From contig OZ076410.1 in assembly GCA_964187785.1 (NCBI GenBank), positions 25,978,001 through 26,042,000 of the forward strand: a stretch of DNA of 64,000 nucleotides, in the 5' to 3' direction. This DNA comes from Amphiscolops sp. MND2022. Its lineage: Eukaryota. Of the stretch, positions 1 through 64,000 are shown piece after piece (the first letter of the stretch is position 1; each line of letters opens with the position of its first letter). Position numbers and translations under genes: made by a program. Below the pieces are notes generated by a model. That model was not told the DNA's origin. It saw only the letters and a list, made by a program, of their open reading frames with translations, and did no database searches.

Positions 1-1573
1 TTTTTACTTTACATCAAAAGAGGGGTAATTCCAAAGTGTGCCGCGGCCGTTTTTGTATTAACTGCGCGTACAGCCAATCACAGCGCGTTCTCAACGTCAT
101 TCCTTTCGCTTTCTAACACATTTGGGTGAGTTGCATTCTATGCAAATTCCGCGCACTGTGAAGTTTTCATTCTCAAACACATGTAATAACATAGCAATTT
201 GACAGGAGTTCTGTTCATAGTTACGAGTGACTTCTAGTTCAGTTTCTGTAGGAAATCGTTTCTTAAAAATTCTGTAAAGTTTACTCAGCACGTAGTCAGG
301 TCAAATATGAACATTGATTTGTTTTAATATATCTTATATTCGCTATAGTTGCTGAGAAATTCAATGTCAAAGTTTCCTTCCGATTGAATTTTTATACATA
401 GTTTCAGGTGGTAGCGGCGGCCGTTCAGCATTAATACGTTGCGCAGTCGCTTCATATCAGCTAGGAATGTCTATTTTGGTTGTCAACGGGACTAAAAGCA
501 AAATTGTTGACATTAAACAATTAGGCGAGGTACTTGAAGTACTTACTGTTATCTTTACTTTCACAGATATCACATCCGAATAATGTACCCAACTGAAGGT
601 ACAAAGTTTAAATACTCATCATAGCATGATCAAAATGTCAAAAATCCTACATAAGCCTTTCCTAAAAAATGAGTCAGTCTGGTAAACCTGGGTAATCATT
701 TGGTTTGAGAGAATAGGACGAGAAACACAAATCCTTTCTTAGCTGAATTTTCATTATTTCCACCCGTTTTCTTTAATGGCTTATACAAAATTAAACAGAA
801 AATTGGTTTGTAACGTAGGTAAGTGTAGTGATCTTTCAATGTTTTTAGAAAGTGTCTAGAAGTGCCAAAAGCCTCATGAAGCTCCGAAAAATACAAATTG
901 GCAAAATGCTTCGAGTTTGGATTTTTTAACGCAGGTTGTGTAAATTTTAACTGTTTTTGGCGACATGAAACATATACAAGCTGCTAGTAGGAAAAGGAAG
1001 TTTTTTTGGAAAAAAGGGGCTTGACCTAAACCAAAAAGACAAGTGGTTGTTGGCATAAGCTTATTGGTTACACGATCGAACCTCAAAAATATGCTGCATT
1101 TGCGATAATTCAAGGCCGGAATTATCCCTGTGCTCGGTGGGTTCTTGTGAAAAGAAAAGCTGAGCCAACAATCAAAAATACAAAATGTACCTTGTTTCAA
1201 TTTAAAAATTCACTGACGTCATTTATTGTCTGAAATTTTTGATGAGACGACCATAAAAGATTTTTCGTGAAATCTTTTATAGTCTTATGAAGAATATAAT
1301 TCATGCATACTGAGTTATCTACGCATACATTCTGTTATCTGATAAAAATAACTAGTCACTGTAGTAGTCGGGCTTTTTTCCTTCGAGGAAAACGCGTCGA
1401 CTAAAAACTTACATCTAGTATTAATAGTTGTATATGTTACACCGTGAACAGCGTTCTGGTTTGTTTTCAAAAGAATCAAAACCCTCTTAGTCCTGGAGTT
1501 TGTTCCCAAAAAAGCAAATTTTAATTCTTTTTGTTTTTAGAATATATACTTTATAACAGAAAACAGCGAAGAT

Positions 1574-2098
1574 TTAGTTCATATTGGAGGGATACAGAAA
1601 TTCAACAGAGGCGCCTTCACTGGGTGTTGGAGGGTAAGACGACGTCGCGGTGGAACCACCATTTTGCTTATCTCTGTCTTCGTTCTGGCTTATGATCTTC
1701 TCCATCATAGCTTTTAACATTGACATTTCGTCATGTAGGCGATTAAACCTTTCTTCGTTTTCGCGTTGTGCAGAATTTTCGTTGGTTGGCGAATTTCTAC
1801 CAGACTGATTTATTTCATCTGCGGAATTACTAGAAGATTCCATGTTCGAGTTAGGACTAAGATTTGTATTTTTAGTAAGAGAATGGGGTGATGAATTCGT
1901 TAATACTTTGCCGTTTCTAAGTACTTTAGCTGACTCAATACTCATATGCGAGGAAAAGTATGAATGTTGGATAAGAGTTGAATTGCGAAAGAATGTTGTT
2001 AAGGTCTAGCGATTGAATACGTTCAAGAGCAGGTAAAACAAGTACTCGTACAGTGTAGCTATAGCGAAGGGTGAGTAAAATCGGTGGCCCCCTCACCA
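1574..2098 (-). mobile_element. 5' fragment of an LTR retrotransposon: PBS-like site plus a truncated gag-like ORF (1574-1945)
   Basis: Minus strand TGGTGAGGGGGCCACC (2084-2098) resembles a PBS. It is followed by a 123-aa ORF with an LRNGK N-terminal motif and a coiled-coil-like segment. No pol and no second LTR were found. Confidence 0.35.
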
Positions 2099-2429
2099 GA
2101 TCGATGGTAAGACTCAATTCTTACCATCGCTTCGTTCTCATTGGTCGTTGAGTGTGGTGCTAATTAGCACTTGGTCATGTGACCGGTTTTCTGCATGTCG
2201 CAAGAGGGCTACCAATTAGAAATCGCGCGCTAAATCCATTTGAATCAATTAACATGAATTTATAATGAACTAACACCAACAGGCGCTTGTCCTGAGTCAT
2301 GGTAATGACTACAAGTGTGCTAAATTGTTGTAAAATGAACAGAATTCAAGTTCTGAACTTAGGAGATGTATGAATGATGATTTGCTAGCACTGAATGAAT
2401 TACAGGGTAAAATACAACAAGTTTTGTCG

Positions 2430-2920
2430 TTTATCCATAGTTTTACACTAGTTGATCACGTTAGTATGGTAGTAGATGAATAGATGAAATACAGATGAAA
2501 GGGGTCTAGTCGGTGGTCTGTGTGATCAACTAGATGTGAAAACGATGAATCGTGTGAGCAGGGGAGAGTAATTCAATAGGTGGGAGAGGTTTCATCGTTT
2601 CTTCATCGTCAGTGACTTTCGTCCTCTGCGATGTCTAAACGATGAAAGATTTTCATCGTTTCTTCATCGCTTGTATGTTCGCGCTAAACTGACAATTATT
2701 AACGATGTATAAATGATGAAACATTTCCATCGGTTTTACATCGTCGTGTAAGTTAGCGTCAATTGAAGAAATAACAAGTTCCATCGGTTTCACATCGTCA
2801 TTCTAAATTCTCTTTCCTGGCTGTGCTATTTGGCCAGACGATGTAATACAAATGAAACTTGTTTACTTTGTACTAAAATAAGAGATTCAGCACAGATTTC
2901 ATCGTTTTAGCATCTTCAAT
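2430..2920. repeat. Array of AACGATGAA/TTCATCGTT motifs in both orientations (subterminal-repeat-like)
   Basis: More than 10 degenerate copies of (AAC)GATGAA and its reverse complement are visible. Confidence 0.55.
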
Positions 2921-3795
2921 CGATTATTAGACTTGTCACGTTAGTTTGCTCTGAGGCAGGAGCTCCCTAACAGTCATAGTTCTATCTTCTCCATTTAGCG
3001 GTCCAGTTTGACCGAGAAAACTATCTTCCTTTCTCGTGACAAGCCATTAAATATAAATTAGCCTCATTTGCTTATTAGCACGATCATGAATTGCGGACAA
3101 ACGGAACTAGAATGCTCAGTGTTAAATAAATAAATAGCTCAATTCTCACTGGGGAATAGGGGATTAGGTACAAGTAACGTAGGGTTGCTCACAACCATAG
3201 ATCTTATTATATGACATCATATTGCCCATATCTAAGTACATAAGACATATTATTTACATTACAGATATTTAATAGATTATATTTCCATCATGCTGGCATG
3301 ACACTGGGCCAAGTGGCTGGACTTGGCATTAGACGACTGTCAGTACTTCCAGTAGTTTTAGTAAGAAATTGTTTTAAAAAAGTTGCACAAAAGAAACAAT
3401 TTTATTTGGGCGTCTGTTTATCTTCCTGTTTGTCAGTGTCCATCAGTTGACTGTCAAACTTTGAGGCTTTTGATGTTTACACGTCCGAAGGGAATTGACA
3501 TGCTCCAATGAAAAGATCTCTGTACATGTTTTAAGGTTACGTATAGAAATAAGACCTCGGATTTGTGATAATCCTTTTATATGTTAGGGGATATCCTTTT
3601 ATATGTTAGGGAGCTCAGAAGATGAGTGTAATTAGACTCTGAAACTTCCAATTATCACATGTATTTTTATATTTGTCTCATAATGGTTTTAGAGTCTAAT
3701 GTCCCTTATGCGATTGTCGCTTTGCATGTTTAAAAAACTTTACATTTTCAACCTAGAGCGGGGCGCCGACATGGGCCGTTTCTGACTTGTTTCAT

Positions 3796-4762
3796 CCCGG
3801 GTCGACCCTCCATGGATATCTTAGTAAGATCTTGCCAAGATCTTGGATAAATCTTAGCTAAGATCTTGCCAAGGTATTGCCAAGAATTGCAAGATGTCAT
3901 GGTAAGAGCCATGTTCCCCAGAAAAATTTTATTGTAAAATCCTATTTGGGCAGAAAAGATCTGAAAGGAAGTCAACAAAAATATACATCTATGCAGATTT
4001 ACATTGTTAGACATGACATTTTTCTGTTAGCAAGGTATAAAATTTCATTGAAGAGTGCTTATGCTGTATAGTTAGGAAGGCACTGATTAAATTGTTATAT
4101 CAATTGCAAAACCGTTGCCAATAACGGCGTCAGAAAAGCCTCGAGCTGAATCAATACCCGAAATGGTAATAGGACTGCTGAAATAGGCTCAAAGAAAGCT
4201 GGAGATATGAATTTGAAAAAATTGCCGGATTTCTAATATTTCCCTGTGTAACTTTCGATAGTGGCTCTGTACGTTTAAGAACATTTTTCTCGGGGTCTGG
4301 AATAGACAGGAGTGATACGTTACAAGTTTTCAGAAGTCCTTGAAATGAGCTTTCATTTGGTGCATTCGCATTTCTGTCTTAAACAAACAAGTGAGCATAT
4401 ATTAGGATTCTTGTCAGAATTTCGGAAGCCAAAATACGTTATCGTAATTTTTCGCACATTTTTGCATGCAATTTATTTCAGCGGGTTGAAGCATTATGAT
4501 TACGAAAACGAATAGAAATAGTCGTTGTTGGGTGAAATGGGCCTTTAGATTGAGTCTCGGTTGCTTGTACCGAAGGTATAGTGTTTTTTTATAATCTTAG
4601 GATTTTGTCCATCGTGATAAGATAGGATCTTGGAATAATGTATTATCTTAGTAAGATCTCAGTAAGAATCTTGCCATGGGATCCATGGTTGCCAAGATGT
4701 AGTAAGAATTTGGTAAGATCCTGCCAAGACAGCCAAGAGGCTAGTAAGAGGGTCAACCCGGG
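3796..4762. mobile_element. Non-autonomous TIR DNA transposon (MITE), family CCCGGG, copy 1
   Basis: TIRs are CCCGGGTCGACCCTC and GAGGGTCAACCCGGG, with subterminal AAGATCTTGCC repeats at both ends. The interior is colinear with 48731-49782. Flanks are AT/GT (imperfect 2-bp TSD). Confidence 0.85.
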
Positions 4763-5169
4763 GTGTTAAGATACTGTCAGAAAGTTGCATTAAAATATAG
4801 TTTGAATTTTCTCACGAATAATAATATTTTTGAGGGATTGTTGCAAGCCAGTGCGACGTATGCAAAAATTTTGTCAGAATTAGGAGAAGTTTCTTTGAAA
4901 GAATCCCATTCAAAGTGTCCGTTTTGCAGGTCCATCTTCACTGGTCTTCGTTAAGCATTTTTCTTGGCTTCATTTATTCACTTCACCGAACATTAAAACT
5001 CGTCTCTTTGCTTGTTGTCTAAATAATACATTGAGATGTAGGATTAAAAAATCTCATTTCGTTTTTTCCTGTCAACTCATTACACGAAAATCAATTTTAA
5101 CAGATTAGTTTTGAAACTTCCAAAAAGTATATAATATCATAATTATAATATATAAAATAATGTAATGTT

Positions 5170-5475
5170 ATCTGAGGCCCGAAAATTTGTTCATCGAAAT
5201 TATTATTACAACGCAGTCAGCTATTTTCACATACCCCTAGTGCCCTAAATGCAGGAGCGAAGCGAAGCGGAGCGACGTGCCATATGGCCATACCGCAATG
5301 TTGCTACTTGGCGAAAAGAGCGAAGTGACCGAGCCATACGACAAATATGCTAACCTCTTCAAATAAATCGTTATATACATATTGGCTGTTATAATATTAT
5401 CGGACGCTAATAGTCGCCAAATTGATCGGGCCTCAAATTACCCTAGCTTCGGGTCTCAATTTTTTGAGCCTCAAA
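5170..5475. mobile_element. Degenerate MITE-like element carrying a ~165-bp core shared with the MULE-like MITE at 14816-15303
   Basis: 5203-5369 is the reverse complement of about 15005-15170 (GGAGCGAAGCGAAGCGGAGCG core). It is flanked by GAGGCCCGA / TCGGGCCTC inverted motifs. Confidence 0.5.
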
Positions 5476-5585
5476 TATGCTACCCGGTTGTTCTTATGAG
5501 ACCTAACACTGCAGCTCTGCAGCTCTGTTAGTTGTCTCTATTAAAGTACTAACCTAATCACTGTCCAAGCATTCATTTCTAACAG

Positions 5586-5927
5586 AAAGAAGATAAAATC
5601 AACACTACTAACAACAACAAGTACTGTAGGTGAGATGCAATGAATAAATAGAACTTATGGAAACGATTCCCCAGTTGCACCAGTTGGAAATTTCCCTGCA
5701 GTTTTCATCCATACAGTGATATGCTTTCTCGGAACCTGGAAACCTTTGTGAGAGTACAATGCAGCGTTCAATGTTTCAATCGATACTGAAATTATATTTA
5801 TATACTTGTATACTTGTCCTCGGTCTTTGTTTTCTTCCTTTGGTTTCTCGATTATTTAGTGTAATTACCGTTAGTCAAACTGCACGTTCAAAATAACGCT
5901 ACTTCGAACTTATCATTTAACGGCGGG
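5586..5927 (+). pseudogene. Possible damaged TM1-ICL1-TM2 exons of a class A GPCR (5586-5629, 5702-5747, 5860-~5927)
   Basis: AG/GT-bounded segments give TSTVVFIHTVICFLGT-(GNL after a frameshift)-VITV..KLHVQNNATSNLSF, resembling the GN(1.50) and NLxxxD(2.50) motifs. Several frameshifts must be assumed. Confidence 0.3.
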
Positions 5928-6149
5928 GTACAACTTAACACAAATATAAACTTAGCCGAAAAAGGATCAAAATTGCATATTTCAACGAATAAATCAAATC
6001 AGTTAAAGTTTTCTTTTTGGTTTTCGTGACTCGGCCTTCCTCGTCTCTGGGCCCTCTGCTCTACTCCAGGGGCTGCCTTTGCCGAAACCAGCCGCTGCAC
6101 TTAGGACATTTGCTTCGGTCCTGCATATAGCGCACTTGCGGTTTGTGCC

Positions 6150-6388
6150 CAGTGTTCGAAGCCATGATACCTTTGCCAAGATCCATGGCAAGTTCCTCAC
6201 TAGCCTTGCTACGTTCTTGCCATGATCTTGGCAAGGTTACCATGGCCATGCAAAATGGTGCAAAGTCTAACCTTGATCTTTGCCCAAGAGTAACTATGAT
6301 CTTGACAATGCTCCATGGTAGTAAATCCATTTTTTGGTAACTGCCAGTGTTCGAAGCCGTGTTATCCTTGCCAAGATCCATGTTCCCT
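6150..6388. repeat. CTTGCCAAGATC-rich subterminal-type repeats related to the CCCGGG MITE family
   Basis: Multiple CTTGCCAAGATC/CATGATCTTG motifs, and a duplicated CCAGTGTTCGAAGCC unit about 198 bp apart. Confidence 0.4.
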
Positions 6389-6404
6389 CTCGCCGCTTTA
6401 AATG

Positions 6405-6836
6405 TTCTTCCCGTTTTGCATTAAAATGTTATTCCTTAGACTTTATTTGCGCCGCTCTTCGCTTTAGACATGTGTAAAGCGAAGAGCGGCGCAAATAACG
6501 GGAATATAGTCTTGAAGCGGCGAGTGACGGAGTAACGTCTAAGGAATGCATTATTCCCGTTTTCCAGTTAGATATTATTCCTTAGACGTTATTCCCGCCG
6601 CTCGCCCCTTTGGACGTTATTCCCGTTTTGCATTTAGATAATATTCCTTAGACGTTACTCCGTCACTCGCCGCTTTAGACTTTATTCCCGTTTTGCATTT
6701 AGATATTAGTCCTTAGACGTTATTATCGCCACTCGTCACTATAGATTATATTCCTTTTTGCATTTAGAATCTATTCCTCAGATGTTTTTCCCGCCGCTCG
6801 ACGCTTCAGTCGTAATTCCCGTTTTGCATTTAGATG
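6405..6836. repeat. ~62-bp tandem satellite (about 6 units) with an internal inversion
   Basis: Unit consensus is approximately TTCCCGTTTTGCATTTAGATATTATTCCTTAGACGTTATTCCCGCCGCTCGCCGCTTTAGAC. There is a near-perfect 54-bp palindrome at 6444-6497 and an inverted unit at 6497-6547. Confidence 0.85.
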
Positions 6837-7034
6837 CCATTCATCAGACGGCTGATTTACTCAACTGATTTTGTAACCAACTAATTACCATTTAGCATAG
6901 TTACAATAATTATCCAGGTGTATACATGATGTATAATCATGTATTTAAATTATATTTTATAGGAAAATAATAGTTAACTATAATTTTTCACAGTTCGAAA
7001 CTGGAAGAATGGAAAAGAGTGTTGATTGTTTCAG

Positions 7035-7140
7035 GTGATGCTGGAGGGTTACTGGATGTTCGGGGAGTTCTTCTGTTCTGTATATGGACTACTGCTCTAC
7101 ACTGGAGTGACGTGTTCTTACGTGTTCATGACTCTTCTCG
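7035..7140 (+). pseudogene. Class A GPCR (opsin-like) exon, ECL1-TM3; donor is non-canonical (GA)
   Basis: Acceptor TTGTTTCAG. Translates VMLEGYWMFGEFFCSVYGLLLYTGVTCSYVFMTLL+G, with the WxFG motif and Cys3.25. It is followed by G|GAAAGT (consensus G|GTAAGT). Confidence 0.7.
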
Positions 7141-7859
7141 GAAAGTTTCACATCACCAAAAACTGAGTTCTATTCAAAATATTAGGTCAAAGATACAATA
7201 GCTAGTACATTATTACACCAACGAGCCCTATTAGATATCAAAAAAGTGTGCAACTCTAAAGTAAGTTTATAAGGTAAGTCGAAATTCATTTTAGCATTTT
7301 TTGGTGAGTGTCCAGAATCATTGCTTGATATCTTCCACTTTTTCATCGGTAGGAAATTCTTTCCAAATTTCCGTCCTTGGTAAAATTGCTTGAACATTTG
7401 CATGCTTTTTAGATTTTTTGCAATGATTGAACATTTTTTATAAACACAACTAGCATCAACTTTATCGTTATATTTAAGAGGCGGTGAAAACATATTGGCA
7501 GTTGACAAATTAAAGTGTGAATACAACGGTGATCGAGTTGGTAACGAAGTAAAAAATATTTTCTATTTTAATTCCAATGGTGAAAACTACTATGTAACCC
7601 TTCAGGATTTACAACCGAAAACTTTTTGAATTTTTCAAATTTTTTTAAGGAAAATTACCCTGCTTGCAGACTTGCAGCATGTAAAAAAATTCCAGCAGTA
7701 TCGACAAGGGTAATAAGGTTTGACATTGTCTTATTAATTTCTCCTGTTATCTGAATTAAATAGTTCTTAGTTAAACTTTTGCACGCACTTTATTGTTGTC
7801 AGCAACGTTCATTATGACTTGCTAAACCTCTTACAAAACTTTATTGGGAAAAACTCCAT

Positions 7860-8254
7860 GATAGTTGAGAAAACAATGTGTGAAAAGAAAGTGATATCTT
7901 CGGTACCCTGGTTGGAACTGTTTGAACTTTGTACGTTTTTCTAGGTTACCAAGCAAATTTTCATTGATTTTATAACATTCTCAAAGACCCGTTCCATCCT
8001 AAATTTGGCGGCAATTCTGCGCCGCAAAATTTTGCAGGTTACATTGGGACGCCGTTCTAATTTTGAAAGCAGCTGAGACCATCAATTTCACCGCGCTTTC
8101 AAAGCAAATAAACTCAAGTCACGTTACAAATTTCAAATTAGCGTACTATTAGCGTACAAATGTCATATTTAGCGTACTATTTTACTAGCAGCGATTACAT
8201 AAGTAGCTTACTTGAGAAACTTAAGCGTGAAAACAAATTGATCGCGGAAGTGAG
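7860..8254 (+). repeat. Dispersed repeat family R1 (continues at 13044-13085 after the Gypsy insertion)
   Basis: Shares TTGAAAGCAGCTGAGACCATC and TGATCGCG blocks with 52960-53460 (+) and 13340-14060 (-). Confidence 0.6.
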
Positions 8255-8523
8255 TGTCATATTCGGTTCATTCCGGTTTGACCTCTACCGAGTTTCGGTT
8301 CATAGACTGTACGGCTAGCATACCAGTTTAGAGACAAACAAAGTTTTTGCAGTATAGTTAATTAGATACTTCATTATATAATTAACAGTATCTACGGTAT
8401 AGTCAGTGAACTATAGAAACTATCTTAACCTTTCCTTTATCTAGAGCTTAGTAGTTGAGAAAAGAACATGGGGCAGTCAGCCAATTTTTAAACAAATTGA
8501 AAACCTCTTAGCAAAACAAAGCC

Positions 8524-9330
8524 ATGACAGAAAAAAACACAGTACAGAACCTAGAAGTAAAGGCTTCGGACGGAAACGCAAGATTCACACCAAGACAATG
8601 GTTAGAAAGATTCAGGCAGTTTACTAAACGGGAACATAAAATAGATAATGCAACACTGTTGAAAGGAGAAAACATTACCGAATGGTCAGGAAAAGAACAA
8701 CTTATCCAAGAAAATTTCATCTGGGGCGTCGGACCCGAAACACTGTACCAAATATCACGCGCCGAGTACAAAACGAAACCGGATAGTATCAAAATAAAAG
8801 ACTTGATCCGGTTATTTACCGAGTACTACTTACCGAAACGAAATACGTACCACAACCGCGGAGATTTTTTCTGGGCAAAACAAACAGAAGAAGAAACACC
8901 GGAAGAACTCTGGAGAAGACTAATTGAAATCGAAAAAGAATGCAATTTCAACACAACATCAGCCGAAGAACTACTGATATCCAAGTACATGACGGCAATC
9001 ACCGATAAAAAACTACGGGACAAAATGCTGAAAGAAAAAACACTGGAACTGAAAAAAAAACAATTGAACTAATAAAGCAAAACACATACGAAATGAAGAA
9101 AAAGAAAAACATAATACCGGAAGTACTAATTTCGGCAAAAGAAAAACACACAATGAAAGAAGAAATGATACGATGAATGGAAGAGTTCGGTGTAAGACCA
9201 AAAACCAGAACCACGGGAAATAGTCCATGCAGATTTTGCGGGGCACCAAACTAAACATCATTACACAAAGGCCCACCCATAGAAACAAATTGAAACAAAT
9301 GCGGAAGAAAAGGACACTACGCGAAGGTAT
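8524..9330 (+). pseudogene. Gag of family A copy 1 (frameshifted)
   Basis: ORF 8524-9072 is homologous to 61865-62617. CCHC knuckle remnants (CGRKGHYAKVC) lie near 9290-9330. Confidence 0.8.
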
Positions 9331-9479
9331 GTAAACAAAAATACAAAAACAACCGAACAGTGAAACAACTAAATGAAGAAGAAAACGACGACCGAGATGA
9401 AACATGAAGTGATTCGGAAGAAAGTATACCTCATATCAGAGAGATAAAGAAAATTGAAGAAAGGAACAAACACTACACA

Positions 9480-12400
9480 GCGATAGTGAAAAAGAAACGG
9501 GAAAAAGAAAGAATTTATAACCGACAACGGATCACAAATAACAATAATGCCACCGGACGAAAAGATATTAGAACTAACCGGGATACAGAAAATCACAAAC
9601 AGATACCAAGATGTAAACAAGAACGAAGTGAAACTCCGGGGGAAAAATTCCGGTAGATGTGGAATACGAAAATAACAAAAAGAAAATGGACATCCTGATA
9701 ACCGAAAGAACAGTCACAACACCACTACTTGGAATGGACTGGATGAAGAAATTCAAATTAACAATATTCAGAAGAGTACAATTGGCAGATAACAACCAAT
9801 CAAAACGCAAGAAAGTGTTTGCTAAATTTCCAGATTTGTTCGAAAACAACGTAACAAAAAAAGATACCGAGATAAATATTCAATTGAAACCGGGACATTA
9901 CCGGGTTAAACAAAAAGCCAGACAGGTACCGCTCCCCCTACAAGAAGACGTAGGACGGGAAATAGAGAAACTAATGAAAACGGGACACTTAGAAAAAATC
10001 AACGATGTGGATGAAGACTGTTTTGTATCACCAGTATTAATAACCGTAAAAAGTGACAAATCAGTAAAGTTAGCACTTTACTCAGGGAAGTTAAAACGAT
10101 AGCTGTATCAAAATGAAAACCACACATGCCGAACATGGAGTTGTTAACGAATTAAATTTCGGTAGAAATTTCCCGCGACCGAACAGTTCAAAACAGATTT
10201 GACTACGCATACGGACTGATGAAGCTATCCGAAGAAACAAGCCGACAATGCGTATTCGCGATAACCGGGGCAAATTTAGCGGATACTTCCGATTCAAAAA
10301 AAGGTTTTACGGTCTTGCCGATAAACCCACGATATTTCAAGAAAAAATTGACCGAACGCTCGGATACAGTACACCAGCTTGGCTAGACGACATAATTGTA
10401 GTAACCCGGGAAGCAAACAAGAACACCAGGGAAAATTATTTGATATCTTGAACAAAGTGGAAAAAACCGGACAAAGGGGCGAGTAAAAGAAAATCTGAAT
10501 TCTTTATGAATCGAACCAAATAGTTGGGTCTTGAAATCGACGAAAACGGAATAAAACCGAATGAAGAAAAAGTAGAGGCCATTCTCAAATTGATTCCACC
10601 GAAGAACACAAAAGAATTAAAATCACGTCTCGAAGCATTTCAATACATGGCAAAATTCCTATCGAAATTTTCGGAAAGAACTGACAGACTCCGAAAATTA
10701 TTGAAAAAGAACGAGAAATGGGAATGGGGAACCGAACAAGAAGAAGACTTCGGGAAAACAAAACAAATGTTAACCGAAGGCCCATGTCTTGGACACTAAG
10801 CAAAAGATGAAAAGTAGAATAGTAACGACCGATGCAAGCACGACCGGACTGGGTATTACACTATGGCAAAAACAAGATGACGGAAACACTAAACCGATAG
10901 CATACGGAAGCCGATATTTGAATGATACCGAAACAAATTACTCCATCAGTGAATCAGTGAACTAGAATTACTAGCGTTGATATGGGGATTAGAAAAATTC
11001 CGAAATAATTTATACGGAAAGAAAGTTCATTTTTATACCAACTACCAAGCACTGGAACCTCTGATAAAATGAAATCGAAGCAATGAACAATACAGTTCGA
11101 GAATAACAAGATGGCTAGATCGCCTAACTCACTTCCACATAGCAATATAGCAGCATATCGCAGTCAGTAACTTGAAATTCACCAACTATCTCAGTAGAAA
11201 TCCGGTAGGAGGAGCCATGCCGGAAGACAATTACGACAGAGAATACGTAAGCAACATACTAGCCGAACAAGCGCATTTGAACTTAAAATACGGACAATTA
11301 TTCGCGGACCAATCAAAACGTAGCAAAACCACATTCGAGAGAAAGAAGAATGATTCCGAGAAGAAAATTGAGCACAGAGCGGACAATCACAAACAAATGG
11401 AACATTCGAGAACAAAAACTACGTGAACGAAACCGAGCAGAACAAAATAACAACATCCGGGCAGTCCGAAATTAGCACTCGAAAATCAGTGAAGCAAGAG
11501 AAAAAAAGAAAATGGAACAAGAAAACTTCTACCACTGGGAAGCTACCCGAGAAATCATGGATATCATTAGGAGAAGAAACAATAGCCCCGAAACGAGAAG
11601 ACTAGTAGAGCAACGCAACACACTATCCCAGCCACGAACGCTGAGACGCCGGTACGACCATCAAACGCAAAGAACAATATTTGCGCTGTCCCAACCAAAT
11701 AAACGCAGTAGAGAAGAAATTGACGAAATTGACACCGAACTTATCCGGGGAGCGAATAGAATTGAAGGCGGATATCAATCGATAGGAATTGAAGAAGAGC
11801 AGGGAGAACCGGAATAAATACCGGAAGAAGGAGAAATAGTACAGGCAGCCGAGACCGAAGAAGACGGTATCATCATGCGAGGCGACAATCTACTGATCGT
11901 AGATTTATCGAAACACAATACAGACGGCAGAGAAGCGAAATACATTCAGATAAATCATTTCGTCGGAAAACTCACCACGAACAAGAAGGTGACGGAAGAT
12001 CACATCAAAAAAGCAGAATTCGAGTTTATGATGGATCTCAAAACCTTAATTTCAAAGATTTCAAAGACAGCAATTGACCTCGAACTAACACGATTCCGGA
12101 ACAGCATGCGTAGAGAAGACAGGGAAACCATACCGGAAGGCTACAGAGCTCTCAATTAGATGGGTCCTAATTTTCGTCGACGACCAAATCGTCATCCCGA
12201 TAGATCTCTGAAGACGACTTTTGGATATACTGCATTTCGGTCAGTCCGGCATTACCAAAATGACCTCGGAAGCGAAAATGTTCTGGTGGCCGGCAATGAA
12301 GCAAGACAGTGAAAACAAAGTCAACGACTGCACTGCATGCATAGTATCAGGTAAAAATCCTGAATACCAATTACCGAAAAAACATTACGGAAAACTAGAA

Positions 12401-12682
12401 ACATTATCCGAACTCGGACAAGAAATACAAATCGTTTTTATCGGAAAACTACACAACAATAATTCGCACGGTGAAGTACAAATATTGATAGCGGTAAATA
12501 GATTTAGTAAATGGCCAACCGTGAAAATCTGTAAAACCTCGGAAACAAAAGAAGTAATAAAATTCCTAATGAGTAATTTTAACTTATACGGATTATTTGA
12601 AAAAACATCCAACAAAATGGGAGCATTTATTTCGAAAGAATATAAACAATTTTGCCTAGAAAATCTTTGGATAAAAATGTAG
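9480..12682 (+). pseudogene. Pol of family A copy 1 (PR-RT-RH-spacer-IN), many frameshifts and stops
   Basis: ORF fragments include LLGMDW (protease C-term), FVSPVLIT and PAWLDDIIV (RT), TDAS (RH), and HFGQSG..WWP..CTAC (IN zinc-binding domain). Confidence 0.85.
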
Positions 12683-13339
12683 TGTATATGTTACAGGAAA
12701 CCCGTGGACTAGAGTGAAAGGGACACCACTTTCAGAAGAAATTCCAAAGCCCTCATATTTTCTACCCGGAGATGAGACACCACCCGTGCCCTCCACACGA
12801 AACTGAGAAAGAGAGGAGTGAGGAGGAAATGTCATAATCGGTTCAATCTGGTTTGACCTCTACCGAGTTTTGGTTCATAGACTGTATGTCTAGCATACCA
12901 GTTTAGAGACAAACAAAACTTCTGCAGTATACTTAATTTGATACTTCTTTATATAAATAACAGTATCTACGATATAGTCAGTGAACTATAGAAAGTATCT
13001 TAACCTTTCTTTTATCTAGAGCCTAGTTGTTGAGATTAGAACAGTGAGAACGTGAAATTGTTTTCAGTTTTAATTCAAATAGTAGAGTGTGCCTACAAAA
13101 TGTTTCCATGCAGGCCCCCGGATTTTGCCGTGTTTTGTTTAAAAATTAGTCTGTATATTTCCATGCAGTATGTAAAAACATCAAGCAATCTCAACAAAGG
13201 TTATGACGCCCGTAGTTAAGGCCGCTGGAATAATTCACATGACGCAGGCCTGCACGCAGGGTAATTTTTATGGTTTTTTATGGATGAAAAGTCAATAAAA
13301 TTCCTAGGTAATTCTTGAAGAATTACACTGTGTTTTCCA

Positions 13340-14060
13340 CTACTACAAATAGATTCGAAAATAAATCGCATTTAATTACCGACACGATCACTTTGTTTTC
13401 ACACTTTCCATTGTCAATTACTCATCTGATGTGAAAACCGCTTCTCTAATAGGAAGCTAACGATGACGCTAGTTTGCAATTTATCAAATTTGCGACTGAA
13501 GTTATTTGGCATTGAACTGGCGGTAAAACTGCTAGGCAACTTAGTTGCATTTGAAGTTAGAACTGCCGTAGTCGAGATTGCTTGATTTTTTACATGCTCC
13601 ATGAACACATGCAGGCTAATATTTTACATGAAGAACTCAGGGAGCATGCATGGAAACGTTTTTAGGATTACAGTGCAGCTTCCATTATTTCAATTAAAAA
13701 GAAAAACAACTCCACTTTTTCACCGTCGCGATCACTTTGTTTTCACGCTGAAGTTTCTCAATTAAATAACTTATACATGCACCGTTACGTCAAATATGAC
13801 AATATTTTGAAACTCATAATGTGAATGAAGTTTGCTTGCATTGAAATTGCTGTAAAATTGATGAGGTCTCAGCTGCTTTCAAAATTAGAACTGCTGCTTA
13901 ATAAAACCTGCAAAACGTTGCGGTTCGAAACTGCCGCCAAATTTTAGGTGCATCTTTTGGGCAGCTTGATAGAATTAATTTGAAACACTGAATTTTCATT
14001 TGGTAGAAGTTACCGTGAGAATTTTAAAAAATCATAAAAAGTTTGCTTGATAACCTACAA
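13340..14060 (-). repeat. Two tandem diverged copies of repeat family R1
   Basis: CGATCACTTTGTTTTCAC occurs at about 13385 and 13727. It is reverse-complement homologous to 7860-8254. Confidence 0.55.
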
Positions 14061-14815
14061 AAACTTCTAAAAAGTTCAAGCAATTTCAACAGGGTGTTTC
14101 CTAGTGAAACCTGCATAACTTCAAGACTTGACATTGGCGCCAAAACGTTCAAGCAACTTGATAAAATCCGCGTACAACAGGGAAATATTTATCATGAAAG
14201 TTTCCGTGAGGAATTCAAAAAATCATGATATGATAAACTTTGCTAGCAGCATTAAAGTACATGCAAAAAGTTCAACCAATTTCAGAAAGGGTGGGATTTT
14301 TTTCAAGTTTAATTGCAGTTGTGTTCACTACATGAACCTTATTGAATTTTCTACTTTTTTAAAAAATTACCCTGCATGTGGGCGGCCTGCAGCAGATAAA
14401 AAGTTCCAACAGTCTCAACTGGGGGAGTATTAGTGTTTTCGGCCACTTATTAAACTTTTTAAACGGTCATTTTTAACGCCAAAAGTATCGCTGAAGGTTT
14501 GGTAGTTTCGATCTCATGAATAAAAGCCTCGCCAAAAGACGTTTTCGGGTCGACTACCATGTTAATGAAAGTTTCTTACTCATCGCCAAACTTGAATCGC
14601 ACTGTGTTGGTTTATTTAGTCAGGAGATTTGCGCTTTGTGAGATTGGAAATTATTGATTGTCACCTTATCAACCACGAGCCCCCTAACTGAAATCCCCCA
14701 AAACGTCCTCAAGAGAGCTGGTTGTTCTTCTGACAACTGAGGAATTATGCATATCTGATTAAAGCTGTTCTCAGTCGAATCCCACGCGAAGTGTCTGAAG
14801 TTCAGTAGTTGTCAT

Positions 14816-15303
14816 GGTGCACAGACAAAAGGGCCACAGACAAAAAGGCTTCCAGACAAAAGGGCCAAAAAACACAGACAAAAGGGCCACGGACAAAAAG
14901 GCCAAAAAAGCAGACAAAAGGGCCAAAAACCAAAGTTATATTTTAATTGTTTTTTCAATGAAAAAATTGTTTTTCCAATGTAATAAAACAGATCTGGAAC
15001 TTGATTTATTTGAAGACGTTAGCATATTTGTTGTATGGCTCGGTCGCTTCGCTCCCTTCGCCAAGTAGCAACATTGAGGCATAGCCATATGACACGTCGC
15101 TCCGCTTCGCTTCGCTCCTGCATTTAGGGCACTAGGGGTATGTGAACTTAGCTGACTACGTTATAATAATTGAGCTCTTAATTAAAATTCTTTTGGCCCT
15201 TTTGTCTGCTTTTTTGGCCTTTTTGTCTGTGGCCTTTTTATCCGTGTTCTTGGCCCTTTTGTCTGTAAGCCCTTTTGTCTGGAAGCCTTTTTGTCAAGAC
15301 ACG
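14816..15303. mobile_element. Mutator-like (foldback) MITE with a 9-bp TSD
   Basis: TSD AGTTGTCAT at 14807-14815 and 15304-15312. The ~115-bp TIRs are built from tandem GACAAAAGGGCC units. A 9-bp TSD is typical of MULEs. Confidence 0.85.
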
Positions 15304-17155
15304 AGTTGTCATATATATCCAAAAAGATATTGACAAGATTGTATAGGAGCGTAGACGGCATGAGACTCTTTAACCCAAAAAGAAATGAACTTGAATTGAA
15401 AGTTATCATGAAAGTTGGTATTGACTCAAGGAGTGGATGCTGGTAAAAAAAATCAATGTTTGCTTAGAGCAGCGTGGATATTAAAATCCGGAAAGATTCT
15501 CACAGCAATTAGAAAAACTGTTTTTTTAAATTATTATAACATCAGCTATAGTAAGTCCGGAGTAAGTCACACACTAAAATTTGACGAAATTTGAATAAAC
15601 GCATGCACATTCTTTCGAAACGTTTATACAAAAAGTAGTTTTGGCACCGAGTATGTTATAGCATTACAGCATGGAGTCTCAGCTTGAGTAAAGAATGGTT
15701 CGCAAGAAACAACTGTAATGTAATAACTCACCCCCTTACTGGCACTGGTGACCACCGCTGGAGACAATTTTGGATACCCAAATGTTATTACCACCAATAG
15801 CACCGTGCTTCAAAAATGAATAAACACTGAAATTCGGAGAATTATTGAAATGTATTCATTGACTGTCATTTAATCATTTTTGAGTGCGGAGGGTTACGTT
15901 AATTACCTTTGTAGCCTTGAGGAAGATTTTCGGCATCGTGTATCCCTTAGCCGCAATGTAGGCTACCCGAGTTGAGAGCGCAGGAAACTATTTCATGCGC
16001 AAGCATGCACACATGGATCATTTTTATTATATAATTATATAAAATCTTTTCTGCATCTTGTGAAAACTTTCAAAACTTTCCTGCATCTTAGAAAATCTTG
16101 GAGGCTTACCATGCGCAATGAAAAAACGCTGCAGACTATAAGGGCGCCAACTTAGAAAAGCAGAACTGCTTATTTGGAGTACACGCCGCAAAATGGAGAA
16201 ATCATTCTTTCTTTTCTTAAACCTTACAAAAACTTTCAAAGCAAAAAACAATTGAAAAATCAATTCAAATGACATTAAATGTACGACAATAAAAAATGAC
16301 TACAGAAAAACAACTGTTCAATCGAAGTTACCATGGAAAAACGGATATTGTCTTGTACTGACAATACACCACCTTCCTGGGTGTCTTTGTGCCCGGGTGT
16401 CTTCAGGAAAGACTCCAGGCGAAACCCTCTGAATCATGCAGTGGTAATGTAAATGTATCAGAATCCAGCTCTAGAATTTTTAAGAACCAAAAACTAAAAA
16501 CTGGAAAGATTTCAAAAACAGCATACCTTTATAATGGCTACCTAGTTTATTATGTCCGATGTCTGAAGCAAATTATGGATCCGAGAAAATTTTTGTCACA
16601 AAACTGCAAAAGTGTGTTTTAGAGTTCACGACTACTAATTCCACCGGAAATTTCTACTAGATCACGGAAAACCATGTACAAACTCATAGCCCATTCGGAT
16701 TTGCAGTTCTTTGCAACCCCGGCACTCGTAGACTAATTGTTTACGTAATATTGCAGCTTATACACTTACAGAAACTGAGATTTTGTTTGCGGAATCCCGT
16801 AATTTTGTGAGGGAGGTTTGTATTTAACTTCCTTATTGTTGTTCTGAAAACACGCGAAACTGTATAAAACTCCAAATAAATACCCGAAGAAATTGCAATG
16901 CATCAAGGAAATTGTTTAGCATCAATGATTCTCACTGAAACTCTCGAACTTATGCTAAAAGGGCTTGTCATTCTATGAAATCATGCAAAATTTCAAGCCG
17001 TTTTTATTAGGGAATGTTGCAGAGCTAATAAAGTTTAGTCAAAATAAACAAAATGTAAATGCTGATAGTGCCGAGAGAAATCCCGGACTGTTAACATATA
17101 GATTATAAAATCGCATCACGATTTTTGCAAAATTTGTATTAAACATACAACGTTT

Positions 17156-17188
17156 CCACCTGTTACCACCTGTTACCACCTGTTACCA
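17156..17188. repeat. 10-bp tandem repeat (CCACCTGTTA)x3
   Basis: Directly visible. Confidence 0.9.
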
Positions 17189-17334
17189 ATTGCTATCGCC
17201 TGATACCATATGAAAAGCTGTGGATGACACTTGGGTGGACAGCGATTCTTTGCCAACTAGGACAGCTGAGCTTAAACTCAATATGGGCTGTTGAACAGCG
17301 ACCTTTTTTAACTGGTGCTAAACCAAATTTTTCA

Positions 17335-18290
17335 CCAGATTTTTCTTCTTTTTCCGATTCTTCAATTTAATTTACTCTCCTCACGGATTTTGCAGTGTCC
17401 CGAGTTTTTAGTCGCTGCATCATTTCTTTGTGCCGCTGGGGAAACTTCTTTTTGCAGCACTTTCCAGGTGTCCAACCAATATACAAAATTTACAACGGTG
17501 ATTGGTGGCGATGCAGAAATTTACATGCTCCCTGATAAAATTCGCCTCCCAACTTCTATAGCATTCCCGGGGGTGAGTTTTCTCTATCGCAAATATTGGC
17601 TCGCTTTTCACCACTGCTTCTGCTGTTTCGGGCACTTGTGTTCCGTATGCCTTTTGCCTCTTCACCCCCTTCTCGAAGGCGATTGCGAATTCTAGGGCTT
17701 GGTCTGGCTCCTTAGGCTCTATACACAGTTTTTCTTTTAACTTCTTGTAATTCATATGAAGGATGAACATAGCCAAAACAAGGGTTGTCGTTTTATCCCC
17801 GAAGTCGCACAATGCCGCCAGTCCATTAAGTGTGTGGCAAAACTGTGGAAGTGATTCACCGGGCTGTTTGAGTCTTGAAAAAAATTTATGGCGATCTAAT
17901 GTCCTGTTTCTCTTTTTTCGGAAACATTCGTTGCAAAGGGCTATCAGCTTCTGTGCTCTTAGCTCCCACAGGGCCGTGGTTGGGTAATTATCCATGAAAT
18001 ACTTTGGTCCTGCGTCGCCCAAAACCAGATACATCACACCGATGACTTTTTTATTTGCAGATTCTTCTTCCAGATCCCCCAGCAACGCACGAACCATGAG
18101 ATTCTGCTGATCGGCATCTCTCGTCAACTCTGTGATTGAAGATCATATATTTAGACACTTGAAATAAAGGCTGCTTGAAATAAATCTAACCATATGTCCC
18201 AATCCATTGCTGGATTAGTGGTTGCATCGTCCCAAAATACAGGCAAACCCACGAGGTTGGAAGATGCAGAAGAACTGGGGAAGTTTCAGC
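17335..18290 (-). pseudogene. Family B gag, downstream copy (partial)
   Basis: ORF 17420-18127 (RNRTLDRHKFFSR; CYR..EANF..EH zinc-knuckle remnant) is colinear with 22274-22990. Confidence 0.8.
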
Positions 18291-21200
18291 TCGCAGCGCC
18301 AAGTTAACGTGGAGCTCACAGACTTTTGTAAAATATATTGAAGGTTGAAGTGTGTATTGATGAATGTAATTGCGTGATGTTTTGACTGTCTGTTTTTATC
18401 AAAGGCTTCCGCAAAGTATGGCTTGACATTTTCAGAGGTTTAGATCAAGTACCAATAGTTTTTTACAAACAGTAAATAAGAAATGTAATAAATGTTGTTT
18501 ACTTCATGGTTAACTTTAAGATTAACAATGTTTTAAAAGTTTTACAATGTAATAAAAGTTTGTTGTGTCACTAGGCTTCTTCAGCCGCTTTTTCTTCTTC
18601 TACCGCCTCAACCCCATCACGTCAATGCCGTATCGTTTGGTCGGGAATCGATTCCTCTCGAGGACTCTGGTTGGTTCCTTCTCTGTGCTCTTCCACGCTC
18701 TTGTTTTTTTCTCTCCAGGTTTTGCTCAATTTTGGGGAACTGCTCATCCCTTCTTTCTTGCACTGACCCCTTTTTTGTCCGATCTGAACTGTTTGCTTGC
18801 TCCCATTTTCCGTTGTGCCTGATGAAATTTCTATGATTGTAGGGCGTGGCTCGGCTTCCAGATCAAACGCAAGCTCAGGCGTTTGTTTCTCTTCCTTCTT
18901 TTTCTTTGGCATATTTTTCTTTTTCGGTTCATCCGTTTCACTATGGCTAGTGGATTCAGCCAAAATAGCTCGTTTTCTTCTTGCAGTCTTTTTAATTTTT
19001 TCTTTTTGGGCGCTGTTCGCAGAAGCAATATCTCTCTTCGAGAAAGATTTCACCAGCTCTGTTGACTCGGGTAGAATTGACACTGTGTGATCAGTCTCAT
19101 TGATGATCTTTCCCATCTTTTTGGGAAATGTAGGCTCGAGTTTTGATCCTTTGGCCCTCTCCCTGACCAGTATCGTGGAATCCAGTTCATCCTGGAAATC
19201 TGACGGTTGAAAATATACTGCTCAGTCTTGGGCTGAAATATCCATGAGCTTTTTTACAGCATTGGATTTTACTGTGTTCGGTTCTTTTCCCATGTGTTTC
19301 TCGAACGGCGATTTTCTATCCTTCTTTTTATTTACCCTTAGTGCGTACAAAATTTCCGATAACCCTGACTTGTCCTTAGTTAAGACAATTTGTCTATTCG
19401 CTCGGGTCGCTCATTAATTGTTCTGATAGGCCGCTCGATTTCCCCTATGATCTCTCACTGGGCATGTCAGTTGCTCTATTCCGAATTGCTTACAAAGCTA
19501 GGTGAATGCTTCGCTTACAAATTCCGTACCTGGATACGTTCGTATTTTTCTGGGACTCCGTACTACGCAATGTATTGTTTTAAAAACTAGATTACTTTCT
19601 TTGTTGTTGGACGGTGTAAAAAGTTGGCGTCGGGCCAGCCTGAAAAAGGATCTATGTGACACTAATACGTAATTTTTTCCCTTTTTCGCATTTTGGAACG
19701 GACCGGCAAAATCTAGCGCTATCCCTTCGTTTTGCTCATTTGTTTCCGGTAATTTTCCCGTTTGAGTTTTTTTTAAAATTCATTTTAGATTCTCACCTGA
19801 TTGGAGGCACTGTTCACATAACCGAGCTTGGTCGGTTACTTCTCTATGGATCCGGGGACACCAAATGTCCGTAATGTGAGATAATATGGCGTCCCGTCAC
19901 GATGACCATAGTGCAACGAGCACATTATCATCGCTCTCATGGATTGCGGGATAACCAACCGCTTATCCACGTAAAGGAAATCGTTAGAGTGTACCGAAAT
20001 CGATTGGAACTTTTCACGCCAGGGCGCCGGTAATCGGGTAACTCCCGTCTTGTTGTACTTTTTTTTTACTAATGTGATTACTTTTTGAATAATCTTTTCG
20101 GCGACGTTATTTTCCGGTAAGAGCCTTTCATTGAGTAACTTAATTGACGGACTTCGATCAATTGTACGTTTACGCGTGTTTTGTCGAGCAATGATGCTTA
20201 CTTGCTTCCCGCGAATTGCGTTTGTCCTGCATTCTGATTGGCTGTTTTGTTCTCACTTGATTTATGCGGTTGACGCGATTATTCTCACTCGCACTTTTCT
20301 CCGGATTGCTTCGCTCGCTTGTTGCTTGCTTGTTCTCTAAAACATCATTCAAACCATTTATGCTAATTACAGTGAACCATTCATTCCACAGGGTCTCGGC
20401 TTTTATTGACGCTTCCTGTAAATCTGTGGGATGTCTTGACAGGTAACCTGCCATGCCTAATGTTCTCCCAGCTACATGTACAACTTCAAATTCAAATGGG
20501 AGTAATCTATCTACCCATCTCGTTAGCTGGCTGGAGAATGTTTTATTTCCTTTGTTTGGTACTGACATTAAGGCTTTATGATCAGAACGTTTTTTGAACT
20601 GTACACCATATACTGATTTTCGAGATGCTCGACAGCCCAATCTATAGCTAATAATTCTAATTCATTATTAGAGTACTTCGCCTCAAAATCGGTTGAAAAT
20701 CTTTACGCAAAACAAATTGGTTTCCATTCATCTTTCTCTTGGCTTTGCTGTAAGACTGCGCCTAACCCTTGTTTGCCAGCATCGCAAATTATTCTGATTT
20801 CTTAGCTTCTTTCAAAATGTGACAGTTTTACAACCTTCTTATATTCATCGTTAATTTTCAAAAAGACATTTTCATGATCTTGGTTCCAAATCCAATCTGC
20901 ATCTGTTTTCAAAAGTGTTCTAAAAGGAAAATTCCTTGCCGCTAAATTTGGTATGAATTTCTTAAATTGGTTAACTGCTCAAAGAAATGAAATGACGTAA
21001 TTGTTTCAAATTGGTTGGTCGCAGCTTTTCGCTTATACCCTGAGCATTTGCATCATTCTTGGAGATGCCTGTCCTGGTTAACTTATATCGCAGCCATTAT
21101 ATGCTCTCTTTACGCATTTCTCTACTTTCAACGGTAAATTCGCCTTATCCAAAATTCTCAAAACTTCCCTCAATTTGTTTACATGATCTTGCTTGGTTCC

Positions 21201-23178
21201 TTTTGTTACAATTAAAATATCGTCTATAACACAAATACACTGTATATATATACCAATGTGAGGTCCATCAATTTCTGGAATTCCGTAGGCATTACATTGA
21301 GGCCGTAAAATTCACTTGTAAATCTACAGGTGCCTGTTGATTTCCCCCCGACAATTTGAAAATCACAATGTCTTTTGGTTAAATCATGCAACGGAATTTG
21401 GACATAAGCGTATGTCATATCATTCGACGAATACCAGGCCTCTCCTTTTTTCTGGTCTAATTTCTCAGCAATCATATCAATTAAGTTATCTAAGTTCGGC
21501 ATCTGGTATTTGTCCTTAGCTATTGATTGGTTTAATGCCCTCGCGTCTAGTGCGATTTTCACAGACTTATCCTTTTTGACAGTTATTACTGTTGGTTGAA
21601 AAAAACACATCGTCTTCAATTTTATCAAACTTCTCAATATGCCCCTCCTCTAACAGTTTTTCAATTTCTTTATCGACTTGCTCTTGTAATTGAATTGGTA
21701 TTCTGCGGCCTTTTTGCCGAGTCATTTTTGCCTCGCTTTTCACATTAATTTTATAATTTTAATTTCATAGTCTTTCACAAGGCCTTCTCTTCTGAACATT
21801 TTTGGAAATTCCTCTAATAATTGATGGACCTCGGGGCATTGCTTTTCTTCGGGACTTATCTCACAAAATATTTTGTCACTATTTACACTTTGCTGAATAA
21901 ACTCACACTCACTTCTTTCTATTGGTTAGTAATTTTGTTCCGGAGTGCAACTAGCCAATCCTGGCCTACGATCAATTGTCCAAAATTAGGTGCCACTAAA
22001 ACTCGAGCTTTCGAAACGGTAACTGCTGCTACTTCGAGTCGTACGAATTGGTACCCAAGTGAATTCAACGGCTATTTATTGCAATCCACATATCTTTCAT
22101 CATCAATCATGTCTCGGATTACAACTTTCTTTCGGAGACAATTTTATGTATATCCTTCTTCGTGAATATTGGAACTGGGGAACCAGTGTCGATGATTGCT
22201 CTAAAATGATTTCCGCACATCATCTCCTCAATATAAAATGGTTTGCAACCATTTCCGTCGACTCGTAGTGCCAGTTGCTCTTCATCACCAGATTCTTCTC
22301 CTTCTTCCGATTCTTCAATTTAATTTACTCTCCTCAGGGTTTTTGCAGTGTCCCGAGTGTTTAGCCGCTGCATCACTTCTTTGTGCCGCTGAGGAACTTT
22401 CTTATTGCAGCACTTTTCCAGGTGTCCAACTATTTTTTAAAATTTACAACGGAATTTGTTGGCGATGCAGAAATTTAAATGCTCCATGGTAAAATTCGCC
22501 TCCCCACATCTGTAGCATTCCCGGGGGTTAATTTTATCTATCGCATATATTGGCTCACTTTCCACTACTGCTTTTGCTGTTTCGGGCACTTGTGTTCCGT
22601 ATGCTTTTTGCCTCTTCACCACCTCCTCGAAGGCGATTGCGAATTCTAGGGCTTGGTCTGGCTTATTAGGCTTTGTACACAGGGCCGTGGTAGGGTATTT
22701 ATCCATGAACTTCTTCTGTGCTGCGTCGTCCAAAGCCAGATACATGACACTGATGACTTTTTAAATCGCAGAATCTTCTTCCAGATACCCCAGCAACGCG
22801 CGAACCCTGGGAATCTGCTGATCGGCATCTCTCGTCATTTCTGTGATTGAGATCGAAATTTTAGCCATCACGGATACTTGAAGTAAATCTAACCACTTGT
22901 CCCAATCCATTGCTGGATTAGTGGTTGCATCGCCCCAACATACTGGCAAACCCACGAGGTTGGAAGATGCAGAAGAACTGGGGAAGTTTCAGCTCGCAGC
23001 GCCAAGTTAACGTGGAGCTCACAGACTTTTGTAAAATATATTGAAGGTTGAAATGTGTATTGATGAATGTAATTGAATGATGTTTTGACTGTTTGTTTTT
23101 ATCAAAGGCTTTTGCAAAGTATGGCTTGAACAATGTCAGAGGTTTAGATCAAGTACCAGTAGTTATTTACAAACAGTA
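17335..23178 (-). mobile_element. Decayed Ty3/Gypsy family B: LTR(truncated)-gag-pol-LTR-gag(partial) tandem arrangement
   Basis: Homologous LTR segments at 23005-23178 and 18302-~18515 (AGTTAAC..GTTAACT termini) are each followed on the minus strand by PBS TGGCGCTGCGAGC (22992-23004, 18289-18301). There are two gag copies. Pol fragments include IIDTGSP (PR), IALDAR/YVQIPL (RT), RWVDRLLPFEFEVVHVAG (RH) and an IN core at about 19200-20030. Confidence 0.85.
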
Positions 23179-23228
23179 TTCATCATGTCATTGGACCACT
23201 ACTACTACGATTGATTTCCAACAAGGAC

Positions 23229-23530
23229 GGACAGCTAAGCTTAAGCTCAATATGGGCGCTTGAACAGCGATCTTTTTTGACTGGTGCTAAACCTAATTTT
23301 TCATTTAAGAGCTCTACGCTCTGCCACAAAGTTGGTAACAATTTCAATAGGAATAATTTTTATTGGAAGGTGTGAATACAAAAATATTTCTATTTTAGTT
23401 TTGCTGATTTCGATTTGTACCGCAATTTCCCATTTCACTCTCATTTCTTTGTTTGATATGCCTATGCTATTTCCACTACAAGTATGCACTTTTCCCACAT
23501 ATACATATATTGCTACAAATGATTTCTCGT
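23229..23530 (-). pseudogene. Possible older retroelement protease/RT-linker relic
   Basis: Translation GKVHTCSGNSIGI...IEIFLYSHLPIKIIPIE then CSSAHIELKLSCP loosely resembles retropepsin C-terminus and RT N-terminal linker. No DTG motif was seen. Confidence 0.25.
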
Positions 23531-24651
23531 GATATCACTCTAAAGCTTTATTCGACCTTGAAAAGAGTTGCTTTTATAACAAGCACTTTAGCTGAAAGAT
23601 ATATTTGAGCTGTCGAGCACATTTCATTCAAACAACAAATTCTTCTTGGAAGCACTTCAGAGTGATTTTTAGAGTGGAAAGTCCTTCAAACATCCTCTAA
23701 AACAATCCACTGATTGGAAATCAAGTACGGAAGTATGTATGAATCATCAACTCATTGCTATTGAAGTTTCTTTAGAAGCTTTGGGGAAATTATGGGTTTT
23801 ATCATGTAAGTACTATCAGTAAACAAAAAGTGATGAGACAAAAACATCTAAGTAAAAGATGTAAGTTTGTATTACTTTAAGAAGAACACTTAAAAAACCT
23901 TTGATAGCTTGAAATAGTAAAACCGCGCTCACGCTGCAATAGAACAACAATTACCTCAGTCATCAACAATTCGTATATACACAGTAGTATTTAACAAACC
24001 TTTTTTATGCTAGAAAAATTTATGACTGACTCGAGTAACAGGTACACAGCCTCTGTATATACGTATCACTTGAACAAATGTCCCCACTAAGGATTTTTTC
24101 GGAAAAAAAAATAAATAAATGCTAGTCAGAGATTATTTTTGACACTTTGTGAGGCTTGTGGAATTTTTTTCTGGGTTTATATCGTGTCTTTTATTAAATC
24201 AACAATTCCCGATAAAACGAAGTTTTGTCCTCAATTAACACAGTGAAAACTCCAAGACATGAGTGTTTGTTCCAGAAGTTAAAATGCACCTGTGATATCA
24301 AGCTTTTCATTTGAGATGCGCTAAAACAAAGGAAAACATCCATTTTTCATCCTTTTGTAGAAAGGCACACGTTTTCTTCGTTTAGCAAACACTAGCTGCA
24401 AAAAATATTGCTAAACATCTCACTCTGCAAAAAGTAATTGCTTTTTGCCCAAATTTCAAACCTCTCAACAAAAACATCAATTCACTTTTGTTAATATATG
24501 GACGTTGGGTGGAAGCACAATCTATTCCCTAGGGTGATGCGCATCGTTAATGTTATGGCAAGAATATAAACAAATAAAACTATCTCAGAGGCGATGGAAA
24601 TGAAAACGAAACCAAAATGACATTCTTTTAAAAATTATTTTTTGATGATAC

Positions 24652-26393
24652 TGTAAGAGCCACGTCCCGTGGTGTCTCTCAAATCACCAACGGACCGCGA
24701 GTCCTTTTTCAATAATTTTGTTTTCAAGCCGGATGGATTTTCCCTATTTTCCTGACTGCTAGGGGACATACTAGCCTCAGTGTCCCTGTTCCCAGAGGAA
24801 GACATTGAACTCACAATATTTTGAATCTCTGGTAGCACCTTTTCTGATATGGCAGTACTGATTGCTCTATTTATTTGGCTATGTACCATGGCCATCATGG
24901 AATCCATTTCTTGAGACAGTCTAAGATTAAATTCATTTGAGAAAGTTTCAAAAGACTGCCTAACATCGTTCTGCCTGTATTCACTATTCTCATGGGAGAA
25001 GTTTCTATATTCACCCCTTTGGTACAGATTAGCCTCACTGTCACTACGAACTGAAGATTGTTCAATTACTTCAGTTAATTCTCTCTCTATAGGATTTTCA
25101 CTCCCATTACCTAACATTATGTCCAAGTTGTCCATATCGGACATCATGTCCATTTCTCTAGACTTTCTAGTTTTCGCCTTTTGACGTCTCGTAGAAGGCA
25201 TGAGAGATTGTTGCAAGAGGAAAGAATTTAAATTGAACTCTTTAAGCTTGCAAATAATATTGTATTCGGTATTATAACAGCAAACTTGACTGTGACTATT
25301 CGTATGAAGATTATGTCCCCAGGACCACGGGTCCCGGTTTTTTTTAATCAACTAAACATGACATGCATAAAAGTGGTAGTCATCAGTCTAATTTTAGTAA
25401 CAGGTATTCTAAAAATAGACACAACATACAACGTGTCTTTACAAGTATATTATCATAATACTAAAAATAGCAACAACTATGACGTAATTGATTTACGTGC
25501 TTCTACATATATGAAGTAGTTACATTCAAAGATGTACATGCGCCCCTTCAGGCCATCCAATCAAGTTTCAGTAGCAACACTTCATGTAAAACAATACATG
25601 CTAAATCATATGAAATAAATACATGCAAAGATGGTGTGTGAACATTGAGCTGTCCTTTATGGCTTTTTAAGATACAAACAGCCCTTTTGACTTTCTATCC
25701 AGGAAGTTCTGGAAATTAAGAGAACACAAAATAAGGGGGGGAAGGACTAATGGTCCTTTTGTAAACAAGGTGACAGGTCTCCAATCAGAGCAAATATACC
25801 GCTTCTGAGATAGTACATTATCAATTTCAATATACGCACTTCTTTTATTCTACTTTGGACTCAGTGTCCACGCGTCCTTATTTAATACAAGAGTAGTGTC
25901 GTTGTGGTGGCGTGTGGCCCTTGAGTCCTTTAATTTAGAATACAGCACAGGAGCGAGCAAATGAACAATGCACTGTGATTGGTTGAGAAATTGGACGGAC
26001 AGCGCGTCTAGCGAGACAGGAAAGGAAACATTTGAACTCGTTTCCTTTACCTGTACGCCTTGGTGTCCAATTTCTCAGCCGTGGTATATATCTATCACTG
26101 TTATACATGTATTAATACACTATATTCAATTTTCAACTACATACTTTACATGGCTAATTCCGGATAATTATTCCAAAGCTTTCCAAACTTCATTAATATA
26201 AAAGCCCCGAATAAAATGATATACTTACATAAACATATGCGAAATCAATCACAATAAGATAAGTTTATAGTTTGTCTTCTTAGCCTTTTGGACTAATAGT
26301 CCATTCCTCAGTTCATTGGGAGGGTACCAGGGAGAGTATTGTAGTTGTAGCCGACTGAGTACCAATTGCCGTCGCAGGCGGCAGCCCGCGACA
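24652..26393 (-). repeat. 3' LTR (1742 bp) of the giant element; contains a copy of the gag 5' end (25201-24652)
   Basis: Near-identical to 38800-40540 (about 13 substitutions and 1 indel by eye). Confidence 0.97.
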
Positions 26394-27126
26394 CTCCCCC
26401 TGGCATAAGTAGAAAAGCGTTTGCGTTCATGCCATCTAGGAATGCTCTCCTCCTTGCCTGAGTCTCAGCTAAAGTCTCTCCTACAGTTACTGTCCTGTCC
26501 AGATATTCATTGACGGTCTCTTCTTGAATTTGTTTGACTGATTTCCCGCATACCACGCAGTCTGAGTAGTTGACTAAGGAGGGTGGCTCGGCAAGGACCA
26601 TCTCGTCGAAATGACTTGCCACCGCTTCCATTGACGTGTTCATGGAGGATGGTGAATCGCCACGAGGTTCACATGGGTATTGTAGTCCTCTGTCCTGTTC
26701 AGGTGGAGATAGCGGGGTGTCCACTTGCGGTACTAGATTTCGGCATATATTTATGGGGTGATTAGATTTGATCCTGTTGTCCCGACTTACAGGCCCATTT
26801 CCCCTTGCCAAGTTGAAGTACTTCTCCCCAAAGGTAGGAAATGGTGGCACATTTGGCCTGGGCGTCACAGGTCTTTTCTGCTTCTGACCGGCTGAGGTTG
26901 AAGGAATTGATATGGGCTCCGCAAGTTGTCTTTCAATGCATTTGGCCATGAGTCTAATCTCGTATGATTCGTCTTCGGACGACAAGTACAAGTCATCCAC
27001 AGACCACCCACAATTCGAGTCCATCGCTTCCTCTTCGTCGCTAGAGATGTATATGATTGCCGGTTCCCCTTCTGATCTTGCTGCTCCGATGAAGTCCATC
27101 GGGAAGGTCTCAGAGATGTCTGACAT
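26308..27126 (-). CDS. ORF3, 272-aa accessory protein of unknown function (acidic N-terminus with SIM-like IIYISSDEEE; CxxC), running through the PPT into U3
   Basis: ATG-initiated intact ORF whose last 86 nt lie inside the 3' LTR. No signal peptide or TM segment is visible, so it is not env-like. Confidence 0.7.
   Translation of the reverse strand: MSDISETFPMDFIGAARSEGEPAIIYISSDEEEAMDSNCGWSVDDLYLSSEDESYEIRLMAKCIERQLAEPISIPSTSAGQKQKRPVTPRPNVPPFPTFGEKYFNLARGNGPVSRDNRIKSNHPINICRNLVPQVDTPLSPPEQDRGLQYPCEPRGDSPSSMNTSMEAVASHFDEMVLAEPPSLVNYSDCVVCGKSVKQIQEETVNEYLDRTVTVGETLAETQARRRAFLDGMNANAFLLMPGGVSRAAACDGNWYSVGYNYNTLPGTLPMN
26394..26401 (-). other. Polypurine tract (AGGGGGAG) of the giant element
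   Basis: Immediately precedes the TG of the 3' LTR on the minus strand. Confidence 0.85.
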
Positions 27127-28349
27127 AGCTCGGATTTTGAAGATTTTCTTTGCAATTTTGATTGTTTTCCTGTTGGAATTTAGGTGTTGTTGAAATCAAC
27201 TGATTTTCAGCAGAGAAATTGAGATTATGGCGATCTCAGTTTCCTTCGACAGCGAGTCTCTTCGTCTCTCCTTTCCCGGGTTTTCACATTTCCCGGCAAG
27301 TAATTCTTCAATAACAGATTCCGCTTCTCTTGTTCTTTTATCATGCCGCCAAGACACTTTGTAATTGCCGACATCAGTTTTATTGACCATCATCAGCTAG
27401 GCTAATACTTCTAAGTTAGGAGAGTTACTTCAAGTGTTTATTAACACTCATCAGGTACTTGAGAGACTCAAGGAGGTAAAGTTATGGCAGTCAGCCACGC
27501 CGGCCTTCATCAATATGATCAACCAATAAGATTGCAGCAAAATTTCTCCCAAGTTAAAATGGCTTCTCAAGGTCGTAAATCCATATAAGGGATAATATAA
27601 AATGACCTTGAAAACGGAATAAAATGAAATAAAATAAAATAAATTAAAATAAAATCATGGAATAATTTTGCAAATAACAAAGTTTTCGAAATTAATGGAA
27701 AAGTAGATATCGCTGGCAGCCTTTATCCACATATCTCCATAAATTGTAAATACTTGTAAATTTGACACCAAATTGTATAGCCACGAACTCCAATCTTGAC
27801 ATCTTGTCACAACGCCAATTCTTCTTTCAATTCTTTATCATTCAGTTGTACTATTCACTTCTTGTATTATCCAGTATTTAATCACCAACGTATTTACTCA
27901 TCGTATTTTTAACCAATTATTTAGTCTTTGAGTCGTTTTTATTTATATTTTCCACTCGTCTTCAACACAGGACTCAGTGTCCATTCGTCCTCATCCCCGT
28001 GGGTTTCCTCAACTTCTCCCGGAAAATCGACATCCAGTCCCAATTTTGGACGTCCCCATCTAGCTGTCAGCTCGGCTCGACTTATCTACACAAATATCAC
28101 TTACCAACTCCCCCGCATTGGAATACTAACAGGTCAGTTGTTCTTCATACATCTTCATTAGCTAGGCTAGATTTTTGAACTAAATTGAGGCTTGATCAGG
28201 GCTCTCTTTTCGTTCAAGTACTTCCTGTCCACGTAACACGAGTGTTCACAAGTGTTCAATTTAATCTACTTCCGGAAGATTTTTTAACGCGGTTAATGGA
28301 TTTTAACTCAGGAAGCTTGCCGCTTGAATTCATTTCTTTCTATTTAGAC

Positions 28350-31300
28350 ATGTCGTCTGAAGAACAAATCGCCGACACAATTCTTCCAACATCAGAGAAT
28401 CCCGAGGTTGCCGAAGAGACCAATACAGCACCAAAGGAGCCAGTAGTGATAACTCGTCCTGACTCCAACCAGTCATCTAGTAGTGGAAACACTGAAGAGA
28501 GCATAACCACATATGCGGAGAAAACTTTACGGACACTGGCTAGTGATAATCCTTCTCTGGATATTTCATTTCTCCCGGCACCGACACTACCTGAAGATGG
28601 AACAGCAGGGCCCATAAAGGTTTCCCAGTCGATAGGTTTTGAACGTCTAGGAAAGGAAGCCTTCTCACTCGACGGCATGCAAGAAACTGGTAGCTACATT
28701 GAGCCACGGGACAAGAGCAAGGAGTACTTTGCCACTGATACTAGTGAGGCTGGCGAGCTGCTTGACGAGATGGGTACTGAAGGAACGCGTAAACGGCCTA
28801 CCTCAAGCGTTACCTGTTCTGAATTACCATCTGCAACCGAAGGTGCTGCCGGACAAGATACAGATGGTACTTCGTCTGGAGTCGCAAAGTCTGGGTTCCG
28901 AGAGGTGAAATTACCAGAACGATTTTCGGCTAATGGACAGGCTGTTTTAAGGAAACACTTCTCCTCATCTGCCCCAATTGAATTGCCTAAAGGTCACAGT
29001 ACTGTTTCATTCAGTGAGCCGCAAATACATGCCGTCCTCAAAACCATATCAGATGAAACTGTGAAATCATCCATCCATGCCATGCGTTCCCTTGTCTTAC
29101 ATGCTGTTTATGGGGCAGGAAAGCAGACTCCTGGACAGTTCCGGAAATCAATGGTTCGAGGCGTGGTCCCTACACGAGGCGATCCCAATAGCTCAGGTGC
29201 TGATACAGAAAGTGAGGGAGGAATGACAGACGATTATACGAGCGGAGCCCTCACCTCTGATGATGAGCTCGTTGTTGCAGCCAGGCCACGCTGTGGGACG
29301 CCACTACCAAGAGAACGTTCTGGCTACCCAAATACTTCCGATGAAGAGATGGACAGGACTCCTAGTACCAGCCATACCACAGTCCCTAGTCCAGGCTACA
29401 GTGAGGGAGACTACCAACCTCTAAGTGCCATGCGGGTAGAAGACCGACCACGACGACCTGGAGGCAGTCCGCCGCGCAAGAAGCGGAGGTACGTGGGCAG
29501 ACCTGGCAAAGTCATGAAGGCTGCCTATTTCAAAGGTATTCAGTGGACCAAGGTCTTCGTAACTGGACCACTAGATCCTGTGCATAACAAGCACAAATTC
29601 TACTGCCAAATTTGCAAGGCGAACGTGTCAATCTATTCCAAAGGGGCCAGAGAAATCGTGAGACACTACCAGAGTGAGACCCATCTGCGCAAAGACCAAC
29701 GATGGCGCTACGAACACCTTAGTAGGGTGGACAAAATCAGTGGACAGACTGTCCATGCAGTTAGAGGGAGGGACGGACATCTCCTTTCCGCTCTAGAACT
29801 AGAGAAGGAGAAGCCACGTTTCGAATCGGCTCCATTAGTGGATATTGGCCCTAGATTTCCCTTTTACGACGACTATATGGCCAATGCTGGGGGAATTGCA
29901 TGCCCCGAAGATTTGAGACTGGGTACTCAACTTTCTTTGATTGGACGAGCGGTCCCACATTTCGGCAATCTGACTGTACTGGAGAGACTGTGGGCCGAGG
30001 TTGGGAATTTCACCAATCATCAAGACACTTTCCGACAGCTTGATTGGAGTTCGCTCACGCTCACTGTAAGTCTTTTCATTCTTTCTACAAGTTAGGACCA
30101 CTAAGCGTATGAATTTTGAAAGTGTACCTTAATCCACTAAGTCTGTTGAGCCATAGTTTGCCCTTTCCAATTTTTGGTGATTTCGTTTTGTTCTAGGCCA
30201 TGTTTCACCACATCTTTTTGCGCGGAATGGAGGATATAGCCCAGTCCGTGAATTCCTGCGGCTCATACTCTCTGGAGTTTGAACCACACGGAAATCAGTG
30301 CATCCTTTCAATCAGATACTGGAAGGCGAGTACCCTGGCCAAGGTTCAATTGTGCAAGTACCCACTGCCTTCGGACCCGGGCCCCAGTCAGTTACTGATG
30401 GTTTCACGCCTACTGTCCTTTCTTTCCACGCTGCCACAAATTGCCTGTGTATCAGGTTGTACTTCCGAGGTGTTGCGATCAGTTGAGCGTTCCGGGCTGT
30501 TCAAGAAGGGCATCGAGTACCCATTCCGCTTCAATGCCTTTTCTCTTCACAAGCTAATGCATCAGCTTGAAGGGAGTGTGTTCGGACGAATTGACTTCTT
30601 CACACAGCTGAAGTACCTTCTGGCCTTCCTCAACAACAGTCTAGATGAGCCTTGGATGTCTTCTTGCCCAGAACTGACCAAGGTTTGAATTAATATTGCT
30701 GGACTCGTATGTTTGCACATTGTTTGTGCGTCTCACAGCACAGAGTATTCCTTTTAGGCTATAATCAATTTCGACTTGAAGATACGGTGCATTCCGACTA
30801 TTTGTACTGAATTGATCAGCAACTGGCAGCCTCTTCTTGACCACCTGACCAGACTTGCCCCTGGCTACGAAATGCGAGGAGTTAAAAATAAGGTTTCGAT
30901 TTTTCCTTCTACCTGTTTCGGTTTTCTTCTCATGACGTACGACCCCAGGATCACTATCCATTAATTGCTTGAGTTCCCTTTTAGCCGCAGAGTCTTGAGT
31001 GGACTATCATCACCGATGACTTCTTCTTAGTCAAGTTGGAATTCTTTGGAAAGATCATCTATGATTGTGAGTATTGCTTTTGTTTCAGAGGGAATTTACT
31101 CGTGATCGTTCACGTAGTTTCTTTGCAGGGACTCACTAGGTAAGGCTTTGTACTCAGAGGTCTATTTCCCTGTTTAGATATTCGTTGCTTTGAGAGAAGT
31201 CTAGTTGGACACAGGGACGCTGGTTTCTTCACCTTTGGGCAGTTGAATAATTTTGCCCGTAAGCTATGCTATCGCTCTTTGCTCCCCAAGCACCATCCTA

Positions 31301-32337
31301 GCGAAACCGATTGGACTCAACTTCCCATTCTGCGAACTGCTGAATTGCGACAACTCTCCACCAGGGACTTTCTTCACCGCTTGAAATTGAAAGAAGATCT
31401 AGACGGAGCTGCTAATTCTAAGGTCAAGCGGGACTACAGTGACAAGGAAGGGCCAATACCTAATTTCCCCAAACTCGTTGAGGAATGCAAGGAGAAGTTC
31501 GCTGGAAAAGCAAGGGGTTATGTGGTCTACCTTCTTGAGAAGCTGCTAGCGCATCACAGCATCAATGCTGAGATTGTGAAGGGAATGGCCAGTTTTGACC
31601 CACACATCCTCTTGAGTCTGCCTCGAGACCAGGCGACCTATTGTTACCGGGCACTGTATAACAGCTTCAATCTCCGTGGATGGTTGGAAGGATTCTCTGA
31701 AGACGACTGTCGGGACGAGTACCTCGAATTTATCGACTTATTTCGCGAAAAGTATGCTACCCTGGAAGATTCGCCTGATGGTTTTACTGATATGGTGGAA
31801 TTGTTGTCTAATATGACTGAGCTCCGAAGTCGACCTCATTTGTATCGTTTATTTCGATTGTGTTGCTTGTGCTTGACAGAGGACACCCCTTTGCTTCCGC
31901 CTATCCGTTTCCAGGATGTTGACGCACAGAGTCCTCGGTGTAGATTGGGTGACGTGTTGCTTCCTGCTCAGTCTTTCCTAGCACGAGCCCCTGACGCCAT
32001 CTCGGTTTGCACTAACGATGTCTCTTTGTGTAAATATCGTGAGGTTGAGCAGCAATTCAATTCTGGCAATGTGGCTGGTGACCCTTGGGTCCACGTCGAC
32101 ACTTTTGGGCGAGCTAATTTTTATAAGACTCTCCATGCCGCTTACGAATCTGTGGTCCGAGTGCCGAGGTCAGCTTCCTCGAGTAAGACTGGTTCGCGTT
32201 CTAATTCTCCTGCTGCAGTTGGTCGGCGTAAATCTTCTCCTGGGAAAGCAAAAAAGAAAGTTTCTTTTGATGGCTCCAATGCTGTGAAGGGTACCACAGA
32301 CGGCCAAGAAGCTGGACAGAAGGCCACTAAATCTTAA
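28350..32337 (+). CDS. Antisense spliced cargo gene, ~1192 aa: low-complexity N-terminus, NLS, BED-type zinc finger, degenerate hAT-transposase-like body
   Basis: Predicted exons are 28350-30065, 30197-30682, 30758-30892, 30985-31066 and 31178-32337. The four GT-AG introns (131, 75, 92, 111 bp; phases 0,0,0,1) join into one stop-free frame of 3579 nt. PPRKKRR lies at about 29469-29489 and C-x2-C-x16-H-x5-H at 29604-29684. A probable 5'UTR intron is 28133-28347. Confidence 0.8.
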
Positions 32338-32561
32338 ATGTACATATGTACATTTGTTCTTTAGTCTGTTATTTTGTATTTAACATGAACTAACTGATCT
32401 TTCTTTTATTTGTTGAAGCATTTTGTGGATTGCTTGTTGACCCTTGGGTCTCTTTTATTGTTTTTTATTGTATTTATTTGAAAAGTTCAGAGTCAGAGTA
32501 GTCCCAGTAAAAATATTAATTTAGTCCAAGAGACTTATGGGACTTTAATTTACATGTCTGA

Positions 32562-35500
32562 CTAGTATCTGTATTCATCAGTGAAGTTGGGGGTGGGGTT
32601 AGGTCGAAGATTATATTTCCCTCCTCTAGGGCTAGAATTTTTTTCATTTTTTCCTTTTTCCGATATTCCGGGCACGGTAATATCTACGCCCCTTTCTGAA
32701 GCAATTTCCGCATTCTCTAAGTCATTTGTGACGTCATTTTGATTTTCCGTCCCACGTGGCGTTTCGTCTAGCGGGGACGACGCGTTACGGTTGCTGGCCG
32801 ATCTCGGCCGTACTTCATTCTCGTTGACGTCATTGTCATTCATTCTCTCGCTGCTGCGCTCACTTTCGTTTACGCTGCTGCTTTCATTCTCGGTGACGTA
32901 ATAGTCGACTTCTCCGTTCGCGGCGTCCTGTGGCAGACGCGTGGCCGTATGTGGCCAATCATTTATCTTCGGCTCGAATAGCTCGTACTCAAAGTCCGCT
33001 TCCCATGAAATGGTATACAGATCATCTTGCGGTATTACGATTTCTTCATCGGGCTGTAATTTCTCTTCTTCGTATTTGTCCTCTAATGGAGCATTTGGGA
33101 CAAATTTTTTGAGCCTTATCCGGTGCAAGATTTGCGTTTTATTCGTATTTAAACGACGCACTATATAATTGTTATTTGGTAGAGTTTTTTGAACGACAAA
33201 AGGACCAATCCATCGGAAGTCCCTAAATGGTATCTTAGAGCCTTGACTATCCGCTTTCGGTTGAAGAACAAAACAGTAGTCTTTCTCTTGTAGCGGAGCT
33301 GCTTTGGCCTTGCGGTCGTAGTACTCCTTGTACTTTAAATACGACTGCATAATATTCCTTTTGGTTTGATCAATGAGGATTTGTGTCCTCTGCTGCAATT
33401 CTTCCGCGAATTCAGTCGTCGGTAGGAAATTTTTGTTAGGATTATTCCCTAATTTGTGATCCAGGACGTTATAGGGAATTCGGCCATGAAAGACTTTGCT
33501 AGGCTCACAACCAATACTAGCGTGATAAGTAGTGTTATAGTTAAGCACAGCTAATGGTAAATATTTGTGCCATTGACGACGGTATTCCCCTGAGGCCATC
33601 TTTAGGTTGGTTTTTAAAGAGGCGTGTGTCCTTTCAAATTTACCAATAGTTTGCGGATGTTTAGTAGTGGCACACTTCAATGTGATCCCCAGTATTGCAG
33701 TAATTTCTTCTAAAATTTTTGATGTAAATGCGGATCCCTTGTCCGTGATGAGTGTTGTTGGCAAATACGAATGTTTCGTCATGATGTCAATTATCACCTT
33801 GGCTACGTTTGCGGCTGTTGCCTCAATTAGCGGGTAGGCGAATAAATATCTTGAAAATACGTCTATTGCCGTCATCACCGTTTGGTATCCGCCGCTGGTT
33901 GGTAAATTTGGCAGTAAATCGATTTGCATGGCATCTTCTGGGCCTAGGTCCCATTCAGGTAAATTCAGTAATTCTGGGGTGATTACCGTGTTGGGGACCC
34001 TTTTGTCCTTGGCACATGTTTCGCAGCCTTCTACCCATTTTTTGACGTGTTTAGCAATTCCGGGGTAGTAGTATTTTTGGCGAATTTCCTGCAGCATTTT
34101 AGAAATGCCCGGGTGTCTATGTGCCGTGCCATGTATTGCTTGCAATAATTCTTTGAGCAAATGCTTTGGCAATAAGATTTGATGATATTTGACCTGTCCG
34201 GTTTCATCGTAGTACTGCCGCGTCACTATCTCGTCTTTGAGGACTATTCGATCTATGTTGTTCAAGTAATACTTGTACCGAATATCCTGTTGAAGGATTT
34301 CTTCAGAGTATTCTTCTTTTTGAAGTTTCGCCCTCAATTGGAGGAGAATCGGGTCTCTGGATTGTTCAAGCAGTATCTGATTTGTTCTTCTTAATTTCTG
34401 CGTGAAATTGGTAATCTCTTCGACGGTATTTTCTGATATAGCGTCAATTTGGATTACTGTCTCAGGGACTATGAGGCCCTTTTTGGATTGTTGTTTCCGT
34501 TTCCAAATCTGTTCTTCTGTTTCGTTGTCCTCCTCGGTGAAGAAAATTTGCTCTTCTTCTGATACGCCGGCTGATTGGACATTGACCTCGATCGGTCTAG
34601 TTTCTACGTCCTCTCGTATTTTCAGGACCAACTTTTCAGTAGGGTCCATTTCCATACGGGACAAGTAGTCTGCCGCTGTATTGTTTTTGCCTGGAATGTG
34701 AGCTATAATGAAGTTGAATTGAATGACAAAATCACAAGCATTCCAGAGAGGCGGTGGAATTATCTTTGTCTGGAAGAACCTCGTGACCGATTTGTTATCT
34801 GTGAGGATAATCACGGGTTGAGGTGTTCCCCAGAAGATATGTCCAAACTCCTTAAATGCATAATATATAGCTAGGAATTCCTTTGCATATATCGACATTT
34901 TGAGCTGAGAAGGCGTGAAAGTTTTGGATCCATATGCAATCGGCGCATAGGACTTTTTAACAGAAGTGTATTTTTGATTTGGGTCGTCTTCGGTCAATAT
35001 GGCGTAACCGGCTGCTGTAAAACTTGCGTCAGTCATGAGGACCAGTTGTTTGTTCGGCAGAGGTTGTTTCAACGCCAATTGACTACATCGGTCTAAATCA
35101 CGGTTGATCGCAATAAATTGTTCAACCAGCTCTTGCGTGACTAGTACCTTTTCATCCTTTTTGAGCAATTGGAAGAAAGGAACTAGTTTTTCGGATAGCC
35201 TTGGAATATAATTCCTGTAGTAATTGAGGAAACCAATATAGCGTTGTAAGGCCTTCTTGGACTTTGGGAATTTCGTCTTTTCCAAGAAGATAGCGATTCT
35301 TTCTTTTTGGGGCTTTACGCCTTCAGGTGTAATGGTTCTCCCAAGAAAGTCAATTTCAGTAGCGCCGAAATGGCACTTGTGCATGGAAAATTTCAATCCT
35401 GCTTCTCTGATACATTGGAACGTTGCTCTTAAGTTGACGATAAGCTGGTTAGCGTCTGTCGCCGCGACACCGATATCGTCCACATATTGAGCACATTGGT

Positions 35501-37631
35501 CTGCTTTTATAACACGATCCAGGTATTCCCTCATGAAACTGGAGAAGGCCGACAGGGCTCTACTGAGTCCTTGGGCCAATCTTCTATATGCAAATGTCCT
35601 GCTGGCGAAGTTGAAAGCTAGCATTTCAATCGATTTCTGGTCTGCCATAGGAAGGCAATGATAAGCTTGGGAACAGTCGAGTTTGCAAAAGAGCTTTTTG
35701 CCTGCCATATGTTGCGCCGCATCCGTCAAGGTGCTGACTGGGTGGTTGTTATTGACGTAGTCATCTGAAATCAGATTATTGATCTTCCGCAAATCCACCA
35801 ACAGTCTCAGTTTTCCATTGGGTTTTTTCTGCGCAAATATTGGACCGGCGTACTTCGAGAATGGTAATGTTGTTATAATCCCATATTTATGGAGTAATGC
35901 CAGTTCGACCAATATGTCCTCTTTGAGGTTGACCGGAGTAGGTAGGCTCTGACTGTAAGCAGGCGACTCGTCCTTTGGGGTCAGTTTGACCGTAAATTCC
36001 TCATTGACGCCAATGTCAAATTTATGGCGTGCAAAGATGTCATGGAATTCCACTAATAGAGTTTCTATTTGTCTGATTTCATGTTGTTGTAACATTGAGT
36101 CCTTCCAATCAAAGTTGCCGAGGAATTTTCGACGAGATTCCGCATCGTCGTGCGGGTTGAGTTGTTCTAAACTTTGCAGGTTTCGTAATTCTTTGAGAAT
36201 TCTTTGTTGTATTGGGGTATGGGTCGTTTCGTCCCCTGGGTTTTCAGGCGTCGGGAACCAATATTGTTCGTATTGGTCATTATTTCTGTTAGCTTTAAGA
36301 AGGCTACTAATATAATAAATAGCGTCGTCTTCATTTTCATTCAGTAAGTGCCAGGTGGACACTGGGTCTATTGGCCTGACGTGTTTCATCTGTTCAGGGG
36401 TCATCACTGAAAAGTTTGCAATGTGCATCCCTTTCTTTATTTTATAGGGTTGATCAGTGAAATTGTTGACGTGTATTCTCGTAGCCCCTTCATGTAGTGT
36501 GAATATGGCGGTACAGAAGGTTATGTCGCCTTCCTCGTGCAGAAGATCGCTGGGTTGCAATATGCCCGTAACTGCATTTTCTGCGTAAATTTGTGATTGA
36601 ATGGGTATGACCACATGGTCATTGGGCGGAATTGTGACATCCTCAGGATTGAGGATGGGTTCCAAAACATTTGAGTATTTATGGTCAGCCGTCTTGAGTT
36701 GCATCGAGAAGTAGGGAAAGTTGAGTATACCTTGGCGCATGTCCAGGACAGTGTGGTTCCTTTGAAGGAATATTAGTCCAATTATGGGGCTTGACAGTTT
36801 TTCCATTACAATGAAAATTTCGTGAAATTCTATGTCGCCCACTTCGAATTTTAGTTCGACTGTGCTCTTTGGGGTTTCTAAGTCTCCATTTGCGACCATT
36901 ATTTGGAAGGATGGGGCAGGACCTTCTTTTACAATGGATTGAGGGGCCAACAGGCGTATTTTCCTGAGGTCTGCCTCCGGGATTGCACTGGAGTGGGCTC
37001 CAGTGTCTATCAGGCCATCTAGAGTTAATTCCCCAAAGTCCATTGGGAAATAGAGCATTCGTCGTTTGAATTTAAGTCCAAGGTTTGTTGAAAGGGGAAC
37101 GTATGGTAATTCTCCTTCTTTGGTCACTAGGAGGTGTAAGAAGGCTGTCTCGTCTAAAAGACTATTAGGAGCCTTGTGGTCCTCCTGTGTGTGTATGGCG
37201 TCTCCTTCTTGTATAGTTGCCTCAAAGTTCGGCTGCCAAAGATCAATGAGGGCCCGAGACAGTGTGTTGTCTTCGATGTCTGGGTCGTCCTCGTCGTCAG
37301 TTGGAGGGTAATCTTCGTTTCGAAATTGTAAATTTGTTTTGTCATATAGTTCGTCGTCCCAGTACGGGTCTTTGCCATACTCGGGGTCATAGTACTGAGG
37401 GTTATAATCTTCGACAGTTTGTAAGGGTCTAAATTGAGTTTCAGAGTCGTTGTAATTGCTATTCCGTCGATATAGGTATGGGTGATCACTGTGAATGATA
37501 TATTGAGTTTCTTTGCGGGCGTCGGCCAACTGCTGCTGCCAGACAGTCGATGGCATCCCTGTGGTGTCGTTTTGAGTTTGTTTATATGTAATGTTTGCAG
37601 GGTCAGATATGACGTACTGTCGTACTGACAT
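32562..37631 (-). CDS. Pol polyprotein (PR, dUTPase-like insert, RT, RNase H, integrase), 1689 aa from the first Met
   Basis: Motifs: LIDTGA (protease), LLVDLR, KLDCSQAY and YVDD (RT), TDAS (RH), H-x3-H..CETC, IDLL/TDKG/FER core and WIGPF (GPY/F module). The PR-RT-RH-IN order is diagnostic of Ty3/Gypsy. Confidence 0.97.
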   Translation of the reverse strand: MSVRQYVISDPANITYKQTQNDTTGMPSTVWQQQLADARKETQYIIHSDHPYLYRRNSNYNDSETQFRPLQTVEDYNPQYYDPEYGKDPYWDDELYDKTNLQFRNEDYPPTDDEDDPDIEDNTLSRALIDLWQPNFEATIQEGDAIHTQEDHKAPNSLLDETAFLHLLVTKEGELPYVPLSTNLGLKFKRRMLYFPMDFGELTLDGLIDTGAHSSAIPEADLRKIRLLAPQSIVKEGPAPSFQIMVANGDLETPKSTVELKFEVGDIEFHEIFIVMEKLSSPIIGLIFLQRNHTVLDMRQGILNFPYFSMQLKTADHKYSNVLEPILNPEDVTIPPNDHVVIPIQSQIYAENAVTGILQPSDLLHEEGDITFCTAIFTLHEGATRIHVNNFTDQPYKIKKGMHIANFSVMTPEQMKHVRPIDPVSTWHLLNENEDDAIYYISSLLKANRNNDQYEQYWFPTPENPGDETTHTPIQQRILKELRNLQSLEQLNPHDDAESRRKFLGNFDWKDSMLQQHEIRQIETLLVEFHDIFARHKFDIGVNEEFTVKLTPKDESPAYSQSLPTPVNLKEDILVELALLHKYGIITTLPFSKYAGPIFAQKKPNGKLRLLVDLRKINNLISDDYVNNNHPVSTLTDAAQHMAGKKLFCKLDCSQAYHCLPMADQKSIEMLAFNFASRTFAYRRLAQGLSRALSAFSSFMREYLDRVIKADQCAQYVDDIGVAATDANQLIVNLRATFQCIREAGLKFSMHKCHFGATEIDFLGRTITPEGVKPQKERIAIFLEKTKFPKSKKALQRYIGFLNYYRNYIPRLSEKLVPFFQLLKKDEKVLVTQELVEQFIAINRDLDRCSQLALKQPLPNKQLVLMTDASFTAAGYAILTEDDPNQKYTSVKKSYAPIAYGSKTFTPSQLKMSIYAKEFLAIYYAFKEFGHIFWGTPQPVIILTDNKSVTRFFQTKIIPPPLWNACDFVIQFNFIIAHIPGKNNTAADYLSRMEMDPTEKLVLKIREDVETRPIEVNVQSAGVSEEEQIFFTEEDNETEEQIWKRKQQSKKGLIVPETVIQIDAISENTVEEITNFTQKLRRTNQILLEQSRDPILLQLRAKLQKEEYSEEILQQDIRYKYYLNNIDRIVLKDEIVTRQYYDETGQVKYHQILLPKHLLKELLQAIHGTAHRHPGISKMLQEIRQKYYYPGIAKHVKKWVEGCETCAKDKRVPNTVITPELLNLPEWDLGPEDAMQIDLLPNLPTSGGYQTVMTAIDVFSRYLFAYPLIEATAANVAKVIIDIMTKHSYLPTTLITDKGSAFTSKILEEITAILGITLKCATTKHPQTIGKFERTHASLKTNLKMASGEYRRQWHKYLPLAVLNYNTTYHASIGCEPSKVFHGRIPYNVLDHKLGNNPNKNFLPTTEFAEELQQRTQILIDQTKRNIMQSYLKYKEYYDRKAKAAPLQEKDYCFVLQPKADSQGSKIPFRDFRWIGPFVVQKTLPNNNYIVRRLNTNKTQILHRIRLKKFVPNAPLEDKYEEEKLQPDEEIVIPQDDLYTISWEADFEYELFEPKINDWPHTATRLPQDAANGEVDYYVTENESSSVNESERSSERMNDNDVNENEVRPRSASNRNASSPLDETPRGTENQNDVTNDLENAEIASERGVDITVPGISEKGKNEKNSSPRGGKYNLRPNPTPNFTDEYRY

Positions 37632-37660
37632 CTTGTTACATATTTGGAGTCGTGGCGAAA

Positions 37661-39349
37661 TTAGTTTTTTGAGTCCGTTTTACGTAAGTTTGATTGGCTT
37701 GAAGATGCAGTTTCAGGGTTAGTTGACTTTTTGGACGATTTTTCATCGCCAGAGGTGTCATCAGCCTTATCCTCAGGACGTGTCCTTTTGGGTCGTAAAT
37801 GTGCTCCAGCCCCTTTCCAGCATCTTTCAACAGGGTGATTTTTCTTTCCGCAAGTAGGGCATTCTGGGTATGTAGGACGTTGGGGCTTTTTGCCATTTTT
37901 GTCCTCCAGTTCTTTCTTCTTCTTCAATTTAGGGCAGCTCTTATAGAAGTGGCCTGTGGCTTTACAATAAGAGCATTGTGCGTCCTTTTTAGTATTTATG
38001 CCATTAGAGAGCAAATTGTTGTTACTGGTGGACGCAGAGGCCATTGTAGCGATTGGCAAATCGTCTGACTCTTCTAATGCGTTGAGTTCAAGCTCTCTTT
38101 CAAGATGAGCGACGACTTCTTCATATGTCCCGTTCTCCAGGCGGGCCATATTGACAGATCGTTTCAATTTTGGAGGCAGTTTTGCGTATAATAGGCTGTC
38201 AATCATGCTTTTTGCATTTTCGCCGAAAGCTTTTTCTGCCCCCTGGTTCAGTTCTTCCAAGAAATCCGGCAATTTCATGGTATTCGGATCGAAAGTCAGC
38301 CGATGCCATTTGTGTTTTGCCGTTGCTTGGGATTCCGGTTTGACGTATTTCCTCCGGAATATGATTAGCACATCCTCGAGTGTTTGGCGGTTAATTGAGT
38401 TTATGTTCCTGAAGGTCTGCAGGGCCCCTTTTCTGAGCAATGAGTGAAAATGGTTTATTTTCATTTGCTCTGTCATGGCCGGTTGCATTTTGATCATTGC
38501 GTGGAACAAATCTTCAAAGAGTTCGAATTTCTCACTCTTTCCGTCAAACGTCATTGGTGTCGTTTGGACAGGTCGGATAGTCATCGTTTGGGGTTTATTT
38601 TGCAAATTGACTAGTACATCAGCCAATCTATTGAGCGGGTCCTGAGGCTGCTCTGTGACCTCTGGTTCTGGCGCTGGCAGAGTGGTGTCCAAAGAGACAT
38701 TGTGGTTAGACTGCTGTCTCTCTAGGTTCAGGATTGAGTGGATTCGTCCAGTGAGAAATTCAGGTATAGGCTGTTGGGCTTCGTTAGCTCCTGTCACCAT
38801 GTAAGAGCCACGTCCCGTGGTGTCTCTCAAATCACCAACGGACCGCGAGTCCTTTTTCAATAAGTTTGTTTTCAAGCCGGATGGATTTTCCCTATTTTCC
38901 TGACTGCTAGGGGACATACTAGCCTCAGTGTCCCTGTTCCCAGAGGAAGACATTGAACTCACAATATTTTGAATCTCTGGTAGCACCTTTTCTGATATGG
39001 CAGTACTGATTGCTCTATTTATTTGGCTATGTACCATGGCCATCATGGAATCCATTTCTTGAGACAGTTCAAGATTAAATTCATTTGAGAAAGTTTCAAA
39101 AGACTGCCTAACATCGTTCTGCCTGTATTCACTATTCTCATGGGAGAAGTTTCTATATTCATCCCTTTGGTACAGATTAGCCTCACTGTCACTACGAACT
39201 GAAGATTGTTCAATTACTTCAGTTAATTCTCTCTCTATAGGATTTTCACTCCCATTACCTAACATTATGTCCAAGTTGTCCATATCGGACATCATGTCCA
39301 TTTCTCTAGACTTTCTAGTTTTCGCCTTTTGACGTCTCGTAGAAGGCAT
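37661..39349 (-). CDS. Gag, 562 aa from MPSTRRQK, with two CCHC zinc knuckles; the first ~183 codons lie in the 5' LTR
   Basis: CSYCKATGHFYKSC and CPTCGKKNHPVERC. The ORF-track start at 39499 is a TTG; the first ATG is at 39349. Confidence 0.9.
   Translation of the reverse strand: MPSTRRQKAKTRKSREMDMMSDMDNLDIMLGNGSENPIERELTEVIEQSSVRSDSEANLYQRDEYRNFSHENSEYRQNDVRQSFETFSNEFNLELSQEMDSMMAMVHSQINRAISTAISEKVLPEIQNIVSSMSSSGNRDTEASMSPSSQENRENPSGLKTNLLKKDSRSVGDLRDTTGRGSYMVTGANEAQQPIPEFLTGRIHSILNLERQQSNHNVSLDTTLPAPEPEVTEQPQDPLNRLADVLVNLQNKPQTMTIRPVQTTPMTFDGKSEKFELFEDLFHAMIKMQPAMTEQMKINHFHSLLRKGALQTFRNINSINRQTLEDVLIIFRRKYVKPESQATAKHKWHRLTFDPNTMKLPDFLEELNQGAEKAFGENAKSMIDSLLYAKLPPKLKRSVNMARLENGTYEEVVAHLERELELNALEESDDLPIATMASASTSNNNLLSNGINTKKDAQCSYCKATGHFYKSCPKLKKKKELEDKNGKKPQRPTYPECPTCGKKNHPVERCWKGAGAHLRPKRTRPEDKADDTSGDEKSSKKSTNPETASSSQSNLRKTDSKN
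37664..37670 (-). promoter_or_regulatory. -1 ribosomal frameshift slippery site A_AAA_AAC
   Basis: Lies directly before the gag TAA. The -1 frame reads KKLISPRLQICNK-MSVRQY, in frame with pol. Confidence 0.8.
38788..38799 (-). other. Primer-binding site TGGTGACAGGAG (tRNA-Leu-like), embedded in the gag ORF
   Basis: Abuts the LTR terminal CA. It matches 11/12 to the complement of the vertebrate tRNA-Leu(CAG) 3' end as I recall it; host tRNA not verified. Confidence 0.75.
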
Positions 39350-40540
39350 GAGAGATTGTTGCAAGAGGAAAGAATTTAAATTGAAATCTTTAAGCTTGCA
39401 AATAATATTGTATTCGGTATTATAACAGCGAACTTGACTGTGACTATTCGTATGAAGATTATGTCCCCAGGACCACGGGTCCCGGTTATTTATAATCAAC
39501 TAAACATGACATGCATAAAAGTGGTAGTCATCAGTCTAATTTTAGTAACAGGTATTCTAAAAATAGACACAACATACAACGTGTCTTTACAAGTATATTA
39601 TCATAATACTAAAAATAGCAACAACTATGACGTAATTGATTTACGTGCTTCTACATATATGAAGTAGTTACATTCAAAGATGTACATGCGCCCCTTCAGG
39701 CCATCCAATCAAGTTTCAGTAGCAACACTTCATGTAAAACAATACATGCTAAATCATATGAAATAAATACATGCAAAGATGGTGTGTGAACATTGAGCTG
39801 TCCTTTATGGCTTTTTAAGATACAAACAGCCCTTTTGACTTTCTATCCAGGAAGTTCTGGAAATTAAGAGAACACAAAAGAAGGGGGGAAGGACTAATGG
39901 TCCTTTTGTGAACAAGGTGACAGGTCTCCAATCAGAGCAAATATACCGCTTCTGAGATAGTACATTATCAATTTCAATATACGAACTTCTTTTATTCTAC
40001 TTTGGACTCAGTGTCCACGCGTCCTTATTTAATACAAGAGTAGCGTCGTTGTGGTGGCGTGTGGCCCTTGAGTCCTTTAATTTAGAATACAGCACAGGAG
40101 CGAGCAAATGAACAATGCACTGTGATTGGTTGAGAAATTGGACGGACAGCGCGTCTAGCGAGACAGGAAAGGAAACATTTGAACTCGTTTCCTTTACCTG
40201 TACGCCTTGGTGTCCAATTTCTCAGCCGTGGTATATATCTATCACTGTTATACATGTATTAATACACTATATTCAATTTTCAACTACATACTTTACATGG
40301 CTAATTCCGGATAATTATTCCAAAGCTTTCCAAACTTCATTAATATAAAAGCCCCGAATAAAATGATATACTTACATAAACATATGCGAAATCAATCACA
40401 ATAAGATAAGTTTATAGTTTGTCTTCTTAGACTTTTGGACTAATAGTCCATTCCTCAGTTCATTGGGAGGGTACCAGGGAGAGTATTGTAGTTGTAGCCG
40501 ACTGAGTACCAATTGCCGTCGCAGGCGGCAGCCCGCGACA
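38800..40540 (-). repeat. 5' LTR (1741 bp) of the giant element
   Basis: Direct repeat of 24652-26393, bounded by the PBS and the TSD. Confidence 0.97.
39991..40129 (-). promoter_or_regulatory. Candidate LTR core promoter/polyA region: CCAAT (40125-40129), TATTAAATAA (40025-40034), AATAAA (39991-39996)
   Basis: Order and spacing on the minus strand match a typical U3-R arrangement. Motif-only evidence. Confidence 0.35.
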
Positions 40541-41299
40541 GATACCAATTTCTGTTTTCTGCCATTAAAATCCCGAGTCAGACTTGATTCGACTCCGGTT
40601 TATGGTGTAAACACTCCTAATAATTCTTCAGTTCAGTTAGTCCTATGATGAAGACAGACCTTGGCTGCCATCTTCTTAGTAGGCCCATGTCAAATGAGGA
40701 TTTCAGTTTTTTGGATTGCATCTTGCAAAAAGTTGCTTGAAATCATTATGTTCTGATTTTTGTGTTAGATAAGTTTCCTTGAAAGTTCTATAGCACGTTT
40801 GTGTCTTCTTCGAAATGGCTGAAGTGGCTGAATATGTGGATGCTGAAGATCAGCTACAAGTTGACGAAGAAAGAACGCTCGTTCGGTTGCAACGGTCGTT
40901 ACTTGATTCTTTTTTGATTCGCAGCCGGATAATGTAAAGGAAAGTAAAGTTAATTTTTTCAGATGTCTTTAAAAAGTATAATTTATACTTTAGTATAATT
41001 ATACAAATTTATATTAGTATAATTTATACTAGTATAAAAGTATAAATACAAGTCAAACAATGCCACGTTTCAATAGTGAACTACAGTGATCTGAATACCA
41101 ATCGCTGTGATGAGGAGCAGCAAAAAACTACTTTGTTTGTATATTAGTTCCAATAAGGTTTTGTCTCAATTCAAGTGTTTTCGGTTATTATTCGCCCATG
41201 TTTTGGAAAATTGGAGTGAAAAAATACTGCCTGTGTTTTCGATCGACGCTCCTTGAAGGAATGAGCACACCATTACAGTGATTAGTTTGTTCTTCGGCT

Positions 41300-42300
41300 T
41301 CACATCGAAGCGTATTTTTTTGTTCAATTTGTTGAATTTCGTCTGATGTCAAAAATTGAGCTTTTCAAGGTTTCCAAGTTTAAATGAATCTTTTTGTTCT
41401 GCAGTTGCATTTTTACATTTTCATGTAAAGTAGAAGTAAATTGTTCTTTCTCAATGAGACAAATCTGAATGCCACTTCTTAATTGACTACACATCCCCAT
41501 ATTACAAAAGACAAAGTCCAATCTGTGGAAACATGACGAACTTCCTACGGACATTTTTGTGAAATCTTTTCAAAGTCTCAACGTTTTGGGCAACTCCCGA
41601 AAGCTTTTGAAAACTGAAATAAGGTGAAAAGTATTCTGCCCCAGGCATTTGGCAAGCCATAGTTCATACAATAAAGATTTGATTCGGTTCTCTTCAGTTT
41701 CCTATGAAATACATATCAGCTTAAACAATCTGATATTGCGACATTTAGAAACTATAGTTTATGCATTCCATTGAGCATACCAAACATTTTCATATTCTTC
41801 CTCGTACTGGATACTTTTTGCACAAAATTTCCAAAGCCAGATAAGTTTTGTATAAGCTTTTCAAATATCTACTCTATAAGTTTTTTCTTTCATCGAACAT
41901 CGAAAGTTCTCCTATTTTTTTATGACAGTCTGACCTCATTTATATTTCAATTTGTATTTATTTCAAACAGAAAACTTCCAAGCACAAAAACATTCCTTGA
42001 AGTCTGAAATATTTCTTAAATTCTGAAATTCAGGTATCAAAACTGAAAACTATTCCCTTTTCTAAAGTTGCGGCCGACTGAATAACACTTTTCCATGTAA
42101 GTCGTTCTGAGCTCCAAATTCAGACTTTTCCCCAGCTTTCTTGCTCATTGGTAATTTGTTCGCACTTGATACCTGAAAATCCCAATTAATGAAAATTTTC
42201 AGACTTTTTCTGAAGAGATACCATGCTTGAAAAATATACACAAACTTCCTGCTTTTCTTAGAGTCATCCATTCAATCTTGAAGTTTCGAAAGATAGAAAG
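41300..42300 (-). pseudogene. Possible highly decayed hAT transposase fossil
   Basis: Minus-strand fragments LAKCLGQNTF and SCFHRLDFV resemble the hAT C-x-GQ-x-YDGA and CxxH-RL motifs. Many stops. Confidence 0.3.
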
Positions 42301-45019
42301 AGAATAGATAATTAGAGTAATAAAAAGTCCAGGAAATCCCTTACTTCAATTTCAAACTAATTTTGGTGTTTTCTACAGAAAAACCTACGAAAATAATTCG
42401 CTTCCAAAATACCGTGTAATTGATTTTCTCTGCGTGCGTATTTTGGATGAATAATTTCCCACTGATTTCAGGAACAAATTATTGGTGATGGAAACATTTG
42501 TCACGCCTCGCCATGGAAATACATGCATTGTCTGTCTGCTTGAACTTGAAACCACGCATTGACCTTGAAAACTGCGATCCTGAATTTCTCGGGGTATTTC
42601 ATGTTCAATCCGCCCATTTTGGCACCGCATTTAGTCTGTTTATAAATATCGGATAATCCAAATATTAATTTTTCTTGAAACTTGAGCAATTGGAGATGTG
42701 TAATTACACATCTCCAATTACTCAAATTTCAATAAAAACTAATTTTAGGATTACCTTTAAAGGTATTATAAATTTAGGTATTTGGATAATTCACAAGGGA
42801 ACACTTTCCCGAGGTTTTCCTAAGGCGCGACATGCAGGGAAAATATTTGTTTTTTTCTGCACTCCTGTGAACTTTTCGAAAAGTTAAAAAGAACAATGTC
42901 CAAAGACTGTCACTGCAGTTAACGTCATGACGTTAACTGATAATCTGAGACAGGTTGATGAAATACAATAACTTTTCATTTTTTTTCATTATTTTCAAAA
43001 AATCATCTTATGAGAGTATTATTCTTGCGTATCACAAAACAAACACAAAAAAGTCAAATCAGGAGGTTCTGAAATTCAAGTTTAATTCGTTGAAGTTTAT
43101 AGTTCGTTTGAGTTGTGGATGTTAAACTTTTTTATCGGGTAAAGTTGCCACTTTTCAGCGCGAACGCCCCACAAAACATTTGTTCATTTTGACATTATTG
43201 AGTGAAACGAAATTGTTTTTGAAATATGTCTCCGAAAGATTCATTTAGTCTGAAAAGTTGTCTGATATTATGGAAAAGCCGTGGAATGTACTGCGGATTT
43301 TGGTAAATCAACACAAACCCTCGCTCATCTGAATAAAACTTTGAACAGTTTTGAGATAATTTTTAGCAGTGAGGTTCTAGATACCGGCTTTATCGCTCTA
43401 AGATGGTTACACGAACTTCAAGGAACAATGTCTAGCCGTCTTCAAAATCGGCACGTCGCTTCAGTTCACGAAATATCAATTTTTGGAGCCGTTTGTCAAA
43501 TTTGTTTTTGACGTATTTGAATAATCAAAGCAAACAAAGCCCGAGTGACAGCACTTTGCGTGGTCTTAAGTTTCCACAACAACGTTTTCAATGTAAAATA
43601 TCCAGTTATTTTCTTGGCTTTTTTGACCATGCTTTAAAATTGATCTTTTTTATGCCAGAAATCGCCAAAAAAAAACAAATCGCAAATTTTGATGAAGGGT
43701 ATTACCAGGACACATATTGCTTTGAATCCAATTCTTCTGGATATTTTTGGTTCCTGAAGTTTTTGCTTCGAAATTGCAGGAGAACAACTGAATAAGTGAA
43801 ACGTAATCTCTTCGGCTCGAAAAAGTATTCAAAATTAATCGGATTTTTGAATTTATCAATGGTTTCGCCCAATTTTTTTTCTTGCTCTGAAAAATTATTT
43901 TGTTAAGAAGAAATGGATAATGTTCAGAATCTCAACAAAAACCATTTGGATTCAATGCAATATAATACAACCATACAATTCTCACAATATAACCCGGAGT
44001 TCTACAAATCGATAGAGAAAAAACTTTATCTGACACTCCTGTAGAAGTGCGCCAGATGAAGATGATTTTTTCCTACCCTAGTCGAACATGTCGGAAAGTT
44101 GTCCATGTTGCATCCATGCATGCATTGTAAATTTTTGAAAAACATAGAAAATACTGAAGCATGCATGGAAAAATTTTGTAAAATTTCCATGCAACCTGCA
44201 AAATCCTCTGAGCAGATCCATGCACATTTGAAAAAATATGGCTGCAGCCTAGAAAATGTTTGGAAAAAAAAACAGGCAATTTCAACGAAAAATTTCGAAA
44301 AGACTAAAAAAGCTGATTTGAGACCTTTCAAACTTTAGTTCTCCCTTGATCTCAGTAAAAACTCGAAGAAAAAACCACAATTACAATTGATCTTGAAATT
44401 TAAATAAATTATTCGTCACTGAAGATAAAACAAGGCAAAGAAAATCATCACATCACAAAAAACTTTTTGAAAACAGTTCTGAGGTCCATCAAAATGGCGT
44501 ATTCAGATCTCAAACTTCATCGTTATAACGAATTGTTTTTGTAAAAAAGTATCTAAGCACGTGAGTGGGTTAACTTGGAACCATAAGTGTCACTACCGAC
44601 AAAGTTCATTGACCTAAACAGGTTAAGGCCAATGAACTTTGTCTGTAGTGACACTTTTGCTGCACATACTGCTGAGAAGCTTAACTGAGATCTGCGGCGA
44701 ATGCTGTGTAGAATTTTTATAGTATTCAGAATACCGCAATTTGCATTGTTTTTGCTTGGAAAACAGAAGCGAAAATTGCAATTAGTATAAGTCATTATGA
44801 CACTCTGAGCAATAAAATCAGCTGGAATATGAAATATAAAGTCGATAGTTATGAAAAGACTTATTACTAATTGACACCATTTGTACAAATGATACACAAT
44901 TTGATGCTATAGTCCGTTAGCAAGGAAAAATGATCTCTCGTGATTTTTTTTCCAAATTTAGCTAGCTTCAATCTATTTTTTTCAGTCTAACGATAGGCTT
45001 TCTGACAGTGAATTTAAGC

Positions 45020-45147
45020 AGAAAAATAAAATTTGTAGCATTCATGAAGTGAAAAAGTGCCTAAAATTTTATTTCAGTTTAGATCTAAACTGAAATAAAA
45101 TTTTGGGCACCTTTTCACATTTATGAATGCTACAAATTTTAGTTTCT
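45020..45147. repeat. 128-bp spacer-less imperfect palindrome
   Basis: Centred on AGA|TCT (45083/45084), with a perfect core AAAATTTTATTTCAGTTTAGATCTAAACTGAAATAAAATTTT. Confidence 0.9.
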
Positions 45148-46039
45148 CGAGAATTTCAAAAAACTGAAAGCAAAAGCTGTGATTAATACACAATCCTTCC
45201 CAGAAGGACTTTGTATTCTTTGGTGGATTCGTAAGGATCAGTAATTTCCGAAATTTTGAAATTTAAAAATGTCTAATACATTTCTTAGTTTATCGGAAAT
45301 ACACAATGATTCCATTTAATTTCCATTGCAATAAATGCCAAAATTTGAGATACTTCCCCTTATGGAATAGGTCTATAAAAGAGACGTCCCAATTAACAAA
45401 AATGATAATTTGTCTCCAACCTTTTGGTATCAAATTCCATGTTTTTTTCCAGAGAAAATACAGACTAAGGCTTTTCTGGTTGTGACACTCATAATTACAT
45501 GAGGCCAATTCTCCGAAGGCGTGGTATCAAAATTTCAGAGAAAACTGCTTTGCCGAAGAACAATTAGTCATTGTAATAAATTCACCTGACCGAAACATTC
45601 TTCGAATTCAAGAAATTTCCAACTGGTAAACTGGAAAGTTTTTTAACGAATTGTGGTTGCACATATGTTATAAATACTTCAAATAATAAATATTGTGTAT
45701 GTTTTTTTTCAATAAAGAAGTTTTCTGCTCTAAAAATGGCACCAGACGTTAGAAATTACCATGTTTTGTATAAACGATTTTGCAATTTCCTTGATGAGCT
45801 GATGTGTGCCTAACTTCACATATATCTTGACAACATCACCCAACGTATACATAAACATCATTGATAACAGTCTTAGGTAACATGAATTTATTATTCTTGT
45901 CTATATCAAATGAGGAACACCTACAGTTACCTAACCGGGATGCAATCAAGCGCAGTCTACTGGTGGTCACCGAAGGTGCACCCAAAAACGACCAGTGTAC
46001 GACCGAGGTGGTATTTACAGCTTTTGCATTGGGAACTTG

Positions 46040-46239
46040 ATTGGTTTTCTCCAAGTCCGTTGATTTTTGGTAACGTAATATGCGAAATCAGTTCAAGGAT
46101 TTTATTTTTGAAAAAAAACGATACGAGCCTATTATATATATATATAATGGGCTCGTATCGTTTTTTTTCAAAAATAAAATCCTTGAACTGATTTCGCATG
46201 TTACGTTATCAAAAATCAATTTACTTGGAGAAAATCAAT
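46040..46239. repeat. 200-bp spacer-less palindrome centred on (TA)n
   Basis: Arms are nearly perfect over 46081-46198, with a few more mismatches outward. Confidence 0.9.
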
Positions 46240-48730
46240 AAAGTAGCTAGTCCACTACTTTTTGCATTTCGAGGAGTACGTAAAAACATGGGATTTTCAT
46301 GAAGTAGTCAAAGTCTAAAAATCCACAGAGGTTACATTCAGGTTTAAGTTTTTGCTTTAATTTTGCACGTGGTTCTGTTGAGTTTGAATTTCTTTGCGAT
46401 TGCTTTTATTTCGATGATTTAATCTTCTATTGAAAAGTTTTATTCGCTTAACAACGGCCTTGTTTGAGATTAATTTTCGACTTTTATTGCTTTCAATTTT
46501 TGCTCCAAGACAAAAAAGAATAGAATCTTTCATCTTTGATATGTAGGAAGTTGCGAGTTTCCTTGCTGTTTACAAGTTTCACGTTTTCGAAAAATAGTTG
46601 TTCCCCAAATACTGTCTAATCGTCCAGCTGATAGTTGTTCTGATGGTTTTTCATTCAAATCATTGTGCTTCATGTCCCGTAGCGTTTCCACTTACCTGTT
46701 TTGTTACTATGTCACTGGTATCAAACTCAAGTTGAGCAAGACGGAAACCTTTTTAAAGCGTCGTTAGTTCACTGTTTTGAGCCTCTCCGCAGTGCACAAC
46801 CAAAGCACGTAACTCTTTGTCAAGAAATTGCAACAGCTTTTGCGTTGTTTTCTCAGAATCATTTGATACCAAACCGTGTACGTTCGAAAAAGGTTACATT
46901 TGCTTTCTCTACATTGGTCAACTTTGGGTTCAAATCTGGATTTTCATGTGGTCACGTGCTTTGGAGGATGCATGGTCGCATAGGGTCAGTTTCAGCTACA
47001 GTTTTGGAAAGAAGCTCTTTTTATCTTAGCTGTTATTGAATGCGTCATCTTGGCTCTTGGTTGTAAATCACAAGGAAGTAACTTCATGGAGATATGTTTT
47101 AAGGAAGAGCCCAATGGAGCAGTCCACTATTTCGCAAACTCAAATCTGACTTACAGAGCTTTCCTGAACTATAGAGACATAGTTAGCCCCGCTGGTAAGG
47201 GCCTGAATACCGGGTCGACTTTAATTTCTCCTGTATTAGAGATTGAAATTGACAGCACATTCAAGCACTTGCTTGAAAATGTCTCGGATTTAAAAGCAAA
47301 ATCAACCAAGTGTGGCCTTTCAAGTTAAATTTCAAATGGTTCTTTGATTATATAGCGGTAAATCTTCTTACTTCCTCTATAAAGATTAGGTTTGGTAATA
47401 TATTGGCATTTTGTAGATCTTTTGAGTGAACTTTTTGTGGCTGATCAAAAATACGAGTTATTTAAACACCAAGCAGTACCGCTTCTCTCAAGAAATAATA
47501 CATTCCATGCCAATTTTGGAAGCTAGCCAAGTTGTTCGCAGCGCTATTAAAAGTTCGTCAAAAATGTTCCATATGAGCAACCAAATAGGATAAAAATAAC
47601 TTCTCTATTTTGTTTTGTTCTGAAATGTTTCATTAATTTTGACAGTTCATGAATTTAAAGTCTCGAAATTTAACACCTGCTTGCTTGTTGTTTCAAACTT
47701 GGCACATCAATCATTTCTCATCGAATGCATTCAATAGCTTTGTAAATGTGTGTAGAAATTTATGAAATACGTTTAAAACACTGTTCAACACATGTTGCCA
47801 CTGTTTCAAAACAAGTTGTCAGAAATCGCAATGATAAGTTCAGAAAATTATTAATCTAAAAAATGGTGCCAAAAATATTCAAAGCGTTTTGTAAGAGCAA
47901 ATAGCCTTTGAAAAATGCTGTTTTTTCGTTTTTCAACTTCATCTGAGTAGACCTATTTAGATTTAATGAACCTTTAATGAATTCTCCAAACGCTGTCAAT
48001 GGATTTCCATGTTTGCATAGCTCAGCTGTGAGCTCAATATTCCTTTAATTCCTGTTCTCTATTTTAAAAATGGTTTTAAAAATATGCCTGAAGTTGGTGT
48101 AATAATTGAGTACATGAAATTCGAACTTCCATTGAAAACGCGAAGAGACTTCCAAGTTTTATATATTCGAAGTTTAACTTTCATGTGTACAAATTTATTT
48201 TAATGAGATTAAAGGGAAATTTTCATGGAAGTTTTTCGAAGTTTCAAGAACTCATATTTTTGTACAGCTTTGTAACGAAACCTCTGACTTTTACTGACAA
48301 TTTCATTTGGGAAATCTAAGAAATTGGAAATTGGTACATAACATACAATCCTGAAACTAGACAAAGGTTGTTCACTATCAGACACAAGGTACTTCCAAAT
48401 GAGTTCCGAAAATAGAAAAAGGAATTCACAATTATATAGACATGAAGAATTTGACTACATCTCCTTTAAAATGAGTGAAAACTGTGTGCTAACCTTCAAA
48501 AATTGGCAAAGTTTTTGATTGCTTCCAAAATTTGAAGTGTTTGCAAATGGGGCCAAAGGATGAAACCATACTGACAATGATGAATTCTAATTTTTGAATT
48601 CATTGATTGCATCTACTTTCGAGAACGTCTCCACTTCAAATTCCCGAAAAATTCGGGTCACAAAACTTAAAGATAATTGCAGTATTTTGTATTACGTCTC
48701 TTCTTTCTAGTTTGGTAATAACCAGGGGTA

Positions 48731-49782
48731 CCCGGGTCGACCCTCCATGGATATCTTAGTAAGATCTTGGCAAGATCTTGCCAAGATCTTGGAAAATTCT
48801 TAGCTAAGATCGTGACAAGATATTGCCAAGAATTGCAAGATGCCATGGTAAGATCTTATCAAGAGAGCCATGTTTCCAAGAAAAATCTTACTAAGAAGCC
48901 CAATATGGCGAGAAAAATCTAACTAAGAAGCCGAATATGGCAAGAAAAAAATTGCTACGAACTGCTCGATATCGAGAAAAAGTAAAATCAGAAAACCATT
49001 AAATTAAGAGTTATGCAAAAATAATCTAGACATCACTCTGATTGAACAAAATTACTGAATGATTTTTACAACCATTTCGATATCGATTTTTTTTCAATTG
49101 CAAAACTGTCCCCAACAACGGCGTCAGATAAGCCTTGAGCTGTCATTACCCCAAATAGAGCAATGACCGCCGTGTCTAGCAGTAATAAGGCTGCCAACTA
49201 AACAGGCTCAAAGAAAGCTGGAAATATGATTCTTGCAAAATTTTCAGGATTTTAAGGTCTTTCCTTTGTAACTTTCCGATAGTGGATCTAGACGTTTGAG
49301 AGCATATTTCTCCGTCTCTGGAATCGACAGGAATGATAAATTACAAGTTTTGAAAAGCCCTCGAAATTACCTTTCATTTGGTACATTCGGCATTTTTCAG
49401 TCTTAAACAGGCGAGGAATTATTAGGATTCTCGTCAAATTTTCTGAAGCCAGACTACGTTATCGTAATTTTTCGCGCATTTTTGCATGCAAAATTTTTTC
49501 AGCAGGTTTAAGCATTTTGATTATGAAAACGAGTAGAAATAGTCGTTGTTGGGTGAAATGAGCCTTTAGATTGAGTCTCGGCTGCTTGTACCGAAGGTAT
49601 AGTGTTTTTTAATAATCTTAAAATCTTGTCCATCGTGATAAGATACGATCTTGGAATAAGTATCATCTTAGTAAGATCTTAATAAGAATCTTGCCATGGG
49701 ATCCATGGCTGCCAAGATGTACTAAGAATTTGGCAAGATCTTGCCAAGACAGCCAAGATGCTAGTAAGAGGGTCAACCCGGG
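48731..49782. mobile_element. CCCGGG-family MITE, copy 2, TA TSD
   Basis: Same TIRs and subterminal repeats as 3796-4762, with TA on both flanks. CCC ends with a 2-bp TSD suggest CMC/EnSpm-type (inference). Confidence 0.85.
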
Positions 49783-50399
49783 TACCTTAAGTTGGAACGA
49801 TCATGCATAATCACAATAGTTTTGGTAAACTGGGTTGGTCTAACGTTTAGTTCTTACAATGTTTTCAGATATCGAATCTAGTTGCCATAAAAAATAACAT
49901 TCTATAGTCATACTAAGCTCTTCATGTTTTCCACCTATGATAATTCATGACTTCCATGTTTTCGATGAACGGTGATCATAAAACAGAGTTTGTAACGGCA
50001 CCCTCTGGTACAGCAAAATCAACCGATTTTGCAACTTTGACATGTTCAGAAATTTTGTCAAAAATTCTAATTCAATGTGTGACGTAGCACTGAGCATGCA
50101 ATTGCTTTTTTCGCTGTTTTCGCCATTTTCAATGCAAAACGAAACGAGAGCAGACCGAGCGAGAAGAGAACACAGAGAACAAGATGGCCCCAAGAGCCCG
50201 TATATAGACTGTGAAAACCCATAGAAAAACTCTTTTGATGTGCTAACCCCGGTTGTTATTGATTTTCAGCATTATGCTACCTTATGTAGCGAAAACCATT
50301 AAAATGAGTCTGTTCGCCTAAAGATCTTCGTTTGGTACTTGGAGCCCCTGCGCTCCAGTTTGTAGCTGTGTGATTTGTCATATCCATGCGTGCTTTGAT

Positions 50400-51200
50400 G
50401 CATAATATTTTGGATCGTTTTGGCCTGAGAGCTCGTTTTGGCAGCTTTAGATACCCATTCCGGATTTTAGATACTATTCTGATGTCACCATGGAACTGGA
50501 AATTTACCCTACTATTGGATTTGTTTTTATGTGCTAGTTAAGCGGTTGTCTTTAGAGAGTCAGGAATATGCCCGTTACTATTAGCAATCAAAGAATTGGA
50601 CAGGTTGGACAGTATTCGTAGAGACACCCACGGCCCAGGAAGGTAATTCACCCCTTGAGACAAAATGGATCTGTGGTGATGGGCGCCTTTCCCGAGCGAT
50701 TCACGTTTCACCCATTTCCTCGGGTTCCTCCAACTCAGTTAATGCGTCAAGCCACCAATAACAGCTTATCGTTACAATTCCTTTCCCACGAAAACCTTCG
50801 GATAGTATAATTTTTGCGGTGGGGTCGAATATATGTCATCACGTCACTGAAAGCTCTGGTATTAACTACAGATACATTGGAAGTTTGTGAATCGGCGCCC
50901 TATTTGATGTTAGAAAACAGTGGAACAAGTTTTTACCTAAGCAATAACTCTTTGGTTACAGCCATGTCCTTTTTAGGAGGATTTCCGATTCATTCGTTTC
51001 GTTCTACATTCTAGCGTTTTGGACAGACATAGCTATATTGATTGACGTTAGCCCTAACTTACCACGCCATTCTAAATATGCTCTTTTCATATCTAGATTG
51101 GGTTTTTCGTTCCATGTCGCAATCTGCCTCTTATAATGGTATCTAGTACCAAATTACTCCCGACGGAAGCATCACAGCTACCCCGCCAGTTGCTCTGCTT
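50400..51200 (-). pseudogene. Possible ancient LTR-retrotransposon integrase fossil
   Basis: Scattered weak motifs across frames (W*VRANVNQYSYVC; PSPQIHFVSRG) in locally higher-GC sequence. Many stops. Confidence 0.2.
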
Positions 51201-51790
51201 AATTGAGAAATCTAGACTTCGCGTGCAGTGAATCAGAATGAATCACTTTGAGTAACTTTGATTTAAACAGGAAACGCGTTCACAAGGACCGATGCTATAG
51301 TCCAGTTGACGCATTGTCGAAAGAATACAGCAGTGAATCATTTTGCTGGAATTCGAGTACTACCACTTGTGCTGTAGCCAAGCGGACTTATCGTCAATTT
51401 TAGTGTCGTGAGGGTCAGGTGTTGTGATTGATTTGATATCGGTTTAGAGCTTGTAAACACACCGTCATATGATTGTTTTATGTTTTTTTGCTTATTCTAG
51501 ATATGAAACCAATATAGTTAGTGTAGATGCTATTTTTAGAAGAATATGACGTCATATTCTGTTATAGTTACGAGTTGTTTGTAACCACTCTGAAGTTATT
51601 TTGCAATTACCTAGCTCCATGACATCATAATTTGAGCGTGTCATGGTCAGCTAGGTATCAAGCGATTCTACCTGCTATACAAGGGACATTCAAGTTGATA
51701 CCTCCGTACCGATAAAAGTTCCCTATTTTGATTCTACACCTATTCTACATTCTCAATGAATTAAATCTCTGAACTATCTTCACTTTTGTG

Positions 51791-52310
51791 ATGCCTTCAA
51801 CCTGGAAACAAAGAGCTAACACAAAGACATGGACGGGATGTTTAATCTTTAAAACATGGATATTATGCTAAGAATTTTCACAAAAAGGTTTTGTAAATCA
51901 CCCGGACAACAGAGAGGATGAACCTGACTAAGTGCCAGTACAACTCACGGAAAATACTAATACTTCCGGAGTTGATTTTAGCTCTCTCGTTAATAGTAAT
52001 AATAGAGGAGATAGTGAGATCACAGCTGGTACTGTTGGAGCTATTAATTCAGAATTAAGTTCTCGAATGGCAAAGCATTTAGAGGATTTCAAAATTGTTC
52101 TAAATTTTTCGATATTCGCAGCTTTAAACACCGGGGAAAGAGTAATACCAGAATTACAAGGTAGTCCTGGCATTCTAGAAAATGAGTTAAATGCAAGGTT
52201 GGGCCTTCAGTCCGTTGGTGTCCATAGGAACCCCGAAAGTGAACTAGTCAAAAAAGCTATTGTCAAACACTACAAAAATTTAGTGTTTAAACGTAACCCT
52301 ACTCGCTATG
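51791..52310 (+). pseudogene. Diverged relic of the LTR-embedded Gag N-terminal domain (candidate solo LTR of a related family)
   Basis: MPSTWKQRANTK / MDGMFNL*NMDIML / SELSSRMAKHLEDFKIVLNFSIFAAL..ERVIPELQ aligns with the giant element's MPSTRRQKAKTR / MDMMSDMDNLDIML / LELSQEMDSMMAMVHSQINRAISTAISEKVLPEIQ. Confidence 0.7.
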
Positions 52311-52959
52311 CTGGGGAAAGTTTCGTAGACTCACAATCTAGTGAAAGTCGTTGCGACATTCCAGTGTATCGGTATTTTTGTTTTTTTGTTTCAATACCAT
52401 TCCAATCAAATAAACTTTTCCTTTTTTTCGATAGGCTAATGTACACAAAGAATGCAATGTATGAAATCCATAAAAGGACCATTGTATAGAAAACATGCTT
52501 ACTATACAGGGACTATATGGTTTAATTTCTTGTCTGCTCATTGTACCACTGAACAGATTCTATGCATCACCATATATGACAATTTTATCTATATTTTTGT
52601 ATGGAGCGCAATTCATATTGGAAGGTCATTTTGAGATCAAGGTAACATTTTGACATTGTGTACCATATTCTTACCATCAACTTCGACGAATGAATCATGT
52701 CTTCGAAGACTTGGCAACAAATATATTCCAAGTAGGAATTTCTGAGTATTAGAGTCTTGGCCAGTTAGAACATCAAAACTGGGCCAATTAATAGTTTGAA
52801 AAACAACTGGTTTTATGATTAACCAGGGTCACATTCGTTCAGCAAAGACAGGTATTTTTTGAACAATCGAATTTTCATTTCAAAAAAGTAGCTTCCGTGA
52901 AATTTGAACTTGACCAAAAATGACCAAGAGCTTCCAAAATTCTGTCTGAAAAATCTGAG

Positions 52960-53460
52960 GCAGCACATACGTGTTATTCAGTTTGATGGCAATTACGAAA
53001 TGAAAATATTTGAGGAAAACAGGTTCACATTTTACAAGCACTTGTGCTAGAGCCGCCCTGGTTGGAAATGTTGAACATTCTACATGTTTTTGTTGGTTAC
53101 CAAGCTAAATTTCTATGATTTTTAAAGTTCTCAAAGAAACTTCCATGCGTTAAAACTTCACTGATTCGATTTAATTTTATCAAGCTGCCTATAAAATGCA
53201 TCTCAAGTTTTTGTTGCATCGCAATGTTTTGCAGGCTTCATTAAGACGCCTTTCTAACTTTGAAAGCAGCTGAGACCATCATCTTTCAATGCAAATAAAC
53301 TTCAGTCACATTATAAGTTTCAAAGTAGCGTCATATTCAGCGTGCTATTTGACTAACGGTGATTACTTAAGGTACTTTCTTGAGAAACTCTCGCGTAAAA
53401 ATAAAGTGATCGCGGCGGTAAATAAAAGGAATTGTTTCCAGTTTTAATTCAAATAGTGAA
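52960..53460 (+). repeat. Dispersed repeat family R1 (uninterrupted copy)
   Basis: Colinear with 7860-8254 plus 13049-13085. Confidence 0.65.
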
Positions 53461-53575
53461 GGCTGCTTTGTAATCCTATAAAATTTTTGTTTTTTGTTTG
53501 TAAAATAAAAATTACACTGCATGATTGGTAATTCTTTATTTTAATAGTGTGAAACTTTTTCTCGTGAACTTCAAG

Positions 53576-53678
53576 CAATGGAGCGCTACTTCGTAATCCG
53601 GAGACCAGCCGCACAAGTACCCGAAGACCACGGCTGTATAAACAGTGGCGATTTGTGGAAGAACGTCGTCTTTCTCAG
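53576..53678 (+). pseudogene. Class A GPCR exon, TM3 end-ICL2-TM4 (probably frameshifted)
   Basis: Acceptor CTTCAAG and donor AG|GTGAGA. Reads (G)CA-MERYFVIRRP. The downstream part looks more TM4-like (HKYPKTTAV*TVAI-LW) in a shifted frame. Confidence 0.6.
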
Positions 53679-53907
53679 GTGAGAACAGTTTATAGTTTGA
53701 AAAACGTCCTTGATGGTTGAACTACATGTCATTAAATTTAAAAAAAATCAATGATTTCAACCTAGTCCTTTTCGAACTGAGTTTCAGTCTTCATTAGACC
53801 AATGAGGACATATTGTCACTTTAGGCTGGAATTGGCAAATACTGAGTCTGATTTCATCGTGGGAAAAAACGAACAATAGTTCTAAGTTACATGACTTTCC
53901 AACAACG

Positions 53908-54578
53908 GCGCAGTAATAGCGCCACGATTAACCAGATAAATGATATACATTGCACACTAGATTACAATTTGTGGTAAAACTGTTTACATGAAATCATCGC
54001 AAAGACAAAGATACATTCCATATTCGTTGAGCATTTCAAAAACGACCTGATTTTTAGTCGGCGCTTTTCGTAGAAAACGCAGACTACAGCAGTGACTTTT
54101 CTTTTTTTAAGACCAACGAAGTGACAGATTTTATAAGTTGACTTGCACTGACACTAACTGCCACACTACTTCTACTGTCACTTGAGATAGAGGTTAATTA
54201 GATAGAGGCCCCCTTCTACATTTTTCGGCACTATGCGACTTGCCGGAGACCAAAAAAAATTGAAAAAAAAGTTCAAAAATTTTCCATATTTTTCCTCATG
54301 CGGTACTGTAGAAGAGAATACTTGACACTTTGAAGTCCTTTTCCTATTTTCGAGCCTTAGATATGGGACAGAATTGGGCCGTTCCCGGCTTGTTAGCATT
54401 AGCAATATATTGTTAATAATGAAATCAAGTCGTTCTTGAAATGCTCAACCAATTTGGAATGTATCTTTGTCTTTGTGATGATTTCATGTAAACAGTGTTA
54501 CCACAAATTGTAATCTAGTGTTTCAATGTAAATTGAAATCTAGTGTGCAAATGGTTAATCGTGGCGCTATTATTGTGC
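53908..54578. mobile_element. MITE with ~150-bp TIRs
   Basis: 53908-54055 is the reverse complement of about 54421-54578 (TAATAGCGCCACGATTAACC ends). Confidence 0.75.
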
Positions 54579-54687
54579 TTTTAAAACGTGCGTTTTTATA
54601 TTGCGCGTTATAACCTTCGACTCTTTCCTGCCCCCCACACGCAAAGTTTCAATATGAAACTTGTCTCCTAAGATAGAGTCATGCATA

Positions 54688-54888
54688 CAGTCCGAGAAAT
54701 TCAGTTGTTGCAAGAATTGTTGCAACAACTGAATATCTCGGACTGATACTTCTGGCTGAGGTCATCATGTTATGTGCATCGCACTGACAATACAGGCAAT
54801 GTATTAGAAAGCTCTAGAGCTTTCTGATACCTTGCCTGTATAATCAGTGCGATGCACATAACATGATGACCTCAACCAGAAGTATCAG
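54688..54888. repeat. Two abutting palindromes (54688-54745; 54743-54888)
   Basis: The second is 146 bp, centred on AAGCTCT|AGAGCTT with no spacer. Confidence 0.85.
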
Positions 54889-54974
54889 AAAATTCTTCCG
54901 ACAGATATTATCTTGTCTAGCAAAACTTAATAGTCATGTAATACTGATTTGAATTTCATAACCGTTCACTCTTC

Positions 54975-56070
54975 AGATATAAGTATTGAATGCAAAGATT
55001 TATCACATTAAAAACTAGAGTTGGCGCTATCGTGATGTTCAAAAGCAGGGTAACGAATGTAAGATTTTAACGTCTAAATATACAGCGGTTGCATTGATCG
55101 TTTATTTTGAAAACCAAACTATTGAAGGTCAAACTTCTCACCATTTCCAACATAATTTGTAATTTTCTACATCATCTTGCTGACACGGTATGTATTACAA
55201 GACGCCCGCTATGCACCGGGATATTTTCCGCCTTCAATTGATTTACTATAGACGCTTAAATTTTAATCAAAAATTTACCTTCTCCTTGGTGAAATGCAAT
55301 TACTTCGGATACAACGTCGAAATTCGGATATAGCGCAATAACAGTGAAACTCCGCGTCCTCCTTAGTAAAACGCAACATAGTTCCGATATAACGTCAAAA
55401 ATTCGGATATAGTGCAATATTTTGGAACCTCCGCTTCCTCTGTAGTAAAACGCAATTTACATCGGATATAACGTCAAAAGGGCAGATATAGCGTGCTGGG
55501 ACAAATCGAAGCGCACTTTTTCGAACCTCAGCCTCCTCATTAGTAAAACGCAATTAGTTCGGATATAACGTCAAAAATTCGGATATAGCGCAATAATTTC
55601 GAACCTCCGCTTACCCTTTAGTAAAACGCAATTCACTTCGGATATAACGTCAAAAGTTCGCATATTGTGTGCTGGGAGAAATGGGAGTAAGTAACTACAC
55701 GTGAGTAAGTAACTACATGTGAGTAAGTAAATGGAGCAAGTATAAAATGGAGATTTGGCAGAATTTGTAAAAAAAAAACGTAACACAGATCATGATTTTC
55801 CTCCCCCATTTATGTGGGCGGAAAATAATAAGAATGTATGTGATCATATGCTCGAAAAACCAAGTTTCATATAGTTTTATACAAAACTAAATTGTTTCCC
55901 ACGTAGAACCGGATGATCACACAGCTAGGTAAGGTTATAAATAAAAGATCAATACAATCGCTATATATTCAGACGTTGAAACTTTAAATTCGTTACCCTG
56001 CTTTTGAACATTACGATAGCGCCAATTCTAGTTTTCAATGTCATAAATTTTTGCATCAGTTCAGTATATA
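54975..56070. mobile_element. TIR element (~130-bp TIRs) enclosing a ~77-bp x5 tandem array and an 18-bp x3 repeat
   Basis: 54990-55107 is the reverse complement of 55941-56055. Units begin AGTAAAACGCAATT..CGGATATAACGTCAAAA (55290-55680). GAGTAAGTAACTACAC/T repeats lie at about 55685-55730. Confidence 0.75.
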
Positions 56071-57292
56071 AAATTCTCGATCGAATCAAATTTTCTTTTT
56101 TCTTTTTTTAACGTTATAACGTTAAAAAAAGGAATGTTGATTCGATCGAAAAGTTAAATTAGTGAACTGATTCAATCAAGACTTCAATCAGGAGGGAAAA
56201 ATGTTCACACCCAAGAGAACCAATTCTCAAAAGCAAAATATGACTCATTAGGTTAGGTCACCTCTTCATCAATAATTACTCGTTGAACTAATATTTTACA
56301 TCTCAAGAATAAATCATTACCAAACAAGTCCTCCAAGGTAAAAAAAACTACTTGGATGAAAATTTGACAGATTTTTGAAGAAACTCAAAACATTTTACTA
56401 TTATTGACAGACCTGAAAACTGAATTCAAGGTTTTTCGTGAATATGAAATTCGAATATTCGATTTTCTCATGGTCCTTTTCGTCATCAGCTAATTGGTAA
56501 ATTTCTGAACAGCCCAGTTCACCTTGTCTACCATTAGTTTTCAAACATCAAAGAAAAAACTGACCAAAAATGTTCTAAATGGGAGTTTTAAACGAATGGA
56601 GTTTTAACGACCATCGTATCTTAACTTCCTATTTACACACGCTGATAATCCATTTTTTCCGAATTTTAGAATGCTGTAGCATTGCTGTGGATCACCCCAG
56701 CGTATGCAAATCCTATCTAGGCGTTGACGAAGTGTTGACGTAAGTTCTTTTATTCGCGCTGTGTTGAATAATTGACCTGACGAATAGCTGAGATAATTTA
56801 GCACATTCTGAAACATCCTGGTTGAGAAAAAATGTGTTTCTTGCAGGGGTAATGCGCTTTCCGCATTAATTCCTTGGAAATATTTTTGCATGCAATTATC
56901 TTGCCAGGAATTAGGCACCTTTCAAGATCTTGCCGGGAAGCTGTTTCCTGGAAAGGACTTGAAGGAGTTACATTTCATTATAAGACTCTCACCTTTTGTA
57001 CAGTTACGTAACTGTACAAAAGGCGAGAGTACGGCCGGTGTGTGTCTTTGGTCCGGTTGCAGTTTTGGCCTGAAACAAATCAAACAAACTTGTCAACCCC
57101 CAAAAACTTCCTTGATATGCTATATTACAGTATCTGTTTGGTCTATTAACATAAAAAAAACACTGTATTTCCTTCATTAATAAATGACAATAAAATAGTA
57201 ATATTTTTTCAGAAGGTAGTGTATTTACATTTTTTTTAGTTTAAAGTAGGAAAGAGGTATCATTAAGTTTTGCAAGAAACAATACAGATAAT

Positions 57293-57725
57293 CTATCGAA
57301 AGCGATATTCACTCCAACATTTTTTTCCATATTCGAAATTGTCTTTTTCACTTACATATTTGTTTAGGAAGTATTGTTTGATGTTTTTTTTGGTTGTTAT
57401 GTAGGTACATTTCCCAATTTTTAGCTTGTCAGGTAACTCGTTCCATATGGGCACTGTTTTACTGAAAAAGCTTTTCTTAAGAAAGTCAGTTTTGCATTGG
57501 ATGTTGAAGTAGACTTTTTTGGTTCGTTCGTGGGATCTTATGTCACCGGTAGGAAATTTCATTTTCCCTGCAAAAGCCGGAAGTTTTTTGTTTTTCCATT
57601 TCCAGTAGAAGTTGGCATTTTTGCTTTGAAAGAGATATCGGACTGGAAGGATATCATGCTGAACTTTGAGATCTGATGAATGATCATATTTTAAACGGTT
57701 AAAACATGCTTTTATTCCCCAATTT
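57293..57725 (-). mobile_element. 3' fragment of a non-LTR retrotransposon (LINE) ORF2
   Basis: IKACFNRLKYDHSSDL...ILPVRY then SFFSKTVPIWNELP. The F-x-x-R/K-x4-WN-x-LP motif is typical of CR1/L2-like ORF2 C-termini. Confidence 0.6.
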
Positions 57726-58807
57726 AACTGTTTCTCTAAAGTGGTAAGAAGGTTTTCTGAAATTCCGCTTAGTAAGATTTCCGGGTGACCACGTTATAAT
57801 CGTTCCAGAATTTTCACTCTGTGACATTTTTCCATCCGTGTGGATCTGCATTAGATCGTGTTCCTGGTACATTTGGATTGGTGCATACCTTCCGTGTCAC
57901 AAACTCTACCGTCTTCTTCCGGCATCTCATCTGGTTAATCTTTGTCCCCGAATCTGTTTTGGATCTGTTTTTATTTTGTACTATTCCGAGATTCTTTAGG
58001 ATGTCCCTCAGAATTCCATCATACTTCCCATACTACCCGTCTAGGCCCCTCAGGCAGTGGCGGTTTTCCGGGGTGATTTCCGCTGACACTACTGCCACAG
58101 TCTCTTTTTGGTTTTTACTCTCGCTCTAAAATAGTTAACCGAATTAATCTTTCGATAACTTTTTCCCGTGTCCATTTTGAAGTGTTTTCGCTTTCGCTTC
58201 TTGCGGTTTGAATTTTGATTAAAACCTTCATTCCAGAGAATTTCTGTTATGTCTTTTCCAACAACTTTGAATGGATATCTAATCGGAGTTTTCATCACCA
58301 TGTGGTTGGTCCTCTGCATCTGGACCGACATATAGCGGTGTGTTTTGTTTTGTAGGGTGCTGAAAAGGACACTTCAGAATAACCTGTTAGATAAGATTTT
58401 CTGCGTTTTATAATATTTGTTCGCTCTGTTTCTAAGTTGATGTAATTCGAATGGTGTTTTTTCTGTCCCGTGTGCATTACGATACACATCCCGGTAACGA
58501 ACTAGCAGGATCCTGCTACTTTGATTTTTTTCCAATCAGAGCGCGAATAATTTTTTTGAAATTTTTACATTTGTCACACATTATTTTATTACAAGGTATT
58601 TTATTTGCACGTAAATGCGTGAATGAAATACACGTGTACACGTGCGCAATGTGCATTGAATGCAGTTTATATGTACTATGCACGGTAGAGCTTAGTAATG
58701 ATAACTAATTATTTATTGAATCATTGTTTACTTTGACTATTTTACGATGTGGTGGTATGAATTGGAATTTAAATGAACACTGAGTTTTGAATGCATATAA
58801 ACATGGT

Positions 58808-59034
58808 GTAAGTTAGTCAAAACTTTGACCACTTTCCATTTTTTGCAAATTGCAGATCGTTATACTTGCGATAGTGGTAGTTAGTCAATGTTTTGACTGA
58901 ACTACAAAAACGTGTATTTTTGGACCAACTTCCACTTTTCACTGGCTACGTGCTTTGCCTAGTTTACACTATTTTTCATTACGCGCGTTGACACAGCTAC
59001 ACCGTTCAGGCATAGACCGTCTTGACTAACTTAC
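58808..59034. mobile_element. Small MITE with 13-bp TIR GTAAGTTAGTCAA
   Basis: GTAAGTTAGTCAA (58808-58820) and TTGACTAACTTAC (59022-59034), with an internal GTTAGTCAA copy. Confidence 0.5.
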
Positions 59035-61587
59035 GCTGAATGACCATTTTACGGTTTACAGAGATTACGCAGCGTGACTGAAATTCTTTTTACGAGGATG
59101 TGTATTGTAATGTGAGTAGGAAAATGCATTACCTCCAACACTGGGTTAACACTTTCGGTTAAATTGTTTTCGTCTTCCATCATCACTGAAGTTAAATTTT
59201 TCATTGTATGGATGCCTCGATCAACCTATCCGTTTCCGGTACGTATGCGGGGTGGACAGTCCTGAATTTCTAGATTCCGTGATTTGCAAAATTCTTTGTA
59301 ATCGGTTGAAGTAAGCGCCACCTTCATCTGATATTTTTTTTCTTGATATACCATACTGGTTTAGGTAACTCGGTAGAAAGAAAATTCCTTCCCTCTCAGG
59401 TTTCCGACTTTTCACAGATGCTCGCTGTCGGTCTTATACTAAATCGGTCTATCGCAATTAACATTTGGGTTCTCCGTTTAAAGTAATGTTGTGCATTATT
59501 CCGGCAAAAACAATTTGTAATTCTAGTCCCGGTTCAGTTGAAGTTTTTAGTTTGGTAGTTTGGCTAGACATGCGGTGCATTCTTTGACTTTCTGTTGAAT
59601 GTATTTCCGTATCTCAAGCCACCAAAAGATGTTTGCTTCTGTTGTCATTTTTGTAACTGCGGAATGACAGAAATGTAAAATGTCGACCCCTCTTCTTCTC
59701 AAGTCGAGCGAGACAGGGATTTGAATATTAACAAAAAAGAAACCCCACCGTACAAAAGTTTTGTCGAAGAACGGTTTGTAGTCTTCCGAGGCAGTGTTTT
59801 ATTTTCTCTTTTCATACTTTCAATGGACAAGTTTCGCTTTTTTCGGTATTTTTTCTGCATTCGAATTGATTGTCGAATAGAGTACGGTACTTCGCGTTTT
59901 TTTCCGCGTGTTCGGTTAATAATTTGATCACAAATTTTCCGTCTCAATTGTCTGATACTGCTCCCCGCCAAATTTCTGCTGAGAAAATTGATAAACTTCA
60001 AGTTACTTTCGACGATACGTTGCTGCGATGTAAAAATGTGTCATACGATCTAACCACCATGTTTGATCTTTCTATGATGATTATTAGCCTCTCGGTGATT
60101 ATTTCGGTTCCGTTTCATCATCAGTGAACCGTGATCAGACGCCTGGTATTCTCTGTACAAGTGTACTTTCGTTCCGTATGAAAACAACAGGAATTTTTAG
60201 TGCCCGAACTATTGCCTGTTTTTTGAGTTAACTGACTGTGTATTTTTACGGTATCATTCAGATATCACCTACCGAACGAAATGGGTTTTAATCCACGCTG
60301 TACTATCTTTGCCACAGTGTAATCTCGAAACCGGTTTTACTTGCTTCCGTCCTAACCATGTTTACTTTATCTTTTGCATATTGTGCCAGACATGGTTTTT
60401 TGTTTTGCATACGTTTGATTCAAACAAAATCTTTTTCTTGTTCATCTCCCACTCAAATAGTCATAGTTTTTTCCAGTTATCTTCTTTTTAGGTAGCAGGT
60501 AGCTTCGGCAGAACTTTTGCTAAAAATTGAACTATTCTGAGGAATGGTTTCATTTTTTTGTGTTAATCGCAGTATTGGTTTGGCATTTTCTTCAATCATT
60601 TTTTCATTCCGTTTTCATCTATTTGGTGTCCCACTCGAGTAGTTTGTTTCAAGCAGAAATCAGATTTTTTCCTGACCGGCATCAAGCTTCTCATGTCTGT
60701 CTAATCTAACAAACAAATTTTTTCCGCTGCTGCGAATAACGGCAAGCGCGTAGAACCCTTGTTTGCCACTGATCTTTGCTTGGATGATTGCAAATATGCA
60801 TTATCGCATTGTCTCTTTCTATTGTTTTATATTGTTTCATTTGTCTCTATGCGTAATCTGATTAAATTTTTGATATCAAAAGGTGTATTCTTCTGTCGCG
60901 AGGTTTTTTTCTACCCAGATTGGGCTTAGTATTTCCTCCTTTTCACCGTTTGTGGTCTTCGTTTTAAAAAATCTGTCTTTCATTTTTGGCAATTCCGGCG
61001 CATCTTTGACGAATCGTAGCTCTTTATTTTAAAAACTACTGGTGATACAAAACAGTCTTTGTCCACCTTGCCTACTTTTTCTACTTGTCCTATTATCAAT
61101 CTTGTTTTTGCGATTTTTCCCATATCCTCTTGTAGGTGTATTAATATCGGCCTTCCTTTTTGTTTTACCGCATAATGTCCCGTTTTTAGTTGTATTTATT
61201 TCTGTAACTTTGTTGTTCGGTAGTTATCGAACAAATCCGGAAACATGTACTTCGTCTGTCTGATTGGCTGCTCTTGACCATTTGCACTCTTTCACTTGTT
61301 AACTTGAACTTTTTCATGTAATCGATCCCCACTAGTGGTGTTATATCTGTTTTTTATTCATCAGGATTTCCATCTTACCTTGGTTATTTTGATCTTCCAT
61401 GTCTACCTGTAAGTTTCCCTGTACGTTTACCTCGTTCCTGTGTACATTTTGATATCGATTTGATATTTTAGGGATTTCGGTTTGTTTCAATCTTCGATCG
61501 TCTGGCGGCATTATTGTTTCTTGTGACCGGTGTCAATTATGAACTCTTTCTTTGTTCCGTTCATTCTGATTGTCGCTGGGTAGTGTT

Positions 61588-63077
61588 TGTTATATTCGGT
61601 TCAAACCGGCCCAGACTACCATTTAACCTCTACCGAGATTCGGTCTACAAACTATCTAGTCTAGATACTAGAGTTGTTTACTAACAAACTCAATCTACAA
61701 TAAATTTTATTTGATACATAAGTACAATTTGAATTGATATAGAACAGTTGAAACTAGAGATATAACTTTTATTCTTTTCCATCTTAACTTAGATGTAGAG
61801 AATACAACATGGCGCAGTCAGCCAATTTTCAAACCGAAACAAACTTCCTAATATTGAAAACGAAATGGCAGAGAAAAATACAGTCCCAAATCTCGAAGCA
61901 AAAGCCACAGACGGGAGTCCGGTATTTACACCGAGACAGTGGCTAGAAAGATTCCGGCAGTTTTGCAAACGGGAACACAAGATGGATATCACACCACTAA
62001 TGAAAGGAGAAAACATGACAGATTCCGGATGGTCCGCAAAAGAACAAGCAATACAAGACGATTTCTTGTGGGGAGTGGGACCGGAAGCACTATATCAGAT
62101 AACCAGGGCCGAATAAAAAACGGAACCCGACAGCATAAAAGTGAAAGATTTAATCCGGTTATTCACCGAATTCTACATGCCAAAAAGAAATACATACCAT
62201 AATCGTGGAGATTTCGTCTGGGCGAAACAAACAGAAGAGGAAACACCGGAAGACTTCTGGAGACGACTAATCGAAATCGAAAAAGAATGTAACTTTAACA
62301 CCATTTCAGCAGAAGAATTGTTGATATCAAAATATATGACAGCAATCACCGACAAAAAATTACGGGACAAAAAAATGAAAGAAAAAACACTAGAACTGAA
62401 GAAGATAATTGAACTGATCAAGCAGAACACGTACGAGAAGAAAAACAATACCGGAAGCCTTGATATCAACAAAAGAGAAGCAAATAATAAAGGAAGAACC
62501 GATCGAGAGAATGGAAAAATTCGGTGCAACACCGAAAAACTTCGGAAACCGAACATGCAGATTCTGCAGATGATGACGAAGACGAAGAAATGCCGGAAGA
62601 AGCCGGAACACCAATAGTGTACGACACATCCAAGAAAGACGGGAGATACGTGCCAATACGGACAAATCCGGAAGAAGAAGACACGTTACAATTACATACC
62701 GACAGCGAAATAACGTGTACCGTGTGGACCAGGCACAAGGGAATACCGAAACCCGAGACAGCACAAAAGCCAGCGGATTTTCTCCCAGAAGAATCCACAA
62801 CCCCAGGCCCCTCAAACCAAAATTGAAGAAGATGTGAAAAGAATAGGGGGAGAAATGTTATATTCGGTTTAAACCGGCCCAGACTACCATTTAACCTCTA
62901 CCGAGATTCGGTCTACAAACTATCTAGTCTAGATACTAGAGTTGTTTACTAACAAACTCAATCTACATTAAATTACATTTGATACATAAGTACAATTTGA
63001 TTTGATATAGAACAGTTGAAACTAGAGATATATTTTTTATTCTTTTCCATCTTAACTTAGATCTAGAGAATACAACA
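61588..63077 (+). mobile_element. Internally deleted 1.49-kb family A LTR element nested in the family A relic
   Basis: LTRs 61588-61809 and 62856-63077 (about 8 differences in 222 bp). PBS TGGCGCAGTCAGCC at 61810 and PPT at 62836-62855. TSD GTGTT/ATGTT. Host reading EEKQEH|YPATIRMNG is contiguous across the insertion. Confidence 0.92.
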
Positions 63078-64000
63078 ATGTTCCTGCTTCTCTTCCATCG
63101 TCTTTATTTCTTTCATGTGGATGCTCTCGTTCGATTCACTAATTGATTCGTTCGGTGTGATTGTTTCTTCTTGGGTAAGCGTCTCACTGTCCCGGTTTGG
63201 TTGTTTCGTTGTTTCCATTCCCTTGCGTAATGTCCCTCTCTCCATTTTTTGCAGTTTGATTTCAGTGCGGGACATTTGTGCAGTGGGATCCAAATGAGTG
63301 GGTTGTAAAATCGACATAGTCGGGTTCCGGTAAATTTGTTTTTCGGTCTCGTACCGAATTTTTTTGTTCTGTGTGTCGGTTCTTCTTATATTGCTTGTTT
63401 TTTGTCGTAATTAATGCTTCCGGTATCAGGTCCTGTTTATTCTTCATTTCTTAGGTATTTTGCTTGACTAATTCATTATTCGTTTTAACTTCTATGTTTT
63501 TTCCATCTTCCTGTTCTGTAACTTTTTTTCAATAAATGGGGTCGTATATTTGATATCAATACTTCTACAGCCAAAATGCATTGAAATGGCATTCCTTTCT
63601 CAATTTCATTTAATCGTCTCCTGAATTCTTCAAGTGTTCTGTCTTCGATCTATTTCGGTCTTTATCTTGGAAGATAATGTTCTGCAATTAGCTGGATTGG
63701 GTCTTTTAGTTTTCTACTGTCGGGCTCTGTTTCATACTCGGCTCTAGTGGTTGAGTGCTTCGGTTCTCTTACAAGAATATCTGGATTTTGCATCTAAGAG
63801 TTATTGCACACAAAATATAATTAGATATAGCTATGTTCATTTTCTGGGGTTCGTTCCTTGTAAATATTGGCAGCTATGTCTATAACTATACTCTATAACT
63901 ATAACTATATACTTGAAAATCATTCAGGGAATGTATTAACTGCAAAAATCTTGTAAACTCCTTGCAAGGATTGCATTTTGTTCTCACCTAGGACAGTCAA

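What the first reader, a model, noticed from the sequence alone, without database searches (positions are those of the whole stretch)
26308..27126. ORF3: accessory protein with a classic SUMO-interacting-like motif, overlapping PPT and U3
Seen: IIYISSDEEE (27028-27057) and a second LYLSSEDES, a Pro-rich linker, CVVC, and a C-terminus encoded across the PPT and 86 nt into the LTR. Known: hydrophobic core plus Ser and an acidic tract is the phospho-SIM pattern of PML, Daxx and PIAS. SUMO-dependent recruitment of SetDB1 is central to piRNA-guided transcriptional silencing, and U3-overlapping accessory ORFs occur in HIV (nef) and MMTV (sag). Inference: a candidate SUMO decoy or anti-silencing factor.
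Basis: inference. Interest (0 to 1): 0.75.

Follow-up and report, generated by a model that had tools for sequence, protein, structure and literature searches.

The report
Retrotransposon accessory gene with SUMO motif
A large group of jumping-gene families in what is likely an acoel flatworm carries an extra, strongly conserved gene of no known family, whose best-kept feature is a motif predicted to bind the host's SUMO tag and which likely starts at an unusual AUU codon, making it a candidate, untested, tool for keeping the element switched on against host silencing.

Summary
ORF3 (26308-27126, minus strand, 272 aa) lies in a young 15.9-kb Ty3/gypsy element. It reads through the PPT and 86 nt into U3 and carries IIYISSDEEE. 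It is a real gene: intact in 26 of 30 close copies, dN/dS mostly 0.06-0.13, and in the same place in 10 of 10 distant families (32-55% identity). The SIM-like block is the best-conserved 9-mer of the family and follows published SIM sub-site preferences. The second motif is poorly conserved and fails the strict pattern. New here: coding conservation begins 10 codons above the ATG, at an ATT/ATA codon in Kozak-like context in 11 of 11 families. Nearby in-frame stops and the lack of an ATG point to a non-AUG start that adds a basic N-terminus. ORF3 sits head-to-head with a conserved antisense zinc-finger gene. No Pfam, PDB or Atlas match was found. SUMO binding is about 0.55-0.6 likely; a phospho-FFAT or other CK2-site reading fits one clade better. 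An anti-silencing or transactivating role (about 0.35) is inferred only. No RNA, fold or complex evidence could be obtained.

The parts
26308..27126 (-). ORF3 from the first ATG, 272 aa, no known family
   Evidence: purifying selection; no Pfam/PDB/Atlas match
27127..27156 (-). Predicted 10-codon basic N-terminal extension starting at ATT 27156-27154 (non-AUG start inferred)
27028..27057 (-). IIYISSDEEE, parallel phospho-SIM-like motif; best-conserved 9-mer of the family
26965..26991 (-). LYLSSEDES, second acidic motif; weakly conserved, fails strict SIM pattern
26704..26745 (-). Conserved block C128 ... P133 ... TPLSP (S140, P141 nearly invariant)
26548..26559 (-). CVVC (C190/C193); with C128 and C251 a possible 4-Cys metal site (inferred)
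26394..26401 (-). Polypurine tract, read as P-G-G in ORF3
26308..26393 (-). U3-encoded C-terminal 86 nt; first six codons frozen at DNA level, later codons vary synonymously
27200..27231 (-). GCCAT ... 27 nt ... CAG element above the ATT: initiator-like start site or (trans-)splice acceptor (unresolved)
27433..27448 (.). Near-palindrome AGTGTTTATTAACACT in the ORF3/antisense intergenic region, kept in many families
28296..32337 (+). Antisense multi-exon gene (predicted exons 28296-30065, 30197-30682, ~31144-32337) with a CxxC...H...H finger; head-to-head with ORF3
32562..37679 (-). pol frame: protease, dUTPase-like, RT, RNase H, integrase
37661..39349 (-). gag, beginning inside the 5' LTR
24652..26393 (-). 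3' LTR, 1742 bp
38800..40540 (-). 5' LTR; PBS at 38799-38788; TSD GATAC at 24647-24651 and 40541-40545

Best explanation
ORF3 is a conserved, purifying-selected accessory gene of a large Ty3/gypsy clade; it likely starts at an AUU codon and likely encodes a small nuclear adaptor that would bind SUMO through a CK2-phosphorylated SIM to help keep the element transcribed. Shown: gene, position, selection, motif conservation, upstream coding signature. Inferred step 1 (about 0.8): a short-leader mRNA whose 5' boundary is the CAG at 27200-27202 is scanned; some ribosomes start at AUU (long form, basic tail MAKKIFKIRA) and the rest at the AUG ten codons on. Inferred step 2 (about 0.55-0.6): CK2 phosphorylates S28/S29, and IIYI-pS-pS-DEEE docks in the SUMO groove. 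Inferred step 3 (about 0.35): the Cys-rich C-terminal half oligomerises or binds a partner, most simply the co-inherited antisense zinc-finger protein transcribed from the same intergenic region. The protein would then work as a SUMO-reading co-activator or anti-silencing adaptor at the element's own promoters, as HCMV IE2 uses a phospho-SIM, rather than as a free SUMO sponge.
For: Real gene: 26 of 30 close copies intact. 120 of 142 protein matches at 59-100% identity have no stop (my count). dN/dS is 0.055-0.128 in 9 of 20 chosen stop-free copies, 0.26 in the closest, and dS is saturated in 10. Shared variants are 47 synonymous/17 non-synonymous vs 30/56 for singletons, p=3e-6. Same layout in 10 of 10 distant families; ORF3 and integrase trees recover the same three main groups. 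SIM: S28 and S29 are the two top-ranked columns, and the 9-mers at 24-33 rank first. Core position 4 is hydrophobic in 39 of 41 rows, position 2 in 33 of 41, position 1 is loosest, which is the selectivity order given for parallel SIMs in PMC12751080. Host SUMO keeps F36/V38/K39/T42/K46/L47/R54 equivalents (numbering). AUU start: A at -3, AT[TA], then GCN-AAR-AAR in 11 of 11 families; 90 synonymous vs 0 non-synonymous pairwise differences at codons 2-4; in-frame stops 3-10 codons upstream with no AG between in 4 of 11 families; 0 ATG in the 80 nt upstream vs 9.3 expected (0 of 5,000 shuffles). No hydrophobic segment (max 19-residue Kyte-Doolittle mean 0.86).
Against: 15 of 41 rows lack the strict SIM. 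In one clade (L119/L121/L135/L137 group) the core reads S-Y-L/S-Y-F/A-Y-F; there the motif scores 1.5-2.5 on the phospho-FFAT matrix, though several of those rows carry a reverse-type core (9 of 41 rows overall). The Ser/acidic half is better conserved than the hydrophobic core (0.56 for 24-32 vs 0.36 for 24-27), which fits any CK2-site reader. Y at the free position in 28 of 41 rows is more fixed than a SIM needs. The window's protein has no psi-K-x-E SUMOylation site, unlike IE2. There is no classical NLS by eye. Six of 20 subfamily copies have the ATH motif altered or out of frame, and one distant family (P0304) lacks it. Nothing here links ORF3 to silencing, to the nucleus or to the antisense protein beyond co-inheritance; host PIAS/SetDB1 genes were not checked.
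Confidence: 0.38

Rival explanations
1. The motif is a phospho-FFAT: I-Y-I-pS-S-D-E binds the ER protein VAP, and the basic N-terminal extension binds another membrane or RNA, tethering particles or translation to ER contact sites.
For: Scored with Table EV4 of PMC7705450: the window's protein scores 3 at two sites. 10 of 41 rows score 2.5 or less in the first 70 residues, 7 of them in one clade. Tyr at FFAT position 2 in 28 of 41 rows. The extension is cationic, net +3 to +5.
Against: A score of 3 or less arises in 415 of 5,000 shuffles. 10 of 41 rows score 5 or more, most with C or I at the key aromatic position, yet 9 of those 10 keep a strict SIM.
Confidence: 0.15
2. The N-terminal 70 residues are an acidic activation region, or a docking site for a CK2-phosphosite reader other than SUMO (FHA-type or PIH1D1-type; names recalled), and ORF3 is a SUMO-independent transactivator.
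For: S-S-D/E-E is better conserved than the core. Net charge is -14 in residues 1-60. An F-x-hydrophobic-acidic motif is kept near the N-terminus. ORF3 is head-to-head with a zinc-finger gene.
Against: Beta-branched I/V residues are kept at core positions 1, 2 and 4 in most lineages, which these readers do not need.
Confidence: 0.17
3. ORF3 is a Rev/CERV-like factor that exports or stabilises unspliced genomic RNA; the phospho-motif regulates it.
For: Precedent: Cer1 CERV is a phosphorylated, Cys-containing accessory protein needed for gRNA export (PMC10309623, abstract and section 9). ORF3 has a conserved R-R/K-x-A-F helix and a basic extension.
Against: No sequence comparison to CERV was run and no family match exists. 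The protein is net acidic, and no export signal was identified.
Confidence: 0.15
4. ORF3 is a free SUMO decoy that titrates SUMO away from the silencing machinery.
For: SUMO/SIM contacts recruit SetDB1/Wde in Drosophila piRNA silencing (PMC8490990 passages). There are hundreds of gene copies (397 candidates).
Against: There is only one well-conserved SIM. The rest of the protein (C128, P133-P141, C190-C193, R-R-A-F-x-x-G, C-terminal P-G-T/V-L-P) is equally constrained, which a simple sponge does not need. A weak AUU start suggests low amounts of the long form.
Confidence: 0.1
5. The frame is an open by-product of cis-acting DNA (PPT, LTR end, promoter motifs) and is not translated.
For: Six codons at the LTR edge are frozen at third positions. 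Upstream of the antisense gene a fixed DNA motif mimics a conserved peptide.
Against: Saturated synonymous change with low dN across the ORF, the frame-specific excess of shared synonymous variants, and synonymous variation inside U3 from C251 on.
Confidence: 0.02

Closest known systems
HCMV IE2 phospho-SIM transactivator (10.1101/655282, abstract read)
   Same: Mobile-element protein with a SIM flanked by CK2 serines; works-like model for step 2-3
   Different: No homology; IE2 is itself SUMOylated and binds DNA; the window's ORF3 has no psi-K-x-E site and no recognisable DNA-binding domain
Parallel phospho-SIMs of cellular proteins such as PML (PMC12751080, passages and section 16)
   Same: psi-psi-X-psi core followed by Ser and acidic tract; same order of positional strictness
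   Different: Tyr or Cys usually at X; core weakened in one clade; binding untested
Additional ORFs between pol and the 3' LTR in plant Ty3/gypsy, e.g. Retand/Grande/RIRE2 (PMC7264820 part 1 of 3; PMC11963269 abstract)
   Same: [quoted passage not shown]
   Different: Here a sense ORF that is not env-like overlaps PPT and U3 and is head-to-head with the antisense gene; no TRP28 or other Pfam match
HIV nef and MMTV sag (recalled)
   Same: Accessory ORF running across the PPT into U3
   Different: No homology; no Gly2 for myristoylation; no transmembrane segment; host element is Ty3/gypsy, not a retrovirus
Rice tungro bacilliform virus ORF I AUU start (PMC5902531 passages)
   Same: AUU initiation with leaky scanning in a reverse-transcribing element (about 10% there)
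   Different: There AUU opens a separate ORF after shunting; here it would add an in-frame N-terminal extension
C. elegans Cer1 CERV (PMC10309623, abstract and section 9)
   Same: Lineage-restricted, phosphorylated, Cys-bearing accessory protein of an animal LTR retrotransposon
   Different: CERV is 517 aa and spliced from the gag region; ORF3 is 272-282 aa at the 3' end

Membership tests
Ty3/gypsy LTR retrotransposon (host element) | TG...CA LTRs, TSD, PBS, PPT | tested here: met
Ty3/gypsy LTR retrotransposon (host element) | pol order PR-RT-RH-IN | tested here: met
Parallel phospho-SIM (IIYISSDEEE) | Four-residue core with three or more V/I/L, fourth position hydrophobic | tested here: met
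   IIYI; strict pattern in 26 of 41 rows; fourth position hydrophobic in 39 of 41 (definition)
Parallel phospho-SIM (IIYISSDEEE) | Ser/acidic tract after the core | tested here: met
   SS-D/E-D/E/S in 37 of 41 rows
Parallel phospho-SIM (IIYISSDEEE) | Exposed, unstructured context | tested here: inconclusive
   Net charge -14 in residues 1-60 and variable flanks; no structure model could be made
Parallel phospho-SIM (IIYISSDEEE) | Host SUMO with intact SIM groove | tested here: met
   Two-exon SUMO gene in L089; alignment
Parallel phospho-SIM (IIYISSDEEE) | Binding to SUMO, raised by CK2 phosphorylation | not testable with these tools
   Needs NMR, ITC or pull-down
SIM (second motif LYLSSEDES) | Strict core and conservation | tested here: not met
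   No strict match; column score 0.07
Phospho-FFAT | F/Y at position 2 and low matrix score across the family | tested here: inconclusive
   Window score 3 (8% of shuffles reach it); 2.5 or less in 10 of 41; 5 or more in 10 of 41
Env or small fusogen | Signal peptide or transmembrane helix | tested here: not met
   Max hydropathy 0.86; no Pfam match
SUMO-targeted ubiquitin ligase (SIM + RING) | RING domain with eight metal ligands | tested here: not met
   Only C128, C190, C193, C251 (and a partly kept H123) are conserved; no RING match
Nef/Sag-type U3 ORF | ORF crossing PPT into U3 | tested here: met
   86-95 nt of LTR in 17 of 17 rows
Nef/Sag-type U3 ORF | Homology, myristoylation Gly2 or membrane anchor | tested here: not met
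Conserved non-AUG N-terminal extension | Near-cognate codon in strong context at the edge of coding conservation, no upstream AUG or acceptor in frame | tested here: met
Conserved non-AUG N-terminal extension | Initiation shown by ribosome profiling or N-terminomics | not testable with these tools
   No such data available
CERV-like export factor | Homology to CERV; RNA export function | not tested
   Only the paper was read

The most novel reading that the evidence does not exclude
An animal LTR-retrotransposon clade carries a two-gene counter-silencing cassette on a bidirectional internal promoter: an antisense zinc-finger protein that finds the element's DNA and an AUU-initiated, SUMO-reading ORF3 protein that intercepts SUMO-dependent heterochromatin assembly there. 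This would be a sequence-specific anti-silencing system in animals, and could help explain why LTR elements fill about half of acoel genomes.
Probability: 0.22. Interest if true: 0.88.

Novelty: new variant of a known kind. Interest (0 to 1): 0.64.

Why it matters
Whether animal retrotransposons encode active counter-defences against SUMO/SetDB1-type silencing is an open question with few molecular candidates. This family gives a small, well-bounded protein with one testable motif, natural variants of that motif across clades, and a co-inherited partner, in a lineage where LTR elements are reported to make up about half of the genome (PMC9911081 passages). Independently of function, it is a clean case of a non-AUG start kept across families only about 30% identical, and of a U3-overlapping ORF outside retroviruses.

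Tried and rejected
No RNA holder was listed for 26394-28300, so no reads could be laid; this says nothing on expression. Pfam: 0 families for P0001, and only scattered sub-threshold hits for 41 homologues. PDB by profile: one hit at E 1.3, taken as chance. ESM Atlas: no usable hit, twice. Splicing of a coding exon into the IAKK stretch was rejected: there are in-frame stops 3-10 codons upstream without AG in 4 of 11 families, and the distance from the conserved CAG to the ATH varies in all three phases. Read-through from the 65-aa upstream frame was rejected: it is not frame-conserved. A start AUG donated by a spliced leader was rejected: the acoel SL given in PMC9911081 has no ATG (assuming a similar SL in this host). 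A hAT-transposase origin of the antisense gene, suspected by eye, was not confirmed. ORF3 is not related to the antisense exon-3 protein. Three distant homologues (P0225, P0150, P0162) gave no close match in this genome at the strict cut-offs used, and P0157 only 46%; they probably come from other genomes, but the sources are unnamed. Host PIAS and SetDB1 genes were not checked. Literature searches (listings only) returned no description of this element, protein or a retrotransposon-encoded SIM; the library lacks most subscription papers.

Full report
Setting. The finding lies in a 15.9-kb Ty3/gypsy element on the minus strand. Its LTRs are 24652-26393 and 38800-40540 (99.2% identical), with TSD GATAC, a PBS and a PPT. 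It has gag, and a pol with protease, dUTPase-like, RT, RNase H and integrase domains. Between pol and ORF3 lies a plus-strand, apparently three-exon gene with a CxxC...H...H finger; it and ORF3 point away from each other across about 1.1 kb. The host SUMO's closest named relatives are from Convolutriloba macropyga (83%) and Symsagittifera roscoffensis (80%), so the host is likely an acoel (inference).

Observation. A core + Ser + acidic motif arose in 24 of 20,000 whole-protein shuffles and 52 of 20,000 shuffles of residues 1-70; six other proteins tested had none.

A real gene. Of the 30 best DNA matches fetched (of 40 scored, 397 candidates; the window's own copy is one; best hits favour intact copies), 26 are open, 2 frameshifted and 2 carry stops. 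In the 28 without indels, variants shared by two or more copies are 47 synonymous to 17 non-synonymous, against 30 to 56 for singletons (Fisher p=3e-6); four of the five other frames show no such excess, and the fifth shares ORF3's third positions. A protein search gave 142 matches at 59-100% identity, 120 without a stop by my count. Against 20 of these, which I chose as stop-free, dN/dS was 0.055-0.128 in nine, 0.26 in the closest, and dS was saturated in ten. A profile found 474 cluster representatives at E<=0.001. The listed hits are all unnamed ENA proteins. There is no Pfam, PDB or Atlas match. Ten further families, chosen, all show LTR-gag-pol-antisense gene-ORF3-LTR; one has lost part of the antisense gene and two of the copies read are rearranged or frameshifted. 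ORF3 is 32-55% identical to the window's where the integrase core is 75-99% identical, and both trees recover the same three main groups, with a long-branch warning on the ORF3 tree.

The overlap. In 17 of 17 rows the ORF ends 86-95 nt inside the LTR. The six codons at the LTR edge barely vary even at third positions, so the V-S-Q/R-A-A-A conservation is largely DNA constraint. From C251 onward, and in the terminal P-G-T/V-L-P, codons vary synonymously, so the U3-encoded tail is under protein selection.

The motif. In 41 homologues (effective number 24.6) S28 and S29 are the top two columns and the 9-mers at 24-33 rank first. PMC12751080 (passages and section 16) defines a parallel SIM as psi-psi-X-psi followed by acidic or phosphorylatable residues, with position 4 strictest and position 2 next, and notes that CK2 targets such serines. 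Here position 4 is hydrophobic in 39 of 41 rows, position 2 in 33, and position 1 is loosest; the strict pattern holds in 26 of 41 and any forward or reverse pattern in 32. The host has a two-exon SUMO gene with the groove residues kept. Against: the Ser/acidic half is better kept than the core; one clade reads S-Y-L/F and scores 1.5-2.5 on the phospho-FFAT matrix of PMC7705450 (Table EV4). The window's own score of 3 is reached by 415 of 5,000 shuffles, and 10 of 41 rows fail that matrix while 9 of them keep the strict SIM. The second motif fails the strict pattern and scores 0.07. The C-terminal half keeps C128, C190, C193 and C251 (34-38 of 41), a P-x4-P-x-S-P block and an R-R/K-x-A-F-x-x-G helix; a metal site is possible but unmodelled, and it is not a RING. 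There is no transmembrane segment.

Above the ATG, all 11 families read I-A-K-K in frame. The Ile codon is ATT (7) or ATA (4), with A at -3 and GC at +4/+5 in 11 of 11. Information content is mostly under 0.8 bits upstream of -6 and 2 bits at these positions. Codons 2-4 differ by 90 synonymous and 0 non-synonymous pairwise changes (pairs are not independent), while the first ATG falls anywhere from codon 6 to 14. In 4 of 11 families an in-frame stop lies 3-10 codons upstream with no AG between, which excludes a spliced coding exon there. No ATG occurs in the 80 nt upstream in any of the 11 (9.3 expected). The motif is intact in 30 of 30 young copies and in 14 of 20 subfamily copies; one distant family (P0304) lacks it. 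A CAT and a CAG 27-29 nt apart lie 22-51 nt above the codon in 11 of 11 families and 24 of the 29 loci scanned, against 7 of 110 background windows. The CAG lacks the T-rich run of the element's own intron acceptors, so an initiator is my first reading. A (trans-)splice acceptor remains possible, since 30.2% of genes are SL trans-spliced in S. roscoffensis (PMC9911081 passages). Either way the leader holds no AUG. AUU initiation at about 10% with leaky scanning is known from RTBV (PMC5902531 passages). The extension is basic, net +3 to +5; its job is unknown.

Mechanism. The most economical reading is a nuclear adaptor that reads SUMO through a CK2-primed SIM and acts with the co-inherited antisense zinc-finger protein on the element's own promoters. 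It would work like HCMV IE2 (10.1101/655282, abstract) and against a SUMO-dependent SetDB1 pathway of the kind described in Drosophila (PMC8490990 passages). Only the gene, the motif and the start signature are shown; binding, localisation, partner and effect are inferred. I put the chain at 0.38, the rivals at 0.17 (other CK2 reader or activation region), 0.15 (VAP tether), 0.15 (RNA export), 0.10 (free decoy) and 0.02 (no protein).

Comparison and novelty. Extra ORFs between pol and the 3' LTR, sense and antisense, are known in plant elements (PMC7264820 part 1 of 3; PMC11963269 abstract), CERV in C. elegans, and U3 ORFs in HIV and MMTV (recalled). ORF3 shows no match to any of these in Pfam, and CERV was not compared directly. 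Searches showed no description of this family. An earlier scan note on a fungal gypsy with a non-AUG accessory ORF (e1-7395317) is a parallel, not evidence. Verdict: a new variant of a known kind, interest 0.64.

Noticed in passing
window 28296-32337 (+): Conserved antisense multi-exon gene (about 1,100 aa if spliced as predicted) with a CxxC...H...H finger, present in all 10 other families read (partly deleted in L123). Only sub-threshold C2H2 Pfam hits; a hAT/BED origin was suspected but not confirmed.
   Followed up: partly
L124/L125 vs window: This family shares 95% pol identity (99% in the integrase core) with the window's element but only 74% gag, 55% ORF3 and 41-47% antisense protein, suggesting recombination that swaps pol between families.
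   Followed up: no
L123:4425-4440 and L133:4533-4548: In these two families the purine tract before the 3' LTR reads CCCGCAG instead of GGGGGAG while the ORF3 frame is kept; how the plus strand is primed there is unexplained.
   Followed up: no
window 38800-40540: gag starts at 39349, inside the 1.74-kb LTR, so about 550 nt of gag are repeated in the 3' LTR (frame 24635-25351).
   Followed up: no
window ~36400-36650 (pol residues 345-427): dUTPase-like segment between protease and RT (Pfam PF00692, E 1.4e-4, at the cut-off).
   Followed up: no
window ~28190-28290: Conserved DNA motifs above the antisense ATG (GCTTGATCAGG, ACTTCCTGT, ACTTCCGGAAG; ETS-like by recall), which mimic a conserved peptide; a 14-mer at 27970-27983 also recurs in the LTR.
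   Followed up: partly
window 17200-23300 (-): A second, decayed gypsy-like element of another family; its pol-tail frame (18622-19221) has TIIEISSGTTE, SIM-like by eye but not matching the patterns used; no ORF3 homologue there.
   Followed up: partly
window 26962-26964: This copy has Tyr at ORF3 residue 55 where the other 27 of 28 indel-free copies have Asp.
   Followed up: yes
G000 C5:3374023-3402970, C7:62493003-62523164 and others: ORF3 matches recur at about 14-kb spacing, suggesting tandem elements sharing LTRs.
   Followed up: no

Follow-up and report, generated by a model that had tools for sequence, protein, structure and literature searches.

A recently inserted Ty3/Gypsy retrotransposon with two accessory genes, one a predicted five-exon gene on the antisense strand

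Extra genes in LTR retrotransposons mark the step from a simple element towards a complex retrovirus. Antisense accessory genes have so far been discussed almost only for plant Tat/Retand elements and a few vertebrate retroviruses, and their function is unknown in every case. In the plant Tat/Retand-lineage Ty3/Gypsy elements (Retand, maize Grande, rice RIRE2), additional antisense ORFs lie between pol and the 3′ LTR. They form a conserved coding region present in nearly all active copies, encode a protein predicted to bind DNA and mostly carry the Transposase_28 (PF04195) domain. Antisense genes of the HBZ type in deltaretroviruses seem to follow a comparable plan, with a spliced and probably nuclear regulatory protein encoded on the antisense strand between pol/env and the 3′ LTR (PMC11963269). 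In animals, the bdelloid rotifer Gypsy-like families Vesta, Juno and TelKA have a protease, dUTPase, RT, RNase H, integrase order in pol and family-specific, modular third ORFs that are gained and exchanged (PMC5408684). Those ORF3s are sense-strand genes with recognisable origins (env-like, GDSL esterase, DEDDy exonuclease), and the one mention of antisense in that study concerns small-RNA reads, not an antisense gene.

Here we describe an intact Ty3/Gypsy element which combines a sense accessory gene with a large antisense gene predicted to contain four spliceosomal introns. As far as our searches reached, such a layout has not been described for an animal-type element. The element was found in a 64,000-nucleotide stretch of DNA, hereafter the window. 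An initial annotation had interpreted the locus as a young, intact member of a complex animal retrotransposon lineage with its own accessory gene set. Our analysis confirms the observation and supports this interpretation, although an animal host is likely but not shown: the window comes from an unnamed eukaryotic contig of a metagenome-type assembly, and only an S1 protease ORF near one related locus (L003), which matches metazoan proteases, hints at an animal.

The element spans positions 24652-40540 (15,889 bp) and lies on the minus strand. Its 3′ LTR (24652-26393, 1,742 bp) and 5′ LTR (38800-40540, 1,741 bp) align over 1,742 columns at 99.196% identity, with 13 mismatches and 1 gap. Both have TG..CA ends and the element is flanked by a 5-bp GATAC target-site duplication (24647-24651 and 40541-40545). 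A sequence beginning with TGG (TGGTGACAGGAGCTA, 38785-38799, minus strand), taken as the PBS, directly follows the 5′ LTR, and a polypurine tract (..CCAGGGGGAG, 26394-26403, minus strand) directly precedes the 3′ LTR. Both are conserved in related families. No Rfam family or tRNA gene was found in the window or in the related loci.

The gag gene (37661-39349, minus strand) encodes 562 aa with two CCHC knuckles and is uninterrupted. As a correction to the initial annotation, the gag ATG at 39349 lies 549 nt inside the 5′ LTR, and the PBS lies inside the gag reading frame. The last ~550 nt of the 3′ LTR repeat the gag N-terminal coding region, which explains a 238-aa ORF at 24635-25351. An A AAA AAC heptamer (37664-37670, minus strand) directly before the gag stop is the inferred site of a -1 ribosomal frameshift into pol.

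The pol ORF (32562-37631, minus strand) encodes 1,689 aa, is uninterrupted and is in the -1 frame relative to gag, this frame being open from 37679. Pfam matches follow the Gypsy order along the protein: gag-asp_proteas 204-291, RVT_1 602-767, RT_RNaseH 859-957, Integrase_H2C2 1155-1210 and rve 1231-1326. In window coordinates, the protease lies at about 36759-37040, RT at about 35331-35828, RNase H at about 34761-35087 and integrase at about 33654-34169. A dUTPase-like match at about 36399-36647 is borderline (22.1 bits against a cut-off of 22). The best solved-structure match is Ty3 Gag-Pol (7q5b, E = 1.6e-44), ahead of the spumavirus and other retroviral polymerases among the next hits. Bel/Pao membership is not supported: we found only a sub-threshold DUF1759 match in gag (23.2 bits against a cut-off of 25.4) and no Peptidase_A17 match, and the RNase H and integrase families matched are the Gypsy-type ones.

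Between the pol stop and the 3′ LTR lie 6,168 bp (26394-32561) which contain the two additional genes. The first, ORF3 (26308-27126, minus strand), is in the sense orientation and encodes an acidic protein of 272 aa (pI 4.6) with no transmembrane segment, no known domain and a conserved core shared by all relatives. The initial annotation placed ORF3 between pol and the 3′ LTR; we found that it runs 85 nt into the 3′ LTR, whose first 85 nt on the minus strand (26393 down to 26309) encode the ORF3 C-terminus. The polypurine tract lies inside ORF3.

The second gene is on the plus strand, antisense to gag-pol. Three ORFs in three frames join through four GT..AG introns into a single 1,210-codon reading frame with no stop. 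Exon 1 (28296-30065, 590 codons) encodes a disordered acidic N-terminal part of about 400 aa, a basic RKKRR cluster, then a C-x2-C-x16-H-x5-H zinc finger pattern and a structured region. It is followed by intron 1 (30066-30196, 131 nt), exon 2 (30197-30682, 162 codons), intron 2 (30683-30757, 75 nt), exon 3 (30758-30892, 45 codons), intron 3 (30893-30984, 92 nt), exon 4 (30985-31066), intron 4 (31067-31177, 111 nt) and exon 5 (31178-32337, 386 codons) with the stop codon. Exon 5 encodes a predicted all-alpha domain with no fold match. While no expression data support the splicing directly, the model is consistent with several observations. Cross-family protein similarity ends exactly at the exon edges. 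Intron 3 is precisely missing in the related loci L002 and L003, and intron 2 in L005, with the frame reading straight through, while the window needs intron 3 removed to stay in frame. Finally, between the window and the intact related copy L007, introns are 79-85% identical and exons 86-93%, and exon indels are multiples of three.

The region between ORF3 and the antisense gene (27127-28295) is divergent. It contains DNA blocks conserved in all frames and on both strands (about 27.40-27.88 kb), plus an island at 28176-28366 that stays 84% identical even to families whose antisense protein is only 43% identical. We infer this region to be the internal promoter and 5′ UTR region of the antisense gene.

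Next, we investigated whether the module is a stable part of the lineage. All 11 related loci fetched (L001-L010 and L012, from the ENA assemblies ERZ25074608, ERZ1742291 and ERZ26859043), including intact copies and distant families, show gag-pol, then the antisense ORFs, then sense ORF3, in the same order and orientation. The most distant, L012, shares only 62% RT-RNase H identity, 40% identity in the ORF3 core and 29% in exon 5. Homologues of exon 1 comprise at least 1,523 member sequences in 120 clusters, making the antisense protein a large family without any annotation. Scans of JGI metagenome contigs and of IMG/VR found no relatives.

The accessory genes do not appear to evolve neutrally. 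For the window compared with L007, dN/dS is 0.22 for the disordered N-terminal part of antisense exon 1, 0.049 for its zinc-finger part, 0.064 for exon 2 and 0.113 for exon 5, compared to 0.083 for pol and 0.127 for gag (0.18 for the LTR-encoded part of gag). These values rest on one informative pair only. ORF3 is saturated at synonymous sites and its ratio is unreliable, but it keeps a conserved core down to 31-40% identity. Together with the maintenance of open frames across families, this suggests purifying selection on both genes.

Neither protein matches any Pfam family or solved structure. No Pfam family was reported for any antisense exon at E <= 0.01 to 10, either as single sequences or as alignment members, and profile searches of PDB sequences returned nothing significant for either gene. 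AlphaFold2 models of exon 1 and exon 5 searched with Foldseek against PDB and BFVD likewise gave no significant match. The zinc-finger pattern is conserved in intact copies, and the best fold hit of the exon 1 model is the ZBED1 BED finger, but this hit is weak and not significant (E = 1.6, probability 0.16), and Pfam zf-BED was not matched. We found no evidence of an env gene: no hydrophobic window of 19 residues reaches a Kyte-Doolittle mean of 1.6 in ORF3 or the antisense protein, and no env family appeared in Pfam.

Unexpectedly, the antisense gene can differ sharply between elements with nearly identical backbones. For example, L002 is 98.2% identical to the window in LTR plus ORF3 and 97.9% in gag-pol, but only 43-55% identical in the antisense protein, with the segment 27948-32505 differing as a block, which points to cassette exchange. 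L007 is 97% identical in pol protein but only 55% in ORF3. That L002 has the same LTR but a very different antisense protein argues against a simple model in which the protein co-evolves with a binding site in its own LTR.

We consider it likely that this is a recently integrated, structurally intact member of a Ty3/Gypsy lineage in which the region between pol and the 3′ LTR is an integral accessory module inherited across the whole lineage. By inference, the antisense gene is transcribed from an internal promoter and spliced by the host, and its introns survive retrotransposition because they are in reverse orientation in the genomic RNA and so cannot be spliced from it. Its product, with a disordered acidic N-terminus, a basic nuclear-localisation-like cluster, a BED-like zinc finger and about 700 aa of predicted helical domains, is most likely a nuclear nucleic-acid-binding factor that acts in trans on the element's own expression or integration, or on a host response. 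The nuclear accessory protein of maize Grande and the antisense proteins of deltaretroviruses are analogues. ORF3 is probably expressed from a subgenomic or spliced sense RNA. Both accessory genes are inferred to diverge, or to be swapped by recombination, far faster than gag-pol, which fits interaction with something that itself evolves quickly.

Compared with the plant antisense ORFs, the antisense gene described here has no Transposase_28 or other Pfam match, and no detectable homology despite the analogous architecture. It is predicted to contain four spliceosomal introns, encodes 1,210 aa, is paired with a second, sense accessory gene and is apparently from an animal. Retroviral antisense transcripts appear to start in the 3′ LTR and to encode small bZIP factors. 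Here the coding sequence starts at 28296, 1.9 kb inside the 3′ LTR boundary at 26393, the gene is six times larger, and no bZIP or other known domain was found.

A more far-reaching possibility, which we put forward only tentatively, is that a lineage of animal Ty3/Gypsy elements has evolved a retrovirus-like complex genome, with a sense accessory gene plus a large, intron-bearing antisense gene encoding a protein family with no known relatives. In this view, the exchange of both genes as cassettes between otherwise near-identical elements suggests an ongoing conflict with the host or between elements, of the kind usually associated with viral accessory genes. Intron loss at exact positions would also show that the antisense mRNA is spliced and occasionally copied back into the element.

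Alternatively, the antisense gene could be a cellular gene captured in reverse orientation and carried as a passenger with no role for the element. Its spliceosomal introns and host-like gene structure, and the absence of similarity to any known retroelement protein, are in line with this idea, and capture is the usual explanation for extra ORFs that occur in single families (PMC11963269). Nonetheless we consider it unlikely. A passenger with no role would decay, whereas this gene is kept open with low dN/dS in active lineages and persists across families with 29-45% protein identity and in three assemblies. All examined homologues lie inside Gypsy elements. No homologue from an annotated genome source (NCBI, UniRef) appeared among the cluster members looked up or among the hits considered in the homologue searches, although sources were checked for only ten hits of the representative search. 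A cellular origin in the distant past remains possible.

It is very unlikely that the module is an independent mobile element nested in a standard Gypsy element, such as a DNA transposon whose transposase carries a BED finger, as hAT elements do. The weak BED-type hint and the block-like replacement of 27948-32505 could be read this way. However, a search of the module and its edges for inverted or direct terminal repeats down to 14 nt gave only chance-sized matches, and no target duplication was found. The position and orientation of the module are identical in all 11 related loci, and no copy was seen outside a Gypsy context. No hAT, DUF4371, DDE or dimerisation domain was found in Pfam or PDB searches with single sequences or profiles, and no transposase appeared in fold searches, which were limited to models of single exons. 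An ancient origin from such a transposase cannot be excluded, but it is not supported. Lastly, chance open frames or an assembly chimera, suggested by nothing beyond the lack of database matches, are refuted by the more than 1,500 homologous sequences, the exon-precise conservation, shared intron positions and low dN/dS; about 97x coverage of the window's own contig and the independent assembly of the same architecture in three samples also speak against them.

The lineage is abundant, young and probably from an animal, and its natural intron-presence variants and cassette swaps on an almost identical backbone make it a favourable system for asking when and where such genes are expressed and what they co-vary with. 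The finding also shows that eukaryotic host contigs in metagenome assemblies hold uncharacterised mobile-element biology. The initial annotation contrasted the two lesion-free accessory genes with every other retroelement in the window, described as decayed; we found that the other retroelement remains in the window are only short RT and IN fragments, at about 10.3-12.7 kb and 20.6-21.6 kb.

The element at 24652-40540 is a 15,889-bp LTR retrotransposon. Its two LTRs (24652-26393 and 38800-40540) align over 1,742 columns at 99.196% identity, with 13 mismatches and 1 gap; they begin with TG and end with CA, and the element is flanked on both sides by GATAC. All long sense ORFs are found on the minus strand, so the right-hand LTR is the 5′ LTR and the left-hand LTR is the 3′ LTR. 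A sequence beginning TGG (TGGTGACAGGAGCTA), taken as the PBS, abuts the 5′ LTR, and a purine run (..CCAGGGGGAG), taken as the PPT, abuts the 3′ LTR. Both are conserved in related families whose LTRs are otherwise only 73-82% identical. The LTR divergence of about 0.75% means that the insertion is recent.

The gag gene (37661-39349, 562 aa) has two CCHC knuckles. Its ATG lies 549 nt inside the 5′ LTR (38800-39349), so that each LTR carries 183 gag codons and the PBS sits within the gag reading frame. Accordingly, the 238-aa ORF found in the 3′ LTR (24635-25351) is simply the repeated gag N-terminus running out into flanking DNA. The LTR-encoded part of gag has a dN/dS of 0.18 against L007, an intact related element, so it is real coding sequence. 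gag ends with the heptamer A AAA AAC followed by TAA and pol is open in the -1 frame from 37679, a standard frameshift arrangement from which we infer the frameshift itself.

The pol ORF (32562-37631, 1,689 aa) gives Pfam matches in the order protease, dUTPase, RT, RNase H, integrase zinc-binding domain and integrase core, and its best solved relative is Ty3 Gag-Pol (7q5b, E = 1.6e-44). The dUTPase-like stretch (36399-36647, pol residues 329-411) is borderline, with 22.1 bits against a cut-off of 22, and is also weakly flagged in the related locus L001. The order protease, dUTPase, RT, RNase H, integrase is already known from bdelloid Gypsy-like families (PMC5408684). No gene of this copy is broken: we found zero stops and zero frameshifts in gag, pol, ORF3 and the five antisense exons.

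Next, we investigated whether the 6,168 bp between the pol stop and the 3′ LTR are part of the element. This region has no terminal inverted repeats or duplication of its own. A search with the first antisense ORF returned more than 120 clusters, which hold at least 1,523 member sequences and go down to 32% identity, and an exhaustive profile search of 1.84 billion representatives gave 1,292 clusters at E <= 0.001 and 264 at E <= 1e-30. We fetched the genomic surroundings of eleven of these homologues (loci L001-L010 and L012), which come from three ENA assemblies; the element itself lies on contig ctg180267_97x_l of ERZ25074608. Ten of the eleven loci show gag-pol on one strand, the antisense ORFs on the other and then a sense ORF3 before the LTR. 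The eleventh, L006, is a 5-kb contig that holds only the antisense ORFs. The most distant locus, L012 from ERZ26859043, shares 62% identity in RT-RNase H, 40% in the ORF3 core and 29% in antisense exon 5.

Several of these relatives are decayed. For example, pol is split into several called ORFs in L001, L003, L004, L008 and L009, while L002, L007 and L010 are intact like the element described here. The L005 locus, a whole 14,233-bp short-read contig from ERZ1742291, is circularly permuted (pol 3′ part, module, one LTR, gag, pol 5′ part) and its length is about one element minus one LTR, as expected if many copies, tandem copies or a one-LTR circle collapsed during assembly.

The three plus-strand ORFs of the module are in three different frames. 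Protein-level similarity to distant families (L002, L003, L004) stops exactly at five blocks, and the block edges are GT..AG both in this element and in the relatives. Joining 28296-30065, 30197-30682, 30758-30892, 30985-31066 and 31178-32337 gives 1,210 codons without a stop. Three independent checks support this spliced gene model. First, intron presence varies at exact positions: intron 3 is absent in L002 and L003 and intron 2 is absent in L005, with the frame reading straight through, whereas the copy described here cannot be read through intron 3. Second, introns diverge faster than exons, with 79-85% identity to L007 in the introns compared to 86-93% in the adjacent exons. Third, exon indels are multiples of three. 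Based on the established retrotransposition mechanism, we infer that introns can persist in a retroelement only if they are not spliced out of the genomic RNA, which holds here because they are in reverse orientation. We further infer from the precise intron loss that spliced antisense mRNA has existed and has been copied back.

To estimate selection, we compared the element with L007, both copies being intact, using the Nei-Gojobori method. In this one informative pair, dN/dS is 0.083 for pol (dS 0.18), 0.127 for gag (dS 0.37), 0.22 for the disordered part of antisense exon 1 (dS 0.46), 0.049 for the zinc-finger part of exon 1 (dS 0.56), 0.064 for exon 2 (dS 0.50) and 0.113 for exon 5 (dS 0.33). 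ORF3 is only 55% identical between these two elements and is saturated at synonymous sites, so its ratio (about 0.1-0.15) is unreliable; its conserved core nevertheless recurs in every family. At 26308-26403, ORF3 reads through the PPT, the conserved MPGGVS residues being the PPT/LTR junction, and ends 85 nt inside U3 of the 3′ LTR, and part of its conservation may therefore be due to cis-acting constraints. The 224-nt spacer between the converging stops of the antisense gene and pol (32338-32561) is 94.8% identical to L007 apart from a 31-nt deletion. This is more conserved than the antisense exons, and the spacer may hold 3′-end signals for one or both transcripts.

The antisense protein, of about 135 kDa, has an acidic, low-complexity N-terminal region of about 400 aa that is predicted to be disordered, a basic RKKRR cluster, a C-x2-C-x16-H-x5-H zinc finger conserved in intact copies, and about 700 aa of mostly helical sequence. 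The structure model of exon 5 is confident over residues 1-210 and is all-alpha, with no fold match (best PDB E = 0.74; best BFVD E = 0.042). The best hit of the exon-1 model is the BED finger of ZBED1, but it is not significant (E = 1.6). ORF3 is acidic (pI 4.6) with a conserved Cys-containing core. Neither protein has a transmembrane segment, so neither is an env, and neither matches any Pfam family or PDB sequence.

Interestingly, and beyond the initial annotation, both accessory genes appear to be modular. The L002 element, which resides in the same genome, is 98.2% identical at the nucleotide level over LTR plus ORF3 (24652-27947) and 97.9% over gag-pol (32506-40230), yet the segment between, containing the antisense gene, is barely alignable as DNA and protein identity is only 43% in exon 1, 55% in exon 2 and 52% in exon 5. 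The changeover points lie near 27948 and 32505, just outside the antisense coding region. Conversely, L007 has a pol protein 97% identical to that of the element described here and an antisense protein 85-93% identical, but its ORF3 is only 55% identical. In L010, the pol protein is 86% identical, antisense exon 1 42% and ORF3 43%. Both accessory genes thus exist as deep types that are shuffled among closely related backbones, and we infer that recombination during reverse transcription of co-packaged RNAs is the likely cause. A 190-nt island at the 5′ end of the antisense gene (28176-28366) stays 84% identical even to families whose antisense protein is only 43% identical, and blocks at about 27.40-27.88 kb are conserved in all frames and on both strands, which is how cis-acting DNA, such as a promoter, would behave.

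Taken together, the element combines a standard, complete Gypsy replication apparatus with two extra genes under selection. This confirms the initial annotation of an intact Gypsy element with a 6-kb module of two extra genes and supports its reading of a lineage with its own accessory gene set. We are fairly confident that the region is an integral, functional accessory module of a Gypsy lineage. Without expression data, we infer that the antisense gene has its own internal promoter and is spliced, and that ORF3 is expressed from a subgenomic or spliced sense RNA. More tentatively, the antisense product may be a nuclear, nucleic-acid-binding zinc-finger protein that acts in trans on the expression or integration of the element, or on a host response. 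L002 keeps the same LTR with a different antisense type, which argues against strict co-evolution between the protein and an LTR binding site.

The closest architecture is found in the plant Retand/Grande/RIRE2 group, with a 2.9-6.6 kb region between pol and the 3′ LTR and conserved antisense ORFs that probably bind DNA (PMC11963269, PMC7264820). Those ORFs mostly carry Transposase_28, which is absent here, and introns are not mentioned in the text describing them. Deltaretroviral antisense genes are analogous in strand and probably in splicing; they appear to start in the 3′ LTR and to encode small bZIP proteins. Bdelloid elements share the dUTPase, borderline here, and the idea of a modular ORF3, but the study describing them reports no antisense gene (PMC5408684). 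We found no description of an antisense, intron-bearing accessory gene in a metazoan LTR retrotransposon, although the literature searched was incomplete and did not include Repbase. An animal host is likely but not proven, since an S1 protease ORF near L003 matches only metazoan proteases in PDB. Two further points of interest are the presence or absence of introns at exact positions and the inferred cassette exchange of both accessory genes.

Elsewhere in the window, short and decayed RT and integrase fragments of unrelated retroelements are found at 10287-12682 and 20634-21637, with 23-27% identity to this pol and no trace of the antisense gene or ORF3. One of these decayed fragments overlaps a region of about 4 kb (8001-12000) with strong AT skew (+0.37), which no tandem array explains. 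Finally, an apparently intact 1,300-aa non-LTR retrotransposon ORF (endonuclease plus RT) lies next to the L002 element (L002 739-4641), and the host genome seems rich in young retroelements.

Follow-up and report, generated by a model that had tools for sequence, protein, structure and literature searches.

The 64-kb stretch of DNA analyzed here (the window) holds an LTR retrotransposon that carries, on the strand opposite to gag-pol, a gene of 1,192 codons with five introns. The best explanation, to which we assign a probability of about 0.8, is that a spliced antisense gene is protected by its orientation when the element is copied, is exchanged between elements as a cassette and encodes a DNA-binding helper. 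The gene is likely transcribed and, at present, spliced from integrated DNA, as we infer from sequence comparison.

The element spans 15,889 bp (15.9 kb; 24652..40540, minus strand), was delimited by repeat comparison and has TG..CA ends. Comparison of its flanks revealed a 5-bp target-site duplication, GATAC (24647..24651, second copy at 40541-40545). The 3' LTR (24652..26393, minus strand; 1,742 bp) is 99.2% identical to the 5' LTR (38800..40540, minus strand). A polypurine tract (PPT) adjoins the 3' LTR (26394..26401, minus strand), and a primer-binding-site (PBS)-like stretch starting with TGG comes immediately after the 5' LTR (38782..38799, minus strand); no tRNA gene was found within the 64-kb window. 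The gag-like frame (37661..39499, minus strand) contains a zinc knuckle and overlaps pol in the -1 frame; an A-rich run at the overlap resembles a -1 slippery site. The first Met of this frame, at 39349, lies inside the 5' LTR, as do ∼180 codons of gag (38800-39349), so that the gag frame includes the PBS, and a second copy of that part of the frame is present in the 3' LTR (24652-25201). In pol (32562..37679, minus strand; 1,705 open codons), Pfam recognized protease, dUTPase, RT, RNase H, and integrase domains. The paired TG..CA LTRs, the short duplication, the PBS and PPT, and the protease-RT-RNase H-integrase order are those of Ty3/gypsy elements, and the Pfam matches of pol are gypsy type; the DUF1759 match of the window element's gag was subthreshold. 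The dUTPase occupies pol residues 345 to 427, between protease and RT; excerpts from PMC5408684 describe this domain as rare in retrotransposons, with cases in rotifers and basidiomycetes. The window element has no recognizable env. A third sense frame, ORF3 (26308..27126, minus strand; ∼272 codons from the first Met), stops inside the 3' LTR and has no Pfam match. It contains a Cys-x2-Cys pair, is 30 to 99% conserved across families and moves together with the LTR type.

The antisense gene lies between pol and ORF3, on the plus strand. Its five exons (1716, 486, 135, 82, and 1160 nt) join into 3579 nt, that is, 1,192 codons plus stop, with coding-intron phases 0, 0, 0, and 1, and each exon is stop-free solely in the frame that these phases demand. 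Exon 1 (28350..30065; 572 codons) encodes a low-complexity N terminus, a basic PPRKKRR stretch and a C2H2-type zinc finger near 29604-29684. It is followed by intron 1 (30066..30196; 131 nt, phase 0, GTAAGT donor), exon 2 (30197..30682; 162 codons, a predicted RNase H-like core), intron 2 (30683..30757; 75 nt, phase 0), exon 3 (30758..30892; 45 codons), intron 3 (30893..30984; 92 nt, phase 0), exon 4 (30985..31066; 82 nt), intron 4 (31067..31177; 111 nt, phase 1, GTGAGT donor), and exon 5 (31178..32337), which runs to the stop and encodes a confidently predicted all-helical domain and a basic tail. A further intron lies in the 5' UTR (28133..28347; 215 nt); it contains conserved motifs and stops 2 nt short of the ATG at 28350. 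The preliminary description of this DNA had proposed these five introns, the last as probable, and a single frame with consistent phases; all five have GT..AG ends at the positions it gave, and the frame holds. It had also counted four fragments in the ORF list besides the 82-bp exon. The exons themselves stand, but a stop-to-stop list at 100 aa gives three plus-strand fragments, since the 135-nt and 82-nt exons are both below that limit. The introns are 39 to 42% T and 36 to 42% GC, and the exons are 22 to 34% T and 40 to 50% GC.

To follow the introns beyond the window, we searched the 1.07-Gb genome assembly and retrieved 70 further loci with 20 kb each, picked to cover identity classes (20 of 39 DNA matches, 30 of 129 exon-5 matches, and 20 of 108 matches to a distant homologue). 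Junctions were placed by exon-wise protein alignment, and the intron ends were then read. Across the 71 loci, 255 of 265 mapped junction pairs were GT-AG at the same codon positions; with both ends shifted by 1 to 12 nt as a control, GT-AG occurred in 0 to 5 of 265. For introns 1 to 4, the first 51 loci (window included) had GT-AG in 47, 48, 38, and 49 cases, other ends in 1, 2, 5, and 1, and unmapped junctions in 3, 1, 0, and 1, and intron 3 was missing in 8. The 20 distant loci had GT-AG in 18, 18, 19, and 18 cases, with one other pair and six unmapped. Pyrimidine-rich acceptors, as expected of U2-type introns, lay at the conserved codon positions. Intron lengths varied freely, and the three inner exons kept constant lengths in 41 of 47 fully mapped copies. 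In outside assemblies, where proteins were called blind to introns, 105 of 107 that reached the end of exon 1 continued with Val, and six of seven read-throughs ended in Phe-Gln. Together, these comparative data confirm introns 1 to 4 as real spliceosomal introns, with splicing deduced from the comparison. The donor of intron 3 is GC in L129 and L105, L129 being GC-AG. Upstream of the coding region, a donor-like site and an acceptor were present in 54 of 54 loci with the anchor motif among the 71, a pattern chosen post hoc. The motif CTTCCGGAAG, which presumably resembles ETS-factor sites, lies inside the 5'-UTR intron (28170-28347) in 54 of 71 loci, across families.

The predicted protein is conserved. 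Over ∼734 codons, dN/dS was 0.08 against the nearest subfamily and 0.18 to 0.22 against two close copies; for eight distant copies, pS was 0.78 to 0.85 and pN was 0.15 to 0.29 (11 of 12 copies computed). These values show strong purifying selection on the predicted protein, with synonymous sites saturated. They bear on the view that the working product is an antisense RNA, acting through double-stranded RNA or copy-number control, with the protein secondary. Ty1 is regulated by antisense RNAs, and such regulation has been proposed for plant elements (PMC7264820; excerpts from PMC12786077). However, selection here acts on amino acids, a Cys, a Cys, and a His are invariant, the fold is predicted with confidence, and the transcript would miss the gag-pol coding sequence, 185 to 260 nt separating the stops. 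We thus consider an RNA product very improbable.

In one family, exon 3 joins exon 4 directly, with no residue gained or lost. This family is nested among intron-bearing families in an RT tree (support 96/93 and 99/99), which was built with a quick method and took in elements of this genome only. The nesting indicates loss of intron 3, and the exactness of the loss indicates that a spliced RNA existed at some time.

We then examined intron retention in insertions that are demonstrably separate. An LTR pair was found within 20 kb at 60 of 71 loci, and 47 loci had TG..CA ends and a perfect 5-bp duplication, 44 of the duplications being distinct. Thirty-seven of these insertions retained all four coding introns, 7 lacked intron 3 only, and 3 had one unmapped junction. 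All tested exon frames were open in 38 and not in 6, and 3 gave no frame reading. LTR identity was 99 to 100% in most insertions, which points to recent copying. Exon-based searches, which are blind to introns, returned no open frame longer than 483 codons. The expectation of the preliminary description that independent insertions would keep their introns was thus borne out at 47 loci, none being short of more than intron 3.

The retention is most readily understood from the orientation of the gene. On the gag-pol strand, which is the copied strand, the introns read CT..AC, and such boundaries are not used by the spliceosome, so the introns likely escape splicing in the RNA that is reverse transcribed and survive copying. 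The 6.8 kb of gag and pol contain no intron, as against five in the 4.2 kb of the antisense gene. Excerpts from PMC12786077 describe indicator cassettes in which an intron placed in the sense of the element is lost upon retrotransposition; the antisense introns are the mirror case. The same excerpts report sense introns that survive in Ogre and EVADE, and antisense orientation is accordingly sufficient rather than necessary. To this extent the claim that antisense orientation lets introns pass the RNA stage was upheld, and we regard orientation as very probably the cause of intron survival through reverse transcription. Alternatively, introns could be kept mainly by selection, for expression, export or motifs, or by packaging of unspliced RNA, the orientation being incidental or serving separate regulation. 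The conserved motifs within the 5'-UTR intron, the single loss across deep divergence, and the sense introns of Ogre and EVADE would fit such an account. It does not explain why the packaged-strand genes lack introns, and the interiors of the coding-region introns are unconserved, at 53 to 60% identity in eight distant copies. We consider this alternative unlikely as the main cause, and it can act jointly with orientation. The family is a natural many-copy test of intron fate in RNA-mediated copying: five antisense introns have persisted through deep divergence, the sense genes have none, one intron has been removed exactly, and longer introns occur only in copies without gag-pol.

Comparison of closely related elements revealed mosaic backbones. 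L081, L141, and L159 are 85 to 99% identical to the window element outside the gene and 47 to 70% identical across it, with switch points near 27,800 (28,350 in L159) and 32,500. In L081, pol has a dS of 0.047, yet synonymous sites in the antisense gene are saturated. L063, L089, and L117 have identical RT-RNase H regions and three separate antisense-gene alleles. Near-identical backbones with a divergent gene imply that old alleles moved whole between backbones, the likely route being template switching in the conserved flanks. The variety of alleles may reflect selection for diversity, or the divergent interior may merely block crossovers. For the region corresponding to 27750-32550 of the window, backbones of the window type carry at least four alleles, and those of a second LTR type carry three.

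Five distant loci carry the gene without gag-pol, and two of them lie in a 35-kb CACTA/EnSpm-like DNA transposon (C2:29298731-29334034; loci L171, L172, L151, L152, and L173), with further copies at C2:56.41-56.44 Mb, C1:35.41-35.45 Mb, and C3:8.30-8.32 Mb. Of four copies read, three have perfect terminal inverted repeats (TIRs) and 2-bp duplications, and one is truncated. The element encodes a Tnp2-like transposase (DUF1258 above cutoff, Transposase_21 and DUF4218 below). Its copies are 98 to 99.8% identical and contain weak SET-like frames and ∼88-bp tandem repeats. It holds a homologue of the antisense gene that is open and retains all four coding introns, together with a short pol-tail remnant, and the alleles it carries cluster with those of L137 and L155, which are LTR borne (98/100, midpoint root). 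The grouping and the remnant suggest that this copy was likely captured from an LTR element. Intron 4 measures 491 to 493 nt in the TIR-bounded copies, three times longer than in LTR-borne ones, whose introns are 62 to 156 nt (n = 248). A length limit on packaged RNA might keep LTR-borne introns short, and with just two families having long introns, this is a hint only. Introns also reach 1,012 to 1,024 nt in L135/L136 and 453 nt in L153/L154, which lack gag-pol and share large blocks with the 35-kb element.

The DNA transposon also bears on the alternative that the gene stems from a piece of host DNA or a DNA transposon that inserted recently, at the DNA level, into this copy, so that its introns never passed through RNA. 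The transposase-like features of the protein and the homologue inside a TIR element would agree with such an event. However, the 47 separate insertions with their distinct duplications hold the gene at one place, in families whose pol is down to ∼68% identical and in one case 57%. The copies in the DNA transposon group with LTR-borne alleles and carry the pol-tail remnant, and no convincing TIR surrounds the gene: the search across the cassette found short A/T-rich, chance-like pairs only, and neither the TIRs nor the 8-bp duplication of a hAT element. Recent nesting is thus highly unlikely; an ancient capture at the DNA level may be how the antisense gene originated. Position, antisense orientation, and coding conservation hold across the copies, which were found via the gene itself, and the antisense gene is best regarded, as far as these sequences tell, as a long-standing component of the entire lineage, kept by selection, rather than a passenger.

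The product would be a nuclear, DNA-binding accessory protein with a zinc finger, an RNase H-like core, and a helical domain. Folding and searches were done on single exons, and no exon had a Pfam match above cutoff. Exon 1 contains the invariant Cys, Cys, and His and the basic PPRKKRR; its C2H2 match was below cutoff in 31 of 31 sequences, and BED-type finger rows in the Atlas were below 0.9. For exon 2, Hermes transposase was among the tied best matches to the predicted RNase H-like core and was the sole VIA top-ten match aligned from residue 1; integrases, PIWI, and kinases scored like Hermes. The exon-5 model had a pLDDT of 89.7, and a structure search with it gave no clear fold match. PDB sequence searches were empty. 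The Atlas gave a lead to the hAT dimerization domain PF05699 (0.91, 148 shared features, low recognition). Nevertheless, hmmscan with PF05699 found zero matches in 76 family members, exon 2 and exon 5 profiles did not pick out hAT frames among 30 PF05699 loci of this genome, and hhalign against the hAT frames of this genome was negative. PF14291 and PF18658 had no matches in this genome, but the controls had none either.

The order of domains is that of hAT proteins (Hermes; CGGBP1, ZBED type): zinc finger, RNase H-like core, and helical region with a dimerization-like end. In contrast to hAT elements, the gene has no significant sequence match and no TIRs. An acidic residue, E27, occurs in strand 1 in 97% of 30 sequences; the acid after strand 4 is absent and a conserved Ser-Gly stands there, in a register to Hermes derived from ranges, which suggests that there is no DDE triad. 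For the strand register we relied on what we take to be the Hermes residue numbering, and an E-R-S-F-S-like motif is absent from the antisense protein. We give hAT-like transposase ancestry even odds; if the protein is hAT derived, the missing acid makes it probably a dead enzyme. A regulatory role of the protein is an evenly balanced proposition as well; its target would be the DNA or chromatin of the element that carries it, and it would aid expression or integration of that element. More speculatively, the lineage might have domesticated an intron-containing DNA transposase, in antisense so that its introns survive, and turned the dead enzyme into a sequence-specific factor for anti-silencing or targeting whose alleles are traded in an arms race with the host, the giant CACTA-like transposon having stolen the gene; we regard this scenario as rather doubtful. 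Among cluster representatives, 440 relatives were found at E 0.001, and those inspected were unnamed ENA records. A weak search found no full-length annotated protein of ∼700 to 2,000 aa, and metagenome scans and a viral scan found no related loci. Such a gene would escape standard repeat annotation.

HBZ of HTLV-1, a bZIP protein with a spliced transcript, had been cited as a precedent. The comparison is apt in that HBZ, like APH-2 of HTLV-2, is an antisense gene of a reverse-transcribing element; these two have a nuclear regulatory product. HBZ is, however, a small protein expressed from a 3'-LTR promoter in a retrovirus, whereas the gene described here is large and has several exons, and its element lacks a recognizable env; closer precedents exist among retrotransposons. 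Grande, RIRE2, Retand, PvRetro13, and Boty are known to carry antisense ORFs in the interval from pol to the 3' LTR; in maize Grande, gene23 is driven by a promoter of its own, and its product is nuclear (PMC7264820; excerpts from PMC11963269). A 2020 review described where antisense accessory genes come from and what they do as open questions and called for a search for spliced antisense transcripts (PMC7264820). Like Grande gene23, rice RIRE2, and the Retand TRP28 ORFs, the gene described here is conserved and occupies the same place and orientation in most copies. Unlike them, it has no Transposase_28 (TRP28) Pfam match and comprises 1,192 codons and five introns, and the word "intron" is absent from the text of the Retand survey. 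Neither cassette exchange nor capture by a DNA transposon is described for Grande, RIRE2, or Retand in PMC7264820 and PMC11963269, as far as the excerpts of these sources extend. Excerpts from PMC8365987 and PMC4227169, citing Zhao et al. 2011 (PMID 21802103), describe brtn, an antisense gene in Boty of Botrytis and Sclerotinia and likewise an extra antisense gene in a nonplant Ty3/gypsy element. By description, Boty is set apart by a chromodomain, which was not found in the window element, and the latter by its dUTPase.

LTR elements of bdelloid rotifers share the position of dUTPase between protease and RT, and extra ORFs are common to their element classes (excerpts from PMC5408684). These ORFs are of the env, GDSL, and DEDDy types, and the words "intron" and "opposite" are absent from PMC5408684; according to its excerpts, the rotifer ORFs are shared among retroelements, whereas here the sharing is with a DNA transposon. 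The VANC anti-silencing proteins of VANDAL, plant Mutator-like DNA transposons, are also fast-diverging accessory proteins borne by transposons (excerpts from PMC11728184 and PMC13547354); the analogy is functional only, with no sequence or fold link shown. In the literature searched, with subscription papers, Repbase, and supplements outside it, neither this family nor any LTR element bearing an antisense gene with several introns was seen to be described. Antisense accessory genes are thus already known (Grande, Retand, Boty brtn, and HBZ), and the orientation argument, while likely right, is not new in kind. What is new is the size of the gene, its five conserved introns, the exact loss, the cassette exchange, the capture by a DNA transposon, and the possible transposase origin. 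With its many young copies, many alleles on backbones that are nearly identical, and a protein amenable to folding, the family makes the origin and role of antisense genes testable.

Several minor features accompany the gene. A TGTACAT-rich stretch right after its stop (32338-32360) is kept in most LTR-borne families, AATAAA is mostly absent on the antisense-gene strand, and the stretch is possibly a noncanonical 3'-end signal. We considered a poly(A) signal on the sense strand beyond pol but do not claim one, the T-rich gap holding 0 to 5 hexamers per copy and none in some families. A 14-bp motif in the spacer that separates ORF3 from the antisense gene (27970..27983) recurs in both LTRs (25857 and 40004), an arrangement found in 7 of 13 loci checked, and may be an internal copy of an LTR promoter element. 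Elsewhere, the window holds two older, decayed LTR-like elements (8255-13043 and 17260-23303) with repeat pairs 87 to 94% identical and integrase and RT remnants, 65-bp tandem units at 6389-6850, and long, near-perfect, spacerless palindromes at 42654-42753, 46035-46244, and 54743-54888.

Follow-up and report, generated by a model that had tools for sequence, protein, structure and literature searches.

The 64-kb stretch of Amphiscolops sp. MND2022 DNA analysed here (the window) contains one complete long terminal repeat (LTR) element on the minus strand, running from 40540 to 24652 (15.9 kb). The element has direct LTRs with TG..CA ends that are 99.2% identical (13 substitutions and one indel), and carries the 5-bp target duplication GTATC on both flanks. 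Because this duplication flanks the element, the LTR end at 38800 is placed independently of any open reading frame. The features of the element, and of two decayed elements of another family in the same window, are as follows:

38800–40540, minus strand: 5′ LTR, 1741 bp.
39487–39494, minus strand: TATA box, 145 nt upstream of the gag start codon; RNA is predicted to start at about 39464–39462.
37661–39349, minus strand: whole gag open reading frame, 562 aa, with a capsid-like region and two zinc knuckles beyond the primer site.
38800–39349, minus strand: LTR-borne part of gag, 183 codons plus the A of the junction ATG, 550 nt.
38788–38799, minus strand: primer-binding site, 12 nt, for tRNA-Leu.
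32562–37631, minus strand: pol, with protease, dUTPase, reverse transcriptase (RT), RNase H and integrase identified by profile search.
28296–30095, 30200–30688 and 31585–32337, plus strand: antisense open reading frames between pol and ORF3.
26308–27126, minus strand: ORF3, 272 aa, reading through the polypurine tract, with its last 86 nt in U3 of the 3′ LTR.
24652–26393, minus strand: 3′ LTR, 1742 bp, with its TATA altered at two positions (25344 and 25340).
24635–25201, minus strand: 3′ LTR copy of the 183 codons plus 5 flank codons, 188 aa, stop at 24635.
8255–8468/12830–13043 and 61588–61809/62856–63077, plus strand: LTR pairs of the two decayed control elements, 214–222 bp per LTR.

By its sequence, the element is a Ty3/gypsy-type (Metaviridae) LTR retrotransposon. 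In particular, the pol domains follow the Ty3/gypsy order of protease, RT, RNase H and integrase, with a dUTPase domain between protease and RT (about 36400–36650, minus strand, E 1.4e-4, just over the cut-off); integrase does not precede RT, as it does in Ty1/copia elements; a 12-nt tRNA-Leu match follows the 5′ LTR; and the closest solved structure for pol in the PDB is Ty3 Gag-Pol (E 1.6e-44). The pol frame is −1 relative to gag, and an A-AAA-AAC run lies immediately before the gag stop, suggesting that gag leads into pol by a −1 frameshift. The purine run before the 3′ LTR is 8 nt long, and some related lineages are pyrimidine-rich at this position (the lineages whose Gag begins MPTTRK are not purine-rich there). 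Outside the element, the window contains perfect-hairpin palindromes of 146–210 bp and a 65–66-bp tandem repeat (46035–46244, 54743–54888 and 6389–6850).

The region between pol and the 3′ LTR carries open frames on both strands. In 26 of 27 whole elements the sense frame, ORF3, crosses the polypurine tract and stops 44–92 nt into the 3′ LTR; its C-terminus contains cysteines and matches no Pfam family above the cut-off. The antisense frames are conserved in all lineages read. The first of them has a weak Pfam match to a BED-like zinc finger (E 0.23) and ends at a GTAAGT donor-like site, found at the same place in all four aligned lineages. The three antisense frames probably belong, as exons, to a single spliced gene that has a putative BED-like zinc finger; this gene may resemble a captured hAT-transposase-like gene with introns.

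The gag gene begins inside the 5′ LTR. Its first ATG, at 39349, lies 550 nt within the LTR as bounded by the target duplication, and the frame remains open across the LTR boundary (..TCT TAC A/TG GTG ACA GGA GCT, the slash marking the boundary). The primer site is read as (M)-V-T-G from 38799 to 38788, with all 12 nt exactly complementary to the 3′ end, followed by CCA, of tRNA-Leu(CAG/AAG) genes in the same genome. The tRNA-Leu 3′-end pattern has 964 matches in the genome and 0 in a reversed control, with tRNA-Leu called at 3 of 12 matching loci checked. The 183 codons recur in the 3′ LTR (25201–24652) with 4 nucleotide differences and 3 residue differences. An LTR-internal gag start, a coding primer site and a second copy of the codons in the 3′ LTR had all been put forward in a preliminary description of this DNA, and all three hold. 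Translation of a single Gag protein likely begins at the first ATG, whose context is weak (C at −3 and +4), and continues past the LTR end and across the tRNA-Leu primer site. Most of the 964 pattern matches lie in a large tandem array of tRNA-Leu-like genes at C8:35587099–35636985, and arrays of tRNA-Lys and tRNA-Arg genes are present on contigs C7 and C8.

The LTR-borne part of Gag comprises a basic N-terminus, an acidic linker, a long predicted helix at about residues 80–135, and a second linker. This part matches no Pfam family above the cut-off and no PDB entry; elsewhere in Gag, DUF1759 and zf-CCHC matches fall below the Pfam cut-off, and the capsid-like match covers residues 268–398. 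The predicted fold of whole Gag is of low confidence (pLDDT 41), and within the N-terminal third it is the helix that is modelled best (pLDDT about 70), the model being otherwise poor. Predicted RNA folds of the leader and of the primer region are not significant (z −1.2 and −1.6).

To define how widely this layout occurs, we searched the element's own genome with the LTR-borne peptide, four library proteins (79, 57, 36–38 and 46% identity) and one further query. In the window element and 30 fetched whole elements, the first gag ATG lies 550–649 nt inside the LTR in 31 of 31 cases; in most of these, paired LTRs end at the same junction, with target duplications, and the LTR pairs are mostly 97–100% identical. 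A further 136 loci were examined, 117 of which contain the primer 10-mer, giving 139 primer-site-bearing copies after removal of 9 duplicates. An open frame from a matching start 523–652 nt inside the LTR is present in 127 of the 139, a fraction biased toward open frames because the copies were selected from Gag hits with mostly long frames. The 127 copies retained all combine a matching start with 540 aa or more of open frame, and the 12 excluded ones are masked, broken or unmatched at the start. Eight copies with short frames were checked separately: three have the same LTR start and a later stop, three are broken before the junction, and two lack the primer 10-mer. In all 127 retained copies the primer site is identical and the junction reads xACA followed directly by TGGTGACAGGAG, with the LTR boundary between them, and Gag identity to the window element reaches down to 35%. 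LTRs in the clade are 1.5–1.9 kb long. An LTR-embedded gag start is a trait of the whole clade and not of a single copy.

The family is very abundant and, with LTR pairs this similar, recently active. A first-look search of the genome returned 18,960 candidates for the LTR-borne peptide. Stops within the 183 codons occur in just 5 of the 150 LTR copies with the best scores, which, with the purifying selection described below, sets the open frame apart from chance. The lineages whose Gag begins MP and those whose Gag begins MG have N-terminal parts without detectable homology to each other, though the MG part is equally long. MG-lineage Gag (for example L139:2812–3378) opens with M-G-N-(K/R)-R and a basic cluster, has no detectable homology to the M-P-S-T type, and may have at this start something like a myristoylation signal. 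A related Gag in the protein library, P0126, has several V/M-V/M-T-G-like repeats before the capsid region, which are possibly tandem copies of the primer-site segment; neither P0126 nor P0130, another library protein, has a close copy in the Amphiscolops sp. MND2022 genome. Outside this genome, searches for relatives returned one 1.2-kb metagenome contig without an LTR, and none among viral contigs.

The LTR-borne codons are under purifying selection. Values of dN/dS for these codons are 0.14 and 0.16 between the window element and two relatives, and in unsaturated pairs range from 0.07 to 0.34, compared with 0.03–0.22 for internal gag; p was ≤3e-5 in all 80 pairs, which share ancestry and are not independent. 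No other frame on either strand is free of stops in any of the 127 copies. These values, with the open frame in 127 of 139 copies, bear out the expectation that the LTR frame is conserved and selected among relatives. Residues M1, T4, R5, K8, K10 and S14 are invariant across 20 diverse members, and therefore the first ATG itself is selected. In each of the five groups, synonymous divergence falls over the first 100 nt starting at the primer site (0.14–0.22, versus mostly 0.3–0.5), as expected of an RNA signal that would lie inside the gene.

Both of the remaining frames run into a stop no more than five codons from the junction, so that a gag crossing it must read M-V-T-G. The junction ATG itself arises because the LTR end CA abuts the primer site TGG, and any CA followed by TGG spells ATG. 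The two conventional control elements likewise have ACA followed by TGG; there gag begins 55 nt later, and the frame from the junction ATG is closed or out of frame. The junction Met is thus a by-product of an integrase-defined end (CA) meeting a tRNA complement (TGG).

The most likely promoter, judged by motif conservation, is the TATA box at 39494, with an RNA start at about 39464 predicted from spacing. A TATAWAW motif lies 114–193 nt ahead of the gag ATG in 35 of 37 non-MG representatives (mean 3.2 and maximum 9 in 200 shuffles), and a GACA-like motif recurs about 30 nt after it. Among MG representatives, 9 of 17 have a TATA at ATG−279 to ATG−300, and the other 8 have no canonical TATA there. 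No TATA is conserved further upstream (at most 4 of 54 representatives per 50-nt bin from −900 to −350), and no poly(A) signal (AATAAA or ATTAAA) is conserved in the representatives. In the window element no ATG intervenes between the predicted RNA start and gag, and across the set 12 of 36 elements have one between TATA and gag. The position of the gag start requires an R-U5 longer than 550 nt; since the TATA at 39494 predicts a start near 39464, R-U5 would be about 665 nt, and minus-strand strong-stop DNA would be of the same length and would carry the whole N-terminal domain. Of the two sizes proposed earlier for R-U5, the lower bound of 550 nt stands, and the alternative of about 1.2 kb gives way to the value predicted by the conserved TATA.

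Two alternatives bear on where Gag and the packaged RNA begin. Gag, or its main isoform, could start at Met184, with the LTR-borne frame a later extension or a separate accessory peptide. Met184 is invariant and has G at +4, codons 184–562 contain the capsid-like region and the knuckles, Gag of the other window elements lacks a long N-terminal part, and the non-homology of the MG and MP parts points to a replaceable module. However, the invariance is forced by CA plus TGG, and the same ATG is closed or out of frame in the control elements; the predicted RNA has 17 earlier ATGs; in the 127 copies the two parts of gag are not divided by a stop; and no fetched copy is of a relative whose gag starts at the junction. 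We therefore consider a start at Met184 very unlikely, and the proposal of the preliminary description that the junction Met is the ancestral start is not sustained. The other alternative is a pair of RNA pools, with Gag made from the RNA that starts below the TATA at 39494 and the packaged template starting at an upstream, TATA-poor promoter, giving strong-stop DNA of up to about 1.2 kb. In barley BARE, packaged RNA can begin upstream of translated RNA, the former being uncapped (as described in PMC3735527); U3 in the present element is long (about 1.07 kb), and the poly(A) signal could not be placed. Against such an arrangement, which we think unlikely, no upstream TATA is conserved, and clean within-LTR divergence steps in non-MG pairs fall mostly from ATG−106 to ATG+92, just past the predicted start, where homology also resumes. 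A single TATA-driven RNA that begins at about 39464 and is translated from the first ATG remains the preferred reading.

The two halves of gag have different histories in several lineages. Distances in the two halves disagree: for example, dS is 1.5 versus 0.09 for one pair, and for a second pair 0.43 versus 1.16. The LTR-borne part and the internal part also give conflicting trees for the MG group (AU p 3e-33 and 1.3e-4, the groups having been named after the trees were seen), and in the MPTTRK group eight elements, drawn from three LTR clades with strong support, have in common a single internal segment that is nearly identical among them. In several pairs divergence steps from 19–38% to 2–4% within 13 nt of the LTR end (likelihood ratios 77–191), and in one MG pair the swapped block spans the predicted start region (ATG−269) to the LTR end, that is, the R-U5 span. 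Abrupt steps in synonymous divergence are seen at the primer site in 16 pairs and at −60 in 10, and at any of 19 other positions in no more than 6. Lineages of this family have swapped the LTR-borne half of gag, and several of the swaps lie at the primer site or close to it.

The placement of these exchanges suggests a role for reverse transcription itself. According to PMC6894440, an intermolecular first strand transfer joins R/U5 of one parent to the other. RNA primed within its own coding sequence would yield strong-stop DNA of about 665 nt with the whole N-terminal domain, which could transfer to a different co-packaged RNA; the daughter would then combine one parent's N-terminal third of Gag with the capsid, nucleocapsid and pol of the second parent, the two parts meeting in frame at the primer site, whose M-V-T-G does not vary. 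We lean slightly toward strand transfer as the cause of the swaps at the primer site.

Ordinary template switching, or sweeps of packaging signals just after the primer site, could instead account for the conflict between the halves. An unbiased triplet scan places 7 of 26 breakpoints at −50 to +150 and the rest along gag (breakpoints were collapsed and are not independent), and is weaker than an earlier triplet set, which was biased in having been chosen for differing across the primer site. Some breakpoints fall at +34 to +58 and not at 0, the segment after the primer site is constrained at synonymous sites, which can sharpen steps, and correlations of left and right distances show no consistent minimum at the primer site. 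Because the unbiased breakpoints are spread along gag, ordinary template switching is frequent and a primer-site hotspot only suggested. Switching or sweeps as the whole explanation are plausible, if somewhat short of probable; the abrupt steps so close to the LTR end (13 nt at most) and the MG-pair block that matches the R-U5 span argue against them. A further possibility concerns the frame copies outside the 5′ LTR: 3′ and solo LTRs might express the 183-aa domain with a short tail, which would co-assemble with Gag through the helix and curb transposition as copies rise. At 15 such loci the frame continues 1–81 residues into the flank (median 13), and 14 of the 15 keep both TATA and open frame, the exception being the 3′ LTR of the window element; the large number of genomic candidates and the predicted helix, the best-modelled part of the domain, also speak for it. 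However, use of the frame in the 5′ LTR fully explains selection on it, the family is abundant and recently active, the TATA is lost from the window element's own 3′ LTR, and the capsid region, through which Ty1 p22 acts, is absent from the peptide. Specifically, a p22-type product contains the C-terminal half of capsid, and the LTR-borne part covers residues 1–183, short of the capsid-like match. The suggestion that 3′ and solo LTRs encode such peptides thus stands as regards coding capacity; for a restriction role the analysis found no evidence, and we regard it as improbable. A combined scheme, in which the LTR is a swappable cassette of promoter and Gag N-terminus shuffled by first strand transfer and the domains from 3′ and solo LTRs brake the family in a copy-dependent manner, is decidedly doubtful. 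The copies of the frame in 3′ and solo LTRs are best explained as by-products of LTR duplication.

For the clade as a whole, the best explanation, which we hold with good confidence, combines a selected gag start 523–652 nt inside the LTR, a likely TATA-driven RNA, likely read-through of the primer site, and swaps probably made by strand transfer. The layout, its conservation, the selection and the swaps are seen directly in the sequences, and the RNA start, translation start, strong-stop length and role of strand transfer are inferred from them. The layout is qualitatively that of Ty1, more than tenfold larger and in another superfamily. In Ty1, according to PMC5454406, the 5′ UTR is 53 nt long and the primer site is at RNA nt 95–104, hence inside GAG; the two systems share a gag start ahead of the LTR end and a coding primer site. 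In Ty1, however, the LTR holds about 40 nt of GAG, compared with 523–652 nt here, amounting to a predicted helical domain and a third of Gag; and Ty1 is a Ty1/copia element with an initiator Met primer and 334-bp LTRs, whereas the present elements are Ty3/gypsy elements (integrase last) with a tRNA-Leu primer and LTRs of 1.5–1.9 kb. Ty1 p22/p18 is an element-encoded truncated Gag that, like a peptide here, could scale with copy number; p22 uses the capsid region (as described in PMC4599808 and PMC4551931), whereas the product here would be the N-terminal third, from 3′ and solo LTRs.

Ty3/gypsy elements of bdelloid rotifers have the same PR-dUTPase-RT-RH-IN order plus an ORF3, and a gag within the LTR is not described in the available text (PMC5408684). 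The likeness rests on gene order; in the present elements, unlike those of rotifers, ORF3 enters U3 and is separated from pol by an antisense gene. Plant Retand, likened here by its description, has a long region between pol and the 3′ LTR and an 'antisense ORF', and gag within the LTR is not mentioned in the available text (PMC11963269). Nothing on LTR-embedded gag was found in the available text of PMC3286476, PMC4202319, PMC7055915 and PMC9210276. In the literature outside subscription journals and Repbase/GyDB, we found no description of hundreds of gag codons in an LTR.

In the family described here, both borders of the LTR are coding: gag covers U5 and the primer site, and ORF3 covers the polypurine tract and U3. 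LTRs are usually viewed as non-coding, and annotation tools seek gag beyond the primer site. With such an LTR, every solo copy would be a promoter with a 20-kDa reading frame, liable to be miscalled as a host gene; 14 predicted proteins match the LTR-borne Gag only up to residue 183–186. The layout has been kept in a clade so diverse that two of its lineages share no detectable N-terminal homology. It would provide a natural test of the maximum length of strong-stop DNA compatible with transfer, and would allow intermolecular and intramolecular first transfers to be told apart from protein sequence. It may also offer a route by which reverse transcription itself would shuffle a protein domain.
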